Origin: Steroidobacteraceae bacterium
Lineage (GTDB): Bacteria; Pseudomonadota; Gammaproteobacteria; Steroidobacterales; Steroidobacteraceae
Direction of reading: 5' to 3'
DNA: 64,000 nt
Assembly (NCBI GenBank): GCA_035481975.1
Contig: DATHRC010000008.1
Location: 15,877 to 79,876, forward strand
In this document: one piece after another, positions 1 through 64,000 of the stretch
How positions within the stretch are numbered: position 1 is the first letter of the stretch
Layout: the number at the start of each line of letters is the position of its first letter
Made by a program: the position numbers and the translations under genes
The notes under the pieces: model-generated
What the model saw: the letters and a program-made list of their open reading frames with translations, nothing else
What the model was told of the DNA's origin: nothing
Database searches by the model: none

Positions 1-1519
1 TGGTGCTCGCCACGCCGTCCCCGAACTTCAGGTTGTAGGGGGCGCGCTCGCCGAGCAGGCGCGCGTACATCTCCCCGTGTATCAGCTCGCGCAGCTGCCG
101 GCCCGACAGCTGCGCGCCCCGAAAGGCAAACGGCTCATCGGCGTGCGCGCCGAAGTGCGCCAGCCCCATGGTCAGCTCATCGTGGTTCTGCAGCGCGTGG
201 ATCAGCCGGGCCGGATCGATGCTGTAGGTGCGCATGAGCTTGAACACCAGGCGCAGCAGCTCGGCATCGCCGGTCAGCAGCGCCTCATCATAGGCGGGCC
301 GCGTCACGAAGTCGTAGGACAGATCCGGACCGCCCCCGCGCGCCATCTCGCGGATGACGTCGAAGGGCAGGGCGAGCTCCTCGAAGGTGAATCCGCCCAG
401 CTTGCGCACCATGTCGGCGATCAGTTGATTCGCCGTCAGCGACAGGGGATGGCCTTCCGACCACACACGTCCGCTCGCCTCGCGCTCGATCCCGAGCAGC
501 CCGTTGGCATCGAGCCGCAGCATCCCATCGCCGAGCACGCCGAGCTCGTGCAGCGCATCGCCGATCACCAGCCGCTCGGCCGCGAAGGTCGGATCGAGCC
601 AGTTGAGAGTCGGCTGACCCTGCTTGAAGTAGTGCAGATACACCCAGCGGCGCTGCACCCCATCGACCCCGCGGACCACGTCGGTGGCGCTCCAGTCGGT
701 GTCCTTCACGCCCGGCTCGTAGAAGATCGACGAGGACAGGCGTCCGACGATGTAGCCCTTAGCCTGCAGAGCGTCCACGGTTGCGGGACTGAGATTGACG
801 GCATCGCGTCCGGCGGGTACCGGCGGCAACAGACCCCAGTCGGCAGGCGCGATCTGCACCATGTGGTAGAGCCCGGGATAGTCGGCGTACGCCCGCTCGG
901 CGAGGCGGAAGTCGGCGCCCTTGCCGGTGTGCCCCGGGATGACGTCACCGATGACGATCGCTCCATGCTCGTGCGCGGCCGCAACGAGATCGCGGTACTG
1001 CGCCTGCGTGCCGAAGGCCGGATCGATCTCGAAGCTGATGCGATCGAAATTGCCGTCGACGGAGGGCGTATAGGCGAGGTCCTGCACGCCGCCCGAGCGC
1101 TTCATCGGACCGGTGTGTATGCCCTGGATGCCGATCGCCTGGAAGCAGCGCCACAGCCGCTCATCCGCCAGCGTGGCGAGGACCGAGCTGCCGGGAGCGG
1201 CGGCGATGGTCGAGGCAGGGTAGGCGGTGAACCACACCGAAGCGCGCGACACCGCGGCACGCGGCTGCGGCTTGCCGTAAGGGTGCTGCCACTGGATGGC
1301 GTTGCCCGAATAGTGCGTCGCCAGCTGCTGCGCCTGGTGCAGCATCGAGCGCTCTTCGAGCCAGTGAACATAGGCGCTGGCGTCGGCGGAGTCCGGCTGT
1401 GCGGCGGCACCTGCGGCCGCCTGCGGCGGGGGCGGTGGTGGTGGCTGTGGCGTTCCCTGGCCGGAGGCCGCCGCAGCGGCACAAAGAAGGCCAGCGACAC
1501 AGCTCAGGAGGCGCTTCAT
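1..1519 (-). CDS. alpha-amylase-family (GH13-like) glycosidase, exported; partial, because the 3' end runs off the left edge of the window
   Basis: This gene is absent from the ORF track because it is open to the window edge. Hand translation of the minus strand from ATG 1519..1517 gives [37 protein letters not shown]...[14 protein letters not shown]...[13 protein letters not shown]. Further in frame I read [19 protein letters not shown] (around 900-958) and [14 protein letters not shown] (around 480-538), which resemble GH13 conserved regions I and II. The start codon overlaps the GH31 stop (ATGA at 1516-1519). Only parts were hand-translated. Confidence 0.75.
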
Positions 1520-4290
1520 CGCCATGTGACCTCGATCCGCTCGCGGATGGATCGCGGCGGCAGCGCCAGGATCGCCATCGCCTGCGCGGCATCCCACGTC
1601 GGGGGTGTGGCGCTCCTGCCGTCGACGGATATCGAGGCGGGCTCAGCCGCAGCGTGGATGTGCAGCTCGTACGAGCGCTGCGGCAGCTGCCCGGAATACG
1701 AGCCGGTCGCCGGCCCGATGACCAGGTGATGCGTGCCGTTGCCGGTGGTGTGGGTCAGCGGAGTCACGGCGTATTCACCTTTACCATAGGCGAGCGAGAT
1801 TCCGTCGTCCTCGTAGAGATCGAAGCGGCCTGCGCCGCCGCCATACACATTGATGATGAGCGGGTCGGGCGGGCGCGCATCGCTGGATTGGCGGACGCGC
1901 TGCTCGGGAATCAGCGCGCCGTCGCGCACGAACACCGGGGTCTCATCCACCGCATAGTGGGCGGTGAAGGTGCCGCCGCCGTGGAAGCGCTTGCCGCTGA
2001 AGAAGTCCAGCCACTCGCCCGGCGGAAGATAGATGGTCTGATCGCCGCTCGCATCGACGACCGGCGCGACCAGCAGCTCCTCGCCGAACAAATACTCATG
2101 CGAGTGACGGTACGCCTCCTCGAGTTGCGGGTAGCGCAGGTACAGCGGACGCAGAATCGGCAGGGACTCGCGGTGCGCCTGCCAGCTGTAGGTATAAAGG
2201 TAGGGCAGCAGTTGCATGCGCAGCGTGAAGTACTTGCGCATCAGGGCGATGCCCGCCTCGCCGTAGTTCCAGGGCATGCGCACGTTGCCCTCGCGCGGGT
2301 TTTCATGGGCACTGTGCATGCGCAGGATCGGACTGAAGGTGCCGAACTCGATCCAGCGCGCGTACAGGTCGAAATCGATCTTCGCCCCGTGGAAGCCGCC
2401 GATGTCGTGGCTGATGTAGGGCATCAGCACGTTGCCGCCGCGCGCGGTAAAGGCCACCTCGTAGGCGAGCACCGGCCACTGCGAGTAGGTGTCGCCGGTG
2501 AAGAAGGCCGGATAACGCTCGCTGCCCCAGTCGCCGTAGCGCCCGAGGATGAAGCCGCGCTTGCCGGTTGCCTGCTGGGTGTAATCGAAGAATACCTTGT
2601 TGGTCCAGAGCTGCTCGTTGAGTCCGGGCATGTCGACGGCACCGCTGCCGCCATCGACCCACCAGAAATCCACCCCGGCGCGCAGCAGCGGTCCGTGCAG
2701 GTCGCGCATGAAAATTTCCGCCTGCTGCTGATTCGACAGATCGAAGTAGATGCGCCGTGTTGGCTCGACGTCGCGGATCGCCACCGGGCCAAGCAGCAGG
2801 CCGCCGTCGGTTTCGCCGCCCTCGCCGTGGGCCGCTTCCACGCGCAACACCAGCAGATTCTGTCTGCCCGGCACCACATAGGGGGTGATCTCGGCGTAGG
2901 TCAGCCGCTGCGGCCAATGAATCCTGCTGTGGGTCGCCTCGGTGCCATTGACGAACAGGCGGTAGTTCTGCCGGACCTCGCCCAGATACAGATAGAGTTT
3001 CGGCGGCAGCTGCGCCGGCAGCCGCACCGTGGCCCGGTACCAGCCGGGACCGTGGTACCCCGGGTAACCCTGCTCTTGCCAGGAGCGACCGATGCGGATC
3101 GGCTTCCAGCGCGCGCCGGCGGGGTGCCCGGGCACATACCAGCGCTCGCCCAGGCCCGCAGCGTGCGGATCGGCGGCGAATTGCCACAGCTGCGACAGAT
3201 CGAGGTCGAAGGAGGGGTGCGCAGGAAGCGCCCGGCCGAGGTCGGTCAGCACCTGCGGGGCGTGGCTGTCGCTCGGCGAGAGGATGCTCTCGTCGGTGTT
3301 GATGTAGCCCGGGTGATCGTTGAGGCTCAGTCTGATTCCCTGCTGTTGCAGCCACTGCGAGAACTCGTGCGGACGCGGGATGAGCGGGCTCCAGTCGTAG
3401 CCGCCGTCCCAGCCGTAGTTGTGCCAGGCGAAATCGAGTATCAGGGTGTCGAACGGTATCAGCTCGCGGCGCAGCCGCGAGAGCTCATCCTGCAGGTACT
3501 GCTGGTTGTAGTGTTGGAAGTCCGGCTGCTGCGACGCCCACGAGCCGGGGAAGTATTCGAAATTGAGGTCGGTCACCATGGGACCGAAGGCATATTGCGG
3601 CAGCATGGGAATCGGGCCGCACAGCTCGGCGTATTGGCGCAATACCTTGCCGTAGTCGGCCTGGTAGACGAACAGATACCAGTCCTGCGCCGCCGGCGGC
3701 GCCCGCGGCACTATCCAGGTGCGCTGCGCGTTCCACAGCGGCGTTTGACTGTCATCGATGAATGCATAGCCGGCGCGGCTCAGCAATCCGGGCTTGGCCT
3801 CGGGGAGCTTGAAGTCGATACCCGGAATGATGTCGTTGACCGGCGTCTCGACATCGCTGCGCCCGGCCGGCAGATTGTCCGCACTCAGGTTGTCGAGCGA
3901 ATAGGGCAGGCCGCCGAGATTCTGCGGATCCTTCTGCCCCGGATGCCAGGTGCGCATGCCACCGGCGGCATCCTTCCAGCTGACTTCGAGATTGCCGGCG
4001 GCAAACTCTCCGGACTGCAGGCGGTAGCGCAGCGTCATCTCATCCGTGGCGGCCACCAGCCAGCCGTCCTGCCGCGTGGCACGCACGACGACCTTCGGCC
4101 AGTCCCGCTTCAGCACCACGGCCGTGGGCGCATCCACGAAGCGGCCGGTGGGCGAGTACTCCAGGCGCACCAGTGACGGCGTCAGGAACTCGAAGCGCGC
4201 ATGGCCGGCGACGAGGGTCGGGTCGCTTTGCGTCCGGGTACAGGAAACGAACAGCGTTGCGGCGAGCGCGACGAAAAGACAGCGCGTCAT
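1516..4290 (-). CDS. glycoside hydrolase family 31 (alpha-glucosidase/alpha-xylosidase type), probable lipoprotein
   Basis: 924-aa ORF. The N-terminus [17 protein letters not shown] looks like a lipoprotein signal. GH31-like motifs FWWVDGGSG and SHDIGGFHG are present, followed by a GH31 C-terminal beta-sandwich region. It abuts the GH65 stop (4291) and overlaps the GH13 start. Confidence 0.9.
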
Positions 4291-6564
4291 CTAAAGCACC
4301 TTGCGTGACAGCCGCACCGCGCCGCTGGCGTCGCGGTCGATGCGGATATCCAGACGCTGGCCGCGGAAAGTCAGGTTGTGCAGAGTCAGTGACTTCCAGC
4401 CGGGCGGCAGCACCGGCGGATAGGCGGCGATCAGGCCCGGCTCGCGGATGCGCAGCCCGCTGAAGCCGTACACCAGGCTCTGCACGTATCCCCCGGAACC
4501 GGTGAGGAAGTAGCCGACGTTGTTGTCGGCCGTCTCGGTGCGCACGTTGAACGGCGGCTTCAGCGTGCCGCCGCTGAAATTGCCGGAGAACCAGGCGGCG
4601 GCATCCGCGCCGCTGCCGATGCTATCGGCGGCGGCCACCCGCGGCACGATGTTCATGCTGCCGCCGGCGACCCGCGCCAGCGCAGCCGGACGGATCGCGT
4701 AATCGTAGTCGTGACGGCGTAGCTGCATGCCCATCTCCAGATCGAGCGAGGGCAGGAACAACAGCGCCAGCGGACCGCCGCCAAAGTCCTCGGCGTGATC
4801 GGCCACGGCAGGATCGAAGGCGAGATGATGCTCCCCGCCGGGCGACAGGGGCACGTACAGCAAGCGGGCAATCCGGCTCCAGAGCGGATCGGGGCGCTCA
4901 CCGAGAAGGTGCGCGGCGGCGGCGGCGGCACTCAGCGCGCGGGCGGCCGACACGTTGGTGAAAGTGTCGTTGGGAATGTCGGTATGCGACTCGGCCACTG
5001 AATTGACGTGCAGGATCCCGTAGCGCCCGGTGTGCGCATCGTAGCTGGCGCGGCTCGCCCAGAAGCGCGCGACCTCGCGAATCACCGGCCAGCCGTGCGA
5101 TCGCAGCCAGTCGCGGTCGCGCGTGGCCAGATAGTATTGCCATTGCGCGATCGCCACGTCGGCGTTCACGTGGATCTCGGTTTCTCCGAGCACGTAAGCG
5201 GAATGCGGCGTCTGCTCGCTGCCGTTCTCGGGGTCCGACTCCCACGGGTACATGGCGCCCTCGAAGCCGTGCTGGCGCGCGCGTTGCCGTGCGGCTTCGA
5301 GGGTGCGTGCCCGAAAGTCCACCAGCGGCCGCGCGCGCTCGGGGTGCAGCAGCAGCAGCGCCGGGAATATCCAGGTATCGCTGTCCCAGAAGACGTGATT
5401 GGCGTAGCCGGGCGTGAGCGAACAGGCACCGGACCCCCACGCCGTACCCGCGCTCGAGTTCGCCAGCAGGTAGTAAAGCTCGGAGTGCGCCACCCGCTGT
5501 GCCTGCGGATCGCCCTCGATCAGAATGTCTGACTGCCACAGTGCATCCCACGCCGCACGGTGCTCGGTGAGCAGCGCTTCGAAGCCGCGCTCGCGCGCTT
5601 GCCGGGCGAGGATCAGATCCTCGCGGGCATCGCCGCCCCACCCGGCGCGTGACAGCGCGACGTACTTGGTGAAGACATAGCTATGACCCCGCTGCACCTT
5701 CAGGCTGACATCGAACGCCAGGCGGTAGGGGTCGCGGTGCAGCGTGACGCTATCGGGCGCGATCCCCGGCGGCAGAGAGACCGCGGCCGCCATGGCCATC
5801 GCCAGGCCCTGCTGCGCCTGGCCGTCGAGCCACAGCGAGAGCGAGCCGCTGTCGCCGTCGCTCGCGCGTATTCCCGTGTAGCCCGGGTACCAGACGGCCT
5901 CACGGTCGGGCGTGGCCGGCGGCCGCGGCTCGAGCGACAGCCCCTGGGCTGCGACCGCCTCCTCCATTTCCGGGCCAGTCATCTGCGCGAGCGCAAAGCG
6001 CGGCGCGTGCGGGGCCCACAGGGTGAGCGCAAACGACAACTGCACCACGCCGTCGTAGTCGGGCGTGATCTTCAGACGACTGGCGGCGAGGTGCGGGGAT
6101 GCCTGACTGACCAGCGTCAGGAGCTCCACCGCGCTTTCCCGATCGTGATCGCGATAGCGATAGCGGGTGCTCAACGTGCCGTCGTGCAGGTCGAGGGTCT
6201 GCCGATAGTCGCTGAAGTGCCGCTCGCGGAGCGCCGCGCGGTTCAGCCAGGTGCCGCCGGCGCCGGGCGCCGCGGGGTTGAAATCGATTTCCGTCCACCC
6301 GGGTACCGCCGCCGGCCGGGACATATCGCCCGCCGTGTAGTCCATGAAGGCCACGAGGTAGCTGCGCGCGACTTCCGTGCCGCGCGGGGTACTGAAGGTC
6401 GAGACATAGCCGTTGCCCAGATACGCGGGGAAATAGCCGGGCAGATCGGCAAGCCCCGCGCTCAGGCGAAAGCTCGCGTCGGTTTCGGCGCGCGCACCGC
6501 CCGCGGCGAGCAGCAGCAGCCCCTGCAGTCCCAGGCACACGACGCCGGCGGCGCGCACCGTCAT
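4291..6564 (-). CDS. glycoside hydrolase family 65 protein with signal peptide
   Basis: The ORF track gives 4291..6921. I moved the start to ATG 6564..6562 (MTVRAAGVVCLGLQGLLLLAAGGARA, a signal peptide), which overlaps the upstream stop as ATGA. GH65-type central (alpha/alpha)6 motifs are present: HVFWDSDTWIFPALLLLHP and GAMYPWESDPENGSEQTP. The upstream 119 codons are Arg/Ala-rich and lie inside the preceding gene. Confidence 0.88.
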   Translation of the reverse strand: MTVRAAGVVCLGLQGLLLLAAGGARAETDASFRLSAGLADLPGYFPAYLGNGYVSTFSTPRGTEVARSYLVAFMDYTAGDMSRPAAVPGWTEIDFNPAAPGAGGTWLNRAALRERHFSDYRQTLDLHDGTLSTRYRYRDHDRESAVELLTLVSQASPHLAASRLKITPDYDGVVQLSFALTLWAPHAPRFALAQMTGPEMEEAVAAQGLSLEPRPPATPDREAVWYPGYTGIRASDGDSGSLSLWLDGQAQQGLAMAMAAAVSLPPGIAPDSVTLHRDPYRLAFDVSLKVQRGHSYVFTKYVALSRAGWGGDAREDLILARQARERGFEALLTEHRAAWDALWQSDILIEGDPQAQRVAHSELYYLLANSSAGTAWGSGACSLTPGYANHVFWDSDTWIFPALLLLHPERARPLVDFRARTLEAARQRARQHGFEGAMYPWESDPENGSEQTPHSAYVLGETEIHVNADVAIAQWQYYLATRDRDWLRSHGWPVIREVARFWASRASYDAHTGRYGILHVNSVAESHTDIPNDTFTNVSAARALSAAAAAAHLLGERPDPLWSRIARLLYVPLSPGGEHHLAFDPAVADHAEDFGGGPLALLFLPSLDLEMGMQLRRHDYDYAIRPAALARVAGGSMNIVPRVAAADSIGSGADAAAWFSGNFSGGTLKPPFNVRTETADNNVGYFLTGSGGYVQSLVYGFSGLRIREPGLIAAYPPVLPPGWKSLTLHNLTFRGQRLDIRIDRDASGAVRLSRKVL

Positions 6565-8690
6565 CGGGCGTCGCTCGGCCACGGCACGGTGCGTAGCGCC
6601 GCGGGTCGCGCCCGCGGCAGCGGCGCCGCGCTCAGGCCGGCCGGCGCCGGCCGCACGGCGAGGTATACCGTGCTCCAGAGCTGCGCGGCGTTGGATTCGT
6701 CGGCGTCGGCGGCGGCGGCCCCGAACGGCGCCGCCTGGTAGTGGCCCGCCACGAACGTCCACGACCACAGCTCCGAATTTCTCAAGGGCCGCGTCGCATC
6801 GATCGCCGACCACAGAATCCGCTGCGCCCGCAGCAGCTGCGCGCGCACGCTGGCAGGCAGATCGCTGCGTCGCAGTTGCCGCTCCAACCCGGCGGCGAAC
6901 AGCGCCTGCTGCCACGACCACACCACGGTGCCGTGATAGGCGTTGCGGTTGAATTGCGCCTGCAACGCGGGCGCGCAGAACGCGGGATTGGCGACCAGCA
7001 TGCCGGCAGCGGTCATCAGCCCGGCGGGAAACGGGCGCAGCAGCACCGTGAGCGCGCGCTCGAGCTGCTGCGCATCCAGCTCCGCGAACAGCAATGCAAA
7101 TCCCTCATCCGAGTGCATCACCGCGATCGGTGCGCCGGAAGCGGCGAGCGCGAGCGCGTGAAAGCGCAGTGCGCCATCGCCCAGCGCGGCAAGCGCCGGC
7201 TGCGGCGCGATCGCCTGCGAGGCGGCGTAGGACTCGATGGCGCTCAACGCCACCGTGCGGGGTATGTCGACGTCGAACAAGGGTGGCGCCCGGGTGCGCC
7301 AGGTGCTCGCCAGCTGCGCGGCGCCGCCAAACAGCGTGCGGTCGTCCGGCGTCAGATAGGGCAACAGCAGTCCGCTGTCATTGAGCTGTGCCGCCGCGGC
7401 GAGCGCCGCCGGGATCAGTACGGCGTTCACATCGTACGGATAGCGCCCGCCCCCGAGGCCGCTCTCGCTGTCGCGCCAGTCGCCCACGTTGAACCCCGGC
7501 TTCAGGCCGATGAGGTGCTGCGTGTCGGGCGCGCGCCCAAACGCCGCAGCGCTCTGCAGCACGAAGCGCAGGTTCTCCACCAGCGCGGCGCCGCGCGGAT
7601 CGCGGCGCTCGCCGGGGCCGCCGACCGGCGCGGCGAGAAACGCGGCGGCGCGCCCCCGCGCACGTTCATCATCGATCAGCCAGGCGCTGAGCACCGGGGC
7701 GAGCAGATAGTCGCCGTCGATCATCTTGTAGTCGTACACCGGCGCGGCGGAGCGCGAGCCGTCGCGCTCTAGGTGATCGAGCACCGCGCGCTCGCCGACG
7801 TCCTCTTCGTGCGCAACCTCTCCCTGCGGCGACAGCCGTGCGAGCACCGAGGCCAGTGCCGCTTCCACGGTGAGCGGGCTGAGAACGGGCATCAGCAGGC
7901 GCACGGACATGAGCGTATCGCGCCCGAAGTAGGTGTCGAAGCGCCAGGAGCCGGCGAGCAGCTTCTCGCGGTAGGCGAGGAAGGTCAGCGTGTCGCGCGC
8001 GGCGGCGTCGGCGCGCGCGGCGCCGTTCAGCAGCTCGCGGCCGGAGAGCGGCGTGAGCGGAGTCTCGCCGGTGAGCCCGGTGATCCGCAGGCCGATCCGG
8101 CGGTCGGCGCCGGCGCGAAGGTGCCCGTCATGCAATTGACCGTGGGTGACCTCGAGCACCAGTCGGTAGCCGGCGGCCCCGTCCAGGCGGTTGCGGGACC
8201 AGGTGAGGGTATTGCCGCGCACCACCGGGGTCGCTGCGACGCTGCCCGGCACGCTGCCGCGCTGCTCGTAGTCGCGCAGCAGGCGAGTACTGGAGAGCAC
8301 CGCCTCGCGCAGTTGCAGCTCGCGAGCCGCGATCGTGGCTTGCGCCGCGATGCCGTAGAGGCTGCGGCCGCTGCCGTCGAGCGCATGAATCGCACGCGGT
8401 GGTGCGGCGAGCGTCCAGCGCGCTGGGTGCGTTTGATGCACGAACCACACGCCCACGCCGCTGTCACCGGCGGGAAAGGCGATCAGTATGCGCGGGTCGT
8501 CGCCGGAGCGAAGCAGCAGATGCGCAGCGACCTGGCCCTGCCGCACCAGGCGGTTGATGTTGAGGCCTTCCTGAACCTGGAAATCGAGGCGGGGCTGCAC
8601 CGCCCGTGGCGCGCCGGCCGGCACGAGACACAGCAACCACGCGCCAATGACGATGGCCGGGACAGATTGCATCGCGGCCCTTGTGTTCAC
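6561..8690 (-). CDS. exported (alpha/alpha)6-barrel-like glycosidase of uncertain family (GDE_C/GH63/GH15-clan-like)
   Basis: 709-aa ORF with a signal peptide (MQSVPAIVIGAWLLCLVPAGA). Motifs FDTYFGRDTLMS, GDWRDS, RYPYDVNAVL and YHGTVVWSWQQ resemble the FGRDT and YHNGxVWP signatures of amylo-alpha-1,6-glucosidase-like barrels. It is the first gene of the hydrolase operon. An alternative start exists at Met7 (8672). Confidence 0.7.
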   Translation of the reverse strand: MNTRAAMQSVPAIVIGAWLLCLVPAGAPRAVQPRLDFQVQEGLNINRLVRQGQVAAHLLLRSGDDPRILIAFPAGDSGVGVWFVHQTHPARWTLAAPPRAIHALDGSGRSLYGIAAQATIAARELQLREAVLSSTRLLRDYEQRGSVPGSVAATPVVRGNTLTWSRNRLDGAAGYRLVLEVTHGQLHDGHLRAGADRRIGLRITGLTGETPLTPLSGRELLNGAARADAAARDTLTFLAYREKLLAGSWRFDTYFGRDTLMSVRLLMPVLSPLTVEAALASVLARLSPQGEVAHEEDVGERAVLDHLERDGSRSAAPVYDYKMIDGDYLLAPVLSAWLIDDERARGRAAAFLAAPVGGPGERRDPRGAALVENLRFVLQSAAAFGRAPDTQHLIGLKPGFNVGDWRDSESGLGGGRYPYDVNAVLIPAALAAAAQLNDSGLLLPYLTPDDRTLFGGAAQLASTWRTRAPPLFDVDIPRTVALSAIESYAASQAIAPQPALAALGDGALRFHALALAASGAPIAVMHSDEGFALLFAELDAQQLERALTVLLRPFPAGLMTAAGMLVANPAFCAPALQAQFNRNAYHGTVVWSWQQALFAAGLERQLRRSDLPASVRAQLLRAQRILWSAIDATRPLRNSELWSWTFVAGHYQAAPFGAAAADADESNAAQLWSTVYLAVRPAPAGLSAAPLPRARPAALRTVPWPSDAR

Positions 8691-8750
8691 GCACCGCTAT
8701 CCTGCGCGGAAACTATACAGAACGGGGCGGGATTTGGGCACAATCGCCCG

Positions 8751-10589
8751 ATGCCGTCGGATCACCGCAGGCAGCTCTCGCGGCGTGAGTTCGCGCGCCT
8801 GGCGGCGGCGACGGCGGTGGCTGCGGGAGCTCGGCCGCTCGTCGCCGACGCGGTCCGCGGCGCAGCGCCAGCCGCACTCGCGGAGTTCGGCTACGGCGAC
8901 ATCGCCGTCGACAGCCGCCTGCATCAGGCCCAGCTGCAGAACACCCACGAGGTGCTCATGGAGCTGAGCGAGGACAGCCTGCTGAAGCCGTTTCGGCAGA
9001 TGGTGGGGCAGGCCGCGCCGGGCGCTGACCTCGGCGGCTGGTACAACTACGATGCGGATTACAACTGGCGCACCGACGATGCGGGATTTGCGCCGGGGGC
9101 AACCTTCGGCCAGTGGATCTCGGCGCTCGCCCGCTATCACGCCATCAGCGGATCGCCGGCTGCGCGCGACAAGGTGCTGCGCCTCAACCGGCTATATGGC
9201 CTCACCATCGGCGGCGGCTTTTACGATAAGAACCGCTTCCCGGCGTACTGCTACGACAAGCTGGTGCTGGGACTGATCGATTCGCACCAGTTCGCCGCCG
9301 ACCGGCAGGCGCTGGCGCTGCTCGATCGCACCACCGCGGTGGCGGTGCCGCATCTGCCAGCGCACGCCGTCGATCGCGAACTGGCTTGGCGACCCGGCAA
9401 GGATCAATCGTTTCGCTGGGACGAGTCGTACACCAATCCCGAGAATCTGCTGCTGGCTTACCGCCGCGGTGCCGGGCGTCGCTATCGCCAGCTGGCGTTG
9501 CGGTTCCTCGATGACGCGAACTGGTTCGATCCGCTGGCGCGCGGCGACAATGTCCTCGCCGGCAAGCACGCTTACAGCTACGTGAACTCGCTGAGCTCGG
9601 CGATGCAGGCCTACCTCACGCTCGGCAGCGACAAGCATTTGCGCGCCGCCACCCAGGCGTTCGGCATGCTGGCGGCGCAAAGTTACCCGACCGGCGGTTG
9701 GGGGCCGGACGAGAAGCTGGTGGCGCCGGATGACGGCCGCCTGTACGCGAGTCTCACTGCGACGCACAACAGCTTCGAGACCCCGTGCGGCGCCTATGCG
9801 CACTTCAAGCTGACGCGCTACCTGCTGCGCGTCACGCGCGACGCGCGCTACGGCGACAGCATGGAACGCATGATGTACAACACCGTGCTGGGGGCCAGGC
9901 CGCTGCGTGCCGACGGCCGTGCCTTCTACTACGCCGACTACAATTCTTCCGGGCGCAAGAGCTACTCGAACCACCGCTTCCCGTGCTGCTCGGGCACCTT
10001 GCCGCAGGTCGCGGCGGATTACGGCATCAACGCCTACCTGCGTGATACGCGCGGCGTTTATGTCAATCTGTACCTGCCTTCGACCGTCACCTGGACGCAG
10101 CGCGCCGCACGCTGCGCGTTGCGCCAAAGCGGCGACTACCCGTTTGCGGACTCAGTCGCGATCCGCGTCGGCGCGTCGCAGCCGCAGGAGTTCGCGCTGC
10201 ACCTGCGTATTCCGGCATGGGCGGACGCTGCGCGTATCGCGGTGAACGGGCAGCGCTGGAGTGGCGCGACCGAGCCCGGGAGCTTCGCGGTCATTACCCG
10301 CCGCTGGCGCGAGGATGACCGGGTGGAGCTGGAGTTGCCGCGCCGCATGCAGCTCGAGGCGATCGACCGCCAGCATGCGCAGACGGTGGCGCTGTTGTGC
10401 GGTCCGCTGGTGCTGTTCGCCCTCACTGCCGGCGGCGAGCTGCCGCGGCCGCGACGCGCCGAGCTGCTGGCGGCGCGGCAGGTGGGACAGCGCTGGGAGG
10501 CGAGCGTTGCCGGCGCACCGCTGACCTTTCTGCCTTACACGGCGATCGACGCGGAACCGTACACGACCTTCCTGGCGCTCGCGGGCTGA
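8751..10589 (+). CDS. GH127/DUF1680-family glycoside hydrolase (beta-L-arabinofuranosidase-like) with Tat signal
   Basis: The ORF track gives 7773..10589. I moved the start to ATG 8751 (in frame, verified), which gives MPSDHRRQLSRREFARLAAATAVAAGA with a twin-arginine motif. The rest matches the DUF1680 pattern (WYNYDADYNW, FYDKNRFPAYCYDKL, a Cys-rich HRFPCCSGT zinc-site-like motif). The upstream part of the ORF is antisense to the preceding gene. Confidence 0.85.
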   Translation: MPSDHRRQLSRREFARLAAATAVAAGARPLVADAVRGAAPAALAEFGYGDIAVDSRLHQAQLQNTHEVLMELSEDSLLKPFRQMVGQAAPGADLGGWYNYDADYNWRTDDAGFAPGATFGQWISALARYHAISGSPAARDKVLRLNRLYGLTIGGGFYDKNRFPAYCYDKLVLGLIDSHQFAADRQALALLDRTTAVAVPHLPAHAVDRELAWRPGKDQSFRWDESYTNPENLLLAYRRGAGRRYRQLALRFLDDANWFDPLARGDNVLAGKHAYSYVNSLSSAMQAYLTLGSDKHLRAATQAFGMLAAQSYPTGGWGPDEKLVAPDDGRLYASLTATHNSFETPCGAYAHFKLTRYLLRVTRDARYGDSMERMMYNTVLGARPLRADGRAFYYADYNSSGRKSYSNHRFPCCSGTLPQVAADYGINAYLRDTRGVYVNLYLPSTVTWTQRAARCALRQSGDYPFADSVAIRVGASQPQEFALHLRIPAWADAARIAVNGQRWSGATEPGSFAVITRRWREDDRVELELPRRMQLEAIDRQHAQTVALLCGPLVLFALTAGGELPRPRRAELLAARQVGQRWEASVAGAPLTFLPYTAIDAEPYTTFLALAG

Positions 10590-10598
10590 GCCCGCGCA

Positions 10599-11312
10599 TC
10601 ACTCCCGCAGCCGCGCGCGCAGCTGCGCGATCTCTGCGGCCGACAGTCCGATCTGCGCAAGATAGGCGCGCACGCCGCCCGCCGCCTCGAGGAAGCTCAG
10701 CATGTTGTGCGCACCTTGTTCCGGGCAGCGCAGCGCCTCGATGATGCGGGCCCGGTCGGCCTCGGGATAGCGCGCGAGATAGCCCGCGCGCAGATTGTCG
10801 CCACTCACCGCGTAGTCGGTGGCGATGGCCGCCGGGGTGGCGTCCGCCAGCGCCAGCAGCAGCGCGGCAATCAGCCCGGTGCGATCCTTGCCGGCGACGC
10901 AGTGGAACAGCAGCGGCTGCGGCGGGCTCGCGGCGATGAAACTGAGCACGTGATGCAGCTCGAAGCGCACGTGCTCGAGCACGGCGCACTTCCACAGCTC
11001 CTTCGCCGGATCGCGGCTGCGCAGCTGCCACTCCTCCTCGGTGTGCGTCAGCAGCGAGATGCGCTGGTAGTGCACCTGGGGCAGCGCGGCCGGCACCGGG
11101 CTCGGCTGCCGCGCCGCCTCCTGCGGCCAGCGCAGGTCGACGATGGTGCGTACGCCATAGTCGGCGAGCGCGCGCAGACCCGCGTCGTTCAGCTGCGCGA
11201 GGTCATCGGCGCGCAGCAGCGAGCGCCAGCGCGTCTGCCCGCCATCGGTGGTCGGGTAGCCGCCAAGATCACGGGCATTCAGCAGCGCCGGAAAGTTCAC
11301 TGCCCGGTCCAT
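10599..11312 (-). CDS. protein-tyrosine/dual-specificity phosphatase (Y_phosphatase3-like)
   Basis: The internal start gives MDRAVNFPALLNARDLGGYP. The CX5R active-site loop is present as FHCVAGKDRTG. The coordinate was taken from the ORF-track frame (237 aa plus stop). My position count in the printed sequence was off by 1 nt, so the start is +/-1. Confidence 0.85.
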   Translation of the reverse strand: MDRAVNFPALLNARDLGGYPTTDGGQTRWRSLLRADDLAQLNDAGLRALADYGVRTIVDLRWPQEAARQPSPVPAALPQVHYQRISLLTHTEEEWQLRSRDPAKELWKCAVLEHVRFELHHVLSFIAASPPQPLLFHCVAGKDRTGLIAALLLALADATPAAIATDYAVSGDNLRAGYLARYPEADRARIIEALRCPEQGAHNMLSFLEAAGGVRAYLAQIGLSAAEIAQLRARLRE

Positions 11313-11326
11313 AGGCTCGCCGCGGA

Positions 11327-12253
11327 TCAGGACTGCTTCTCGCGCTGTTGACTGAGGGCTACGCCCCCGAGGATCAGTGCGCCGGCGAGCGCCATGGTCA
11401 CGGTGAGCGGCTCGCCCAGCAGCAGCCAGGCCCAGATCACGCCGAACAGCGGAATCAGGTAGGTGACCGTCGAGGCGCGCGCCGCGCCCACCCGCGTGAT
11501 CAGCCGGTAATAGAACACGAACGCGATGCCCGTGCACAGCACACCGAGGAGCAGCGCGCTCGCCCACGAGAGCGGCGCAATCGCACGGTGGGGCCAGGTG
11601 TAGAGCGCGAGCGGTGCCAGCAGCAGCGCGCCGCAGGTGAGGTTGGCCGCGGCCACCGCCGCTGCCGGATAGCCGGTCAGATAGCGGCGCATGAGATTGA
11701 TGCCGAAGCCGTACGACAGCGCCGCGGCGGTGCCGGCGAGCGCTGCGGCGCCGACGCTCGCGCCGGCCGTCCTGCCGCTGGCGAGAATGGCGACGCCGAC
11801 GAAGCCGGCGGCGAGGCCCACCACACGGCGCGCACCAATGCGATCACCATAGAAGAGGAATGCGACCAGCGCCGTGAACACCACCGTCATGGCGTTGGTG
11901 ATCGCACCGATGCCGGCCGGGGCGCGCTCGGCTCCCCAGGCGAACAGCACGAACGGCACCACGGAGTTCACCACGGCGATGCCGAGGATGCGCAGCCACA
12001 CGCGTGCGCTGAACTGCGCGCGCGCCCGCCACAGGAACGGCATCAGCGTGAGCGCGCCGAGCGCGAGGCGCGCCTCCACCAGCGGCACCGGCCCGAAGTC
12101 CGCGGCCGCCACGCGCATGAACAGGAACGAGCCGCCCCAGATCGCCCCGAGCAGTGTCAGCTCGAACAGCGTGCGCCCGCGGGCGGGGGCTGCGGGCGCC
12201 GCCGCAGTCAGTGCGGGCGTGGCCTCAGCGGAGCTGCATTCGGATGCGGGCAT
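11327..12253 (-). CDS. DMT-superfamily (EamA-like) transporter
   Basis: 308 aa with about 10 hydrophobic helices in two EamA-like halves (GAIWGGSFLFMR..., TVTYLIPLFGVIWAWLLLGEPL). There is a 14-nt gap to the downstream phosphatase. Confidence 0.85.
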   Translation of the reverse strand: MPASECSSAEATPALTAAAPAAPARGRTLFELTLLGAIWGGSFLFMRVAAADFGPVPLVEARLALGALTLMPFLWRARAQFSARVWLRILGIAVVNSVVPFVLFAWGAERAPAGIGAITNAMTVVFTALVAFLFYGDRIGARRVVGLAAGFVGVAILASGRTAGASVGAAALAGTAAALSYGFGINLMRRYLTGYPAAAVAAANLTCGALLLAPLALYTWPHRAIAPLSWASALLLGVLCTGIAFVFYYRLITRVGAARASTVTYLIPLFGVIWAWLLLGEPLTVTMALAGALILGGVALSQQREKQS

Positions 12254-12309
12254 GGGGCACTAGTATATGTGACGCGCATGCGCTGCGACGCGCCGGCACC
12301 GGCGCGTGT

Positions 12310-13461
12310 TCAACCGAGCGCCTGCTGCAGATCTTCCATGAGATCTTCGCTGGCTTCGATTCCCACCGACAGGCGCAGCAGCCCGTCGCTGATGCCGAGC
12401 CGCAGCCGCTCATCGCGCGACAGTCCGGCGTGCGAGGTGGTCGCGGGCCGTGTCAGCAGCGTGTGTACGCCGCCGAGGCTCGGTGCGACGATGGCGAGGC
12501 GCACGCGCGCGGCGAACTGCTCGGCCTGCGCCGCGCCGCCCTGCAGCTCGAAGCTCAGCACGCCGCCGCAGCCACCGAACAGCGCCCGGGCGCGCGCATG
12601 CCGCGGGTGCGACTCGAGCCCCGGGTAGTTGACGCGCCTGACCTTTGGGTGCGCCGCGAGCATGCGTGCGAGGCGCAGTGCGCTGTCATTCTGATAGCGC
12701 ACGCGCAGCGCCAGGGTCTTCAGTCCGCGCTTGAGCAGGAACGCGGCATGCGGATCGAGGCAGCCGCCGAGGTGATTGGCGCGCTGGCGGATGCGCTCGA
12801 TGAGGTCGGCACCACCCGCCACCGCCCCGGCGACGATGTCCGAGTGACCGTTGAGGTACTTGGTGGCGCTGTGCAGGGTGAGGTCGAAGCCGCGCGTCAG
12901 CGGGCGGAAATTGACCGGCGTGGCGAGCGTGTTGTCGATGATCGCCAGCAGCCCGTGGGTACGGGCGAACTGCGCCACGGCATCGAGATCCGCCACCTCG
13001 AGCAACGGGTTGGTCATGGCTTCGACGTAGATGGCGCGCGTAGTGGGCCGCAGCTGCGCCGCCCAGCTGTCCGGCCGGTCGCCGTCGACGAAGTCATGCG
13101 CGACGCCGAAGCGGGCGAGCTCGCCGGTCACGAGATCGTGAGTTCCTCCGTACAGGCAGTTCTGCGCCAGCAGGTGATCGCCGGGCGCCAGCACGGTAAG
13201 CAGCGTGGTGGAGATTGCCGCCATGCCGCTGGCGGTGACCAGCGCAGCCTGCGCCCCCTCGAGGGCGGCGATCTTGGCATGCAGCGCGAGGTGTCCGGGG
13301 GTGTTGTTGGTGCGCAGGTAGCGCACGTCGTGGTAGCTCTTCTCGCCGGCGTACTCGTAGGTGGCCGACTGGAATATCGGCATCTCCACGGCGCCGGCGA
13401 TGCGCGGCAGCGGCTCGCCGGCGTGTACCAGCTGGGTGTCGATGTGACGGTAGGCTGTCAT
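12310..13461 (-). CDS. PLP-dependent trans-sulfuration enzyme (cystathionine gamma-synthase / beta-lyase / Met gamma-lyase family)
   Basis: 383 aa. The N-terminus reads TQLVHAGE...PIFQSATYEY. The PLP-lysine motif SATKYLNGHSD is present, and the C-terminus reads SLGGVHTLLTRPATTSHAGL. Confidence 0.9.
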   Translation of the reverse strand: MTAYRHIDTQLVHAGEPLPRIAGAVEMPIFQSATYEYAGEKSYHDVRYLRTNNTPGHLALHAKIAALEGAQAALVTASGMAAISTTLLTVLAPGDHLLAQNCLYGGTHDLVTGELARFGVAHDFVDGDRPDSWAAQLRPTTRAIYVEAMTNPLLEVADLDAVAQFARTHGLLAIIDNTLATPVNFRPLTRGFDLTLHSATKYLNGHSDIVAGAVAGGADLIERIRQRANHLGGCLDPHAAFLLKRGLKTLALRVRYQNDSALRLARMLAAHPKVRRVNYPGLESHPRHARARALFGGCGGVLSFELQGGAAQAEQFAARVRLAIVAPSLGGVHTLLTRPATTSHAGLSRDERLRLGISDGLLRLSVGIEASEDLMEDLQQALG

Positions 13462-13605
13462 GGCGGCTCCACGGGGTGCGCGGCTAGTGCGGATACGCTA
13501 ACGTGTCCGCATGCCTTCAGGGAGAGACACTCGCCCGCCGCGGCACTGCACTGTGTCGCCGCGCGGCCAGTACGTCGGTGGCGGTGGCCGCCGCCGGGGT
13601 CGCGA

Positions 13606-14367
13606 ATGATACGCGCCACCGAGCGCTTTTCCAGCCGCGTCGAGGACTACGCGCGCTGCCGCCCGGGCTATCCCGGAAGCGCCATCGATCTGCTCGCCGC
13701 GAGCTGCGGGCTATCCGCGGTGGCGGTGGTCGCGGACCTCGGCTCGGGCACCGGAATCCTGACGGAGCTGCTGCTGGCACGCGGCGCGCAGGTGTTCGCC
13801 GTCGAGCCCAACGCTGCCATGCGCACGGCCGCGGAAGCGCGGCTCGGCGCGCAGGCGCGCTTTCACAGCGTTGCCGGCAGCGCGGAGGCGACCACGCTGC
13901 CCGAGGCCAGCATCGATCTGCTGGTCGCCGGGCAGGCGTTTCACTGGTTCGACGTCCAGGCGGCGCGCCGCGAAGCGCTGCGCATCGTGCGGCCCGGCGG
14001 CTTTGGCGCACTGCTGTGGAACGAGCGCCCGGTGCAGGCGGATGACTTCCTCGCCGACTACGAGGCCCTGCTGCTGCGGCATGCCGCGGAGTACGCCGCC
14101 ATCAGCGCCAGCCGCGCCGACGAGCGCAGCATGCGCGAGTTCTTCGGCGGAACGATGCAGTTTGTCAGCTTCCCCAATCAGCAGCACCTCGACTTCGCGG
14201 GCCTCAAGGGAAGGCTCATGTCCTCCTCCTACGCGCCCGAGCCCGGTCACCCGGAGCACGAACCGATGATCGCCGGGCTGCAGGAGGTGTTCCGCCGCCA
14301 CGCACGGCACGGCGAGGTGGTGTTCCGCTACCGCACGCTGGTGTACTTCGGACCGCTGCGCCCCTGA
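13606..14367 (+). CDS. class I SAM-dependent methyltransferase
   Basis: The ORF track gives 12154..14367. I moved the start to ATG 13606 (in frame, verified), giving MIRATERFSSRVEDYARCRPGYP. SAM motif I is present as VADLGSGTGILTELL, together with LVAGQAFHWFD. The upstream portion is antisense to the PLP enzyme. Confidence 0.85.
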   Translation: MIRATERFSSRVEDYARCRPGYPGSAIDLLAASCGLSAVAVVADLGSGTGILTELLLARGAQVFAVEPNAAMRTAAEARLGAQARFHSVAGSAEATTLPEASIDLLVAGQAFHWFDVQAARREALRIVRPGGFGALLWNERPVQADDFLADYEALLLRHAAEYAAISASRADERSMREFFGGTMQFVSFPNQQHLDFAGLKGRLMSSSYAPEPGHPEHEPMIAGLQEVFRRHARHGEVVFRYRTLVYFGPLRP

Positions 14368-14372
14368 GGCCC

Positions 14373-16433
14373 CTACCAGACGGGAACCCGGTCGGCCGGA
14401 GCGAGATAGAGCTTGTGGCCCGGCTTGACGGCCAAGGCGTCGTACCACGGGTCGAGGTTGCGCACGGTGTCGGTGCGGTACTCGGCCGGTGCGTGCCCGT
14501 CGGTGACCAGCTGCTGGCGCAGCGCCGCCTCGCGGATCTTTTCCTGCCAGCTCTGCGCGTAGCTCAGGAAGAAAAGTTGCTCACCGCTGAAGCCCTGCGC
14601 CCGCGGCGCCTGGCCACCCTTGAGGGTCAGTCGCCAGGCATCGTAGGCGACCGACAGTCCCGCCACGTCGGCGATGTTCTCGCTGAGGGTCTGCTTGCCG
14701 TTGACGCGCACGTCCGGAAACGGGTGGTAGGCGTCGAACTGCGCGGCGAGGCGCTCCCCGGCAGCCTCGAAATGCGCGAAGTCCTCCTGGGTCCACCAGT
14801 TCTTCAGCCGGCCGGTGGCGTCGAAGAGCGCGCCCTGGTCATCGAAACTGTGGCTGATCTCGTGCCCGATCGTCGCCCCGATGGCACCGTAATCGTAGAC
14901 CGGGTCGCGGTCCGGATCGAAGTAAGGCGGCTGCAGAATTGCCGCCGGGAAGTTGAGCGCGTTCATCGCCGGCAGGTTGACGGCATTCACCAGCTGCGGA
15001 TTCATGACCCACTCGCCTCTGTCGACCGGGCGGCCGAGCTTGGCGAGGTTGCGCCGGTACTCGAAGAGCCGGGCGCGCTGCGAGTTGCCGAAGGCATCGC
15101 CGCGCACCACTTCGAGCGCCGAATAATCACGCCAGTGATCCGGGTAACCGACGCCCACCTTGAGCGTGGCAAGCTTCGCTTTGGCTTTCTCGCGCGTGGC
15201 CGGGCTCATCCACGCCAGCCGGTCGATGCGGGTGGCGAACGCCGCCACGAGGTTGCGCGCCAGGCCTTGCGCGCGGGCCTTCTCGGCCGGCGGGAAATAA
15301 TGCGCCACGTACAGCTTGCCGACCGCCTCGCCGAGCGCGTCGTTGGTCTCGATGACCGCGCGCTTCCAGCGCACCCGCAGCTGCGGTGTGCCCGACAGCA
15401 CCCGCCCGTGGAAGGCGAAATGCTCCGCCACGAAGGCGTTCGGCAGGTAGGCGCAATGGGCCTCCACGTAGTGAAAGCGCAGGTAATCCTTCCAGGTCTC
15501 GAGCGGCACGCTGGCGGTGAGCGCCGACAGGCCCTGCACCGCACTCGGCTGCCACACAATGAGCTCGCTCACCTGCGCCAGTCCTGCGGCGCCGAAGAAC
15601 TGCGTCCAGTCGAGGCCGGGAGCGCGCCGAGCGAACTCTGCCGCCGGCCAGTGATTGTCACCCTTGAGGACGTCCTCCGACTGCGCGCGCGTCGCGTGCG
15701 CCTCGGCGATACGCTGCTCGAGGGCGAAGATGCGGGCGGCCTTCGCGGGCGCGTCCGGCAGCTGCGCGAGGTTGAGCACCGCGACGACGTGCGCCTGGTA
15801 GCGCTTGCGGATCTCGGCCATCTTCGCCGACGGATCGAGGTAGTAGTCGCGATCGGGCATCACCAGCCCGCCCTGCAGCAGAAACGGAACATAGCGCGTC
15901 GGCTCGTCGAGGTCCTGCGCCACCCACAGCCCGAAGAGGTTCTCGGTATGCAGCTCGGTGGCATTGAGAATATCGACATCGGCGCGCAGCGTCTCGCCGA
16001 GCGCGCGCGCGAGCGCCGCGCGATCGGCGATGGCATCGATGCGCCGCAGGCCCGCTTCCAGCGGCTTGCCGCCGAGGCGCTCGATGGTGGCCTCGTCCAT
16101 GAAGCTGTCGTAGTAATCGGCGATCTTGCGCGCCTCGGTGCCGGGGCGCGAGGTGGCGGCGGCGACGCGGATCAGATCCGCGGTGCGCTGCGCGGTGAGC
16201 TCGGCGAGGATGTCGCCGCTCCCCCAGGAGCTGCGATCGGGCGGGATCCGGGTTCTTTTCAGCCACGCTCCGTTGGCGTAGGCGAAGAAGTCATCGCCCG
16301 CGGCGACCGTGTGGTCGATGGCCGACAGGTCCAGTCCGTGTTCCGCGGCCGGCGCGGCGGCCGCGGCGCTGAAGATGACGGCCGCGAGCACCGCCAGCGC
16401 GGCAGCGGCAGACGTTCGTGAGCTGCGAAGCAT
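14373..16433 (-). CDS. M13-family zinc metallopeptidase (PepO / endothelin-converting-enzyme-like), exported
   Basis: 686 aa with a signal peptide. The zincin motif appears as GHEISHSFD, with a downstream ENIADVAGL motif and NAVNLPAMNALNFPAAILQPPYFD. Confidence 0.9.
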   Translation of the reverse strand: MLRSSRTSAAAALAVLAAVIFSAAAAAPAAEHGLDLSAIDHTVAAGDDFFAYANGAWLKRTRIPPDRSSWGSGDILAELTAQRTADLIRVAAATSRPGTEARKIADYYDSFMDEATIERLGGKPLEAGLRRIDAIADRAALARALGETLRADVDILNATELHTENLFGLWVAQDLDEPTRYVPFLLQGGLVMPDRDYYLDPSAKMAEIRKRYQAHVVAVLNLAQLPDAPAKAARIFALEQRIAEAHATRAQSEDVLKGDNHWPAAEFARRAPGLDWTQFFGAAGLAQVSELIVWQPSAVQGLSALTASVPLETWKDYLRFHYVEAHCAYLPNAFVAEHFAFHGRVLSGTPQLRVRWKRAVIETNDALGEAVGKLYVAHYFPPAEKARAQGLARNLVAAFATRIDRLAWMSPATREKAKAKLATLKVGVGYPDHWRDYSALEVVRGDAFGNSQRARLFEYRRNLAKLGRPVDRGEWVMNPQLVNAVNLPAMNALNFPAAILQPPYFDPDRDPVYDYGAIGATIGHEISHSFDDQGALFDATGRLKNWWTQEDFAHFEAAGERLAAQFDAYHPFPDVRVNGKQTLSENIADVAGLSVAYDAWRLTLKGGQAPRAQGFSGEQLFFLSYAQSWQEKIREAALRQQLVTDGHAPAEYRTDTVRNLDPWYDALAVKPGHKLYLAPADRVPVW

Positions 16434-16541
16434 GGGGTGACTTTCCGGAGGATCGCGGCCGGCCGATGGTGGCGGGCCGGGCAGTCTACACGAGCGGCCG
16501 GTGTTGAATCCCGCCGCCCGCCCCGGGAATACTCACGCCCG

Positions 16542-17423
16542 ATGCACCCGCTCCGCCGCCTCGCCGCCGCGCTGCTGTTGGCCGGCTGCGCGCGGCTCGC
16601 CGCTGCCTGGGGTCCCCAGGGGCACCGCACGGTCGGCGCCATCGCCGATCGCCTGCTGACGCCGCCGGCGCGCGCCGCGGTGCTGCAGCTGCTCAGCGGC
16701 GACCTGGACAAGTTCGGCCACGCTTCCGGTCGCAGTACGCTCGCGGCGGTGTCGGACTGGGCGGACGAGATCCGTGGCACGCCCGCCGACCAGCCGCGCT
16801 GGCACTACGACGACATACCGGTATGCGGCCGCGCGCCGCGCGACAGCTACTGCGCCGGGGCCCAATGCAACAGCGCACAGCTCGAGCAGCAGACCGCGCT
16901 GCTGCGCGACGCCCGCGCGCCGCTGCGCGAGCGCAACGAAGCGCTGAAGTGGCTGGTGCACCTGGTGGCCGACATTCACCAGCCGCTGCACGCCGCGGAT
17001 AACCACGATCACGGTGGCAACGACGTGCCGGTCGTGCTCGCCGGGGTGCGTACGCGCGGACGCGAGAGCCTGCACCGTGCGTGGGACAATGAGCTGGTGA
17101 AGCTCGCACTGCAGGCGCGCAACCGGCAGCAGCCGCCGGCCAACATCGCAGCGCTGGCGCTGGAGGCGCGCAGCCTCGCCGCGGACGCCGGCCAGGGGTC
17201 GCCCGACAGCTGGGCTTTCGAATCCAACAACCTGGCCCGCAACGTCGCGTACACTTACCCGGGCTTTGCCTGCAACATCGTGCCCCAGGGGATCGTGGTG
17301 CTGGACGCGGCCTACCAACAGCAGGCCGCAGCGATCGTGCGCGAGCGACTGCTGCTGGCAGGCGCAAGGCTCGCGGCCGTTGTGAACGAGACGCTGGCGC
17401 CAGCACGGTCCGCCGGGCGTTAG
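16542..17423 (+). CDS. S1/P1-family nuclease, exported
   Basis: The start was moved to ATG 16542 (verified), giving MHPLRRLAAALLLAGCARLAAAWGPQGHRTVG. The mature N-terminal WG..GH motif is typical of S1/P1 nucleases. RWHYDDIP, DIHQPLHA and DHGGN are also present. Confidence 0.85.
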   Translation: MHPLRRLAAALLLAGCARLAAAWGPQGHRTVGAIADRLLTPPARAAVLQLLSGDLDKFGHASGRSTLAAVSDWADEIRGTPADQPRWHYDDIPVCGRAPRDSYCAGAQCNSAQLEQQTALLRDARAPLRERNEALKWLVHLVADIHQPLHAADNHDHGGNDVPVVLAGVRTRGRESLHRAWDNELVKLALQARNRQQPPANIAALALEARSLAADAGQGSPDSWAFESNNLARNVAYTYPGFACNIVPQGIVVLDAAYQQQAAAIVRERLLLAGARLAAVVNETLAPARSAGR

Positions 17424-17432
17424 GAGATCGCA

Positions 17433-17900
17433 ATGAGCATGCGTGCGCTGGCCAGCGGATTTGTGACACTGATCGCCGGCACGCTCCTCGGCGGGCAGCT
17501 GCAGGCGGCCACGCCCTGGAGCGAGACTCTCACTCAACAGGCGCTGAATTCCGGCTTCCTGACACGATTGCCGGCACCGGTGTCGGTGGCCTTCGGCTTG
17601 GCCAAGGGGGACGAAGGCACCGAGGTGAGGCAGCTGCTGCTCAAGGCCGGACATCGCGTCCGGACATTCAACGTGAGCGTGGCCAATCACGGCGATGTGG
17701 TGGTTTTCAACGTCAACGCGCAAACCGGGGCGACCGTAGCCTATCTCGTAACGCCCGATGGCCGCCTGCGCAAGGCCGTGTCATACCAGGCCGGCGGCAC
17801 AGCCGAAGCACTGACTGCGGCGGACGCGCAGGCAGGTCTGGCGCGCGAGGCGCGCTTTTGGGCGGCCCGCGCCCGCCAGGGGTCTGCGCCGTCACCATGA
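17433..17900 (+). CDS. hypothetical exported protein (155 aa)
   Basis: An AGGAG Shine-Dalgarno lies 7 nt upstream of ATG 17433. A signal peptide is present (LIAGTLLGGQLQAA). The gene starts 9 nt after the nuclease stop. I recognised no family motif. Confidence 0.6.
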   Translation: MSMRALASGFVTLIAGTLLGGQLQAATPWSETLTQQALNSGFLTRLPAPVSVAFGLAKGDEGTEVRQLLLKAGHRVRTFNVSVANHGDVVVFNVNAQTGATVAYLVTPDGRLRKAVSYQAGGTAEALTAADAQAGLAREARFWAARARQGSAPSP

Positions 17901-18018
17901 CGGTTTGCGCTTGACCGGCAGCGTTGCCTGCCCGAACAGGCCCCCGGAGAGCCGTTGACGGACCCGCGCAGCAGCCCGTGCTAAATTAACCCTACCGTAA
18001 CATTGTGGAGGGTGAGCC

Positions 18019-19302
18019 GTGAACGCCTGCGAGCAGAGTGTGACCTCCGCTGCGGAGCACAGCCCCGCCGCCGCACCGACGCCGGTGTCGGCGGAGCTGC
18101 GGCCGCAGACGCTCGCACCCGACCGCGGCTTCGATCACTGGCTGCTGTCGCGGTTGCACGCGGCGCTCGGGTCCCCGCCGCTGGAGCTGGCCGTGCGCAA
18201 CGGCGCACGCGTGGGCACCGCCGCCGCGGTCGCGAAGGTGACTTTCGCAACCCGCGGTACGCTGCTGTCGGTCCTGTGGGATCCGGCGATGCGCTTCGGC
18301 GACGCCTACAGCGACGGCCGGGTGACGGTCGATGGGGATCTGGTCGAGATGCTGGAGAGCGTCTACCGCGCCGGCCAAACTTCCGGGCCGCCGTCGCTGC
18401 TGCGCCGTTGCATCACGGCGCTGCATCGGCCGCACCGCAACACGCCCGCCGGATCGCGCGACAACATCCATCGTCATTACGACATCGGCAACGAGTTCTA
18501 CGCGCTGTGGCTCGGCCGCACGATGGCATACACCTGCGCCTATTACCCGACGCCGGCGGTGAGCCTCGACGCGGCGCAGGTCGCCAAGATGGATCACGTC
18601 TGCCGCAAGCTGCGGCTGCAGCCCGGGGAGAGCGTGGTGGAGGCCGGGTGCGGCTGGGGTACGCTGGCGCTGCACATGGCGCGCCACTACGGCGTGCGCG
18701 TGCGTGCCTTCAACATCTCGCACCAGCAGATCGCCTGGGCGCGCGAGCAGGCCGCGCGCGCCGGTGTCGGCGGCCGTGTCGAGTATGTCGAGGACGACTA
18801 TCGCAACATCACCGGCCACTACGACGCCTTCGTCTCGGTCGGCATGCTCGAGCACGTCGGGCTCGCCAATTACCCGACCCTCGGGCACGTGGCGCAGCGC
18901 TGCCTCGGTGGGCGCGGCCGCGGCCTGATTCATTCGATCGGCCGCAACTGGCCGGCACGGCTGCAGCCGTGGATCGAGAAGCGCATCTTCCCGGGCGCCT
19001 ATCCGCCCGCGCTCGGGGAGATGATGCGTATCTTCGAGCCGTGGGACCTGTCGGTGCTCGATGTCGAGAATCTGCGCCTGCACTACGCGCTGACGCTGCG
19101 CCACTGGCTGGCGTTGTTCGAGGGCGCGCGCGAGCGGGTGCGCGACATGTTCGATGAGAAGTTCGTGCGCATGTGGCGGCTGTATCTGGCCGGCTCGGTG
19201 GCCGGCTTCACCACCGGCACGTTGCAGCTGTTCCAGATCGTCTTCGCTCCCGGCACGAGCAACGACATCCCCTTGACGCGCGCCCACCTGTACAGCCGCT
19301 GA
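18019..19302 (+). CDS. cfa: cyclopropane-fatty-acyl-phospholipid synthase family methyltransferase
   Basis: 427 aa with a GTG start. Motifs are HYDIGNEFYALWLGRTMAYTCAYY, the SAM motif VVEAGCGWGTLALHMA and LRLHYALTLRHW, as in Cfa and mycolic-acid-methyltransferase-like enzymes. Confidence 0.9.
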   Translation: MNACEQSVTSAAEHSPAAAPTPVSAELRPQTLAPDRGFDHWLLSRLHAALGSPPLELAVRNGARVGTAAAVAKVTFATRGTLLSVLWDPAMRFGDAYSDGRVTVDGDLVEMLESVYRAGQTSGPPSLLRRCITALHRPHRNTPAGSRDNIHRHYDIGNEFYALWLGRTMAYTCAYYPTPAVSLDAAQVAKMDHVCRKLRLQPGESVVEAGCGWGTLALHMARHYGVRVRAFNISHQQIAWAREQAARAGVGGRVEYVEDDYRNITGHYDAFVSVGMLEHVGLANYPTLGHVAQRCLGGRGRGLIHSIGRNWPARLQPWIEKRIFPGAYPPALGEMMRIFEPWDLSVLDVENLRLHYALTLRHWLALFEGARERVRDMFDEKFVRMWRLYLAGSVAGFTTGTLQLFQIVFAPGTSNDIPLTRAHLYSR

Positions 19303-19317
19303 GCACGCCGCCGCTCC

Positions 19318-20319
19318 ATGCGCACCTGTGATGTGCTCATCGTCGGCGGCGGCCCGGCCGGCTCGACCGCCGCCTGGCAGCTGCGCCTTGCCGGCGCCGA
19401 CGTGCTGGTGCTCGATCGTGAGCGCTTTCCGCGCCTCAAGCTATGCGCCGGCTGGATCACGCCGGAGGTGGTGCGTGAGTTAGAGCTGGACCTGGCGAGC
19501 TACCCGCACCGCCTGCTGACCTTTCCGCGTCTGCGGGTGCACGTCGGACGGCTGCACCTGCCGGTGGCGTGCGTGCAGCATTCGATCCGCCGCGTGGAGT
19601 GGGACGCCTGGCTGCTGGAGCGCTCCGGCGCTGAAGTGGTGCAGCACAACGTGCGCCACATCGTCCCCGACGGTGACGGTTACCTCATCGACGACGCCTT
19701 CCGCTGCCGCTTTCTTGTCGGCGCCGGGGGCACGCGCTGCCCGGTCTATCGGGAGCTGTTCCGCGAGCTCAATCCGCGCGCCAGCGAGCTGCAGATCGTC
19801 ACCCTCGAGCAGGAGATCCGCTACGACTGGCAGGACTCCGACTGTCACCTGTGGTTCTTCGATCATGGACTGCCCGGCTACTCGTGGTACGTGCCCAAGG
19901 AGCGGGGCTGGCTCAACGTCGGCCTGGGTGGCATCGCCGAGCGGATGAAGAAAGGTGGCCAGGATCTGCGCGCCCATTGGGCGCACCTCGCCGCGCAGCT
20001 CGAGCGCGGCCTCGCCCCGGGGGCGCACTACGATCCGGGCGGCTACAGCTACTACCTGCGCGGGCGGGTCGAGGTCGTGCGGCGCGGCAACGCGTTCATC
20101 ACCGGGGATGCGGCTGGGCTGGCCACGCGCGATCTGGGCGAGGGGATCGGGCCGGCGGTGCGCAGCGGCCTGCGTGCGGCGCGCGCCATCGTGGCGGGCG
20201 AGCCCTACGGGCTCGAGGACGTCACCGGCCTGTCCGTCAGCAGCATCGCGCGCAGCATGCTCGACCGCCTGGTGCATGCCGGCGCACTGTCGGCCCGGCA
20301 GCGGCGCGCGCCGCAGTGA
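19318..20319 (+). CDS. FAD-dependent oxidoreductase (geranylgeranyl-reductase-family-like)
   Basis: 333 aa. The dinucleotide-binding motif is DVLIVGGGPAGSTAAWQL. VGAGGTRCPV and GDAAGLATRDLGEGI are also present. There is a 15-nt gap after cfa. Confidence 0.85.
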   Translation: MRTCDVLIVGGGPAGSTAAWQLRLAGADVLVLDRERFPRLKLCAGWITPEVVRELELDLASYPHRLLTFPRLRVHVGRLHLPVACVQHSIRRVEWDAWLLERSGAEVVQHNVRHIVPDGDGYLIDDAFRCRFLVGAGGTRCPVYRELFRELNPRASELQIVTLEQEIRYDWQDSDCHLWFFDHGLPGYSWYVPKERGWLNVGLGGIAERMKKGGQDLRAHWAHLAAQLERGLAPGAHYDPGGYSYYLRGRVEVVRRGNAFITGDAAGLATRDLGEGIGPAVRSGLRAARAIVAGEPYGLEDVTGLSVSSIARSMLDRLVHAGALSARQRRAPQ

Positions 20320-20328
20320 GGAGCGCAC

Positions 20329-20718
20329 ATGGCCTACGTTACCGTCATCAATGAGCATCAGCACGTGCAGCAGATCGTCTCGGGGCATCACCATCTCACG
20401 GCGGACGAGGCGCTCGCCGCCGGCGGCAGCGATGCCGGCTTCGCGCCGCGCGAGCTGCTGCTCGCGAGCCTCGGCGCCGATACCGCGGTCGCGCTGCGCA
20501 AGCATGCGATGCACCACGACTGGACGCTCGGCAAGATCACCGTGGGCGTGCGCTGGTCGCGCGACAGCGCCGGCCAGGATCACATCGAGCGGCGCTTGTC
20601 CTTCAGCAAGGCGTTGACGGCGGAGCAGAAGTCGGCGCTGCTGGAGGCGGCGGCGGCGGCACCGGTCGCGCGCGTGCTCACCGCCGGCATTCGCATCCAG
20701 TCGACCGTGGTGGATTGA
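20329..20718 (+). CDS. OsmC-family protein
   Basis: 129 aa in a compact alpha/beta OsmC-like pattern (FAPRELLLASLGADTAVAL...). It lies 9 nt after the oxidoreductase. The family call is by eye only. Confidence 0.7.
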   Translation: MAYVTVINEHQHVQQIVSGHHHLTADEALAAGGSDAGFAPRELLLASLGADTAVALRKHAMHHDWTLGKITVGVRWSRDSAGQDHIERRLSFSKALTAEQKSALLEAAAAAPVARVLTAGIRIQSTVVD

Positions 20719-20740
20719 GCGGGCGCGCGTCACGCGCAAA

Positions 20741-20763
20741 GCCGCTGCTTCGCAAACAGCGGC
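20741..20763. terminator. candidate hairpin between the convergent OsmC and response-regulator genes
   Basis: The sequence is GCCGCTG-cttcgcaaa-CAGCGGC, a 7-bp stem with a 9-nt loop. There is no U-tract. Confidence 0.3.
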
Positions 20764-20802
20764 CGCGGGATGTCGCGGCAGGGCCAGCGCGTTCGGCGGT
20801 GT

Positions 20803-21432
20803 CTAAGCCTGCGTGACGCCGCGGCGGATGGCGTAGCGCACCAGGCCGGCGGTGTCGTGGATGTCGAGCTTGCGCATGAGCTTCGAGCGGTGCGATTCGA
20901 CGGTCTTGGCGCTGATCCCGAGCCGCGCGGCGATCGCCTTGGTGGAAGCGCCCTCGGCGATCAGCTGCAGCACCTGGCGCTCGCGCACCGACAGCCCATT
21001 GGCGCGCGGGCGCTCCGAGCTGTAGGCCTCGGCGACCGCGCTCGCCACACCGGGGCTCAGGTACACCTCGCCGCGGCATACCCCTTCGATGGCGCGCACC
21101 AGGTCGCGTGCGGCCTGGTTCTTCAGCACATAGCCCTTCGCTCCGCAGCGCAGGGCCTCGGCGACATACAGCGGCTCGTCGTGCTGGGTGAGCACGACCA
21201 GGCGCACGTGGGGACAGGTCTGGGCGAGCTCGAGCGCCGCGTTCAGGCCGTTGAACTGCGGCATGCCGATGTCCATCACCGCGACATCGGGATTCTCGCT
21301 GCGCACCAGGCGCACCGCCTCGCGGCCATCGGCGGCTTCGCCGACCACGAGGAAACCGGCCTTCTCGAGCAGCGAGCGCAGTGCCTGGCGCACGAGCACG
21401 TGGTCGTCGGCCAATACCAGGCGGATGCTCAT
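20803..21432 (-). CDS. NarL/FixJ-family response regulator (REC + LuxR-type HTH), no adjacent kinase
   Basis: The start was moved to ATG 21432 (verified), giving MSIRLVLADDHVLVRQ. The receiver Asp lies in the context VAVMDIGMP. The HTH region reads LSVRERQVLQLIAEGASTKAIAARLGISAKTVESHRSKLMRKL. Confidence 0.9.
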   Translation of the reverse strand: MSIRLVLADDHVLVRQALRSLLEKAGFLVVGEAADGREAVRLVRSENPDVAVMDIGMPQFNGLNAALELAQTCPHVRLVVLTQHDEPLYVAEALRCGAKGYVLKNQAARDLVRAIEGVCRGEVYLSPGVASAVAEAYSSERPRANGLSVRERQVLQLIAEGASTKAIAARLGISAKTVESHRSKLMRKLDIHDTAGLVRYAIRRGVTQA

Positions 21433-21782
21433 TGCGGCACCCCGCCGATGGCAACTGTCGCGTTCATCGCACTCCTGCGCACGCCGTCGCGGATAGGGGG
21501 GAAGGATGCACTGCCGGCAGACCCGGCGCAAAGGCGCAGCACCACAGTGCGGCGCCTCGTCGGGCGGTGGACATTGCCTGGCATCCTTCGGGCAACGCCC
21601 GTGTCGCAGCGGCCAGCGCCCTCAGGGCGGGGACGAGTGCGCGGCGTCGTGCCGCCTGGAATTACATAATACGCCCTTGTACGCGCAGCCGCACACGCCC
21701 ACTGTCGGCGCCCGACGCTTGCTTTTGCGGGCGTAGCGCGCGCGCGGCGTCAGCCGGGAACGTTATCTCACTTTGACCATTG

Positions 21783-21812
21783 TTGACTTGCGCTCCGCGG
21801 GCGGCGTACGTT
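21783..21812 (+). promoter_or_regulatory. possible sigma70-type promoter upstream of the peptidase gene
   Basis: TTGACT (21783-21788), an 18-nt spacer, then TACGTT (21807-21812), about 110 nt upstream of ATG 21925. This is pattern match only. Confidence 0.25.
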
Positions 21813-21924
21813 CCACCCCTAACGAAGAAGCCACGCCCGCGCGTGAGGGATGATGCGCCGGCCGCAGCGTGCGCCTCGTCATCGCGACACGGACAGAACA
21901 ACGCAAGAACAGGGAAAGGGAGCC

Positions 21925-24900
21925 ATGAATCCTGCAACTGTGCTCAAGGCCGTCGTCACGGCCGCCGTCACCGTCATTCTTTCCGCCAGCACCCTGTCCG
22001 CCGCGACGGCCGCGGCGCCGGCACTGAAGCGAAACGTCATCGTCATCCTGCGCGATCAGATGCCGATGCTGCCCGCAGTGCGCGGGCAGCGCGAGGCGCG
22101 CGCCGGGGCGCTGGCCTCGGCCCAAGCGCCGATCGTTTCCCACCTGCAGGCCTCCGGCGCAGCGCGCATCCGTGGCTTCGCGCTGATCAACGCGGTGGCG
22201 GCCAACGTCACGGCCGATGAGGAGCAGGCACTCGCCGCGCACCCGCTGGTGCAGGCGGTGGTGCCGGAGCGGGTGATCAAGCTGCCGCGTGCGGCGAATG
22301 CCCGCGCGGCGTTCGCCGGCGGCAACAGCGGCGCGGTCGCCGGCGGCGGCGCCGACGCCCGGCTGTGCAACACGCTCGAGCCCGAGGCGCTGCAGCTCAC
22401 CAACACCGCCTTCCTCGATCCGAGCGTGCCGCAGGCGCAGCGCGTGCGTGACGGCAACGGCGAATTCGTCACCGGCAAGGGTGTCAAGGTCGCCTGGATC
22501 GCCGACGGGCTCGACCCGACCATCCAGGGGTTCATCCACACCGACGGCACGCCGGTGTTCATCGACTACCAGAATTTCTCCGGCGATCCGGCCGGCACGC
22601 CCACCGGCAGCGGCGAGGCTTTCGGCGATGCGAGCTCCATCGCGGCGAACGACACGCCCAACGGCAAGGTGCTCAGCTTCGACATCAGCCAGTACGTCGA
22701 CAAAGCGCTCGGGACGCTGCCGCCCGGTGCATGCAACATCCGCATCCGCGGCATGGCCCCGGGCGCCTCGGTCGTGGGCCTTAAGGCCTTCTCGGCGCTC
22801 GGCGTCACCACCAACACCGCGATCGCTCAGGCGATCGAGTACGCCGTGGTCCATGACGATGTGGACGTGATCAACGAGTCCTTCGGCGGTAACCCGTTCC
22901 CGGACAACGACAACGATCCGATCGCGCTCGCCGACCAGGCCGCGGTACGCGGCGGCGTGGTGGTCGTGGTGAGCACCGGTGACGCCGGCTTCAACGGCAC
23001 CATGGGCACCCCGTCCACCGATCCCTTGGTGATCTCCTCCGGTGCCACCACGCAGCTACGGCTGTACCGGCAGGTGGGCTATGGAGCGGCGTTCTTTGCC
23101 AGCAACGGCTGGCTGAGCAACAACCTCTCGGCATTCAGCTCCGGCGGCTTCAGCATGAGCGGGCCGCGCGTGCCCGACACCGTCGCCCCGGGCGATGTCG
23201 GCTGGGCGCTGTGCGCACCGCTCGCCGAAACGGCGCTGTTCACCGAATGCGACGCGCCGCTGGGGGGCGAGGCGAAGCCGCCCGCCATCCAGATCTTCGG
23301 TGGCACCAGCGAGTCCTCACCGCTTACCGCCGGTGAAGCGGCGCTCATCATCCAGGCCTATCGCAGCACGCACCACGGCCACGATCCCTCGCCCGCGCTC
23401 GTCAAAGAGATCATCATGAGCACGGCGACCGACCTCGGCGCGCCGCCCAGCGAGCAGGGGGCGGGACTGATCAACGCGCTCGCCGCGGTCAACGCGGCGC
23501 TGTCGGTGCGGGATCAGAACGGCGGGGCGGGGCCGAGCGGCAACAGCCTGCTGAACAACCCGACCAACGTCAGCATCACCGATCTGCCGCGCGCACCGGA
23601 GAGTGTGACGGTGGCGATCACCAACACCGGCAGCGTGAAGCAGCTGCTCGAGCCCGAACTGCAGGTACTCGGGCCGCCGATCGCCGGCGCGACCACCACG
23701 GTGACGCTGGCGAAAAGCGACCCGATCTTCCCGAGTCCCGCCGGGCTGCCGCGCAACTACGTACTGCAGCACTTCACCGTACCTGAGGGTGCAGAGCACC
23801 TGGATGCGGCGATCGCCTGGCAGGTGAACCCGTTCACGGGTCCGGCGGTCACTGTCGATCTCGGCCTCATCGATCCGTCCGGCAAGGATGCGGGCTATAC
23901 CATTCCGCAGGGGGCCTCGAGCGCCTACGGGCATTTCGACGTCAACCACCCGGCAGCGGGGACGTGGACCGCGGTCATCTGGACGTCGGCCGTGAGCGAT
24001 AGTTACTACGGGCCGGTGGTATTCAGCTGGACCGCCGAGCGCTACGTGAAGTTCGGCTCGGTGTCGCCGGCGAGCTTCGAGCTGGCGCCGGGCGCGACGC
24101 AGTGGATCACGGCGCGCTTCAGCATGCCGGCGCAGCCGGGGGATGAGGCGGTCGCGATTCGCTTCGCCGGCAATGCGTCGCACGCGGAAGTTCCGATTGT
24201 GCTGCGCGCGCTGGTGCCGACCGGGCCGAACGGCGGCTTCTTCAATGGCACGCTGACCGGCGGCAACGGCCGCGGCTCGACCGGGCCGACGCAGACCTTT
24301 GCCTTCGACGTGCCGCCCGGGGTCAAGAACATGAGTCTGTCCGTGCAGGACTCCGACAGCTTCTGGCTGCTGGAGGGTCTGCTGGTGGCGCCCGATGGCA
24401 TGCAGCTGTCGGTCGAGCCGAACTTCGATGCGAACGAAAATCCCACGGTCACCATGCAGCTGAATCGTGCCCAGCCGGCGCCCGGTCGCTGGCGCTTCAT
24501 CCTGCTGCAGAATCTGTTCGCCTCGGGCAACGAGACGAGCCTGCCGTTCACCGCGCAGATCAACTTCAACGCGGCGCAGGTGAATGCCACAGGCCTGCCG
24601 CAGAATCCACATACCAAGCTGTCAGTGGCTGCCGGAGCGGTGAGCGTGCCGATCACGATCACCAACACCGGCGGGCTGGCGCAGGCATATTTCGCGGATG
24701 CGCGGCTCGAGGGCGCCCTGACGACGCTCACGTTCGGGACCTTCCCGGTATGCGGTGGACCACCCCCACTGACGCAGCTGCCGTATGCCTGCTTCGGTAC
24801 GTTCCTGCCGACGCAGGTGAAGAGCGCCCAGTTCATCGCGCAGGCGGGAGCGCCGATCACCATGGATGCGGCCGGCGACACGGGTTACCTGGTCGGCGTC

Positions 24901-25326
24901 ACCGGCGCACCGGATCTCACCGCGCGCTCGGTCGGGCCGAATACGGTGGTCGCTTCCATCACCGAGTCCGAAGTGCCGTGGGGCGAGTGGGAGATGTTTC
25001 CGACGCTGATCGGTCCTTACGGGCCCGCGGGCGCACCGACGACCCCGGTGAGCACCAGCGTGGCGCTGGAGCTGAAGCCCTTCGACGCGACGGTCACGTC
25101 CGACCACGGCGACCTCTGGTCCGATGTGACCTTCGGCACCAGCACGTTCAATCCGCTGGTGCTGGGCCCGGGTGCGACCGGCACGATCAACGTGACCATC
25201 ACGCCGAGCGCCTCGCAGGTCGGCACGACCGTGCACGGGATCATCTACGTCGATACGTTCAACGCGGTCGTTCAGACCGGCGATGAGGTGGTGGGCATTC
25301 CGTACAGCTACACCGTCACGCGCTGA
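21925..25326 (+). CDS. clan SB (S8/S53) serine peptidase with sedolisin-like active-site motifs, an I9-like propeptide and a ~620-aa beta-rich C-terminal extension
   Basis: The start was moved to ATG 21925 (verified; GGGAAAGGGAG lies upstream). A signal peptide and a propeptide-like region are present. Motifs are VAWIADGLD, SGEAFGD (Glu codon at 22615-22617), VSTGDAG and GGTSESSPLTAGEAALI (Ser codon at 23308-23310). No HGTH motif is present. Confidence 0.85.
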   Translation: MNPATVLKAVVTAAVTVILSASTLSAATAAAPALKRNVIVILRDQMPMLPAVRGQREARAGALASAQAPIVSHLQASGAARIRGFALINAVAANVTADEEQALAAHPLVQAVVPERVIKLPRAANARAAFAGGNSGAVAGGGADARLCNTLEPEALQLTNTAFLDPSVPQAQRVRDGNGEFVTGKGVKVAWIADGLDPTIQGFIHTDGTPVFIDYQNFSGDPAGTPTGSGEAFGDASSIAANDTPNGKVLSFDISQYVDKALGTLPPGACNIRIRGMAPGASVVGLKAFSALGVTTNTAIAQAIEYAVVHDDVDVINESFGGNPFPDNDNDPIALADQAAVRGGVVVVVSTGDAGFNGTMGTPSTDPLVISSGATTQLRLYRQVGYGAAFFASNGWLSNNLSAFSSGGFSMSGPRVPDTVAPGDVGWALCAPLAETALFTECDAPLGGEAKPPAIQIFGGTSESSPLTAGEAALIIQAYRSTHHGHDPSPALVKEIIMSTATDLGAPPSEQGAGLINALAAVNAALSVRDQNGGAGPSGNSLLNNPTNVSITDLPRAPESVTVAITNTGSVKQLLEPELQVLGPPIAGATTTVTLAKSDPIFPSPAGLPRNYVLQHFTVPEGAEHLDAAIAWQVNPFTGPAVTVDLGLIDPSGKDAGYTIPQGASSAYGHFDVNHPAAGTWTAVIWTSAVSDSYYGPVVFSWTAERYVKFGSVSPASFELAPGATQWITARFSMPAQPGDEAVAIRFAGNASHAEVPIVLRALVPTGPNGGFFNGTLTGGNGRGSTGPTQTFAFDVPPGVKNMSLSVQDSDSFWLLEGLLVAPDGMQLSVEPNFDANENPTVTMQLNRAQPAPGRWRFILLQNLFASGNETSLPFTAQINFNAAQVNATGLPQNPHTKLSVAAGAVSVPITITNTGGLAQAYFADARLEGALTTLTFGTFPVCGGPPPLTQLPYACFGTFLPTQVKSAQFIAQAGAPITMDAAGDTGYLVGVTGAPDLTARSVGPNTVVASITESEVPWGEWEMFPTLIGPYGPAGAPTTPVSTSVALELKPFDATVTSDHGDLWSDVTFGTSTFNPLVLGPGATGTINVTITPSASQVGTTVHGIIYVDTFNAVVQTGDEVVGIPYSYTVTR

Positions 25327-25340
25327 AGCGGGAACCTGCA

Positions 25341-25368
25341 GCGCCCGGCCGCATGAGCGGCCGGGCGC
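25341..25368. terminator. GC-rich bidirectional hairpin between the convergent peptidase and adhesin genes
   Basis: GCGCCCGGCCGC-atga-GCGGCCGGGCGC is a perfect 12-bp stem with a 4-nt loop. It lies 15 nt after the peptidase stop and 32 nt after the minus-strand stop at 25400. There is no U-tract on either strand. Confidence 0.6.
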
Positions 25369-25399
25369 TACCGCGGCGCGAATACGATCGGCGGCGCGC

Positions 25400-27979
25400 T
25401 CAGCTGCCGATCCTGACCTGGTAAGTGACGGTGAGCGCCCCGCCCGAGCGAAGCGAGCCGCCGAAGCTCCATTGCACCGCGCCGGTGCCGCCCGCCGCAG
25501 GCTGGGTGGTCACGCTGCAGCTGCTCACGCCCGCGGGCAGTGTGCCCGGGCAGGCCGCCGACACGAAGGTAGTAAAGGCGGGCGTCGCATCGCTGATCAC
25601 GAGTGTCGACACGGTCTGCGCACCGGTGTTGGTGGCGGTGAGGGTGTACTGCAGCGTGTCGCCAGGATTGGCATTCACGGCAGTTGCCGCGCCACCGCCC
25701 TGAGTGAGGTTGCTGACCAGCTTGACGAGCGACAGCGTGCCGGTCGCGCCGACCGTGGTCAGGTCGCTGGCGCTCACCGTGGCCGCGAGCGCCGGGCTGG
25801 CATTGCTGTACTGGCATGCGGCGCTGACGGTGACGGCGCTCTGCGCCCCGGCCGCGGCGCCGGCGGGCACCTGCACCTTGACGATCAGGCAGACCTTCTG
25901 ACCGGCCGTGACCGCGATGGGCGCGCTGATCTGCGGATCGCTGCCGCTGAGCGTGCCGCTGCAGCTCAAATCCTGGTAGAGCACCGCGGTCCACGGCGGC
26001 GCGGCCGGCGCACTGCTGGCGGCGATCGCGAAGCTCACCTGCCCGGCGCTGCCGGCAATGAAGGTGTGGGCGTACTGCACGGTCGCGCCCGGCTGCGCCT
26101 GCTGCGCGCCGTTGGGGGCGAGACTGTTGGGCGGCACCAGCCCGAAGCTCACCCCGGTATAAGCCTGGCCGGCCACCGGTGTGAAACTCACGCTCGGACG
26201 TGAGTAACTGCCGCCGCTGGTTCCGGCACTGCCGCCGGTGGCGAGATAGCCGCTCGGGGCGAGCGGGGTGACGGTGAGCGTGCCGCTGGCGGTGGCCGGT
26301 ATCCACAGCGTATAGGTGCCCGCCGCCGGCGTGCGCATCGCGGTGGTGACCGCCCCGCTGCCCTGCACCAGCACGCTGCCGATGCCGGCTTCCGCGCCGT
26401 CCTGCACGCCGTTGTTGGCGATACCCGCGCCGGCGCCGGTGTCGGCAAACACCACGCCGCTCACGCTGCTGCCGTCGTACAGGCCGAAATTCTGCGGCGG
26501 CGGCGGTTCGCTCGGCACCACGTTGAGCTGGATGACGCCGCTCGGGTTCTGCGTGCCGAGCCAGCCGGCGGGGCGCGCAGCGATGATGTCGGTGAGCGTG
26601 CTATCCGCATTGAGGATGAGGCAATAGCTGCCGGCGGCGATCGGCGCGAAGCTGTACGCACCGCTTGCGGCGTTCACGGCGGCGGCCGCCGTGGCCGGGC
26701 TCTGACACGCCCCGCCGGTGAAAGGCGCGAGCTTGACGAACAGGCCGCTCACGCCGGTGCCGCTCTCGCCGCCGTCCAGGGTGCCATTGTGGTTGGCGTC
26801 GTTGTAGACCGTGCCGGCGATGGTCTGCGGCGGCGGCGTCAGGGTCAATGTGCAGGTGATGGCGTCCCCGGTCTGGGGCGTCAGCGTGAAGCTGGTGCCG
26901 GCGCCATGCGGCAGCACCGTGTTGGTGCCGCCGAAGGCCGACGCTCCCGGGCCGCTGTTGGTGCAGCTCATGCTGCCGGTGTACGCCGACAGCGCCGAGA
27001 AGCTGCCGGCCGCCATGGCGGCGCTCAGCGTGATGCTGTTGGTGCCGATGACGGAAGTTGCCCCGGTGCCGACGTTGCCGGCCCCGCTGGTGGTGGCCGC
27101 CTTGATGGTGGCCGCGGGGCTGGTGTAGGCGATGCTGGCGGTGAACTGGTCGGAGGCGCTGATGCGTCCGTTGATCACCAGGTTGAAGGTGAGCGGCGGC
27201 AGCGAGAGGGCGAACAACGCCGCCTCGTTACCCGAAAAGGCCGTCGAGACCTGTGTGGGGTTCGCTGTTCCGAGCACCACCGAGCCGTTGTAGTTGCCAT
27301 CTGTCGTCGTCGGCGCGCTTTCGAGCACGATGCCAGTACCGGTGCCCGACAAAGTCACGGCGCCGCCATTAAAGGAGGCGTAGTAGGTGACGTTGTCTAT
27401 CAGGCTCCAGCTCGAGGTGCTCGTATAGGTGATGGTCTCCGGCGCATTGGTATTCTCGCCGTCCGCGCTGTAGAGGACGAAGGTGCGCGCGTTGCCGGAG
27501 GCGTCCTTGACGGTGAGACCCGACAGCGTGGTGGTGCCGGTACCCGTCTGGTTGAGCCAATAGAATATCGGCTTGCCGGTGATGCCGTTGTAGGCGCCGT
27601 GTCCGAAGGCACCGCCGCCGCTCCACGAAGGCTCGGCGACCACGGCCATGCCGCTCGTGATCTGGGCGCTCAGGTTGAAGGTGCCGGCGCCGTTCGGCAG
27701 CGTGAAGGTGAGCGGCTGCGCTGCCACCGAGCCGGTGTTGAAGCTGGTGAAATCGAGCCACCACAGGCTCTGTGCGAACGTGCCGGTGCCGCTGCTCGCG
27801 TAGGAGCCGCCGGCGGCCAGCACCGGCGCGGCGCTCACCGCGAGCACCGCGGCGAGGAGCGCGGCGCGCAGCGGGCCTGCGCCGCGCAGCGGGCGTGCGC
27901 CACGCGGGAGGCGTGCGGCCCGGGACGGCGCTGCGCGCTGCCGCGGAACCCTGAGCGTGAAGGCGCCGCAATTCTTCAT
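25400..27979 (-). CDS. 859-aa exported adhesin-like protein: non-repeat head, two SdrD-B/Cna-B-like domains, two DUF11-type domains
   Basis: The start was moved to ATG 27979..27977 (verified); it overlaps the upstream stop as ATGA. A long Arg-rich n-region precedes LLAAVLAVSAAPVLA. SdrD-B-like motifs are GTVYNDANHNGTLDGGESG and GVVFADTGAGAGIANNGVQDGAEAG. The C-terminal DUF11-like motif is PGDTLQYTLTATNTGAQTVSTLVISDATP...LTVTYQVRIGS. Confidence 0.8.
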   Translation of the reverse strand: MKNCGAFTLRVPRQRAAPSRAARLPRGARPLRGAGPLRAALLAAVLAVSAAPVLAAGGSYASSGTGTFAQSLWWLDFTSFNTGSVAAQPLTFTLPNGAGTFNLSAQITSGMAVVAEPSWSGGGAFGHGAYNGITGKPIFYWLNQTGTGTTTLSGLTVKDASGNARTFVLYSADGENTNAPETITYTSTSSWSLIDNVTYYASFNGGAVTLSGTGTGIVLESAPTTTDGNYNGSVVLGTANPTQVSTAFSGNEAALFALSLPPLTFNLVINGRISASDQFTASIAYTSPAATIKAATTSGAGNVGTGATSVIGTNSITLSAAMAAGSFSALSAYTGSMSCTNSGPGASAFGGTNTVLPHGAGTSFTLTPQTGDAITCTLTLTPPPQTIAGTVYNDANHNGTLDGGESGTGVSGLFVKLAPFTGGACQSPATAAAAVNAASGAYSFAPIAAGSYCLILNADSTLTDIIAARPAGWLGTQNPSGVIQLNVVPSEPPPPQNFGLYDGSSVSGVVFADTGAGAGIANNGVQDGAEAGIGSVLVQGSGAVTTAMRTPAAGTYTLWIPATASGTLTVTPLAPSGYLATGGSAGTSGGSYSRPSVSFTPVAGQAYTGVSFGLVPPNSLAPNGAQQAQPGATVQYAHTFIAGSAGQVSFAIAASSAPAAPPWTAVLYQDLSCSGTLSGSDPQISAPIAVTAGQKVCLIVKVQVPAGAAAGAQSAVTVSAACQYSNASPALAATVSASDLTTVGATGTLSLVKLVSNLTQGGGAATAVNANPGDTLQYTLTATNTGAQTVSTLVISDATPAFTTFVSAACPGTLPAGVSSCSVTTQPAAGGTGAVQWSFGGSLRSGGALTVTYQVRIGS
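27866..27919 (-). repeat. three tandem 18-nt (6-codon) repeats inside the pre-signal n-region of the adhesin-like gene
   Basis: GCGCAGCGGGCCTGCGCC (27866-27883) and GCGCAGCGGGCGTGCGCC (27884-27901) differ at one position. A degenerate third copy lies at 27902-27919. On the coding strand they encode AARLPR-GARPLR-GAGPLR. Confidence 0.7.
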
Positions 27980-30900
27980 GGGGCACGCGCAGCGAAGTTG
28001 CCGTGCCCGGCGCTGTCGCGCGCCGCGACCGGCGCGCCGCCGAGCAGGCTCTCGTCGAACTTTAAGTTCAGCCGCAGATAGACGCCGCGCTGCGTGTACG
28101 CTTCGCCGGAAAGATCGGGCGCCGAAAAGCCCTGCACGTTGTAGCCGAGCGAGACCCACAGGTTCTTCCACACCAGGTAACCGACCACCGGTCCCAGTGC
28201 GTACTGACGGTCGCCGTCACCCCACAGCGCATAGCCCTGCAGACCGGCGTCCCAGCGGGGATTGAGATCCCAGGTGGAGCGCGCCCCGCCGAGCTGGGTG
28301 AGCGTGGTGCCGGCGAACCCGTCGGTCCAGTCGATGGCGCGCTTGGCCGCATAGCGCGCGGCGATCTCCCAGCCGCGCGTCGGCTGGATGTTGAGGTTGC
28401 CGGCGACGATCCATGCCATCTCGTCGAGGTTAAGGCCCGGGCCGAGCGTGGTGTCGTAGTCGCGCAGGTACTCGATCTGGCCGAGCGCGTTCCAGACATC
28501 GCTGTTCACCGGGCGGTAGGCGAACCCCGACTGCACGCGCGCCAGCTCGCGACCCTGCGGGCCCTGCGCCCCTTGCAGTCCGTCCGCCTCCTGGTTGAGG
28601 TCGGTCTGCTTCGTATACAGCGCGCGCTCGAGCAGCGTCCAGGACGCATCGAGCTTGTGGGCAACACCAGCGGTCAACAGCCAGGTGTGCGAGCTGTCGG
28701 AGGTCTCCCACTGCGCCTGGGAGGAGGCCTTCCAGTCGTGTGCGGCGGTGTAGTTCGCGCCGAGCGTGATCGCGCTCGCTGCGTCACTGATCACCCCGCC
28801 GAGGGGCACGACGCGCTGCGCACTGGCCGACAGCCCGATACCGTCCTCGAGCTTCCACTGCTGGCGCAGGCCGATCGCCGCTTCGCTGCTGCGCCCGTCG
28901 ATGCCGTCGCCGACGCGGTACTCATCGAACAGCTGCGTGTTGTCGGGGAGCGTGGTGCTCAGGCCCGCCACCGTGGTGTACTGCTGCACCTGCGGATCGA
29001 GCGAGTAGGGGCCGTTGAGGCTGTTGATGAAGTCGTGCTGTGCGTACAGGTGCGTCGTGGCATTCAGCGCGTAGGTGCCGCCGACGCCGTATTCCTCGCC
29101 TTCGCCGGCGACGGCCTTCTCGGCGAGCGCGAAGGCTTCGGCACCCTTGACGTCCGGAACCGGCACGGTGACCTTGACGAGCGCGGCGGTGTAACCGGCC
29201 TGCGCGTTGTCCGTGCCCGGCGGCAGCACCGGGGGCACCGGTGTCGCCGGTGCGATCATGCCAGGCAGGGCAGGGGCGGACAGTGCCGCGGCCGCATTGG
29301 CGTCGCTGTGCAGCACGCCGACCTCCACCTTCGCCTTGCCGCGCAGGGTGTGCTCGAGCTTCACGTCCGCCCCGGTCTGCTCGGCTCCGGTGACACTGTC
29401 GGAGGTCCTCAGGCCTTCCGCGACGATCCGGTCGGCCGCGTCCAGGCGGTAAGCTCCTTTGAGGCCGTACTGGGCTTCGCCGGCCTGTTGCAGGCTGTTC
29501 GGGTTGTAGAAATCCGCATCGGTGTGCGTGCCCCACAGGTGCATCTGCAGCTTCGTGTCCTCGTGCTGCACGTCGAGGCGCTCGCCGAGGCCGTCGCCCT
29601 GCACGTCGCTTGCGCTGCGGGCCACTTCGGCGATCGCCGTGGTATGGGCGTCGAGCTTTTCGGTGAGGTTGACGCCTTCCAGCGTAAGCTCGTTGCCGGG
29701 GTCGGCATCGTGGATCGCGGTGGCGCCGAGGGTGAGCCCCGGGGTCACCTGCAGGCGCGCATCCGCGCCTTCCACCCAGTGCTTCGGGCCGCCGTCATCG
29801 ATCGAGTAGCTGACGTGGACGTAGACCGGGTTGAGGTTGGCATCGACGCTCGGCACCGGATTGGTGAGCAGCAGCAGCCCGGTGTACGGCTCGATGGCGT
29901 AGTCGGTGAACGGCGTCAGCGGGGTGTCGCTCAGGATGACTGACGGCTGATTGCGGTCGCGCGTGATGATGTCGACCTGCTGGCTGTTAGTGACGCCGCG
30001 CAGGTCGAGCTGGAACGGACCGGAGGTGCCGTTGGCGCGGAACTCGACGATGCTCTGGGTGCTGCTGGTGTCGCTGGCAAAGCCATCGACGGTGACGCTG
30101 CCGAGCTGCCAGTGCGCCTTGGCGCCGTTCAGGGCGCGCGCGTACTGGGTCAGCTGGCGGGCCGGGTTGTCGCTTTGCGTGGTGTAGTCGCCATACAGCG
30201 CGTAATTGGTGCCGTTCTGCACCATGACGTACAGCTTGCCGGTGGACTGCGCGTCGAAGCCGCGCGCCGCGGAGTCGCCGTACACCGGATAGAACTGGTC
30301 GGGCTGGATGTCGCGGAACAGCGTGGTGTCGGAGGGCTTGTCCGAGTCGTACGCGAGTGTCAGCAGCGTCGAGCCCAGGACCTTGCCCTTGAGGAACAGC
30401 GCGGTGCGCGCCGCGGCATCGTCCTTGCCGCTGTCGAAGCTGCTGGAGACATTGGCGATCTCATTCTCGAACACGTCGGTGCTCTGGGCCGGCTGCAGCG
30501 CCGACGGATTGAGATTGCGCAGGTTGAGGGAAGCGGACACGAGTCCCACGCCGAGCAGCGGCCGCAGGTTGGGCGTGAAATCGAGCGTGGTGGCGGCCTT
30601 CACCGCGCCGCTGCCGACCGCGATGTCGGTCTTGCCCGGCTGCGCCGGCGGCAGCAGCAGCAGCTGCGCCGCGCCGCCGCTGACGAACACCTGGCTGCCG
30701 TCCGCCTTCGCCACGTGCTCATCGGCGGGGATCTGCCAGCGGCCGAGACTGGTGGACAGCGTGAGCAGGGTGCGCGCGGCCACCGGCAGGCCGTCGGCAT
30801 CGCGCAGCAGCACCTTGACGGGTACCGCCGTGGCTGCGTCCGCCACCGCCGCGGCAGGCGCCTCGAGAATGATGCGCGCCAGCGCGCCCGGAGCGAGCAC

Positions 30901-33765
30901 GCTGATGGCGGCGCTGCCGCGCACAACGCCGAAGTCATCGAGGGCGCGCAGGCGCAGCTCATTCCTGCCGGGGGTGAGATCGACGCCGACGTACTCCCAG
31001 GCCAGCACGCCGGTTCTCTCCAGGCTGCTCTTCTGGCCGACGCGACTGTCAGCGAGGGTGTTGCCGTTGACGGTGAGCTCCAGATGCGTGCCGAGCGGCC
31101 CCTTCACCTGCACGCGCGTCTGCGCGATCGGCAGCACGTCGCCATCCTTCAGGTTGACGAAGCCCACCTCGGGTGAGAGCTGCGGCAGCGCCTTCTCCAG
31201 CGCCTCGGTGCGCAGCTGCGTCTGCAGGGCGCGGAAATCGGCGTAATTGCTGTCGTCGGCTACCGGCGGCGCCGGCGCCTGCTGCTCGAGCAGCTGCGCC
31301 GCACTGGTGGTGAGCTGCTGCGGCAGTCCCTGCGCCTGCGGCGCGTACGGGCCGCCGGGATCGGCCACCGCGCCGAGCGGCGCGGCCGCTCCCGCAAAGG
31401 GTGAGATGCCGGGCATGCCGGAGGCGAGCGGTGCCTGCGGCAGCAGCGTGTTGCTGCCGGTCGTGGTATCGGGCGCACCCGGCAGACGGATGACCCCACT
31501 CGCCGGCAGCGTGCGCTGGTCGACGCTGGTGGTGGTCGCATTCGGCGACAACAGGCTCGAGGCCGCCTGCAGGATCTCCGAGGGCGTGATCAGGGCCTGG
31601 CGCCGCGCGTTGATCTGCGCATTGAGGTCGGCGCTGCAGCCGGCGAGCGCGAAGTCGGTCTTGTGCAGCTCGCCGTTGGTGAGGTCGACGAAGGCGCTGC
31701 CACCATCGAAGGCATTGCGGTTATTGAGCACCTCGAGGCGCGTGCCCGCCGGCAGCGTGGTGAGATCGACCTTGGCCACGTGCATGCGCGGGGTGAGACC
31801 GTACAGGCTGTACTTGCCGTCTTCGTCGCTCACCACGTAGGTGCCGTCCTCCAGGTAGATGCGCACGCCGGGGATTCCGGGCTCGCCCGGATCCTGGATG
31901 CCGTTGGCGTTGCAGTCGGCGAACACCTTGCCGATGAGGTAGGCGTCGCTGGAGAACACCCCGCCGGTGATCTGCACGGTAACGCTGGCGCGATTCGACG
32001 CGAGGTGGCCGCTCAGCGCCTGCGCCAGGTTGGTGCCGCTGCCGCCCTGCGCACCGGCGCCGATGCGCACCCGGTAGCTGAGGGTCAGCTGGGCCGCCTT
32101 CGGCAGGGCGCCGAGCGCAAATTCCAGCGCCGGTCCGGCCCCGCCGGCCGGATCGGCGAGATGCGCACCATTCAGGCGGGCGCTGCCGTGCACGTAGGAG
32201 AAGCCCGCCGGCAGCTCATCGCTCACCACGCTCGCCGGCAACGCCGCGCCGGTGTTGTTATTCACCTGCACGCTGTAGTCGACGAAGTCGCCGAGCTGCG
32301 CGCTGAGCTTGTCGGCAGTCTTCTGGATCAGCAGGCCACCGGCTGCGCCGCCCGGATCGAGCGGCACGTCGAAGTGCACCGCCTGGTTCTGTGCGCCGGC
32401 GATGACAAAATTCCTGCCGTAGGAGCCTTGCGGATTGAGCACGCGGCCCGCGGGCTGCTGGGCCGGCGGCAGCGTCGAGGGAAACAGGTAACCGGCCGGC
32501 GGCGTGACAACCAGCCGGTAGGTACTCGGGGCCACGACCGGGAAAGCATAGCCGCCGGAGGCGGCGGTGACCACGGTCGCCGGCGCCGGGGTCGTGCCGT
32601 CGGACTGGAACACGCGCGCCGGCCCGCCGGCGTTACCGCCGTTGCCGGCGCCAGTGACGTCGATGAGCTCGACGCTCGTGGCCGCCACCGCATGGTTGCT
32701 GTGACTGTCGTACACCACGCCCGACGGATCGATGAGCAGCGTGGTGCTGGCCGACACCGCGCCGCCGGCGCAATGCGTCACGGTCGCGGTGACCACGTCG
32801 TTCGGCAGCACCTCGAGCACCCCGTCGCCCGCTACCACCGCATGCGTCGCCGCGTTCGCCGTGGGCACGTTCGGCTGGATGCGGAACACGCCGGTGTTGG
32901 CTGCGGTCTCCACGGCGTTGAAGGTGTCGACGTCCCCGGTCAGGCGGCTGGTGATCGTGACCGGCACGGTCAGTGCCTGCGCGGGATTGTTGTTGCAGAC
33001 GGCGGCATTCACCTGCACGAACAGCGGACTGCCGAGCGCGCCCGAGGCGCTGGCGGTGACGTAACTGCCGCTGGTGTAGTAGCCGATGGCCGGGGCGATC
33101 ACCGGCAGAGTGATGATCAGGGTGTTGCTCGGCGTGCTCTGGGCGGCACCACCGGCGCTGGCGGCCCAGCCGGCCACGGCCAGCGCGCTGATGGCGGTGC
33201 TGGCGTTGGCATTGACGCTGACGTTGAGCTGGCCGGCGAGCGTGGCGCCCGACGGCAGCGTCGCCACGGCGAAGGCCGCCGCGTCGATGACGGCGCCGCC
33301 GGGCGGCGCCGTGGCCCAGCTGTTGGCGGCGGTCCCCTGCAGGTGATAGAGCGTTTGCGCGCCCGCGGTCAGCGCGTGCGCACTGACGAAGCTGGTGTTG
33401 GCCGGTGTCTGGAAGGACAGCAGCACCAGGCTGGTGGGTGCGCCGTTCACGGTGAGCGCGATCGGCTGGGCCGCCGCGCCGCCCTGGTTCTCGGCGTTCG
33501 CGGTCAGCACCAGCACCGCCCCGGGGGTGCTGGAGCTGCTCGCTGAGCTCAGCGTCACGACCATCAGGGGCGTCGTGCCGGTGACGACCGTGGCGCTCAC
33601 CGTGTTGGAGCCAAAGCCGATCTGCTGCGCCGTGGCGTTGGTGTACAGGCCCGCGGCGGTGTTGCTGATGACGGTGCCCGCAGGCGGCGGCGCCGCCTGG
33701 CCCAGCGCCCACGGGATCAGCGGCAATCCGACGAGCAGCAGGTAGCGAAGCAGGCGGTGAAACAT
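27976..33765 (-). CDS. 1929-aa exported fusion protein: DUF11 / Cna-B-like / SdrD-B-like passenger, low-complexity linker, Ig-like domains and a ~870-aa beta-rich C-terminal outer-membrane-like module
   Basis: The start was moved to ATG 33765 (verified), giving MFHRLLRYLLLVGLPLIPWALGQA followed by APPPAGTVISN. Motifs are IDPSGVVYDS (Cna-B-like), LLIQKTADK...FVDYSVQVNNNTG (DUF11) and GKVFADCNANGIQDPGEPGIPGV (SdrD-B-like). The C-terminal part has alternating-hydrophobic beta patterns and ends GVYLRLNLKF plus a 26-aa tail. Confidence 0.8.
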   Translation of the reverse strand: MFHRLLRYLLLVGLPLIPWALGQAAPPPAGTVISNTAAGLYTNATAQQIGFGSNTVSATVVTGTTPLMVVTLSSASSSSTPGAVLVLTANAENQGGAAAQPIALTVNGAPTSLVLLSFQTPANTSFVSAHALTAGAQTLYHLQGTAANSWATAPPGGAVIDAAAFAVATLPSGATLAGQLNVSVNANASTAISALAVAGWAASAGGAAQSTPSNTLIITLPVIAPAIGYYTSGSYVTASASGALGSPLFVQVNAAVCNNNPAQALTVPVTITSRLTGDVDTFNAVETAANTGVFRIQPNVPTANAATHAVVAGDGVLEVLPNDVVTATVTHCAGGAVSASTTLLIDPSGVVYDSHSNHAVAATSVELIDVTGAGNGGNAGGPARVFQSDGTTPAPATVVTAASGGYAFPVVAPSTYRLVVTPPAGYLFPSTLPPAQQPAGRVLNPQGSYGRNFVIAGAQNQAVHFDVPLDPGGAAGGLLIQKTADKLSAQLGDFVDYSVQVNNNTGAALPASVVSDELPAGFSYVHGSARLNGAHLADPAGGAGPALEFALGALPKAAQLTLSYRVRIGAGAQGGSGTNLAQALSGHLASNRASVTVQITGGVFSSDAYLIGKVFADCNANGIQDPGEPGIPGVRIYLEDGTYVVSDEDGKYSLYGLTPRMHVAKVDLTTLPAGTRLEVLNNRNAFDGGSAFVDLTNGELHKTDFALAGCSADLNAQINARRQALITPSEILQAASSLLSPNATTTSVDQRTLPASGVIRLPGAPDTTTGSNTLLPQAPLASGMPGISPFAGAAAPLGAVADPGGPYAPQAQGLPQQLTTSAAQLLEQQAPAPPVADDSNYADFRALQTQLRTEALEKALPQLSPEVGFVNLKDGDVLPIAQTRVQVKGPLGTHLELTVNGNTLADSRVGQKSSLERTGVLAWEYVGVDLTPGRNELRLRALDDFGVVRGSAAISVLAPGALARIILEAPAAAVADAATAVPVKVLLRDADGLPVAARTLLTLSTSLGRWQIPADEHVAKADGSQVFVSGGAAQLLLLPPAQPGKTDIAVGSGAVKAATTLDFTPNLRPLLGVGLVSASLNLRNLNPSALQPAQSTDVFENEIANVSSSFDSGKDDAAARTALFLKGKVLGSTLLTLAYDSDKPSDTTLFRDIQPDQFYPVYGDSAARGFDAQSTGKLYVMVQNGTNYALYGDYTTQSDNPARQLTQYARALNGAKAHWQLGSVTVDGFASDTSSTQSIVEFRANGTSGPFQLDLRGVTNSQQVDIITRDRNQPSVILSDTPLTPFTDYAIEPYTGLLLLTNPVPSVDANLNPVYVHVSYSIDDGGPKHWVEGADARLQVTPGLTLGATAIHDADPGNELTLEGVNLTEKLDAHTTAIAEVARSASDVQGDGLGERLDVQHEDTKLQMHLWGTHTDADFYNPNSLQQAGEAQYGLKGAYRLDAADRIVAEGLRTSDSVTGAEQTGADVKLEHTLRGKAKVEVGVLHSDANAAAALSAPALPGMIAPATPVPPVLPPGTDNAQAGYTAALVKVTVPVPDVKGAEAFALAEKAVAGEGEEYGVGGTYALNATTHLYAQHDFINSLNGPYSLDPQVQQYTTVAGLSTTLPDNTQLFDEYRVGDGIDGRSSEAAIGLRQQWKLEDGIGLSASAQRVVPLGGVISDAASAITLGANYTAAHDWKASSQAQWETSDSSHTWLLTAGVAHKLDASWTLLERALYTKQTDLNQEADGLQGAQGPQGRELARVQSGFAYRPVNSDVWNALGQIEYLRDYDTTLGPGLNLDEMAWIVAGNLNIQPTRGWEIAARYAAKRAIDWTDGFAGTTLTQLGGARSTWDLNPRWDAGLQGYALWGDGDRQYALGPVVGYLVWKNLWVSLGYNVQGFSAPDLSGEAYTQRGVYLRLNLKFDESLLGGAPVAARDSAGHGNFAARAP

Positions 33766-33826
33766 TGGGGTGGGCGCGGCGCTGCGGTGACTTCTGGGCT
33801 TGGCGAGCGAGCGACCATCCCGCAGC

Positions 33827-33854
33827 GACGGGGGAGGCGGGCGCCTCCCCCGTC
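33827..33854 (-). promoter_or_regulatory. strong intra-operon stem-loop immediately after the 883-aa repeat-protein gene
   Basis: GACGGGGGAGGCG-gg-CGCCTCCCCCGTC has 13 complementary positions (realistically an 11-bp stem and a 6-nt loop). It begins 6 nt downstream of the stop at 33861-33863 and lies about 60 nt upstream of ATG 33765. There is no U-tract. Confidence 0.55.
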
Positions 33855-33860
33855 CCTGCC

Positions 33861-36512
33861 TCAGTGGTTCACCGCCACGCCGAAGGTGATGACCGCCGAC
33901 TGCCCGGGTGTCAGAGTGCCGACATTGGCGCTGAAGGAGCCGGTGCCGCCCACCGCCGGCGCGCCACCCGCGATACTGCCGACGGTCGTGGCTGGCGCGG
34001 TGCTCAAGGTGGTGAAGGTGGGGGTGGCGTCCGATACCACCACCGCGGTGGCGTTGCTCGAGCCGCTGTTGGTGACGGTGATCTGGTAGTCCACGCACTG
34101 CGCCGGTTTGGCGCTGATGGTGGTGGCGGCGTACACGGTGCCACCCGTCGGGCCGGTGCAGCCGGCATCGAGCGCCTGCAGCTTGAGCAGCGTCAGGTTA
34201 CCGGCGACCACCGTGGTGGTGTCGACGGCCACGGCGGGCGCCGGAGCGGCGGACACGTAGCTGCCGTTGGTGGTGGTGGCCGTGTTGGTGGTGGTATCGA
34301 CCGCCCCCACCGTGGCGGCGGCCGGTGCGATCACCTTGACGAAGATGGTGATCGACTGACCGGGGGCGAGGCCCGCGCCGAGACCGGTGACCGTGTTGAG
34401 ATTGCCGGTGATCTGCGGGTCGTTCGCATCCAGGCTGCTGCCGCCATCGGCGTCGTAGTAGAGCTGCGAGGTCCAGCCGGCCTGGTTGTTGGCGCTGGTG
34501 AAGGCAATGGTGCTCACCGTGCCGTTGCCCTCGACGACGTTGCCGTTGTTGGTGAGCGTCTGGGTGTAGACGAAGGAACCTCCCGCCGCGACCTGTCCAG
34601 AGTGGTTGGGCGTGAAGGTGAGCGAGCGCGTCGCGTTGACCGTCACCGCGTCAAAAATGGTGTCGGTCGCCGCGGAATTGGGCGACAGCGCGCGGAAGTA
34701 CAGGTTGTTGCTGCTGGCGGCGAAACCGGCCGGCACGGTCACGACCGCGCACACCACCACGTTGCTGAGCGAGGCCACGGTGCCGGTGTTGGTGATCGTG
34801 GCGCCGGTGGTGGAGCAGTTGCCCGCGCCACCGTCGGCCTTGAAGGTCACTGTCCAGCCGGCCGGCAACGTCTGGCTGGAGAAGTTCGCCACGGTGCTGG
34901 CCGCCAGGTTGTAGTTGTCGGGCGAGGGGCCGCGGTTGTTGGCCACCAGGATGAAGGTGGTGCTGCTGCCCGGGGCGGTGGTGTTGGTGATCACCGGGGA
35001 GCCTTCCGGCCCCGGACCCTGGCCCGGCGCCGGCGAGCCGGCGTTGTAGGGGCTGTTGTTGGTCACGTCGACCGCATTGGAGGAGATCGCGCTCAGCGTG
35101 TCGGTCGCGGTCGCGGTCACCGCCGCGTTGAACACGGAAGCGGCGCTCTTCTGCACGGTGAACGGCGCACCGGTGTTGGTGGCGTTCGCCGGCAGGTTGG
35201 CCTTGACGATGACGTTGTAGGTGGCGCCCGCCGCCAGCGGCCCGGTATCGGCAATGCCGTCGCCGTTGGTGTCGGTGAGCGGCGTGACGCCGTCGCTCTT
35301 GAACAGCTGGAAGGTGGTGCCGGCGGGGAAAGTGTTGGTGCCGACGGTGATATTGAAGGTGTCGGTACCGTTACCGGTGTTGGTCACCGTATTGGTGAAG
35401 CTCACCGCCGAGCCCGGCGCCGCCGGTCCCGCCACCGTCTGGCCGGTGAAGGTCAGCGCCACCGTCTGCCGCACCGTGAACGGCACGGTGTTGGTGCTGC
35501 CGCTGACGTTGGTGCCGCCGCCGTTGCTGTAGATGTAGGTCGCGGTATTGTTCAGGACGCCGGCGGCGGTGGCCGCAGCGACGTTCACCTGGAAAGTCAC
35601 CGTGCCGGACTGCCCGGCGGTCACCTGGGCGAGCGTCGCCGTGAAGGTGTTGCTGGCGGCGGTGTAGCTGGAGGTGATGGTATTGGGCGCAGTACCGCTG
35701 GTGCCCCCGGTATCCGACAGCGCCGTGGCTCCCGTGACGCTCCAGCGCCCGGAGCCGGCCACATAGGTGAGGCCGGTGGGGATCGCATCGGTGAGCGCTA
35801 CGCTGGTGGCGGTGCTGTTGCCGGTGTTGGTGTAGCTCAGCGTATAGGTATAGGGACCGGAGGGGGCATTGCCGCTGGCCGCGCTCACCGCCTTGGTGAT
35901 GACCACCGCGGCGTTGTTGGTGACCGTGGTGACGTCGGTGTTGCTGCCGCTCTTGGTGTTGTCGAACACGCTGGTGGCGGTGACGGTGACCGTATTGGTC
36001 TGTCCGGCGGTCGCCGTGCCCGGCAGGGTGGCGGCGACCACGAAGCGGAAGGTCGCCCCGGAGTTGACCGCGCCGCTCGAGGTGAGCGGTGAGCCGGTCG
36101 GCTGACCACTGCCGTTGTCGGCATAGATCTGCACGCTGCTCATGGTGAAAGCGCCGGCATTGGCCGTCGTCAGATTGAACGTGTCGACGCCGTTGCCGCT
36201 ATTGGTGAGGGTGTGCGGGTAATAGACCACGCTGCCCGCGGTGGCATTCTGCGCACCGTTCTGGGTGAGCGTGAGGCTCGCCACCTGCTGCACGGTGGTC
36301 TGCACCACGTTGGAGGTGACGGTGTGCGACACCCCGGAGGTATCGGTGTAGGTGGCCGACGCCTGGTTGCTGATGGACGTGCCCGCCGGCGGCGGGACCG
36401 CCTGCACGCTGCCGACGGCGGCGATGGCGAGTACCGCGGCGACCAGGACGCTCGCAGCACGACGCAGCCGGCTGGTTGCAGCTGCGGACGGATATTGTTT
36501 GAATGCAGTCAA
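33861..36512 (-). CDS. 883-aa exported protein made of multiple DUF11-type (conserved-repeat, Ig-like) domains
   Basis: It has a TTG start at 36512, with GGAG 8 nt upstream on the coding strand. The signal peptide is ...VLVAAVLAIAAVGSVQA, followed by VPPPAGTSISN. The motif recurs as xYxxTLTNxGNxxDTF / TNTGNSTATSVALTDAIPTGLTYV / TVTNSGSSNATAVVVSDATP. Composition is Thr/Gly/Ala/Asn-rich. Confidence 0.8.
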   Translation of the reverse strand: MTAFKQYPSAAATSRLRRAASVLVAAVLAIAAVGSVQAVPPPAGTSISNQASATYTDTSGVSHTVTSNVVQTTVQQVASLTLTQNGAQNATAGSVVYYPHTLTNSGNGVDTFNLTTANAGAFTMSSVQIYADNGSGQPTGSPLTSSGAVNSGATFRFVVAATLPGTATAGQTNTVTVTATSVFDNTKSGSNTDVTTVTNNAAVVITKAVSAASGNAPSGPYTYTLSYTNTGNSTATSVALTDAIPTGLTYVAGSGRWSVTGATALSDTGGTSGTAPNTITSSYTAASNTFTATLAQVTAGQSGTVTFQVNVAAATAAGVLNNTATYIYSNGGGTNVSGSTNTVPFTVRQTVALTFTGQTVAGPAAPGSAVSFTNTVTNTGNGTDTFNITVGTNTFPAGTTFQLFKSDGVTPLTDTNGDGIADTGPLAAGATYNVIVKANLPANATNTGAPFTVQKSAASVFNAAVTATATDTLSAISSNAVDVTNNSPYNAGSPAPGQGPGPEGSPVITNTTAPGSSTTFILVANNRGPSPDNYNLAASTVANFSSQTLPAGWTVTFKADGGAGNCSTTGATITNTGTVASLSNVVVCAVVTVPAGFAASSNNLYFRALSPNSAATDTIFDAVTVNATRSLTFTPNHSGQVAAGGSFVYTQTLTNNGNVVEGNGTVSTIAFTSANNQAGWTSQLYYDADGGSSLDANDPQITGNLNTVTGLGAGLAPGQSITIFVKVIAPAAATVGAVDTTTNTATTTNGSYVSAAPAPAVAVDTTTVVAGNLTLLKLQALDAGCTGPTGGTVYAATTISAKPAQCVDYQITVTNSGSSNATAVVVSDATPTFTTLSTAPATTVGSIAGGAPAVGGTGSFSANVGTLTPGQSAVITFGVAVNH

Positions 36513-36565
36513 GATGTAACTCCGTGAAACTTAAGCTGTTGATGTCGTACGTGAGGCGCGCGGCA

Positions 36566-37090
36566 TCAGCCCGCAGGCGTGCCGGCGGCCGCGGCGGCGA
36601 CCGCCGGGGCGGCGGTGTTGACGCGTACGCGCGCGCTCACCTCGCGGCTTGCGCCCGCGGCGAGGATGCCGAGGTTCCAGCGCAGCGCGCGGTAGTCCTC
36701 CAGCGGCACCGCCGCGAGGCGCTCCCTGCCGTCGGCCTGGCGCACGCGCCGCAGCAGCGGCAGCGGCGCGAAGGTCGTGCCATCGGTGCTCGCCAGAGCG
36801 TCCGGGGGCAGCTGCGAGCCGTCGAGCAGCGTCGTGCCCGCCGGGATGGGCAGACTGGCGACCAGCCCCTGCACCGCCGCGGCGGAGTGATTCGTGTAGG
36901 TGACGCGGTACTCGAGTACGTCGCCTGGTTTGCTGGCCTGCACCGGATGCAATACGGACTTGCCGTCGACGGTCTCGACCTTCTCCACCTGCAACTGCGA
37001 GCTGACGAGTGCGGACTGCGCCCAGGCGACCCCTGCCAGAGCCAGACACGCGAACCAGACCGGCCAATGCCGCGGCGATATAAAACGCAT
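36566..37090 (-). CDS. 174-aa exported single-DUF11-domain protein, first gene of the operon
   Basis: ATG 37090 was verified, with GAAGG 6 nt upstream. The signal peptide is WFACLALAGVAWA. The DUF11-like core reads PGDVLEYRVTYTNHSAAAVQGLVASLPIPAGTTLL...WNLGILAAGASREVSARVRV. The protein ends in an Ala-rich tail. Confidence 0.75.
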   Translation of the reverse strand: MRFISPRHWPVWFACLALAGVAWAQSALVSSQLQVEKVETVDGKSVLHPVQASKPGDVLEYRVTYTNHSAAAVQGLVASLPIPAGTTLLDGSQLPPDALASTDGTTFAPLPLLRRVRQADGRERLAAVPLEDYRALRWNLGILAAGASREVSARVRVNTAAPAVAAAAAGTPAG

Positions 37091-37156
37091 ACTTACCTTC
37101 TTTGTTGAACCAACTTGAGGGAACCACTAAGGGTTTTCCCTATAGGAGTATTGGAG

Positions 37157-37196
37157 CCGATTGACAGAACGTGGCCGGCAACCGATTTCACAGAAC
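37157..37196. repeat. imperfect direct repeat upstream of the DUF11 operon (candidate operator)
   Basis: CCGATT-GACAGAAC (37157-37170) and CCGATTTCACAGAAC (37182-37196) repeat with a 25-nt period, 67-106 nt upstream of ATG 37090. They sit in a locally AT-richer stretch. Confidence 0.4.
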
Positions 37197-37247
37197 AGCG
37201 GGCACCGCCGCGGACCGCGTTCACAATTCGCCCGCCCGCGCGGGCAA

Positions 37248-37267
37248 AGTGCGACCTGCGTCGCACT
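37248..37267 (-). terminator. candidate hairpin downstream of the GNAT gene
   Basis: AGTGCGAC-ctgc-GTCGCACT is an 8-bp stem with a 4-nt loop, about 125 nt after the stop at 37391. It is preceded by the palindrome GCCCGCGCGGGC. There is no U-tract. Confidence 0.3.
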
Positions 37268-37390
37268 CGGCGCGGCTCGGGCTACCTCAATCGAGAGATG
37301 ACATCCAACACGTGCCGGCTCGGCAAGGCCGATGTCAGTTAGATTGCAGCGTCCGCAGCGGGGAGATGGCGCGGGCGTCTTGACGCTTCT

Positions 37391-37825
37391 TCAGCGTTCG
37401 TAACGTATGAACGAGGTGCGGCGCGCGAGCGTGTCATACAGCGCGCGCCCGGCGGCATTGAATTCCTGGGTGAGCCAGTAGACGCCGGCGGCCTGGGCCT
37501 GGTCGGCCGCGGCGTACACCGCGTGAATCAGGGCGCGCCCGATGCCGCCGCCGCGGGCCTGGGGATCGACGAACAGATCCTCGAGGTAGCACATCGGCTG
37601 CAATGACCAGCTCGATGGATGAAACAGGTAATGCGCGAAGCCGACGAGCGTCCCCTGCCGCTCCGCCACCAGTCCGTGCGGCTGCACGCCCGGCTCGATG
37701 AGCCGGGCAAACGTGCGGTCGGTCACCGCGGCGGGCAGATGCTGGCGGTAGAAGCGCAGATAGCCGTCCCAGAGCGGCTGCCATTGATCACGGTCATCGG
37801 CCCGCAGATTTCTGATCTCATGCAT
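37391..37825 (-). CDS. GNAT-family N-acetyltransferase
   Basis: 144 aa. The acetyl-CoA-binding motif A-like segment reads LEDLFVDPQARGGGIGRALI. Confidence 0.85.
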   Translation of the reverse strand: MHEIRNLRADDRDQWQPLWDGYLRFYRQHLPAAVTDRTFARLIEPGVQPHGLVAERQGTLVGFAHYLFHPSSWSLQPMCYLEDLFVDPQARGGGIGRALIHAVYAAADQAQAAGVYWLTQEFNAAGRALYDTLARRTSFIRYER

Positions 37826-37840
37826 CGCGTGCCGCCCTTG

Positions 37841-38035
37841 TCAGCGAAACGGCGCGGCGCGATGACTCTCGGCGAGCACCTGGTCGAGGGCGCGCCGCAG
37901 CAGCACCTGCATCGAGCAGCCGCTGCGGTGACTCACGGACTTCAGCAGCCAGTACTTGCGCGGTGGCAGATACAGAGTCACCGCGACCTGCCGGCCCTTC
38001 ATGTGACGATTCGAGGTCCGCTGCTTGACGAACAT
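37841..38035 (-). CDS. small ribbon-helix-helix (CopG/Arc-like) protein
   Basis: The ORF track starts at 38062. I prefer ATG 38035 (verified) because a purine-rich GGAAGGGGGG lies 5-6 nt upstream. A beta-strand followed by two helices is suggested by VAVTLYLPPRKYWLLKSVSHRSGCSMQVLLRRALDQVL. There is a 15-nt gap to the GNAT gene. Confidence 0.6.
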   Translation of the reverse strand: MFVKQRTSNRHMKGRQVAVTLYLPPRKYWLLKSVSHRSGCSMQVLLRRALDQVLAESHRAAPFR

Positions 38036-38153
38036 CGAAGCCCCCCTTCCTGTCTCCTGCACCCTGCGACCTCCCGCGGCGGCCGCGCCGTGCGAGCGTG
38101 CCGGGCTACGCGACCGCTACCGCGGCAATTTACCGCAAGCGCAGCGCCGGCGC

Positions 38154-39590
38154 TTACGTTGTCGGGCCGCGGCGGCGCCCCTGCCAATAGAACGCCAGTC
38201 CCACCGCGGTGAGCGTGGCGGAGCCGCCGACCACTTTCAGCGCGATGAGCGCCGGGTTGGCGCTGTGCGTCGGCGGAATCATGGCCACCCCCACGCCGAG
38301 CAGCGTGACGCTGACGCCGCAGGCGGCTACCGCGACGCACACCCACGGACCGCCCGGCACGCGCACCGGGGGCTGCGGCATTCCCGCCGAGCGCGCCCGC
38401 AGCACCGGCAGCGCGGCGAACATATAGATGAGCGGCACCAGGCCGAGGATGATCGACATGTCGATGAGCACGAGGAAGGCCTCGTGGATGGCAGAACCGG
38501 AGACCGCAGTGAGGAGGATCAGCGTGGTGACCGTGCCCTGGACCAGCAGGGCCACGTACGGCGAGCGGTAGCGCGGGTGCACCGCCCCCAGGGCGCTTGG
38601 CAGGTACCGATCGAGACCAAACAGGAACGGCAGCCGCGCGGTGCCCGCCACCCAGGCTCCGAGTGTGCCGGCCTGCGACAGCGCCACCAGCGCCGCCGCC
38701 ACGGCGCCGAAAGCCGGCACGCCGATCCGCGCGCCGACGGTGGCGAGGGCCTGGGGGATGCCGCTGATGACGTTGATCTCATGGGCCGGCAGGGCGACGA
38801 GCAGCGCAGCCGTTCCGGCAATGTAAAGGAGCGGCACCACGAGGCAGGCGATGAGCACCGCACGCGCGATCGAACGGCGGGGGTCCTTGATCTCCCCGCC
38901 CAGGATCGGACCGAGCTCGAGCCCGACATAAGCCAGCGCCATGGCGGAGAAGCTCGCGAGCGTGGGCAGCGAGTGCAGGTCGGGGAGCAGCGCCATACGG
39001 CCGAAGGCGGTGGCACTGCCGGAAGTTCGCCAGGCGAGCCCCCCGGCGCCGAGGATCAGCGCGCCGGCGATCCAGGTGGCGAAACCACCGACGTTCTGCA
39101 GCCACTTGGCGCGACTCAGCCCCAGGATGTTGAGGAGCGTCGCGAACCACAGCACGCCGAGACACACCGCGCCGTTATAAAGCGGGCTGTCCGCCAGCGC
39201 GAGCCACGGCCCGCCGCGAACGAAGAGTATCGCCGCGGCGATGAACAGCAGCAGCGACGGGAAGAACACCAGATTGCTGACCCAGTAGGACCAGCCGACG
39301 ATGAAGGCGTGCAGCTCGCCGAAGGCCGCACGCGACCAGATGTAGATGCCGCCTTCGCCCGGCAGGCGCGAGCTCAGCTCGAGCACCGTGAGCGCCGACG
39401 GCAGGAAGAAGGTGAGCATGCCGAAGAGCCACAGGGTGAGGCTCGCAGGTCCGATCTGGGCGGCGATCGACAGCCAGCGAAATGAGATGATCGCCGCGAC
39501 GTTGAGCAGCACCAGGTCGAGCAGACCGAGGCTGCGTTGCAGCCGCGGTCCGGCGTCGCGGTCCGAGGTCACGGCGACGCATGCTAGCAT
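38154..39590 (-). CDS. APC-superfamily amino-acid/polyamine permease
   Basis: 478 aa with about 12 TM helices. The N-terminal signature reads LGLLDLVLLNVAAIISFRWL...GEGGIYIWSRAAFG. Confidence 0.85.
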   Translation of the reverse strand: MLACVAVTSDRDAGPRLQRSLGLLDLVLLNVAAIISFRWLSIAAQIGPASLTLWLFGMLTFFLPSALTVLELSSRLPGEGGIYIWSRAAFGELHAFIVGWSYWVSNLVFFPSLLLFIAAAILFVRGGPWLALADSPLYNGAVCLGVLWFATLLNILGLSRAKWLQNVGGFATWIAGALILGAGGLAWRTSGSATAFGRMALLPDLHSLPTLASFSAMALAYVGLELGPILGGEIKDPRRSIARAVLIACLVVPLLYIAGTAALLVALPAHEINVISGIPQALATVGARIGVPAFGAVAAALVALSQAGTLGAWVAGTARLPFLFGLDRYLPSALGAVHPRYRSPYVALLVQGTVTTLILLTAVSGSAIHEAFLVLIDMSIILGLVPLIYMFAALPVLRARSAGMPQPPVRVPGGPWVCVAVAACGVSVTLLGVGVAMIPPTHSANPALIALKVVGGSATLTAVGLAFYWQGRRRGPTT

Positions 39591-39634
39591 GCGCGCCGCA
39601 ACAGATAATTCCAGGTCCGCCGGCGCATCTCTAC

Positions 39635-41281
39635 ATGGAGGTTTTCGATTACATCATCGTCGGCGCGGGCACCGCCGGCTGCGTACTCGCCAGCCGGCTG
39701 GTGGCGAGCGGCCGGCGCCGCGTGCTGCTGCTCGAGGCGGGCGGCTCCGACCGCAGGTTGTGGATCCGCGTGCCGATCGGCTACGGCCGCACCTTCAGCG
39801 ATCCGCGTGTCAACTGGATGTACGCGACCGAGCCCGAGCCGGCGTTGCTCGGACGGCGCGTGTTCTGGCCGCGCGGCAAGGTGCTCGGCGGCTCCGGCTC
39901 GATCAACGGCATGGTGTACGTGCGCGGCTTGCCGCACGACTTCGATGACTGGCAGGCGCTCGGCAATCCGGGCTGGGGATACCGCGAGGTGCTGCCGTAT
40001 TTCCGCAGGCTCGAGGATTACCCCGGGGCGCCGGACGAGTACCACGCGCGCGGCGGCCCGATCTCCATCACTGATGTGTCAGGGGCAGCGCATCCGTTGT
40101 GTCGCACCTTCATCGACAGCTGCATGCGCCTCGGCTACCCGCAGCTTGCAGATCTCAACGGTGCGCGCACCGAGGGCGTGAGCATCTATCAGATCACCAC
40201 GCGCAACGGGCTACGCGCCTCGACCGCGACCGGTTATCTGCGGCCGGCACTGCGCCAGCGTAACCTGACGCTGCGGCTGCGGGCGCAGGCGCTGCGGATC
40301 CTGTTCCACAGCCAGCGCGCGATCGGCATCGCCTATCGGCAGCGCGCGCATACCCACCAGGCGCGCGCCAGCCAGGGGGTGATCTTAAGCCTGGGTGCGG
40401 TCAACTCACCGCAGCTGCTGCAGCTCTCCGGGGTGGGCGACACCGGGCTGCTGCGCCGCCATGGCATCGAGGTGGTCGCGCACCATCCCCAGGTAGGTTT
40501 GAATCTGCAGGATCATCTGGACTTCTCCTACGGGTATCGCGCCAGGGTGCCGACCCTGAACGACGAGATCCACCCCTGGCGCGGCAAGCTCACGGCGGCG
40601 GTGCGTTATGCGCTGACGCGTGGCGGCCCGTTGTCCATGAGCATCAATCAGAGCGGCGGCTTCATCCGCAGCGACGCGGACCGCCCGCGGCCGAACATGC
40701 AGCTGTACTTCAGCCCGTTGAGCTACCCGGCGGCGCGCTGGCCCGTGCGCCGGCTGCTGCAACCGGACCCGTTCTCCGGCTTGGTGCTGTCGTTCAATCC
40801 CTGCCGGCCCACCAGTCGCGGGCGCATCGAGATCCGCAGCGCCGACCCGCTCGCCGCGCCGCTGATTTTCGCCAATTACCTGAGCACCGAGCACGACCTG
40901 GCGGAAGCGCTCGCCGGGGTGCGGCGGCTGCGCAGCATCGCCGCCACCGCGCCGCTCGCCGACGTCATTGCGGCGCAGCTCGAGCCGGCAGCGACCGGCA
41001 GCAGCGATGCGGCGCTGCTGCAGGAGTTTCGGACGCGCGCCACCACCTGCTTTCATCCGGTGGGCAGCTGCCGCATGGGGCCGGATGCGGCCGCAGCCGT
41101 GGTGGACGCGCGGCTGCGGGTGCACGGCCTGAGCGCGCTGTGGGTCGTCGATGCCTCGATCTTTCCGACCGTGACCTCGGGCAATACCAACACGCCGACC
41201 ATCATGGTCGCCGAGAAGGCAGCCGAGATGATCCGGGAAGAGGAGGGCGATGGGGTCAGCTGGGCCCGGCAGCCCGGATGA
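39635..41281 (+). CDS. GMC-family FAD-dependent oxidoreductase (choline-dehydrogenase-like)
   Basis: The start was moved to ATG 39635 (verified), giving MEVFDYIIVGAGTAGCVLASRL. GGSGSINGMVY and the C-terminal HPVGSCRMG and PTVTSGNTNTPTIMVAEK motifs are present. Confidence 0.9.
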   Translation: MEVFDYIIVGAGTAGCVLASRLVASGRRRVLLLEAGGSDRRLWIRVPIGYGRTFSDPRVNWMYATEPEPALLGRRVFWPRGKVLGGSGSINGMVYVRGLPHDFDDWQALGNPGWGYREVLPYFRRLEDYPGAPDEYHARGGPISITDVSGAAHPLCRTFIDSCMRLGYPQLADLNGARTEGVSIYQITTRNGLRASTATGYLRPALRQRNLTLRLRAQALRILFHSQRAIGIAYRQRAHTHQARASQGVILSLGAVNSPQLLQLSGVGDTGLLRRHGIEVVAHHPQVGLNLQDHLDFSYGYRARVPTLNDEIHPWRGKLTAAVRYALTRGGPLSMSINQSGGFIRSDADRPRPNMQLYFSPLSYPAARWPVRRLLQPDPFSGLVLSFNPCRPTSRGRIEIRSADPLAAPLIFANYLSTEHDLAEALAGVRRLRSIAATAPLADVIAAQLEPAATGSSDAALLQEFRTRATTCFHPVGSCRMGPDAAAAVVDARLRVHGLSALWVVDASIFPTVTSGNTNTPTIMVAEKAAEMIREEEGDGVSWARQPG

Positions 41282-42059
41282 TGAGCAACAGCCCTGCGCC
41301 GACGACGACGGCGCCAATGGCTCGCGCCACGCGCTCTCCGGCCGGAGCGAGACGCTCGACGGTAATGGCGGCCGTCACGGCGGCCATCGCGCGCAGGTCC
41401 ATGACCCCGACGGCGAGCAGGATCGCCGTGAGGCCGCCACAGCAGTAGCTGCAGTGCAGGCCGAGGCGCACGCCGTGTCGCCATGCCGTGCCGCCGTCCG
41501 CGGGCAATGTACGGCCGCACCCCGGTGCCTCCCGGCAGCAGGCCAGGTGATATGCCTTCCACGCGGTGAACTGCAGTGCGCCGGCGACGAGCACGACCAC
41601 ACCGACTGCGAGCGGCACGGCGCGCGCCAGCGCCGGCCGCTGCATCTCGACAGCTGCCAGCGCGACGCCCAGCGGAAAGGTAGCCATGCCGAACACGGTC
41701 CACACCAGGGCGTACCCCACGCCCACCCGCGCGGTCAGCCGGCCGAGGCGCGCCGCGCCGCTGCCGCCGACGGCCTGGCGGTAGCGCCACAGCATGGGCA
41801 CCAGGGACGGCAGCATCATCGCGGCCATCATCGCCAGCCACATGCCGAGGAAGGACGCCGCGGCGCCGGGCCACGTCTGTCCGGGCATCCGCATCCACGC
41901 CATCGACATCGTCCAGCCGCCGGGCATCGGCATCTCGCCCATTCCCGACATGGACGCGCTCCAGACGAACGTCACCGCGGCGCTGGCGGCGAACAGCAGC
42001 GCCGCGACGCCGAAGAAGGCTTGCTGAGAAGGCCGCCGGGAAATCATGCCGGAAATCAT
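41256..42059 (-). CDS. DUF2182-family predicted metal-binding membrane protein
   Basis: 267 aa. A Met-rich segment (MSGMGEMPMPGGWTMSMAWMRMPG), several TM helices and Cys clusters (ACCREAPGC, HCSYCCG) are present. It has a 26-nt convergent overlap with the GMC gene's 3' end. Confidence 0.75.
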   Translation of the reverse strand: MISGMISRRPSQQAFFGVAALLFAASAAVTFVWSASMSGMGEMPMPGGWTMSMAWMRMPGQTWPGAAASFLGMWLAMMAAMMLPSLVPMLWRYRQAVGGSGAARLGRLTARVGVGYALVWTVFGMATFPLGVALAAVEMQRPALARAVPLAVGVVVLVAGALQFTAWKAYHLACCREAPGCGRTLPADGGTAWRHGVRLGLHCSYCCGGLTAILLAVGVMDLRAMAAVTAAITVERLAPAGERVARAIGAVVVGAGLLLIIRAAGPS

Positions 42060-42295
42060 GCGGGATTCCTCTCGCTTTGCCGCCCGCGGCTCTGGCCTTC
42101 GGGTGTCAGGTGACGCGCGGCCTGAAGTTTCACGATCAGCACACTGAGCGAGAGCAGGATCTCGTTGCAGGCGCGAGCTTCCGATGTGGCGCGTTCCGGT
42201 CGGGAGCTGTCACCGAGCTGGTCACCCAGAAAGGCAATGAGCGCCCGCAGCTGCGCAATCGATGTGTCCAACAGCTCCCCGGCTGTAATCATCAT
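42056..42295 (-). CDS. hypothetical 79-aa helical protein
   Basis: It fills the gap between the DUF899 and DUF2182 genes. GC3-rich codon usage is consistent with real coding. The stop overlaps the DUF2182 start by 4 nt. No motif was recognised. Confidence 0.4.
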   Translation of the reverse strand: MMITAGELLDTSIAQLRALIAFLGDQLGDSSRPERATSEARACNEILLSLSVLIVKLQAARHLTPEGQSRGRQSERNPA

Positions 42296-42307
42296 CGCCG
42301 ACCCCTT

Positions 42308-43090
42308 TCAACCGCCCGCCCGAATGGGCTCGCGCTGCTGGTACTCGTCGTGGCGGCGCCACCACACGCCCGTCTCGTTGCGTCCCCGGGGGGCGCGGTC
42401 GAGCCACGGGTACATGCCCCACAGGGCGTCCAGTCCGCGCGCATAGGTGGAATAGGTGTGATAGAGGAGGCCGTCTTCGAGCACGAACGCGCTCATGCCC
42501 GGTCTTTCGCGCGTGAACGTGGCCACATCGGTGCCGGTCATGGCCGCGATCTCGGCGACAGGCCCCTCGCCGCGTTTCGTCGTCTGCGGCGCCTCGCGCC
42601 GGTAGTTGTATTCGACCCCCGCGCGCTGTTGCGCCTCGGTGAGCGAGACGTTGAAATCGAAGTTGAAGTCCGCGCCGAGCGAAGACGCCCAGGGGAAGCT
42701 CCAGCCCATCCGCCGCTGGTACGCCTGCAGTTTCGCGAGCGGCGCCCGCGACACCGCCGCAAAGGCGACGTCGTGGTTCGCCAGGTGAACGATGAAGCCG
42801 TCGAACCCGTCTGCGATCGACGAGCAGGACGGACACCCCGCCGTGTACTCGGGCCCGAACATGAAATGATAGACGAGCAGCTGCGAGCGCCCGCGGAAAA
42901 GATCTGCCAGCGAGGCGTTTCCCGCGTCGGTCTCGAATCGATACGGCTTGTCGATCCGGACCCACGGCAGCTCCTGCCGCCGCCGCGCCAGCTCGTCGCT
43001 GCGGCGCGTGAGCTCCTTCTCGGCCTTGAGCAGCTCGAGCCGCGCGCTCAGCCACTGCTCACGGGTCCCGGTCCTGTGTGTCGTCGCCAT
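42308..43090 (-). CDS. DUF899-family thioredoxin-fold protein
   Basis: 260 aa. The N-terminal part reads REQWLSARLELLKAEKELTR; QLLVYHFMFGPEYTAGCPSCS and LEDGLLYHTYSTYARG follow later. Confidence 0.85.
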   Translation of the reverse strand: MATTHRTGTREQWLSARLELLKAEKELTRRSDELARRRQELPWVRIDKPYRFETDAGNASLADLFRGRSQLLVYHFMFGPEYTAGCPSCSSIADGFDGFIVHLANHDVAFAAVSRAPLAKLQAYQRRMGWSFPWASSLGADFNFDFNVSLTEAQQRAGVEYNYRREAPQTTKRGEGPVAEIAAMTGTDVATFTRERPGMSAFVLEDGLLYHTYSTYARGLDALWGMYPWLDRAPRGRNETGVWWRRHDEYQQREPIRAGG

Positions 43091-43200
43091 CGTCCTGCTC
43101 CTTAAGTCGCTGCCGTTGCCGATACGGCGGGTGGCCTGGTGGTCGTAAGATTAGGGCCGGGCAGCGAAACGGCGGGAGTGACAAGTGTGGCGGGATTCCG

Positions 43201-44418
43201 ATGGACTCGCTGATCACGGCCGCGGCGCGGGCGCTCGCGGCGGGTGATCCCCTCGGCGCACTGAAGCGGGTCGCCCTGCGCGATGACGCGCCGGCGCTCG
43301 CGCTGCGCGGCATCGCGATGGCGCAGCTCGGCGACCTTGCCCGGGCGCGGACTCTGCTACGCCGTGCGGCGCGCGCCTTTGGTCCGAAAGAGGCCGTGGC
43401 GCGCGCGCGGTGTGTCGTCGCCGAGGCCGAGATCGCACTCGTCTCGCGCGATCTGGCGTGGCCGGCGAAGGCGCTCGAGGCGGCGCGCACGACGCTCGAA
43501 GCGCACGGCGACCGGGTGAACGCCGCGCACGCGCGCTATCTCGAGGCCCGGCGCCTGCTCCTGATCGGGCGCCTCGACGAGGCCGAGCGCACGCTTGCCG
43601 CGCTCGACGCGGCGCCGTTGCCACCTGCGTCGCGAGCCGCCCACGAGCTGGTCGTGGCCGGGATCGCGTTGCGACGCCTGCAGACCCGAGCGGCGCGCGC
43701 TGCGCTCGAGCGCGCCGGGCACGCCGCGCACCTCGCGGCAATCCCGGCGCTGACGGCGGAGGTCGCAAGCGCGACCCTGGTCCTCAGCACGCCCGCGGCG
43801 CGCCTGATTGCGCGCGGCGAGGAGCGGCTGCTGCGGCTCGAGGAGGTCGAGGCGTTGCTGGCCTCGGGGGCGCTGGTGGTGGACGCGTGCCGTCACGTGC
43901 TGCGCGACGCACGCACGGTGATCTCGCTCGCAAGCCGTCCGGTGCTGTTCGCGCTCGCGCGCGCGCTGGCCGAGGCGTGGCCGGCAGATGTGGCGCGCGA
44001 CGCGCTGGTCGCGCGGGCATTCCGGGCGAAGCGTGCCGATGAATCGTACCGTGCGCGCCTGCGTGTCGAGCTGGGACGGCTGCGCAAGGTGCTGCGGACA
44101 CTGGCCGGCGTGAGCGCGACGCCGCGAGGGTTTGCGCTCTTGCCGCGTCGCGCCCGCGAGGTCGCGGTGCTGGCGCCGCCGGTCGAAGAGGAGCATGCGG
44201 CGCTGCTCGCGTTCCTCGCCGACGGTGAGTCGTGGTCGAGCTCGGCCCTGGCGCTGGCGCTTGGCGGCAGCCAGCGCAACGTGCAGCGTGCCCTCGACGC
44301 GCTGGCGGCGGCATGCAAGGTGCAGTCGTTGGGTCGCGGGCGGGCGCGTCGTTGGCTGACCCCGCCCGTGCCCGGATTCCCGACGACTTTGTTACTCCCC
44401 GCCCCACTCCCCGAGTGA
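43201..44418 (+). CDS. hypothetical helical-repeat protein with C-terminal winged-helix-like region
   Basis: The start was moved to ATG 43201 (verified). The protein is an Ala/Leu/Arg-rich helical (TPR-like) array. The C-terminus SSALALALGGSQRNVQRALDALAAACKVQSLGRGRARRW looks like a wHTH. Confidence 0.6.
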   Translation: MDSLITAAARALAAGDPLGALKRVALRDDAPALALRGIAMAQLGDLARARTLLRRAARAFGPKEAVARARCVVAEAEIALVSRDLAWPAKALEAARTTLEAHGDRVNAAHARYLEARRLLLIGRLDEAERTLAALDAAPLPPASRAAHELVVAGIALRRLQTRAARAALERAGHAAHLAAIPALTAEVASATLVLSTPAARLIARGEERLLRLEEVEALLASGALVVDACRHVLRDARTVISLASRPVLFALARALAEAWPADVARDALVARAFRAKRADESYRARLRVELGRLRKVLRTLAGVSATPRGFALLPRRAREVAVLAPPVEEEHAALLAFLADGESWSSSALALALGGSQRNVQRALDALAAACKVQSLGRGRARRWLTPPVPGFPTTLLLPAPLPE

Positions 44419-44431
44419 CTAGGATGGCAGC

Positions 44432-45091
44432 ATGAAACGATCAGCGGCCAAGATTCTGCGTGAGTATGGACCCTTTCCGGGTGTCGACCGCATTGGTGGG
44501 GTCACCTATGACGGTCAGCAGGTGTGGATGGCTGCCGGCGACAAACTGCAGGCCTTCGATCCGGCGAGCGGCAAGACGCTGCGCTCGATTGATGTCGCCG
44601 CGCACGCCGGCACGGCCTTCGACGGTCAGCATCTGTTTCAGATCGCCGAGGATCGCATCCACAAGATCGATCCCCACAGCGGCCGTGTGCTCGCCACGAT
44701 CCCGGCGCCCGGCGGCGGCGGCGACTCGGGACTCGCGTGGGCCGAAGGGTCGCTGTGGGTGGGACAGTATCGCGAGCGCAAGATTCATCAGATCGATCCG
44801 CAGACCGGGGCGATTCTTCGCACCCTCGAGTCCAACCGCTTCGTCACCGGGGTCACCTGGCTCGACGGCGAGCTGTGGCATGCCACCTGGGAGGGGGACG
44901 AGAGCGATCTGCGCCGCATCGATCCGCAAACGGGCGAGGTGCTGGAGAGCCTCGAGATGCCGCCCGGAGTCGGCGTGTCGGGGCTCGAGTCCGATGGCGG
45001 CGAGCAGTTCTTCTGCGGAGGAGGCAACAGCGGCAAGGTGCGAGCCGTCCGCCGGCCCAGGCGAGCCTCCGCGACCGGCGCCAGCAAGTAA
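44432..45091 (+). CDS. beta-propeller repeat protein (glutamine-cyclotransferase-like fold family)
   Basis: 219 aa. The motif hhxIDPxTGxhh recurs four times (AFDPASGKTL, KIDPHSGRVL, QIDPQTGAIL, RIDPQTGEVL). There is a 13-nt gap after the preceding gene. Confidence 0.6.
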   Translation: MKRSAAKILREYGPFPGVDRIGGVTYDGQQVWMAAGDKLQAFDPASGKTLRSIDVAAHAGTAFDGQHLFQIAEDRIHKIDPHSGRVLATIPAPGGGGDSGLAWAEGSLWVGQYRERKIHQIDPQTGAILRTLESNRFVTGVTWLDGELWHATWEGDESDLRRIDPQTGEVLESLEMPPGVGVSGLESDGGEQFFCGGGNSGKVRAVRRPRRASATGASK

Positions 45092-45182
45092 TCGCGGCGC
45101 ACGCGCCGACTTTCACGGTGCGACGGCGATGTTGCCATGCGTTGCACCGCGGCGCCCAGGCGGAATGCGACGGAGCGCGCGG

Positions 45183-47759
45183 CTACTTCCTCGGGCCGAA
45201 GGCGTAGGAGAATCGCAGGCCGATGGTGCGCGGACGGATCACCGTGTTCGACTTGACGAACAGCGAATAGAAGGAGAACGGGTAGCCCTGCGAGTTGCTG
45301 AGGTTCTCGCCGTAGAGCTGCGCCGTCCAGGCATCCTTGCTGACACCCAGCGCGGCGTTGTAGGTGGTGTAGCCCGGGTCATAGAAGGCGACCGACTGGC
45401 CCTGCAACGTCTTGGTGAGGTGATCGGTGGTGGCGTAGGAGCCGCCCTGGCGGTTGACGCCGGCCTGCAGGAACCCCTGGTAGTCGTAGAACGGAAACTC
45501 GTAGCGCGCGCGCAGGTTGCCCTGGAAGGGCGGGGAGTTCGCGAGCGGCGAGCCCAGGTCGCCGAAGGGATTGACGATATTGATCGGCTGGCCGGTCGTG
45601 GGGTTGACCAGGGACAGGGTCTTTACCACCTCGGTGCTGTTCCATGATGCCGAGCCGGTGAGCGTCAGACCCTCGGTGACGCGCGCGATGAAGGAGGTCT
45701 CTCCCCCGCGCACCCGATAGTTGGGGCCATTGGTGGTGAAGGTGAGATTGCCGGTCACGCCCGGATCGAAGATGGTGAGCTGTGTCCGGGTCCAGTCTTC
45801 CTGGTACACCGCGCCGTTCCATTGCAGACGGTGATCGAACCACTCGGTTTTCCAGCCGAGCTCGTTGTTGGTCAGCTCGTCGGGTCCGTAAGCGAGCGGC
45901 GGGGTGAACAGCCCGAAGAGCGGCGAGGTGGGCGCGATCACCGACGCCGCGCGGTTGAACCCGCCCGGCCGGAAGCCCTGTGACCAGGTGTAGTAGAGCA
46001 GGGCGTCGCGGGTGACGTGCCAGCTCAAGTTGGCGCGGCTCCTGAAGCCGGTATAGGTCTTGTCGAGATTTTCCGCATCCAGATTGGTGCCATTCGATTC
46101 CGGTATGCCGCAGGGACTGGGCGGCACGTTGCCGTCGAACGGCCCGTAGATCTCGCAGCCGAAGCTGCCGACATTCGAGCCGCTCTCGAAGTTCTCGATG
46201 TGGTAATAGCGCGTGCCGACGGTCAGGGTCAGCGTCTTCGGCAGCAGGTCAAAGTCCACCGAGGTAAAGGCCGCGCGCTGCTTGTAGCCGCGGTCGATGT
46301 CGTTGAAGAACACGTCCCCGGGCAGGCGCACGCGGGGATTGTTGGCGGTCACCCCGGGCGGCGGGGCGATGGGCACGAAATGCGGGCTGGTGCCGTAGTG
46401 CCAGTCGGCCTGCTCGTCGATCTCATACTTTTCGTAGAACAGCCCGGCGAGCGCGCGCAGGCGCCAGTCATCGGGCGTGCTCAGGCGCACCTCGTGGCTC
46501 TGGTGGGTGTTGGTCTGATAATCCGTCCAGAAGACGTTCGGCGAGTAGCAGAAGCCCGCCGATCCCGCCGTCGGCACCTTGTTCTTGAACGGGTAGCCGG
46601 GATAGTCGCACTGGTAGTAGCCGGCGTACTTGCCGCGGGAGTAGGCGGTGTAGTCGCTCACCTGGTTGGTGAGGCGGTCGAGGTAAGCGCCGGCGTAGAC
46701 GAATTGCAGGGCGGAGATGCGCCCGTTGATGGTGAGCGCGGTGTTCTCGAATTTGTCGCGGTCGTCGGTGGGGTTATATTGCTGCACCGACAGCGGCGGC
46801 AACGGTGTGCCAAGGCCGTCGTACTGCTCCTCCCAGAATACGCCCTGGGCGTCCATGTCCTGGTAGCTCTGCGCCAGCAGCACATTCCAGTCGTCGTCGA
46901 TCTTCCACAGCAGGGAAGCGCGTATACCCTGGTAGGTGACCGGATTGAACGCGTTGCTGATATAGGCGGAGTTGTTGATCGCGCCGCTGTTCGGCGGCAC
47001 GGCGCCGCCGAAGTAGTTCACCGACACCAGGTCGGACGTCGAGCGCGCGAAGGTGCCGGGGATGTTGTTGATGTAGCCGCCGCGCCGCTCATCGTAGATG
47101 ACCACGCGGGCGGCGAGGGTATCGGCGATCAGCGGTACATTCAGCGTGGCATCGAGGTTGCTGCTCGGATCGCCGTGCGCGGTGGTGCCGTAGCCGGCAT
47201 TGACCGTGCCGGTGGTGACGTCGAGCTTGGGCTTGTTGGTGATGTAACGCACCACGCCGGCTTCGGCGCCCGCGCCAAACAGCGTCCCCTGGGGTCCTTC
47301 GAGGATCTCGATGCGCTCCATGTCCGCGGCATAGATGTCGAGGTTGCGTCCGGGCAGCTGCCCGGACTGCTCGTCGAGATAGATGGCGACGTTCGGGAAG
47401 CTGCCGAGACTGCCCGAGCCCTGCTCGCCGCTCTGGCCGGTGGAGAGCCCGCGCATGTAGATCTCGCCCTGGCCCGGGCCGTTGCCGCCCCAGGTGACGT
47501 TCGGCAGATACTTGACGAAGTCATCGAGGGTGGTGACGTTGAGCTGCGCGATCGTCTCGGAGGTGAGCGCCTGCAGGGTGATCGGCACGTCCTGCGAGCT
47601 TTCCGCGCGGCGCTGCGCGGTGACGATGACTTCGCTGATTCCGGTGCCCGGCTCGCTGGCGGCGGCCGGAGCATCGCTCCTTTGCGCAAACGCCGGTGCG
47701 GCGGCGTGCGCCGCCAGGATGCCCGCCACCGCGCAGGAAATCCGGTAGTTCCTCTTCAT
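45183..47759 (-). CDS. TonB-dependent receptor
   Basis: 858 aa with a signal peptide. The plug region reads EVIVTAQRRAESSQDVPITLQALT, followed by IEILEGPQGTLFGAGAEAGVVRYITNKP. A long beta-barrel ends ...IGLRFSYAF. Confidence 0.9.
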   Translation of the reverse strand: MKRNYRISCAVAGILAAHAAAPAFAQRSDAPAAASEPGTGISEVIVTAQRRAESSQDVPITLQALTSETIAQLNVTTLDDFVKYLPNVTWGGNGPGQGEIYMRGLSTGQSGEQGSGSLGSFPNVAIYLDEQSGQLPGRNLDIYAADMERIEILEGPQGTLFGAGAEAGVVRYITNKPKLDVTTGTVNAGYGTTAHGDPSSNLDATLNVPLIADTLAARVVIYDERRGGYINNIPGTFARSTSDLVSVNYFGGAVPPNSGAINNSAYISNAFNPVTYQGIRASLLWKIDDDWNVLLAQSYQDMDAQGVFWEEQYDGLGTPLPPLSVQQYNPTDDRDKFENTALTINGRISALQFVYAGAYLDRLTNQVSDYTAYSRGKYAGYYQCDYPGYPFKNKVPTAGSAGFCYSPNVFWTDYQTNTHQSHEVRLSTPDDWRLRALAGLFYEKYEIDEQADWHYGTSPHFVPIAPPPGVTANNPRVRLPGDVFFNDIDRGYKQRAAFTSVDFDLLPKTLTLTVGTRYYHIENFESGSNVGSFGCEIYGPFDGNVPPSPCGIPESNGTNLDAENLDKTYTGFRSRANLSWHVTRDALLYYTWSQGFRPGGFNRAASVIAPTSPLFGLFTPPLAYGPDELTNNELGWKTEWFDHRLQWNGAVYQEDWTRTQLTIFDPGVTGNLTFTTNGPNYRVRGGETSFIARVTEGLTLTGSASWNSTEVVKTLSLVNPTTGQPINIVNPFGDLGSPLANSPPFQGNLRARYEFPFYDYQGFLQAGVNRQGGSYATTDHLTKTLQGQSVAFYDPGYTTYNAALGVSKDAWTAQLYGENLSNSQGYPFSFYSLFVKSNTVIRPRTIGLRFSYAFGPRK

Positions 47760-47793
47760 CCGCCCCCCTGCAGTGTCGTTGTCGAGGTGCCGC

Positions 47794-49308
47794 CTACGGG
47801 CCGGCCGCTTTATAAGCTGTCCAGATGGTCTTCAGGTCCGCATATTTCTCGATCGCATGCGCCGAGCGGTCGCGGCCGAAGCCCGACTGCTTGAAGCCAC
47901 CGAACGGGGTCGCGATCGAGGAGCGATCGAAGCTGTTCACCCACACGGTGCCGGCGCGCAGTCCCGCCGACAGGCGGTGCGCGGCGTTGATGTCGTGGGT
48001 CCACACCGCCGCCGCCAGGCCGTAGATGCTGTCGTTGGCGAGAATGAGCGCTTCGGCCTCGCTGCTGCACGGCATGACCGCCAGCACCGGTCCGAAGATC
48101 TCTTCGCGCGCCACGCGCATCTGCGGCTGCACCGCGTCGAGAATGGTCGCCTGCACGTAGTAACCGCCGGTCTCGGCGAGCGCCTGCCGGCCGCCGAGTG
48201 CCAGCTGCGCACCCTCCGCCACGCCGCTGTCGATGTAGCCGAGCACGCTGCGCATGTGGCCCTCATCGATCAGCGCTCCCATCTGCGTCGCCGGATCCAG
48301 CGGATGCCCGAGGCGGATGCCGGCGGTGACGCGGCGGATGGCGTCCAGCAGCCGCTCGCGCACGCTCGCCGCCACGATGACGCGCGAGCCGGCGTTACAG
48401 GTCTCGCCGGCGTTGTAATAGATGCCCCAGGCGATCGCCTCGGCCGCCGCGTCGAGGTCGGCATCCGCGAGCACCACGTGCGGGCTCTTGCCGCCGCACT
48501 CGAGCGAGACGCGCTTCAGGTTCGACTCCCCGGCGTAGCGCAGCATCAGCTTGCCCACCTCGGTCGAGCCGGTGAAGCTCACCATGTCGACGTCAGCGTG
48601 CAGCGCCAGCGGCTTGCCGGCCTCCGCGCCGAATCCCGGAACGACGTTCAGGACGCCCGGCGGCAGTCCCGCTTCCAGCGCAAGCTCGCCGAGGCGGATG
48701 GCGGTGAGCGGCGACTGCTCGGCGGGCTTCAGCACCACGGAGTTGCCGACGAGGAGTGCCGGAGCGATCTTCCAGCTGGTCACGATCAGCGGGTAGTTCC
48801 ACGGCACGATCGCCGCGACCACGCCGAGGGGCTCGCGGCGGATCAACGCCAGGTCATCAGGCCCGGTGGGTGCGATCTCGTCGTAGAGCTTGTCGGCGTA
48901 CTCGGCGTAGTAGGCGATGCAATCGGCGGCCTTCGGCACGTCGACGCCGAGCGAATCGCGGATCGGCTTGCCGACATCGAGTGTCTCGAGCATCGCCAGA
49001 TGCTCGAGATCGGCGCGGATCGCGTCCGCGAAGCGCAGCAGCACGCGCTTGCGCTCCTGCGGTGAGGTGCGGCGCCAGTGGCCCGCCTCGAACGCCGCGC
49101 GCGCGGCGGCGACTGCCGCCGCGACGTCCGCCTGCTCGCAGCGGGCGACGTGCGCGATCACGCGGCCATCGATCGGGCTCTTTTTCTCGAAGGTCCGGCC
49201 GCTGCGGGCGGCAACCCGTTGGCCATTGATCAGCGCGCGTCCTTCGGGACGCAAGGGCGCCGCGAGGCGCTCCCAATCGCTGCGGCTGCGGGCCGGAATC
49301 GCATTCAT
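47794..49308 (-). CDS. NAD(P)-dependent aldehyde dehydrogenase
   Basis: The start was moved to ATG 49308 (verified). Motifs are VPWNYPL, FTGSTEVGK and the catalytic Cys context VSLECGGKSP. Confidence 0.9.
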   Translation of the reverse strand: MNAIPARSRSDWERLAAPLRPEGRALINGQRVAARSGRTFEKKSPIDGRVIAHVARCEQADVAAAVAAARAAFEAGHWRRTSPQERKRVLLRFADAIRADLEHLAMLETLDVGKPIRDSLGVDVPKAADCIAYYAEYADKLYDEIAPTGPDDLALIRREPLGVVAAIVPWNYPLIVTSWKIAPALLVGNSVVLKPAEQSPLTAIRLGELALEAGLPPGVLNVVPGFGAEAGKPLALHADVDMVSFTGSTEVGKLMLRYAGESNLKRVSLECGGKSPHVVLADADLDAAAEAIAWGIYYNAGETCNAGSRVIVAASVRERLLDAIRRVTAGIRLGHPLDPATQMGALIDEGHMRSVLGYIDSGVAEGAQLALGGRQALAETGGYYVQATILDAVQPQMRVAREEIFGPVLAVMPCSSEAEALILANDSIYGLAAAVWTHDINAAHRLSAGLRAGTVWVNSFDRSSIATPFGGFKQSGFGRDRSAHAIEKYADLKTIWTAYKAAGP

Positions 49309-49467
49309 GATCGGTCGGGCTCCCAGGCACACAGGCGCCAGACGCAATGAGGCTATCACAAGGTACGTTGGTGCGGGAACGGCCTGGGCGGACTCCTCAG
49401 GAAGTTGCCCTGCGGCGGGGGCTCTCAGCGGCGGCAGCGCTGGCGGCGCGCAGCGCCCGCTCGCCGC

Positions 49468-50196
49468 TCAGCGGTCGAGCTCCGGGTAATGCCGGAACAG
49501 ATCCTCGTTGTTGAAGGCGACGTGGCGGTCCGAGGCGAGGTAGCGCGCGATGCGCGGCCGCGCGAACACGGCGTCGTGCAGTGCGCACAGGCGCGGCCGG
49601 CGGCGCAGCGCCTTGCCGCTGTGGGAGGGGAAGGCATAGCGCAGACCGTCGACAAGGTGGGCCACGGAGAGATCCACATAACCCAGGCGCGCACCGACCA
49701 TCCAGGGTCCACGGGCGCGATTAAACTCGAGCACGCGCTCGAAGTAGCCGAGAAATTTCGGCAGCCGCACCGCGAGGAAATCGCTGGTGCGCCGGCGCGC
49801 CGCGGCCTTCTGCTCCTCGTAGGCATAGCCGTCGCCGAGCGGATGATGGGTGTGGAAGATCTCCTGGTAGAGATCGAGGAGAGTGAGCTGCAGCTGGTGC
49901 GCCCAGAGTCTGCCCGCCTCATCAGCCGGCGCCAGCTGCAGTCGGCTGCCGAGGAACAGCAGGATGTTCGGCGTCTGTGCAATCAGCTGCCGTCCGGCTT
50001 TGAGGACCGGAGGGGCGAAGGGCGGACGCGTCACGCCCCGGGCCGCGAGTACCTCGAGGAGGGCCGGCACCCCGCCGCCGCGCCGCTGCGGCAGGGTGGC
50101 GACATCCACATAGCGGGCGCCGCCCTCCTCGAGCGCGAGGCGGATGAATTCGCCGCGTCCCTGAATTCCCGGCCAGTAATAGAGCTGGTAGATCAT
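49468..50196 (-). CDS. glutathione S-transferase family protein
   Basis: 242 aa. The N-terminal thioredoxin-like part (MIYQLYYWPGIQGRGEFIRLALEE) is followed by a helical C-terminal domain. Confidence 0.8.
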   Translation of the reverse strand: MIYQLYYWPGIQGRGEFIRLALEEGGARYVDVATLPQRRGGGVPALLEVLAARGVTRPPFAPPVLKAGRQLIAQTPNILLFLGSRLQLAPADEAGRLWAHQLQLTLLDLYQEIFHTHHPLGDGYAYEEQKAAARRRTSDFLAVRLPKFLGYFERVLEFNRARGPWMVGARLGYVDLSVAHLVDGLRYAFPSHSGKALRRRPRLCALHDAVFARPRIARYLASDRHVAFNNEDLFRHYPELDR

Positions 50197-50407
50197 AAGG
50201 CTCTCGCGTCCGTCGCTACGGCTTCAAGGGGCAGACTAATCATTGCCGCGACGGCCGCCAACAAGCGCAAAAAACGTGACGCCGTTGGGGATTGCGCGCC
50301 CGCCTGGCCGCGGCCCCCGCGGGGACGCTCGAGAAGCGTGACGGCGTACAGGACAGCTGCGCCCTGCGTTTGACCATAATGCGTCAAGGACCGGCCCCAC
50401 CACACTC

Positions 50408-51841
50408 ATGCCCAACGCATCCGCGACCGCAAGACTGCGTGCGCTTCCGGCGGTCCTGACGCTGGTCGCCGGACGCACCTCGCCTGATCAGCCCGGCACC
50501 GGGCCCGACAACTGGAGCGAGGGGCCGCCGTTCGCCGACGTCCAGCAGCTCATCCAGTCGGGAGTCGCTGCCGATGCGGTGATCCTCTACCCGAGCGATG
50601 CACATCAGGCGGTGAGCTGGCTGCAGGCGCTGCGCCGCGCGCCGCTGCTGGCGCTCGCGCCGATATTTCTCAACCGCTCCTGCGGCGAAGCCGTCGATGC
50701 CCTGAGTGACGGTGTGGCGGCAACTCTGGCGGCCGCAGCTTCGCGAGCTACCCTCATTGCCGGGCGCGCCCAGGCGCTCGGCCGCCGGCAGACGGCGGAG
50801 GGCGATGAGCGGCTGCTCGCGTTCCTCTATCTTCGTCCCGAGCGGGTGCTCACACCCGTGGCCGACTGGCGCGACGAGCGCATCTATCGCTATCCGCTCG
50901 CAGATGTCCTCGGCCACAACGGCGAGGATGGCTTCCTGCTGCTCGACGGGCTGCGACGGCGGGGACTGCTCGAGACGGCCGAGCTGATCGAGCGCGTGCA
51001 CACCTGTCCGGAGTGTTCCGCGGGACAGTTGCTGTTCATCGAGACGTGCCCGCAATGCGGCAGCATCGACACGGCCGTACAGAATTTTCTGCATTGCTAC
51101 GCGTGCGGCAACGTCGCCACCCAGGAAGAGTATCTGCGGGCGGACGGACTGAGCTGTCCGAAGTGCTCGGCGCGGCTGCGTCACATCGGCGTCGACTACG
51201 ATCGCGCCCTGGAGACCCAGGCCTGCAACGCCTGCCGCGCGCGCTTCACCGAACCGAGCGTGAAGGCACGCTGCCTGCGCTGCAGCCAGCTGTCCGCGAC
51301 CGATGAGCTCACCGAGCGCAGCTACTACGGCATGCGCCTGTCGGCGGCGGGCGAGCTGGCCGCGCGCACCGGGCAGATCGGCGACTTCTTCAGGCTCATT
51401 GATGAGTTCAGCCAGGCCCACCCGACCTACTTCACCGGCAACCTCGAGTGGCTGCTGAGTCTCTCCCGACGCCATCCCGAGCTGCAGTTCGGCCTGATCT
51501 GCCTGAAGTTCGCCAACGTCCGGCTGCTCGCGGCACGGCTGCCCCACGGGCGGGTGGCGCAGATGTTCGATGCGCTGGCGCAGCGCCTGCGGGCGCTGGT
51601 GCGCGTCACCGATCTGTTCATGCGCAACGCCGATGAATACTGCTGGCTGCTGCTGCCGCAGACTTCCCCCGAAGGCATCGCCACGGTGATGGAGCGCATC
51701 GCCGCGCTGCGCGATGCGGCGACCCCGGAGGAGGGGCTGCGCATCGAGATCACGACCGCCGCCTTCAGCTCGCTGGACGCGAGCGAGGAGATCACCGATG
51801 CCCGGGTGCTGATGGGCACGCTGCGCAGCCGGGTCGACTGA
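50408..51841 (+). CDS. regulator-like protein: N-terminal receiver-like region, six-CxxC zinc-ribbon module (TackOD1-like), C-terminal degenerate GGDEF-like domain with retained RxxD
   Basis: 477 aa. The CxxC pairs are CPEC, CPQC, CYAC, CPKC, CNAC and CLRC at residues 200-292 (nt 51005-51283). The GGDEF-like fold then reads LICLKFANVRLL...RVTDLFMRNADEYCWLLLP (nt 51599-51640), with ADEYC in place of GG[DE]EF. The stop overlaps the GT2 start (TGATG). Confidence 0.75.
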   Translation: MPNASATARLRALPAVLTLVAGRTSPDQPGTGPDNWSEGPPFADVQQLIQSGVAADAVILYPSDAHQAVSWLQALRRAPLLALAPIFLNRSCGEAVDALSDGVAATLAAAASRATLIAGRAQALGRRQTAEGDERLLAFLYLRPERVLTPVADWRDERIYRYPLADVLGHNGEDGFLLLDGLRRRGLLETAELIERVHTCPECSAGQLLFIETCPQCGSIDTAVQNFLHCYACGNVATQEEYLRADGLSCPKCSARLRHIGVDYDRALETQACNACRARFTEPSVKARCLRCSQLSATDELTERSYYGMRLSAAGELAARTGQIGDFFRLIDEFSQAHPTYFTGNLEWLLSLSRRHPELQFGLICLKFANVRLLAARLPHGRVAQMFDALAQRLRALVRVTDLFMRNADEYCWLLLPQTSPEGIATVMERIAALRDAATPEEGLRIEITTAAFSSLDASEEITDARVLMGTLRSRVD

Positions 51842-53181
51842 TGGACGTGCTGCTCACATTCGGTGATGCCGCGCTGACCTTGCGGCAGCTGCTGGAGACG
51901 GCGTGGTACTCCGACTGGACGAGCGTTGCGCTCAAGTTCTTTCCCTTCGTGCTGCTGTTCGAGCTGCCGCTGCAGCTGCTGGTGATGCTGGGGGCGGTGC
52001 GCCACTACCTCGAGGCCCGCGGCGCGCGCCAGCCGTTGAACTTCAATCCGCGGGTGTCGTGCATCATCACCTGTTACTCCGAAGGCGCCGACGTGCGGCA
52101 CACCGTGCGCACGCTCACCGAACAGCTCTATGACGGCCAGATCGAGATGCTGGCGGTGGTGGACGGCGCGGTGCAGAACCGCGAGACCCTCGCGGCGCTG
52201 CGCGCGCTGCAGGCCTACGTCGACACGCGCCGCGACCGCCGGCTGGAGATCGTTCCCAAGCTGCAGCGCGGTGGGCGCGTCTCGAGCCTGAACCAGGGGC
52301 TCGCGCTCGCCAGCGGTCAGGTCGTCATGGCGCTCGACGGTGACACCTCTTTCGACAACGACATGGTGCGCCACGCCGTGCGGCACTTCGCCGACCGGAA
52401 CGTCGTCGCGGTGGCGGGGAATCTGCGGGTGCGCAATGCCTTCAGCACGCTGGTCACCCGGCTGCAGGCGCTGGAGTACGCGCTGTCGATTCACCTGAGC
52501 CGTGCGGGTCTCGATGCCTTCAATATCGTCAACAACGTCTCCGGCGCCTTCGGCGTCTTCCGGCGCGATTTCCTGCGGCAGATCGGCGGCTGGGACAGCG
52601 GCACCGCCGAGGACCTCGATCTCACGCTGCGCATCAAGAAATATTTCGCGCGTTACCCGGGGCTGCGGATCCGCTTCGAGCCGCGCGCCATCGGACATAC
52701 GGATGCACCCACCACGCTGCGGCAATTCCTGCGGCAGCGCCTGCGCTGGGACGGCGACCTGTCCTACCTGTACCTGCGCAAGCACGTCCACCACCTGCGC
52801 CCGGGTCTGCTCGGCATGCGCAATTTCCTGGCGTTCATCTGGACCGGCCTGCTATTCCAGCTGGTGACGCCGTTCGTGGTGCTGAGCTACACCCTCTACG
52901 TGTTCTGCGTCTATCCGCCCGGAGTGGTGCTGGGCGTGCTGGCGTTCGTGTACCTGTTCTATCTGGTGCTCGTCGCCCTCATGTACGCGGAGTACTGGCT
53001 GCTCTACTCGGAGCGCAAGCGCCAGGACCTGCGCCTCGCCGTCCTGCTGCCGGTCTTTCCGCTATTCACCTTCGTCATGCGCTGCTGGAACGCCATCGCC
53101 ACCTTGAGTGAGCTGCTGACGAAGTCGCACCTCGAGTCGGCGATGGCGCCCTCCTGGGTGCTCAAGCGCACGAAGTTCTGA
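51841..53181 (+). CDS. family-2 processive glycosyltransferase (PgaC/NodC/cellulose-synthase-like membrane-embedded synthase)
   Basis: 446 aa. N-terminal and C-terminal TM helices are present. The catalytic motifs are CIITCYSEG, ALDGDT (DxD), GAFGVFRR, GTAEDLDL (TED) and QRLRWDGD (QxxRW). Confidence 0.9.
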   Translation: MDVLLTFGDAALTLRQLLETAWYSDWTSVALKFFPFVLLFELPLQLLVMLGAVRHYLEARGARQPLNFNPRVSCIITCYSEGADVRHTVRTLTEQLYDGQIEMLAVVDGAVQNRETLAALRALQAYVDTRRDRRLEIVPKLQRGGRVSSLNQGLALASGQVVMALDGDTSFDNDMVRHAVRHFADRNVVAVAGNLRVRNAFSTLVTRLQALEYALSIHLSRAGLDAFNIVNNVSGAFGVFRRDFLRQIGGWDSGTAEDLDLTLRIKKYFARYPGLRIRFEPRAIGHTDAPTTLRQFLRQRLRWDGDLSYLYLRKHVHHLRPGLLGMRNFLAFIWTGLLFQLVTPFVVLSYTLYVFCVYPPGVVLGVLAFVYLFYLVLVALMYAEYWLLYSERKRQDLRLAVLLPVFPLFTFVMRCWNAIATLSELLTKSHLESAMAPSWVLKRTKF

Positions 53182-53183
53182 AC

Positions 53184-55376
53184 ATGGCGATAAGCGCACG
53201 CATTCTGCCCCGGCTCGCCGCGGCCTGCTGCCTGTGGCCGGTGGCGGCGCTCGCGCTGCCGCCGCTCGAGCAACTGGAAACGCGCCTGGAGCTTTCGCCC
53301 GCCGCGCAGCTCGCCGAGCGGTCCTACGAGTCCAGCCGCGATACGCTCGGCGCCGGTCGGATCGGGCTCGGCGTGAGCGCCTTCGGCAACTTAGGCTACG
53401 AGCACAATCACGACATCATCGACCCGCAGCATTCCTGGACCTACACCCAGGGGCTGGTCGGCGGCGGCCTGTCCATGCCGCTGCTCGGCAGCCGCCTGCA
53501 GCTCGAGCAAAACTTGAGCGAGCAGCAGGTGCAGCTCGCGCTCCTCGACGCGCGCCGGCAGCTGCAGCGGCGCGAGCTGCTGGCGCGCCTGCGCAAGGCG
53601 TACGCCGACTACTGGCAGGCGCAGCGCCTGGAACTCCTCGCGCAGAGTTACCTGCAGGAAGAGCCCGGCTTCGAGCACGTGGCGGAGCTGCGCACCCGCG
53701 CCGGGCTGCTGCTGGATGCGGATCGCATCGAGCTGCTCAGCGGCTTTTCGCTGGCACGGCGCGATGAGGCGGCCGGCGGCGCGGACCGCGAGGTGGCGCT
53801 TGGGCTGATGCGCGAGCTCACCGGGCAGGATCTGGACGGCGGCATCGCCGTGCGGCCGCTGGTCTCGGCGGAGTGCGTCGGCACGGCGTCCCCGGACGAT
53901 GACTGGGCGGACACCGATCCGGAGCTCACCGGACTACAGCAGGTCATCGCGCTGCGCGAAGCCAGCCCCCGTGACAGCGCGCTCTATCCCGTGCAGTCGA
54001 GCGTTCAGCTCGGCTACTCCTCCCTCGAGGACTGGCCGACCGGGCAGCACGGGGCATCGGCGGTCCTGAGCTGGACGTTCCAGGTGCCGCTCGAATACGG
54101 CACGCAGCGCCGGCTCCTCGCCCGCGCCGCGTCTGCGCAGGTGGCCCACGCCCGCCTCGAGTACGAGATGCGACGCCAGGAGCTGCACCAGCAGCGCAGC
54201 GAGCTCGTCGGGCGCGCCCAGGTGCTGCGCCAGTCCACCGAATTCGCTGCCACGCGGCTCGCCGCCGCCGATGCCGCCGTGCAGGAGCGTGGCCTGCGGG
54301 CGGCGAGGCTCGGTGGCGATGTCGCCGAGCAACTGCAGCGCGCACGCCTGCAGCGCTACAACGCGGCCAAGGCACTCGCAGAAGCCGACAAGGCGCTGGT
54401 GTACTGGTATGCCGACTGGGCACGCTTCGAGACGGCACCGTGTGAGTCGGCGCCGAATGCCTTCCGGCAGCGGCTGCCCGAGGGCATCGCTGCCGGGCGG
54501 CCGCTGCTGCTGCCGGTGGCGAGCGTGCCGGGCACCGCGGCTGCGATGCCGGCCGCCGCGGCCGCCGCGCCTGCCGAGCTGCGCGCCGATCGCGCACTGT
54601 ATCTGTGGCACTCGGCGGACTGGCTCGCGAGTGCATCTTCTTCTTCCGGCGAGAGCAAATTCACCGAGCTGCATGCCGCCGGCATCAAGCGGCTGCTGAT
54701 CTCGCTCGATGCCGCGCAGATGCGCCGCGCCATCGCCCGCCCGGCGCTGCTGGTGAAAGCGGTGCGCAGCACCCACGAGCACGGCTTCAGTGTCGAGCTG
54801 CTGCTAGGTGACCCGGGCTGGATCCGCCCGGCGCAGCGCGGCCGGCTGCTGGCCATCATTGCCGGTCTCAAATCCGTACCGTTCGACGGGGTGCATCTCG
54901 ACCTCGAGCCCGCGCAGCTCGATCCGGCGCCGGAGAAGCTGCCGCAGCTCCTCGCCGAGCTGACGCGCACCCTGGCCGCGGTGAGCCGGGCGAGTCCCTG
55001 GCCGGTCGCGCTCAGCACCCATCCGCGCGATCTCGCCGTGGAGCTGCCCGGCGAGGGCAGCTTCGCGCAGGCGCTGCGCCGGCTGCGGATCTCAACCACC
55101 CTGATGGTCTATGTGGCCAATCCCGAGCGTGCGGTGGCGATCGCGCAGCCGCTGCTCGAGCGTTATCCGCAGCTGTCGTTCAGCGTCGCGCTGAGCCTGG
55201 AGCGCTCGCTCGGCCGCGACGAGAGCCTGTGGCCGTATCCCGAAGAGGAGCGCCGCGAGCGCCTCGAGCGGGTGGAGAGTGAGCTCACCGCCGCCAACTT
55301 CCGCGGACTCACCCTGCAGCTCGAGGACGCCTGGGGTGACGCGGCCGGGCTTCCCAGGCTCGCCACCGGAGAGTGA
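53184..55376 (+). CDS. TolC/OEP-family outer-membrane channel (~430 aa) fused to a ~265-aa C-terminal TIM-barrel-like (glycoside-hydrolase-like) domain
   Basis: 730 aa with a signal peptide. It has two OEP-type repeats with long helices (QLALLDARRQLQRRELLARLRKAYADYWQAQ...; ...AQVAHARLEYEMRRQELHQQRSELVGRAQ). An Ala/Pro linker follows. From about nt 54580 the domain reads IKRLLISLD...FSVELLLGDPGW...FDGVHLDLEP. Confidence 0.75.
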   Translation: MAISARILPRLAAACCLWPVAALALPPLEQLETRLELSPAAQLAERSYESSRDTLGAGRIGLGVSAFGNLGYEHNHDIIDPQHSWTYTQGLVGGGLSMPLLGSRLQLEQNLSEQQVQLALLDARRQLQRRELLARLRKAYADYWQAQRLELLAQSYLQEEPGFEHVAELRTRAGLLLDADRIELLSGFSLARRDEAAGGADREVALGLMRELTGQDLDGGIAVRPLVSAECVGTASPDDDWADTDPELTGLQQVIALREASPRDSALYPVQSSVQLGYSSLEDWPTGQHGASAVLSWTFQVPLEYGTQRRLLARAASAQVAHARLEYEMRRQELHQQRSELVGRAQVLRQSTEFAATRLAAADAAVQERGLRAARLGGDVAEQLQRARLQRYNAAKALAEADKALVYWYADWARFETAPCESAPNAFRQRLPEGIAAGRPLLLPVASVPGTAAAMPAAAAAAPAELRADRALYLWHSADWLASASSSSGESKFTELHAAGIKRLLISLDAAQMRRAIARPALLVKAVRSTHEHGFSVELLLGDPGWIRPAQRGRLLAIIAGLKSVPFDGVHLDLEPAQLDPAPEKLPQLLAELTRTLAAVSRASPWPVALSTHPRDLAVELPGEGSFAQALRRLRISTTLMVYVANPERAVAIAQPLLERYPQLSFSVALSLERSLGRDESLWPYPEEERRERLERVESELTAANFRGLTLQLEDAWGDAAGLPRLATGE

Positions 55377-56443
55377 CCATGCAGGTGCAATTCAAGTCCA
55401 AACCGCGCGCACCCGACGAGTTGGGGGGAGTGAAGATTCTCTATGCCAAGGCGCGCGGCAAGGGGCACAGGCTCGCCTGGTATCTGATCCTGCTGGTGGT
55501 GCTGTCGCCGATCTTCGTGCTCCTGAGCGGAGTGGTGGGCTCCTGGCTCACCCTGACGGCCAACGGCACGGTGTCGCTCGAGCAGCACGAGGTGCGCGCG
55601 GTGCGCGCCGCACGCATCAGTCGCCTCACCGTCGCCGTCGGCGACCGGGTCGAGGCCGGCGCGACGCTCGCCGAGCTCGACAGCCTCGATCTCGATGCGG
55701 CCGCGGCCCACAACGCCGTCGAGCGGCAGGCGGCCGCGCAGGCGCAGCGCGGCGCCTACGCCCAGCAGCAAGCGGCGCTTGATGAACTGCGGCTCAAGGA
55801 GCGGTACGTGCGCTATCAGCGGCAGCGCCGCGACGAGATTGCCGCGCTGGTCGATGAGGGCGCGGCGACGGTCGCCGAGCTCGATACGGCCGAAACTGCG
55901 GTCACGGAGGCCGAGGTGGAGCTGGTGCAGTTGCGGGCGACGGCGGCGCGGATGCCGGCGGCGAGCACCGCCGAGGTCGATCACGAGCTGCTCGAGCGCC
56001 AGCAAGACTCTATGATCCTGACGGCGCCCTTCGGCGGTCGCGTCCTCGAGCTCGGCGCGCGCCAGGGCGAGTACGTCGCTCCCGGCGAGCCCGTGGTCGT
56101 GCTGGCGCGCACCGACACAGCGCGGGTGCTCGCCTATGCGTCGCCGAAGTTCGGCACGCAGCTCAAGGTCGGCATGCAGGCGACCATCCGTTTCCCGGAC
56201 GGCACGCGCATCCGCGCGCTCATCGCCGAGCCGCCGCCACTCACCCAGCGCATGCCGGCGGACCTCGTGGACCAGTTCGGACTGCGGCCGATGACGGTCG
56301 TGCTGAACCTCTTGCCCCAGGAGCGCCTGAGTGAAACCCAGCGTGTCCAGGGCCTGCCCGTAACCGTGCGCTTCCACTACGCGTGGGAGTCCTCAGGCAT
56401 CGGCGGTTTCGTCGGCGGCTTGCTGGGGGATCTGAGCCGCTAG
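55373..56443 (+). CDS. HlyD-family periplasmic adaptor (membrane-fusion protein)
   Basis: GTG 55373 overlaps the upstream stop (GTGA). An alternative in-frame ATG lies at 55379 (MQVQFKS). An N-terminal TM helix (LAWYLILLVVLSPIFVLLSGVV) is followed by a lipoyl-like region (RLTVAVGDRVEAGATLAELD), a coiled coil and a beta-barrel region (ILTAPFGGRVLEL). Confidence 0.85.
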   Translation: MTMQVQFKSKPRAPDELGGVKILYAKARGKGHRLAWYLILLVVLSPIFVLLSGVVGSWLTLTANGTVSLEQHEVRAVRAARISRLTVAVGDRVEAGATLAELDSLDLDAAAAHNAVERQAAAQAQRGAYAQQQAALDELRLKERYVRYQRQRRDEIAALVDEGAATVAELDTAETAVTEAEVELVQLRATAARMPAASTAEVDHELLERQQDSMILTAPFGGRVLELGARQGEYVAPGEPVVVLARTDTARVLAYASPKFGTQLKVGMQATIRFPDGTRIRALIAEPPPLTQRMPADLVDQFGLRPMTVVLNLLPQERLSETQRVQGLPVTVRFHYAWESSGIGGFVGGLLGDLSR

Positions 56444-56499
56444 CGCACCTTGCTGACAGGCGCCGCCGCCGCCGGCGTTCACGATCGAGCGATGGCCCT

Positions 56500-57084
56500 T
56501 CAGGCCCAATCCGGTTCCTGCCCGGCCTTCCATTTGATGCTGCAGCCCACGCTCGGGGTTTGCTCCGCTGCCACGGCGCGGCCGCGCAGCAGTGCTTCGG
56601 CCGCCGCGGCCAGATCCGCACCGGTGACGGGAATGTTGTTCCCGGGGCTGCTGGCGTCGAACCGTCCGCGATAGGTGAGTCGCCGCTCGCGATCGAACAG
56701 AAAGAAATCCGGCGTGCAGATCGCCTCGTAGGCCTTCGCCACCTCCTGGGACTCGTCATAGAGGTACGGGAAAATGAAGCTGAAGCCCTTGTGCTGTGCG
56801 ATGCGGCGCATCTCGGGCGGCGCGTCCTCGGGATAGCTCGCGATGTCGTTCGGATTGATGGCGACCACCGCGAGCCCGCGCGAGCCGAAGTCGCGGGCGA
56901 AGGCGACGAATCCATCGAGGATGTGCTTGACGAACGGGCAGTGATTACAGAGGAAGGCGACCAGCAGCGCCGGCTGGCGGGCGAAGTCCTCGAGTGCAAC
57001 CGTGCTGCCGCTCACCGCATCCGGCAGCGCGAAGGGCGGGGCTTTGGTTCCCAGCGCCAGCATGCGCGAGTATTTGCGGGCCAT
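56500..57084 (-). CDS. thioredoxin-fold thiol-disulfide oxidoreductase (AhpC/TSA-like)
   Basis: 194 aa. The context ALLVAFLCNHCPFVKH contains a CxxC motif. Confidence 0.85.
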   Translation of the reverse strand: MARKYSRMLALGTKAPPFALPDAVSGSTVALEDFARQPALLVAFLCNHCPFVKHILDGFVAFARDFGSRGLAVVAINPNDIASYPEDAPPEMRRIAQHKGFSFIFPYLYDESQEVAKAYEAICTPDFFLFDRERRLTYRGRFDASSPGNNIPVTGADLAAAAEALLRGRAVAAEQTPSVGCSIKWKAGQEPDWA

Positions 57085-57101
57085 GTGTGCTCCCTTACGC
57101 T

Positions 57102-58130
57102 TCAGGGCGAGACCGGGTGGGCCGGCGGCAGCGGCAGACCTTTCGCGGCTGCTTCCGTGCGCAACAGATCCGGACGGTCGGAGATGATGCCATCGACGCC
57201 CATGTCGATCAGCCGGCGCATATCCTGGGGCTCGTTCACCGTCCAGACCACGACCGGGAGCCCGAGCTTGTGGGCCTCATCGACCGAGTGCTGATCGACG
57301 TCGCCGTAGAACGGCGACCAGATGTTGCCGCCAGCGGCCTTGACCATGCGCGGGACCGAGCCGCCGTACTTGCGCGGATCGAGACCTGCAGTCCATGGCG
57401 TGTCGGGATAGATGTTGGCTTCGGGTTGAGCCTGTTGTGTGAGGTACACGGTGGGTATACCGGGAGCCTGTTTCTGCACCAGCTTGAGCGTCCGCCAGTC
57501 GAACGACTCGATCATGACCCGGTCGCTGAAGTGCTCACGGCGCAGCAGTTCCAGCACCACCGCGACGAAGTGCTCCGGGTCGGGAGATTCCTCGGGATGG
57601 GTCGGGTCGATCTTGGTCTCGATGTTGAGGCGCACATGATGATCGCCCGAGCGGCGCACCAGCGCGAACACTTCCGCCAGCGTCGGTATGCGGGTGCCGG
57701 GCACGACGCGCTGCTCCGGAAAGCGGGCCGCGTAGTCGCTGCCGGGGCGGATCTGGCCGACGTCGTAGCTCTTGACCTCGGCCAACGTGAGCTTCACGTA
57801 TGGAGTGCCCGGCGGGTCGATGTAGCGACCGTCGGCAGCGCGCGCCAGATCCGGATTGAGCGTGCGCTCGTGCGACACCACCACTACGCCGTCGCGCGTG
57901 ACTCCCATGTCGAGCTCGAGCGTGTCGACTCCCATCGACAGGGCATTCGCGAAGGAGGGCAGGGTGTTCTCCGGACGCAGCGCCCGGCCGCCGCGGTGCG
58001 CCTCGAGGTCGAAGGGCGTCAGCCGGTGACCCGGCCCGCCCTCCGGGTCGGCGCCGGTGGCGTTTAAAGAGAGCAACAGGCTCGTCATGGCGAGCGCCAG
58101 GGGAATCGCTGTCCAGGCACGCACGCGCAC
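57102..58130 (-). CDS. glycerophosphodiester phosphodiesterase, exported
   Basis: 342 aa with a signal peptide. GDPD motifs are LEAHRGGRALRPENTL, LELDMGVTRDGVVVVSHE and WTVNEP. Confidence 0.9.
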   Translation of the reverse strand: MRVRAWTAIPLALAMTSLLLSLNATGADPEGGPGHRLTPFDLEAHRGGRALRPENTLPSFANALSMGVDTLELDMGVTRDGVVVVSHERTLNPDLARAADGRYIDPPGTPYVKLTLAEVKSYDVGQIRPGSDYAARFPEQRVVPGTRIPTLAEVFALVRRSGDHHVRLNIETKIDPTHPEESPDPEHFVAVVLELLRREHFSDRVMIESFDWRTLKLVQKQAPGIPTVYLTQQAQPEANIYPDTPWTAGLDPRKYGGSVPRMVKAAGGNIWSPFYGDVDQHSVDEAHKLGLPVVVWTVNEPQDMRRLIDMGVDGIISDRPDLLRTEAAAKGLPLPPAHPVSP

Positions 58131-58263
58131 CTCTTCGCCGTCGCCGGCCCATGTGGGGACGAGACACTAGCCCACGGACGAGAGTCTAGGGAAGGGCCGG
58201 GGGGTGCGGTGCGTTCCGGGGCCGGTCCGCCGGCCGGCGCCCGCGGGGGGCCGGTTTGAGGAA

Positions 58264-60186
58264 TCAGCCTTTCAGAACGGCGAGCTTGCTGTGGGTGCGC
58301 ACCGCATCGTCCGCATCGACGGTGTTGTCCTTGCGCACCATCTCGGCGAACTGCGCCGGTGCCACGGCCGGACTGAAATAAAAGCCCTGGTACTGGTCGC
58401 AGCCGAGCTCGGTCAGCAGCTGCAGCTGCTCCGGTGTCTCCACGCCCTCGGCAATGACCTTGAGGTGCAGGCTGTGCGCGAGGGAGATGATCGCCTGCAC
58501 GATCGAGGCGTCTTCCGGGCGGCGCGTCAGCTGGTCGATGAAGCAGCGGTCGATCTTCAGCTTGTCGATCGGGAAGCGGCGCAGATAGCTCATGCTGGAA
58601 TAGCCGGTGCCGAAGTCATCGACCGAGACCAGCACGCCCATGCGGCTGATCGCTTCCAGAATGTGCACTGATTCTTCCGCATCGCTCATGACCGCCGTCT
58701 CGGTGAGCTCGACCTCGAGCAGCTGCGGGTCGAGGCCCGATGCGTCCAGCGCGCGGCGGATCTGCTTCACCAGGTCGGTCAGGCGGAACTGCGAGGGCGC
58801 GAGGTTGACGGCGATCCGTAGCGGTCGCAACCCTTCGCGTTTCCAGGCCTGCGCCTGGCGGCAGGCTTCCGACAGCACCCACTCGCCGATGGCATCGAGC
58901 AGGCCGCACTCTTCAGCCAGAGGAATGAATTCCGCCGGCGGCAGCAGCCCGCGCTGCGGATGGCGCCAGCGGATCAGCGCCTCAGCGCTGTGGATGCGCC
59001 CGGTGGCGGTGTCGACCTTCGGCTGGTAGTGCAGCTCGAACTGCGCGTTGCGCAGCGCCTCGTGCAGCTCGCTTTCGAACTTTACCCGCTCCTGGGTGAT
59101 CGTGCCCATGCTCTCGGCATAGCACTGCACGTTGTTGCGGCCGCGCTCCTTGGCGTGGTACATGGCCGCGTCCGCGCGCGCCAGCAGCGTATCGATGCCC
59201 GCGCCGTCGCGCGGATAGAAGGCAATGCCGATGCTCGGCGAGATGTGCACGTCGATGCCGAGGAGCCGGATCGGGGCCTCCATGATCTTCAGCAGCCGCC
59301 CGCCCATCTCGAGCGCCTCGGCCTGGGTGGCGGGCCCGTCGAAGACGATCACGAACTCATCGCCGCCGAGCCGCGCGGTGGTATCGACGGCGCGCACCAC
59401 TCCCTTCAGGCGCGACGCCACCTCGCGCAGCAGATCATCGCCGGCGCGATGGCCGAGCGAGTCATTGACGACCTTGAAGCGGTCGAGGTCGAGCACCAGC
59501 ACCGCAAATTCATGCGCCTGGCGGTTCGCCTGGGCAATCGCCTGGGTGATGCGGTCATCGAGCAGCAGGCGGTTCGGCAGGCCGGTGAGTGAATCGTGCG
59601 AGGCCAGGTGCCGCAGCTGGCGGTTGGCCGCCTCGAGTCCGCGGGTCCGGTCGGTGACGGCCTGCTCGAGGCTCTCGACGTGGCTCTTGAGCGCGCGCGC
59701 GTTCTGCCACTTGCGGCTCAAGGCGCTGGCGGACTGCAGGATCTCAATCGGCTCGAACGGCTTCTTGATGACGATGAGCTTGTCCGAGCGCCCGAGTCGG
59801 GCCAGGAGCTCGAGCCAGTCGTAGTCGGTGTAGGCGGAGCAGACGACCACCTGGACATCGGGGTCGATTTTCCACAGGTTCTCGATCGTCTCGAGTCCGT
59901 CCCACCCCGGCGGCATGCGCATGTCCACGAAGGCGACCGAGTAAGGACGCCCCTCGACGAGCGCCCGGCGGGCGAGCTCCACGCCCTCCCGTCCCTGCAT
60001 GGCCGAGTCCACATCGAAGGTCGGGCGTGATACGGCCGACTGCACCTCGCCGAACAGTGCAGCTTCCGCCGCCGAGATCCGGGTATCGTCGCGGCCCGCG
60101 AGGATCTTGCGATAGTCCGCGTGGATCGCCGGATTATCGTCGATCATCAGCAGGCGGTGCGTGAGCAGCCTTGGCTCATCAGCCAT
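58264..60186 (-). CDS. response regulator with REC, GGDEF and EAL domains
   Basis: 640 aa. The REC domain reads LLMIDDNP...VAFVDMRMPPGWDG...KKPF. An intact RLGGDEFVIVF is present. EAL-domain motifs are EALIRW, DDFGTGYSS and EGVET. The start overlaps the kinase stop by 8 nt. Confidence 0.9.
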   Translation of the reverse strand: MADEPRLLTHRLLMIDDNPAIHADYRKILAGRDDTRISAAEAALFGEVQSAVSRPTFDVDSAMQGREGVELARRALVEGRPYSVAFVDMRMPPGWDGLETIENLWKIDPDVQVVVCSAYTDYDWLELLARLGRSDKLIVIKKPFEPIEILQSASALSRKWQNARALKSHVESLEQAVTDRTRGLEAANRQLRHLASHDSLTGLPNRLLLDDRITQAIAQANRQAHEFAVLVLDLDRFKVVNDSLGHRAGDDLLREVASRLKGVVRAVDTTARLGGDEFVIVFDGPATQAEALEMGGRLLKIMEAPIRLLGIDVHISPSIGIAFYPRDGAGIDTLLARADAAMYHAKERGRNNVQCYAESMGTITQERVKFESELHEALRNAQFELHYQPKVDTATGRIHSAEALIRWRHPQRGLLPPAEFIPLAEECGLLDAIGEWVLSEACRQAQAWKREGLRPLRIAVNLAPSQFRLTDLVKQIRRALDASGLDPQLLEVELTETAVMSDAEESVHILEAISRMGVLVSVDDFGTGYSSMSYLRRFPIDKLKIDRCFIDQLTRRPEDASIVQAIISLAHSLHLKVIAEGVETPEQLQLLTELGCDQYQGFYFSPAVAPAQFAEMVRKDNTVDADDAVRTHSKLAVLKG

Positions 60187-61885
60187 CGGACGGCTCCGTG
60201 TGCGTCAGGGGCAGCGTCAGGGTGAAGGTGGCCCCCTGGCCCGGCCCGGCACTCTCGCCCAGCAGCGAACCGCCCAGGTCCTTGGCCGCAAGCGCGCAGC
60301 TGTGCAGCCCAAAGCCGTGGCCATCCTTGCGCGTGGTGAAGCCGTGATTGAAGATTCGCTCCAGGTTTTCCTGCGGGATGCCGCAGCCGGTGTCGATGAC
60401 GGCGATCGACATCACCCCGTCCGCCGCGCCGACCCGCACCGTCACGCGCTTGACCGTGCCGGGGCCCTCGTCGCAGGCGTACTTGGCATTGCGGATGAGG
60501 TTGACCAGGATCTGCAGCACCTTGTGCTTGTCGACCTGGATCGGCGGCACTTCCTTGAAATCGCGTACCAGCACCACGCCGTGGCGGCTGAAGGCTCCCT
60601 CGTTCATCCGCAGGCTGTCCTCGACCAGTGTGCAGATATCGACGATGTCGGTGATGCCGCCACGCCGCGCGTAGCTCTGCTGCACCGAGACGATCTCCTT
60701 GATGTGCTCGACGTTGCTGCGCAGCGCCGTGAGCTCTTCGACCGCCGCCTCGCGCTCCGCGGAAAGCTCGCTGGCAAGCTCCTGGAGATAGGCCGGCAGC
60801 CGCCGCCCCTGCGCACCGCTGAGGAACGCGGCGAGGTTGTCGGCATGCTCGGAGAGCAGGCTGGCGACCCGCGCAAGTCCGGTGGATCTGGATTTCTTGA
60901 TGCGCTCGCTGATGAGGCTCGCCGACACGTTGACGCTGTTCAGGACATTGCCGACGTTGTGCAGCACGTTGGTCGCCACTTCCGCCATGCCCGCCTGGCG
61001 CGAAGCGAGCAGCAGCTGCTTGTGCACGCCCTCGAGCTCCTGCTCGGCGAGCCGCCGCTCGGTGATGTCCTGGACGACCACGACGGCGCCGAGCGACTCG
61101 CGGGCGGGCCCGACCAGACGCCGCGAGCTGGCCAGCACGGTGCGCATCGCGCGATCCGGTCGGACGATGATGAACTCCTCATCGCTCACCTCGGTGCCAG
61201 CCATGGCACGCGCCAGCGGACGCTGCTCACGCGACACCGGGGTGCTGCCGTCCGGGAGGAACACCTGGGAAGTGATGGGGTAGGGACTGCGCGTAGCGGA
61301 GCCGCGCGCCTCTTCGGCCGGGATGCCAAACAGCTCGATGGCGGCGCGGTTGTAATGCGTCACCTTGCCATTGATGTCGCAGGCGAGCAGCCCGAGCGGG
61401 AGCTCGGCGATCACGGTGGCGAGCAGCGTCTGGTTCTGCACCAGGGCGATCGCCATCTCCTTGCGCGCGGAGATGTCACGCAGGAACTCGACCGAGCACT
61501 CCGGCTCCTGCCCGCCGCCGCGCACCAGCGAGGTGGTCACCCGCACCCACAGCGCGCTGCCGTCCCTGCGCAGATAGCGCCGCTCGACGTCCAGATGAGG
61601 GATCTCGCCGCGCCACAGCCGCTCGAGGCCTAAGGTGGTGGACTCGAGATCCTCCGCCACCGTGAGGGTGGCGATCGATCTGCCGTCGAGCTCCGCGTTA
61701 CTGAAGCCGAGCATCGCGCAGAAGGCGCGGTTGCAGTGACGATAAGTGCCGTCGCGGTTGGCGAAGGCGATGCCGATGGGCGCGTGCTCGACGGTATTGC
61801 GGAAGAGTGTCTCGACATGCGCCGGCGCACCGCCGCTCTCAAGCAGCGCATGCAGCTGCGCAGCATTGATGCTGGCCGTGCTCAT
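60179..61885 (-). CDS. PAS-domain sensor histidine kinase (cytoplasmic; no TM segment seen)
   Basis: The start was moved to ATG 61885 (verified). Three PAS-like segments are visible by eye. The H-box region reads MAEVATNVLHNVGNVLNSV. The HATPase_c motifs are NLIRNAKYA, DTGCGIP and GHGFGLH. Confidence 0.85.
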   Translation of the reverse strand: MSTASINAAQLHALLESGGAPAHVETLFRNTVEHAPIGIAFANRDGTYRHCNRAFCAMLGFSNAELDGRSIATLTVAEDLESTTLGLERLWRGEIPHLDVERRYLRRDGSALWVRVTTSLVRGGGQEPECSVEFLRDISARKEMAIALVQNQTLLATVIAELPLGLLACDINGKVTHYNRAAIELFGIPAEEARGSATRSPYPITSQVFLPDGSTPVSREQRPLARAMAGTEVSDEEFIIVRPDRAMRTVLASSRRLVGPARESLGAVVVVQDITERRLAEQELEGVHKQLLLASRQAGMAEVATNVLHNVGNVLNSVNVSASLISERIKKSRSTGLARVASLLSEHADNLAAFLSGAQGRRLPAYLQELASELSAEREAAVEELTALRSNVEHIKEIVSVQQSYARRGGITDIVDICTLVEDSLRMNEGAFSRHGVVLVRDFKEVPPIQVDKHKVLQILVNLIRNAKYACDEGPGTVKRVTVRVGAADGVMSIAVIDTGCGIPQENLERIFNHGFTTRKDGHGFGLHSCALAAKDLGGSLLGESAGPGQGATFTLTLPLTHTEPSDG

Positions 61886-62178
61886 CGGACCCTGGGCGCG
61901 TCCGGGGGGGCAAGCCGCGACAAAAAAACGGTGCTCATCGGGGACACTTGCGCGCAGACCTCCGGTGCTCCAGCGCCACCGCAAGAAAACGGCTTAACTA
62001 CATAAGCTGGGGGGAAATTGCAGCACGGCGGGCGGGCGGGAACAGCGAACTGGGTCGCAGCCGCTGCGCCGCGCCGGCCTCACTCCGTGAAGCCGGTCCC
62101 GCTTTGCAAGATCAGCAGCCTGGGAATTCGCGGAGCGTCAACGCAATAGCCAAGCTGTCGGTGCGCCCATCGAGCCCA

Positions 62179-62721
62179 TTAGCGGAAGTACCAGGCCAGG
62201 GAGATCCCCGCATAGGTGATGCCGTCATTCGGGTGGTTGAGGCCACCGTTGGAGAAATGCTGGCCGGTGAGAGCGATCTCATACTGACGTCGACCGCCGA
62301 AGCTCAGACCGGTCCGCAGCAACTCGGTAAACTCGAAGTCGCCGCCGAGGTGACGCGTTCCGGCAATGGTGGTCTCCGTGAAACCGCTGAGGCCGAGCCC
62401 AAACTCGATAAATGGCGTAACGGCCGGCGTCGCGGTGCGCTGCCAGCGCAGCTTCGGCACGACCGCGAGCGCGTGCGTGGTGTTGTAATGCGAAGACGAG
62501 CGATGACCCTGGAATTCACTCACGCCCAGATCGAGGTGACTGGTGAGCGTCCAGCGGGCATATTGGTGCAGCGGTGCGCGACGGTCGAGCTGCACGGCGA
62601 TCGCATACAGGTCGGCACCCTGGCCGTAGCCGACGGTGACACGCACCGCATCCGCGTGCGCGGTCGCGGCGCAGGCCGCAGCGAGCAGCGCGCCGAGGAG
62701 TAACCGCCGCAGGCAGCCCAT
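62179..62721 (-). CDS. pagL: lipid A 3-O-deacylase-like outer-membrane acyloxyacyl hydrolase
   Basis: 180 aa with a signal peptide. It is a small 8-strand-barrel-sized protein with HFSNGGL (a His/Ser catalytic pair context) near the C-terminus, ending ...SLAWYFR. Confidence 0.75.
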   Translation of the reverse strand: MGCLRRLLLGALLAAACAATAHADAVRVTVGYGQGADLYAIAVQLDRRAPLHQYARWTLTSHLDLGVSEFQGHRSSSHYNTTHALAVVPKLRWQRTATPAVTPFIEFGLGLSGFTETTIAGTRHLGGDFEFTELLRTGLSFGGRRQYEIALTGQHFSNGGLNHPNDGITYAGISLAWYFR

Positions 62722-62898
62722 GACGCCAAGCCCTAGTTCGACGCACTGACACGAGTTGACTCAACGGCTGCCGTCAGATGAGCGCTTCCTTGCGATTGAA
62801 TTTCCACGGACGCAACTTTGATGATATGTCGTGCGGCAGTCGAGCGACACATCCCAACATGTCCGACTGTCACTGATTTAGTGTTAGGGGTATTCCCG

Positions 62899-63450
62899 AT
62901 GCGTAAAGTCGCCGTGATTGTTGGAAGTCTGTCGAGCAAATCGATCAACCGCAGTCTCGCTCGAGCTCTCGCAGCTCTGGCCACGCCGCGGCTCGAGTTC
63001 CACGAAGTGGATCTCAGCGATCTGCCGATGCTCAACAGTGAATTTCAGAACGAGCCGCCGCCGCCGGTGTGGCGCATGAAAAAGGAAATCGAAGCGGCCG
63101 ATGCGGTACTCATCGTCAGCCCCGAGAACAATCGCTCGGTACCGGCGGTGCTGAAGAACGCGATCGACTGGGGGTCGCGCCCCTGGGGCAAGAACTCCTG
63201 GGCCGACAAGCCCGGCGCGATCATCGGCGCCTCGACCGGCCAGATCGGTACGGCGGTGGCGCAACAGCACCTGCGCACCATTCTCTCGCCGCTCAAGGTG
63301 CTGCTCATGGGGCAGCCGGAAGCCTATATCCAGCTGAAGCCGGGCATGATCGATGATGCTTACCGCGTCAGCGACGAGGGTTTACGTAAGGTGCTGCAGA
63401 GCTATGTCGATGCCTTTATCCTGTGGATCGAGAGGAACCTGAGCCATTGA
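62899..63450 (+). CDS. NAD(P)H-dependent FMN reductase (ChrR/flavodoxin-like)
   Basis: The start was moved to ATG 62899 (verified), giving MRKVAVIVGSLSSKSINRSLA. SPENNRSVPAVLKNAIDWGSRP is also present. Confidence 0.85.
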   Translation: MRKVAVIVGSLSSKSINRSLARALAALATPRLEFHEVDLSDLPMLNSEFQNEPPPPVWRMKKEIEAADAVLIVSPENNRSVPAVLKNAIDWGSRPWGKNSWADKPGAIIGASTGQIGTAVAQQHLRTILSPLKVLLMGQPEAYIQLKPGMIDDAYRVSDEGLRKVLQSYVDAFILWIERNLSH

Positions 63451-63935
63451 GAATACCGACGCTCTTCATCGATCGCGACGGCACCCTGATCGAGGAGCCT
63501 GCCGACAACCAGGTCGACAGCCTGGCGAAGATCCGCTTCATGCCCGGGGTGTTTGCCGCCCTTACCGAGCTCGCGCAGCGCTACCGACTGGTCATGGTGA
63601 CCAACCAGAATGGGCTTGGCAGCCCGGGTTTCCCGTGGGCCGCGTTCAATGAAGCCCACGAGTTCGTGCTCGACGCGTTGCGCTCCCAGGGGATCCGCTT
63701 CGAGAAGGTGTTCGTCTGTCCGCATGGCGCGAGCGAGGGGTGCGGCTGCCGCAAGCCGCGCACCGGGCTGGTGGAGGCTTACCTGCGCGAGCAGCCGATC
63801 GAGCTGGTGGCGATGATCGGCGACCGGGACACGGACCTTGAGTTCGCGGCGAACCTCAGGACCCGCGGGCTGCGGGTGCGCATCGACGGTACTGCCGATG
63901 AGACGTGGCCCGCCGTGGTGCGGCAGCTCACGTGA
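63423..63935 (+). CDS. HAD-IIIA phosphatase, HisB-N-terminal-domain-like (histidinol-phosphatase / GmhB family)
   Basis: FIDRDGTLIEEPADNQVDS, LVMVTNQNGLG, the zinc-loop motif CPHGASEGCGCRKP and IGDRDTDLEFAAN are present, colinear with the E. coli HisB N-domain. The start is uncertain: GTG 63423, or TTG 63447 which overlaps the reductase stop. Confidence 0.8.
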   Translation: MDREEPEPLRIPTLFIDRDGTLIEEPADNQVDSLAKIRFMPGVFAALTELAQRYRLVMVTNQNGLGSPGFPWAAFNEAHEFVLDALRSQGIRFEKVFVCPHGASEGCGCRKPRTGLVEAYLREQPIELVAMIGDRDTDLEFAANLRTRGLRVRIDGTADETWPAVVRQLT

Positions 63936-64000
63936 TTTTGCGCATTCTCACGCTGAATAACATCAGCTCAAGCGGACTTTCCCGGTTTCCTGCCGAGCGT

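Follow-up and report, generated by a model that had tools for sequence, protein, structure and literature searches.

A putative c-di-GMP-gated exopolysaccharide secretion cassette with a TolC-family channel fused to a predicted sugar-cutting domain

In Shewanella oneidensis, the products of mxdABCD comprise a c-di-GMP effector with a degenerate GGDEF domain, a GT2, a protein resembling an efflux pump, and one hypothetical protein (PMC3691769, PMC7666153). This effector, MxdA, binds c-di-GMP and is encoded beside the GT2 MxdB (PMC7666153, PMC3691769), and Mxd is required for three-dimensional biofilm and aggregation (PMC3691769, PMC7666153, PMC3409153). In other bacteria, a synthase works with a membrane-fusion protein: TolC is required for the BgsAB mixed-linkage glucan of Sinorhizobium meliloti (PMC13438883), and a cyanobacterial cellulose synthase is served by HlyD-like and TolC-like partners (PMC8892547). 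The last two precedents, which an earlier note on the DNA studied here had cited while missing Mxd, are real and have recently been reinforced by these two studies. Here, we analyzed a window of 64 kb (the whole stretch of DNA under study) from a Steroidobacteraceae genome, in which four genes form what we read, with a probability of about 0.7, as a self-contained cassette, gated by c-di-GMP, for synthase-dependent secretion of an exopolysaccharide by an efflux-pump-like route across the envelope.

An ORF check of the window confirmed four plus-strand ORFs at 50408-56443; all cassette coordinates given below are on this strand. Gene A (50408-51841, 477 aa) encodes a cytoplasmic regulator with pseudo-receiver, TackOD1, and degenerate GGDEF domains, gene B (51841-53181, 446 aa) a membrane-embedded GT2 synthase, gene C (53184-55376, 730 aa) a TolC-family channel with a C-terminal TIM barrel, and gene D (55373-56443, 356 aa) a HlyD-type membrane-fusion adaptor. 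Rereading the sequence bore out the coupled junctions that the earlier note had described: A and B overlap by 1 nt (TGATG, 51839-51843), B and C are separated by a 2-nt gap (TGA-AC-ATG, 53182-53183), and GTGA lies at the C/D junction (55373-55376). Its domain calls for the four proteins were likewise all upheld. For gene D, an alternative start picked by the gene caller (ATG 55379, 354 aa) is equally plausible as GTG 55373, and judging from these junctions the four genes are translationally coupled whichever start holds. GC3 of the four ORFs is 0.85-0.91, and no terminator-like sites beyond shuffle expectation were found. Convergent to it, on the minus strand, lie a REC-GGDEF-EAL gene (58264-60186) and a PAS histidine-kinase gene (60179-61984), both identified using Pfam. 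Relatives of the two genes (families 12 and 8) occur in no more than 3-4 loci each, and neither gene belongs to the conserved cassette; it is possible that the pair (58264-61984) provides a local c-di-GMP input for it.

A survey of gene neighborhoods, which had been proposed together with the original reading, recovered the four-gene architecture widely. In 19/19 genome loci whose flanks are long enough, these four genes keep one and the same order, an arrangement far beyond what chance would produce. These loci belong to four lineages (Steroidobacteraceae, Pseudomonadales, Binatia, and Desulfobulbaceae), gene A is first and gene D last in all complete loci, and the identity of C goes down to 27-29% among loci that keep the A-B-C-D order. 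The gene content of 8 loci cut by contig ends is consistent with this order, which is also found in locus L029, in a Zoogloea MAG, and on the 29-kb mobilizable Aeromonas caviae plasmid pKAM345_3, which apart from the cassette carries nothing but backbone genes and one MCP. Cultured gammaproteobacteria carry A-B-HlyD or A-B-TolC-HlyD versions, and a three-gene core (TackOD1 protein, GT2, and HlyD), which always pairs HlyD with GT2, is present in cultured alpha- and gammaproteobacteria (Plesiomonas, Photobacterium, Aminobacter, and Rhodobacterales).

Protein A, in which no TM segment is predicted, matches the Pfam families TackOD1 (E=7.5e-63) and GGDEF (E=8e-6), the latter only over profile positions 14-110 of 161. 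Its AF2 model (pLDDT 80.6) has PleD as the top full-length fold match. The receiver-like domain (50441-50782) is flavodoxin-like beta/alpha, with strands and helices alternating over residues 15-124 in the model, and it has no conserved phospho-acceptor Asp: neither the acidic-pocket nor the acceptor positions are conserved in the homologue alignment. The TackOD1 zinc-ribbon domain (50789-51337, Pfam match over residues 128-310) displays six CxxC motifs at residues 200, 214, 230, 250, 273, and 289, plus HIGVDYDR, and all its Cys are invariant across 20 homologues. The degenerate GGDEF domain (51410-51838) superposes on isolated GGDEF domains with TM 0.65-0.70 and rmsd 3.1-3.6 Å, and its GG[DE]EF site, which is variable among homologues, reads NADEY here and DDDAC, AEGEW, SAQTI, etc. 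elsewhere. Since this site is lost, A should be unable to make c-di-GMP. The RxxD I-site, R399-V-T-D402 (51602-51613), is a predicted c-di-GMP binding site; neither R399 nor D402 varies in alignment A3 or in any gamma-, beta-, or deltaproteobacterial homologue. Loss of the first site and retention of the second therefore suggest that A is a c-di-GMP receptor without cyclase activity. RxxD is absent from alphaproteobacterial A proteins, so c-di-GMP control is not universal in the wider family.

Protein B is, by its sequence signatures, a PgaC/hyaluronan-synthase-like membrane GT2. It matches Glyco_trans_2_3 (E=8e-21) and Chitin_synth_2 (E=5e-15) in Pfam, its best NCBIfam match is PgaC_IcaA over the full length (E=5e-45, 154 bits, below the 422-bit equivalog cut-off), and its PDB matches are hyaluronan synthases. 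NCBIfam models for GT2 enzymes that make no polymer match as well, among them NodC (E=5e-26). Its topology is PgaC-like over the full length, with a TM near the N-terminus (approximately residues 29-54) and a TM bundle near the C-terminus (approximately residues 329-415). Of the synthase motifs listed in the earlier note, D108, D166-G-D168, and Q299RLRW303 were all found and do not vary among homologues, while the supposed TED is actually an equally invariant AED (A256-E257-D258, context GTAEDLD). B shows a weak preference for PNAG/NodC-type models, a hint of a beta-linked chain that may contain HexNAc.

Protein C starts with a signal peptide (residues 1-25, cleavage between ALA and LPP), of which residues 7-25 are the sole hydrophobic segment of the protein, followed by a TolC-family outer-membrane channel; together they span 53184-54443. 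The channel matches Pfam OEP in two stretches (E=8.3e-10, 39 bits versus a cut-off of 22), and NCBI names the homologues "TolC family protein." Since the profile of C matches no solved TolC structure by sequence, this part is divergent. An Ala/Pro-rich linker (54444-54587), corresponding to gapped, unconserved columns in alignment A1, differs in length among loci and is longest in Pseudomonadales. The C-terminal part (54588-55376), previously called hydrolase-like, is modeled by AF2 as an eight-strand TIM barrel with a glycoside-hydrolase-like active site (pLDDT 87.9, pTM 0.85). That description gains from Foldseek, in which PslG (E=1e-7) and the PelA hydrolase domain rank top and GH5_18 also matches, with the TM of 0.5-0.6 to glycosidases being also the level of unrelated TIM barrels; aldolases and lyases are matched too. 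No Pfam family at E<=10 and no PDB sequence match were found for the barrel. All homologues share its HLD[LI]E, TLM.Y, S[LVI]E, and W without variation; the Glu residues that follow beta4 and beta7, the beta6 Tyr, and the beta8 Trp stay invariant down to ~30% identity, and E575 (54906-54908) and E673 (55200-55202) are candidate catalytic residues. Glu after strands 4 and 7 is the pattern of clan GH-A, and the classical GH-A Asn before the acid/base Glu is Leu here. The domain family has 763 representative clusters, and the domain nearly always forms the C-terminal part of proteins 660-880 aa long. The model presents the barrel as a putative sugar-cutting domain fused to an outer-membrane channel, a fusion for which we found no earlier description in the literature.

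Protein D matches HlyD_D23 (E=3.8e-13) and HlyD_3 (E=5.5e-12) in Pfam and the RND_mfp, type_I_hlyD, and DevB subfamily models in NCBIfam, with one predicted TM at approximately residues 31-62. The claim that no ABC, RND, or MFS pump is encoded held: there is no ABC signature in any ORF of the window and no such pump among the flanking genes and all ORFs of at least 566 aa, and no pump gene is conserved beside the cassette across 28 loci or present on pKAM345_3. No other gene family is common to more than 5 of these 28 loci, and the few that are shared include no transporter. Since no pump is conserved and the cassette stands alone on the plasmid, the argument that adaptor and channel serve the synthase is strengthened; their physical docking on it is a contact that we infer.

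The scores of D with RND_mfp, DevB, and type_I_hlyD models and the OEP domain of C would also suit conventional efflux or type I secretion with a pump encoded elsewhere, the GT2 being a mere neighbor or its product periplasmic, and our pump survey of the host spans 64 kb of genome, which makes an unlinked pump possible. However, the strict A-B-C-D order across lineages with no pump gene conserved nearby, the solitary cassette on the 29-kb plasmid, and the constant pairing of HlyD with GT2 in the three-gene core make this most improbable, as does the predicted sugar-active domain, whose fusion to the TolC protein links this channel with a glycan. It is similarly improbable that the product of the GT2, exported by D and C, is small, either short oligosaccharides or a glycolipid (NodC-like or HpnI-like), instead of a long exopolysaccharide. 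Although NodC and other non-polymer models match B and the polymer is itself deduced, PgaC_IcaA, the best match of B, covers its full length and takes in the C-terminal TM bundle; neither QRLRW nor the C-terminal TM helices, both typical features of translocating synthases, vary; matrix polymers typically come with a dedicated endo-type hydrolase domain, as predicted here, and with c-di-GMP receptor logic; and Mxd mutants lose three-dimensional biofilm and aggregation (PMC3691769). As for A, its Pfam GGDEF match and the "diguanylate cyclase" label of Aeromonas and Plesiomonas records would make it an active cyclase, which is hardly credible given a degenerate, unconserved GG[DE]EF position, a partial profile match, and the reports that Shewanella MxdA alters c-di-GMP levels only indirectly (PMC3409153) and binds c-di-GMP as an effector (PMC7666153).

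The function of the barrel leaves more room for doubt. It might not hydrolyze at all, serving instead as a guide or plug that binds glycan without catalysis, or as a TIM-barrel enzyme of another kind that modifies the polymer, as the missing Pfam and PDB sequence matches, the generic fold similarity shared with aldolases and lyases, and the lost GH-A Asn could suggest. Moreover, a polymer inside a sealed adaptor-TolC tube would leave a periplasmic hydrolase without obvious access, which counts against a hydrolytic role. We nevertheless consider a non-hydrolytic barrel rather unlikely, because the invariant Glu sit exactly at the ends of beta4 and beta7, accompanied by the Tyr and Trp, the top-ranked structural matches are EPS hydrolases, and no well-studied synthase-dependent system is known to lack a periplasmic glycosidase or lyase.

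For the exopolysaccharide cassette, we propose a mechanism in which, beyond domain identity, we infer every step (polymer, c-di-GMP binding, and protein contacts). A-D would be co-translated from one transcript, since their junctions overlap or leave a 2-nt gap. Cytoplasmic A, receiving c-di-GMP via RxxD, would switch the synthase on through TackOD1, for which PelD, BcsE, and MxdA are precedents. B, as a processive GT2 of the PgaC/hyaluronan-synthase type, would polymerize a UDP-sugar and thread the chain through its own membrane pore. D, anchored by its one TM, would form a periplasmic sleeve joining B to a dedicated TolC-family trimer of C, and the polymer would exit via the TolC duct, as in BgsB/TolC and cyanobacterial XcsB/TolC. 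The TIM barrel, held in the periplasm on its flexible linker, would act as the glycosidase that trims, releases, or clears the polymer, a role played in other synthase systems by BcsZ, PslG, PelA, PgaB-C, and AlgL. The product is probably a biofilm polysaccharide, pushed through both membranes.

How does the cassette compare with known systems? Likened by gene descriptions (SO_4177-4180), it is probably related to Shewanella MxdABCD, which also has four genes, with the degenerate-GGDEF MxdA first, the membrane GT2 MxdB second, and an efflux-pump-like protein third; MxdD is described as a hypothetical protein. Since mxdABCD has such an effector, synthase, and efflux-pump-like protein, the regulator-synthase-adaptor combination is not new, and the earlier suggestion that no described system combines all these parts stands, as far as we found, for the TolC-hydrolase fusion. 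In contrast to the cassette, descriptions of Mxd mention no TackOD1, TolC component, or fused hydrolase (PMC3691769, PMC7666153, PMC3409153). We found no earlier description in the literature of TackOD1 as a constant partner of a synthase.

By its parts, the cassette appears analogous to BgsAB-TolC and cyanobacterial cellulose export. BgsA is cellulose-synthase-like and binds c-di-GMP with its own C-terminus, whereas B matches CelA only at E=4.5e-4. The TolC of that system is a housekeeping, unlinked protein, and neither a TackOD1/degenerate-GGDEF partner nor a fused hydrolase is known for it. In common with the cassette, BgsB-BgsA-TolC unites a GT2 synthase, a HlyD-type adaptor, and TolC in a proposed tripartite exporter activated by c-di-GMP (PMC13438883). 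In Thermosynechococcus Xcs, an efflux-pump-like adaptor and a TolC-like channel replace BcsB/BcsC, but the synthase is of BcsA type and the glycosidase (a BcsZ homologue) is a separate protein (PMC8892547). No TackOD1 regulator is known from that system. Maeda et al. (2018) reportedly described a PilZ domain in the Xcs synthase and Xcs genes dispersed in the genome.

The cassette resembles PgaABCD/IcaADBC in its synthase, which along its full length is closest to PgaC/IcaA, in its predicted c-di-GMP-dependent activation, and in a putative TIM-barrel glycosidase associated with the outer-membrane exporter (in Pga, the PgaB C-terminal domain). It differs in a B score below the equivalog cut-off, in lacking PgaD, the deacetylase, and the PgaA TPR/beta-barrel porin, and in its proposed export by HlyD and TolC. 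PelD and BcsE resemble A in its predicted role, being c-di-GMP receptors that license a synthase through a degenerate GGDEF with an intact RxxD I-site, and Pel has a periplasmic hydrolase, PelA, whose domain is among the structural matches of the barrel. However, PelD is membrane-anchored with a GAF domain, BcsE is a degenerate REC-GGDEF tandem without zinc ribbons, and both systems use another synthase family and another outer-membrane route. Taken together, these comparisons show a general design that is known, to which the cassette adds as a new element an outer-membrane channel with a fused, previously unnamed, predicted sugar-cutting domain.

The four ORFs of the cassette, all on the plus strand of the window, are genuine genes, with a GC3 (0.85–0.91) that matches the expectation for genes in this DNA, which is 68–70% G+C. 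They encode, in order, a TackOD1/degenerate-GGDEF regulator of 477 aa (A, 50408–51841), a GT2 synthase of 446 aa (B, 51841–53181), a 730-aa TolC-family protein with a fused C-terminal barrel (C, 53184–55376), and an HlyD adaptor of 356 aa (D, 55373–56443). The coupled junctions described in the earlier note can be read directly from the sequence: TGATG at 51839–51843 between A and B, TGA-AC-ATG with a 2-nt gap between B and C, and GTGA at 55373–55376 between C and D. The start of D is ambiguous (55373–55381), GTG at 55373 giving a 4-nt overlap with C and ATG at 55379, an equally good start that is used in the public gene call, leaving a 2-nt gap. Terminator-like sites within the A–D block show no excess over shuffle expectation, and a search of the block for a sigma-70–like promoter gave no match. 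The four-ORF observation is confirmed as a whole, and its interpretation as a synthase-adaptor-channel machine is supported by the findings below.

The cassette is flanked by unrelated genes, which encode a TonB-dependent receptor, an aldehyde dehydrogenase, and a GST upstream (−), and AhpC, GDPD, a REC-GGDEF-EAL protein, a PAS kinase, and PagL downstream (−). The claim that no ABC, RND, or MFS inner-membrane pump is encoded holds for the entire 64-kb window: the ABC signature is absent from every ORF, and all the ORFs of at least 566 aa are glycosidases, peptidases, adhesin-like proteins, or oxidoreductases. The window is near-identical to a 207-kb soil-type metagenome contig in ENA, and relatives are annotated as Steroidobacteraceae. 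The REC-GGDEF-EAL and PAS histidine-kinase genes (58264–61984, minus strand), which are convergent to the cassette, could supply c-di-GMP. We considered this pair as a dedicated input but rejected it as a part of the system since it is kept only in the closest three to four loci; its equivalent in the near-identical ENA contig consists of several short called fragments. Elsewhere in the window, there is a glycoside hydrolase gene cluster at 1516–10589, with GH31 (1516–4290, minus strand), GH65 (4291–6921, minus strand), and GH127 (7773–10589, plus strand), and a surface adhesin/fiber-like set at 25400–36512 (minus strand), with three adjacent very large ORFs of 923, 2,040, and 883 aa that bear DUF11, SdrD_B, and SpaA_3 repeats.

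How widespread the cassette is was assessed by scanning one genome per species. This yielded 27 loci, all in metagenome-assembled genomes (MAGs), from Steroidobacteraceae, other Gammaproteobacteria, Pseudomonadales, Binatia, and Desulfobulbaceae. When the four proteins were used in tblastn, the order A-B-C-D was found in 19/19 loci with enough flank, and the eight loci ending at contig edges are consistent with it. Identities to the window proteins range from 33 to 81% for A, 52 to 85% for B, 27 to 78% for C, and 29 to 75% for D. Clustering of the flanking ORFs revealed no further family common to more than 5 of the 28 loci, and the families common to up to 5 of them are lineage-specific neighbors rather than transporters. 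The gene-neighborhood survey that had been called for shows that the four-gene architecture recurs and that no pump is conserved in 28 loci. The same four genes are also found on a 4.7-Mb contig and in a Zoogloea MAG. In Pseudomonadales, a conserved 149-aa secreted ORF with a peptidoglycan-binding SPOR domain lies directly 3′ of D (L024:11686–12135, and L025–L028), which might be a fifth component. In another locus (L030:8001–14000), all four cassette genes are broken into pieces. There, we weighed a predicted TackOD1-GT2 fusion protein of 762 aa (P0432) as possible "Rosetta stone" evidence and rejected it since the locus is full of frameshifts; assembly frameshifts or decay of the cassette probably produced this apparent fusion.

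Cultured carriers were found by tblastn of A against PLSDB. Aeromonas caviae KAM345 harbors a full A-B-C-D cassette on a 29-kb mobilizable plasmid, where C is a 694-aa "TolC family protein" that includes the fused barrel. The rest of this plasmid consists of replication, partition, toxin-antitoxin, and mobilization genes and one MCP, with no ABC, RND, or MFS pump gene. Plesiomonas shigelloides p1 and a Photobacterium chromid have A-B-HlyD without C, and triads of a TackOD1 protein, a GT2, and an HlyD are found in Aminobacter aminovorans, Rhodobacteraceae strain M382, and Palleronia. Since the cultured triads keep these three proteins, the constant core consists of TackOD1, GT2, and HlyD; the signal-input domain is variable, and one large branch has the fusion of TolC with a hydrolase-like domain in addition. 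On the Rhodobacteraceae M382 plasmid, the triad is directly followed by galE (UDP-glucose 4-epimerase; L037:9376–10386), a possible hint at the sugar precursor of that variant.

Protein A matches TackOD1 (E = 7.5e-63) and, partially, GGDEF (E = 8e-6) in Pfam, and no membrane segment is predicted in it. Its AlphaFold model (pLDDT 80.6) opens with a beta/alpha domain that resembles a receiver, continues with a beta-rich zinc-ribbon region holding six CxxC motifs, and ends in a GGDEF fold. The latter superposes on isolated GGDEF domains with TM scores of 0.65 to 0.70 (rmsd 3.1–3.6 Å), and PleD is the best full-length structural match of the model. Alignment of at least 20 homologs shows that the Cys motifs, HIGVDYDR, and both residues of the RxxD I-site (R399 and D402) are invariant. 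In the homolog alignment, the receiver-like domain keeps neither an acidic pocket nor an acceptor Asp. Because the GG[DE]EF position is scrambled, reading NADEY in the window and DDDAC, AEGEW, or others in homologs, we rejected the possibility that A is an active diguanylate cyclase. PelD and BcsE are precedents for I-site c-di-GMP receptors, and the conservation pattern of A, together with this analogy, makes it look like such a receptor. The RxxD motif is absent from alpha-proteobacterial TackOD1 proteins (L039:5095–6792, L038:5554–6945, and L037:5764–7017), and the one from Palleronia carries a true receiver domain and has two-component genes as neighbors. The signal input to the same synthase core therefore appears swappable between variants. 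The function of TackOD1, which is often fused to GGDEF in bacteria, has been called obscure (PMC5847659). This is the one paper we found naming the domain, and our literature search found no tie between TackOD1 and polysaccharide synthases.

The features expected of a processive synthase are all present in protein B, a membrane GT2 with invariant D108, D166-G-D168, GAFG, A256-E257-D258, and Q299RLRW motifs, and TM segments flanking the GT domain at residues 29–54 (N-terminal) and 329–415 (C-terminal bundle). The motif given as TED in the earlier note actually reads AED. The best curated family is PgaC_IcaA, with an end-to-end match (E = 5e-45); NodC comes second, and the cellulose synthase CelA is barely detected. 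By sequence, the closest solved structures are an archaeal GT2 and hyaluronan synthases. This supports the view that B belongs to the PNAG/chitin/hyaluronan branch of synthases, working processively and translocating its product across the membrane, an assignment that does not fix the sugar. The possibility that the cassette is a Pga system was rejected since the score of B (154 bits against TIGR03937) is far under the equivalog cutoff of 422 and there is no PgaA porin, PgaB deacetylase, or PgaD in the cassette. Protein D is an HlyD-type membrane-fusion protein according to both Pfam and NCBIfam, with one predicted TM helix, and an adaptor of this type is linked to GT2 in every locus, three-gene variants included.

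Protein C starts with a signal peptide followed by a TolC/OEP region, detected in two stretches (39 bits versus a cutoff of 22) and found also in the Aeromonas homolog, which places C in the TolC family. The TolC part is divergent, and a full-length C profile has no match among PDB sequences. Beyond the OEP region, an Ala/Pro-rich variable linker leads to a conserved C-terminal region of ∼260 residues. This fused barrel has no match in Pfam at E ≤ 10 when 16 members are used, and its profile finds only chance-level matches among PDB sequences. When modeled with its alignment, it confidently forms an eight-stranded TIM barrel (pLDDT 87.9, pTM 0.85). The top Foldseek match is PslG of family GH39 (E about 1e-7, TM 0.54–0.58), and others include a GH5_18 enzyme, the PelA hydrolase domain, a hexosaminidase, and O-GlcNAcases, with many unrelated TIM barrels at similar TM in the list. 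The residue pattern is more telling than fold similarity. Clan GH-A retaining glycosidases are recognized by a Glu after beta4 and another after beta7, a Tyr on beta6, and a Trp on beta8. In the fused barrel, E575 of the invariant HLD[LI]E comes right behind strand 4, and E673 of the invariant S-[LVI]-E right behind strand 7; also invariant are the H-x-R that follows strand 5, the TLM-x-Y of strand 6 (its Tyr is Y643), and W717 of strand 8. This invariance holds down to 27–30% identity, Aeromonas and Zoogloea proteins included, and in the model E114 (E575) and E212 (E673) immediately follow the strands at 108–112 and 205–210. The (beta/alpha)8 fold and both invariant Glu of GH-A are thus present, but the Asn-Glu (NEP) typical of beta4 is not, the barrel having L-D-L-E-P instead, where a Leu precedes the candidate acid/base Glu. 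Similarity to GH-A member families is limited to the folds of PslG and GH5_18 at TM 0.54–0.58, with no Pfam or PDB sequence match.

We also considered that the fused barrel might be GH18 chitinase-like. Its FDGvHLDLEP stretch (54891–54920, C residues 570–579) can be aligned with the GH18 catalytic box of chitotriosidase, FDGLDLDWEYP, and the LMxY of strand 6 recalls the GH18 MxYD motif. However, the alignment is not significant (E = 1.8) and the 50 best fold matches contain no GH18 structure, and so we rejected this assignment and keep the motif as a lead only. An exhaustive profile search for the fused barrel identified 763 representative clusters, 193 of them at E ≤ 1e-30, in which it is almost always C-terminal in proteins of 660–880 aa, i.e., fused as in the window. 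Among the low-GC representatives, no named member is from Shewanella. Since the C terminus of TolC-family proteins lies in the periplasm, the fused barrel should be periplasmic. In the literature, we found no TolC-family protein described as carrying a fused glycosidase-like barrel.

Starting from what was observed (the domains and folds of the four proteins, their conserved motifs, the coupling of the genes, and their pump-free co-inheritance), we propose that the cassette probably specifies a c-di-GMP–gated synthase-adaptor-channel exporter. Protein A would sense c-di-GMP at its I-site and, through a putative contact mediated by TackOD1, activate B, which would polymerize and translocate the chain of a predicted polymer. 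D would span the periplasm to a dedicated TolC-like trimer of C, forming a putative B-D-C complex, and the tethered barrel, as a candidate glycosidase, may trim, release, or clear the polymer. A point against this role of the barrel is that a chain inside a closed tube would not be readily accessible to a periplasmic hydrolase. Our broadest reading, tentative and with a probability of roughly 0.4, is that the cassette represents a distinct and widespread class of trans-envelope polysaccharide machines, partly spread by mobilizable plasmids, which would make an uncharacterized matrix polymer. It would combine a dedicated TolC duct carrying its own fused glycosidase (the founder of a new GH family, without a model in Pfam and counting at least 763 sequence clusters) with TackOD1 coupling a signal input, either c-di-GMP via the degenerate GGDEF or phosphorylation via REC, to GT2. 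If true, the fused barrel would be a candidate new glycoside hydrolase with potential as a matrix-degrading tool, the constant pairing of TackOD1 with GT2 and HlyD would provide the first functional context for a domain called obscure in 2018, and the KAM345 plasmid cassette would offer a tractable experimental handle and suggest horizontal transfer of a biofilm trait.

Our literature search for the exact four-part combination returned nothing beyond the Mxd, Bgs, and Xcs systems. In Shewanella oneidensis, the degenerate-GGDEF protein MxdA binds c-di-GMP and is believed to switch on the Mxd machinery. Its partners are the membrane GT2 MxdB, the efflux-pump–like MxdC, and the hypothetical protein MxdD, and mxd mutants lose aggregation and three-dimensional biofilm (PMC3691769, PMC7666153, PMC3409153). 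A degenerate-GGDEF candidate effector, a GT2, and then an efflux-pump–like protein come in the same order in the window cassette, and the three-gene versions of Plesiomonas and Photobacterium are A-B-HlyD. By architecture, mxdABCD is the closest described operon; the published descriptions agree with this, and membership of the cassette in the Mxd family is a strong lead. The novelty originally claimed is narrower than first thought: the regulator-synthase-adaptor core is most likely of the already described, if poorly understood, Mxd type. The export design principle is already known. What is new is the dedicated fusion of TolC with a hydrolase-like domain of an unnamed family, the association of TackOD1 with a synthase, and the wide distribution and mobility of the cassette.

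Features of tripartite exporters of the type of the mixed-linkage glucan (Bgs) system of Sinorhizobium and the cyanobacterial cellulose (Xcs) system are seen in the cassette: an HlyD adaptor genetically coupled to the synthase, a TolC-family channel, and no ABC, RND, or MFS pump in the window. Work from 2026 showed that mixed-linkage glucan made by BgsAB requires TolC and put forward a complex of BgsA, BgsB, and TolC (PMC13438883). The cyanobacterial cellulose synthase has HlyD-like and TolC-like partners and a BcsZ homolog (PMC8892547). Genetic support for adaptor-TolC export of synthase-made polysaccharides, as opposed to export through TPR/beta-barrel porins, is recent. In both of these systems the TolC gene is unlinked. 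The channel of the cassette, however, is a dedicated one that has been inherited together with the synthase across many lineages, which, if this holds, would make it a cleaner system for testing the passage of a glycan through a TolC tunnel.
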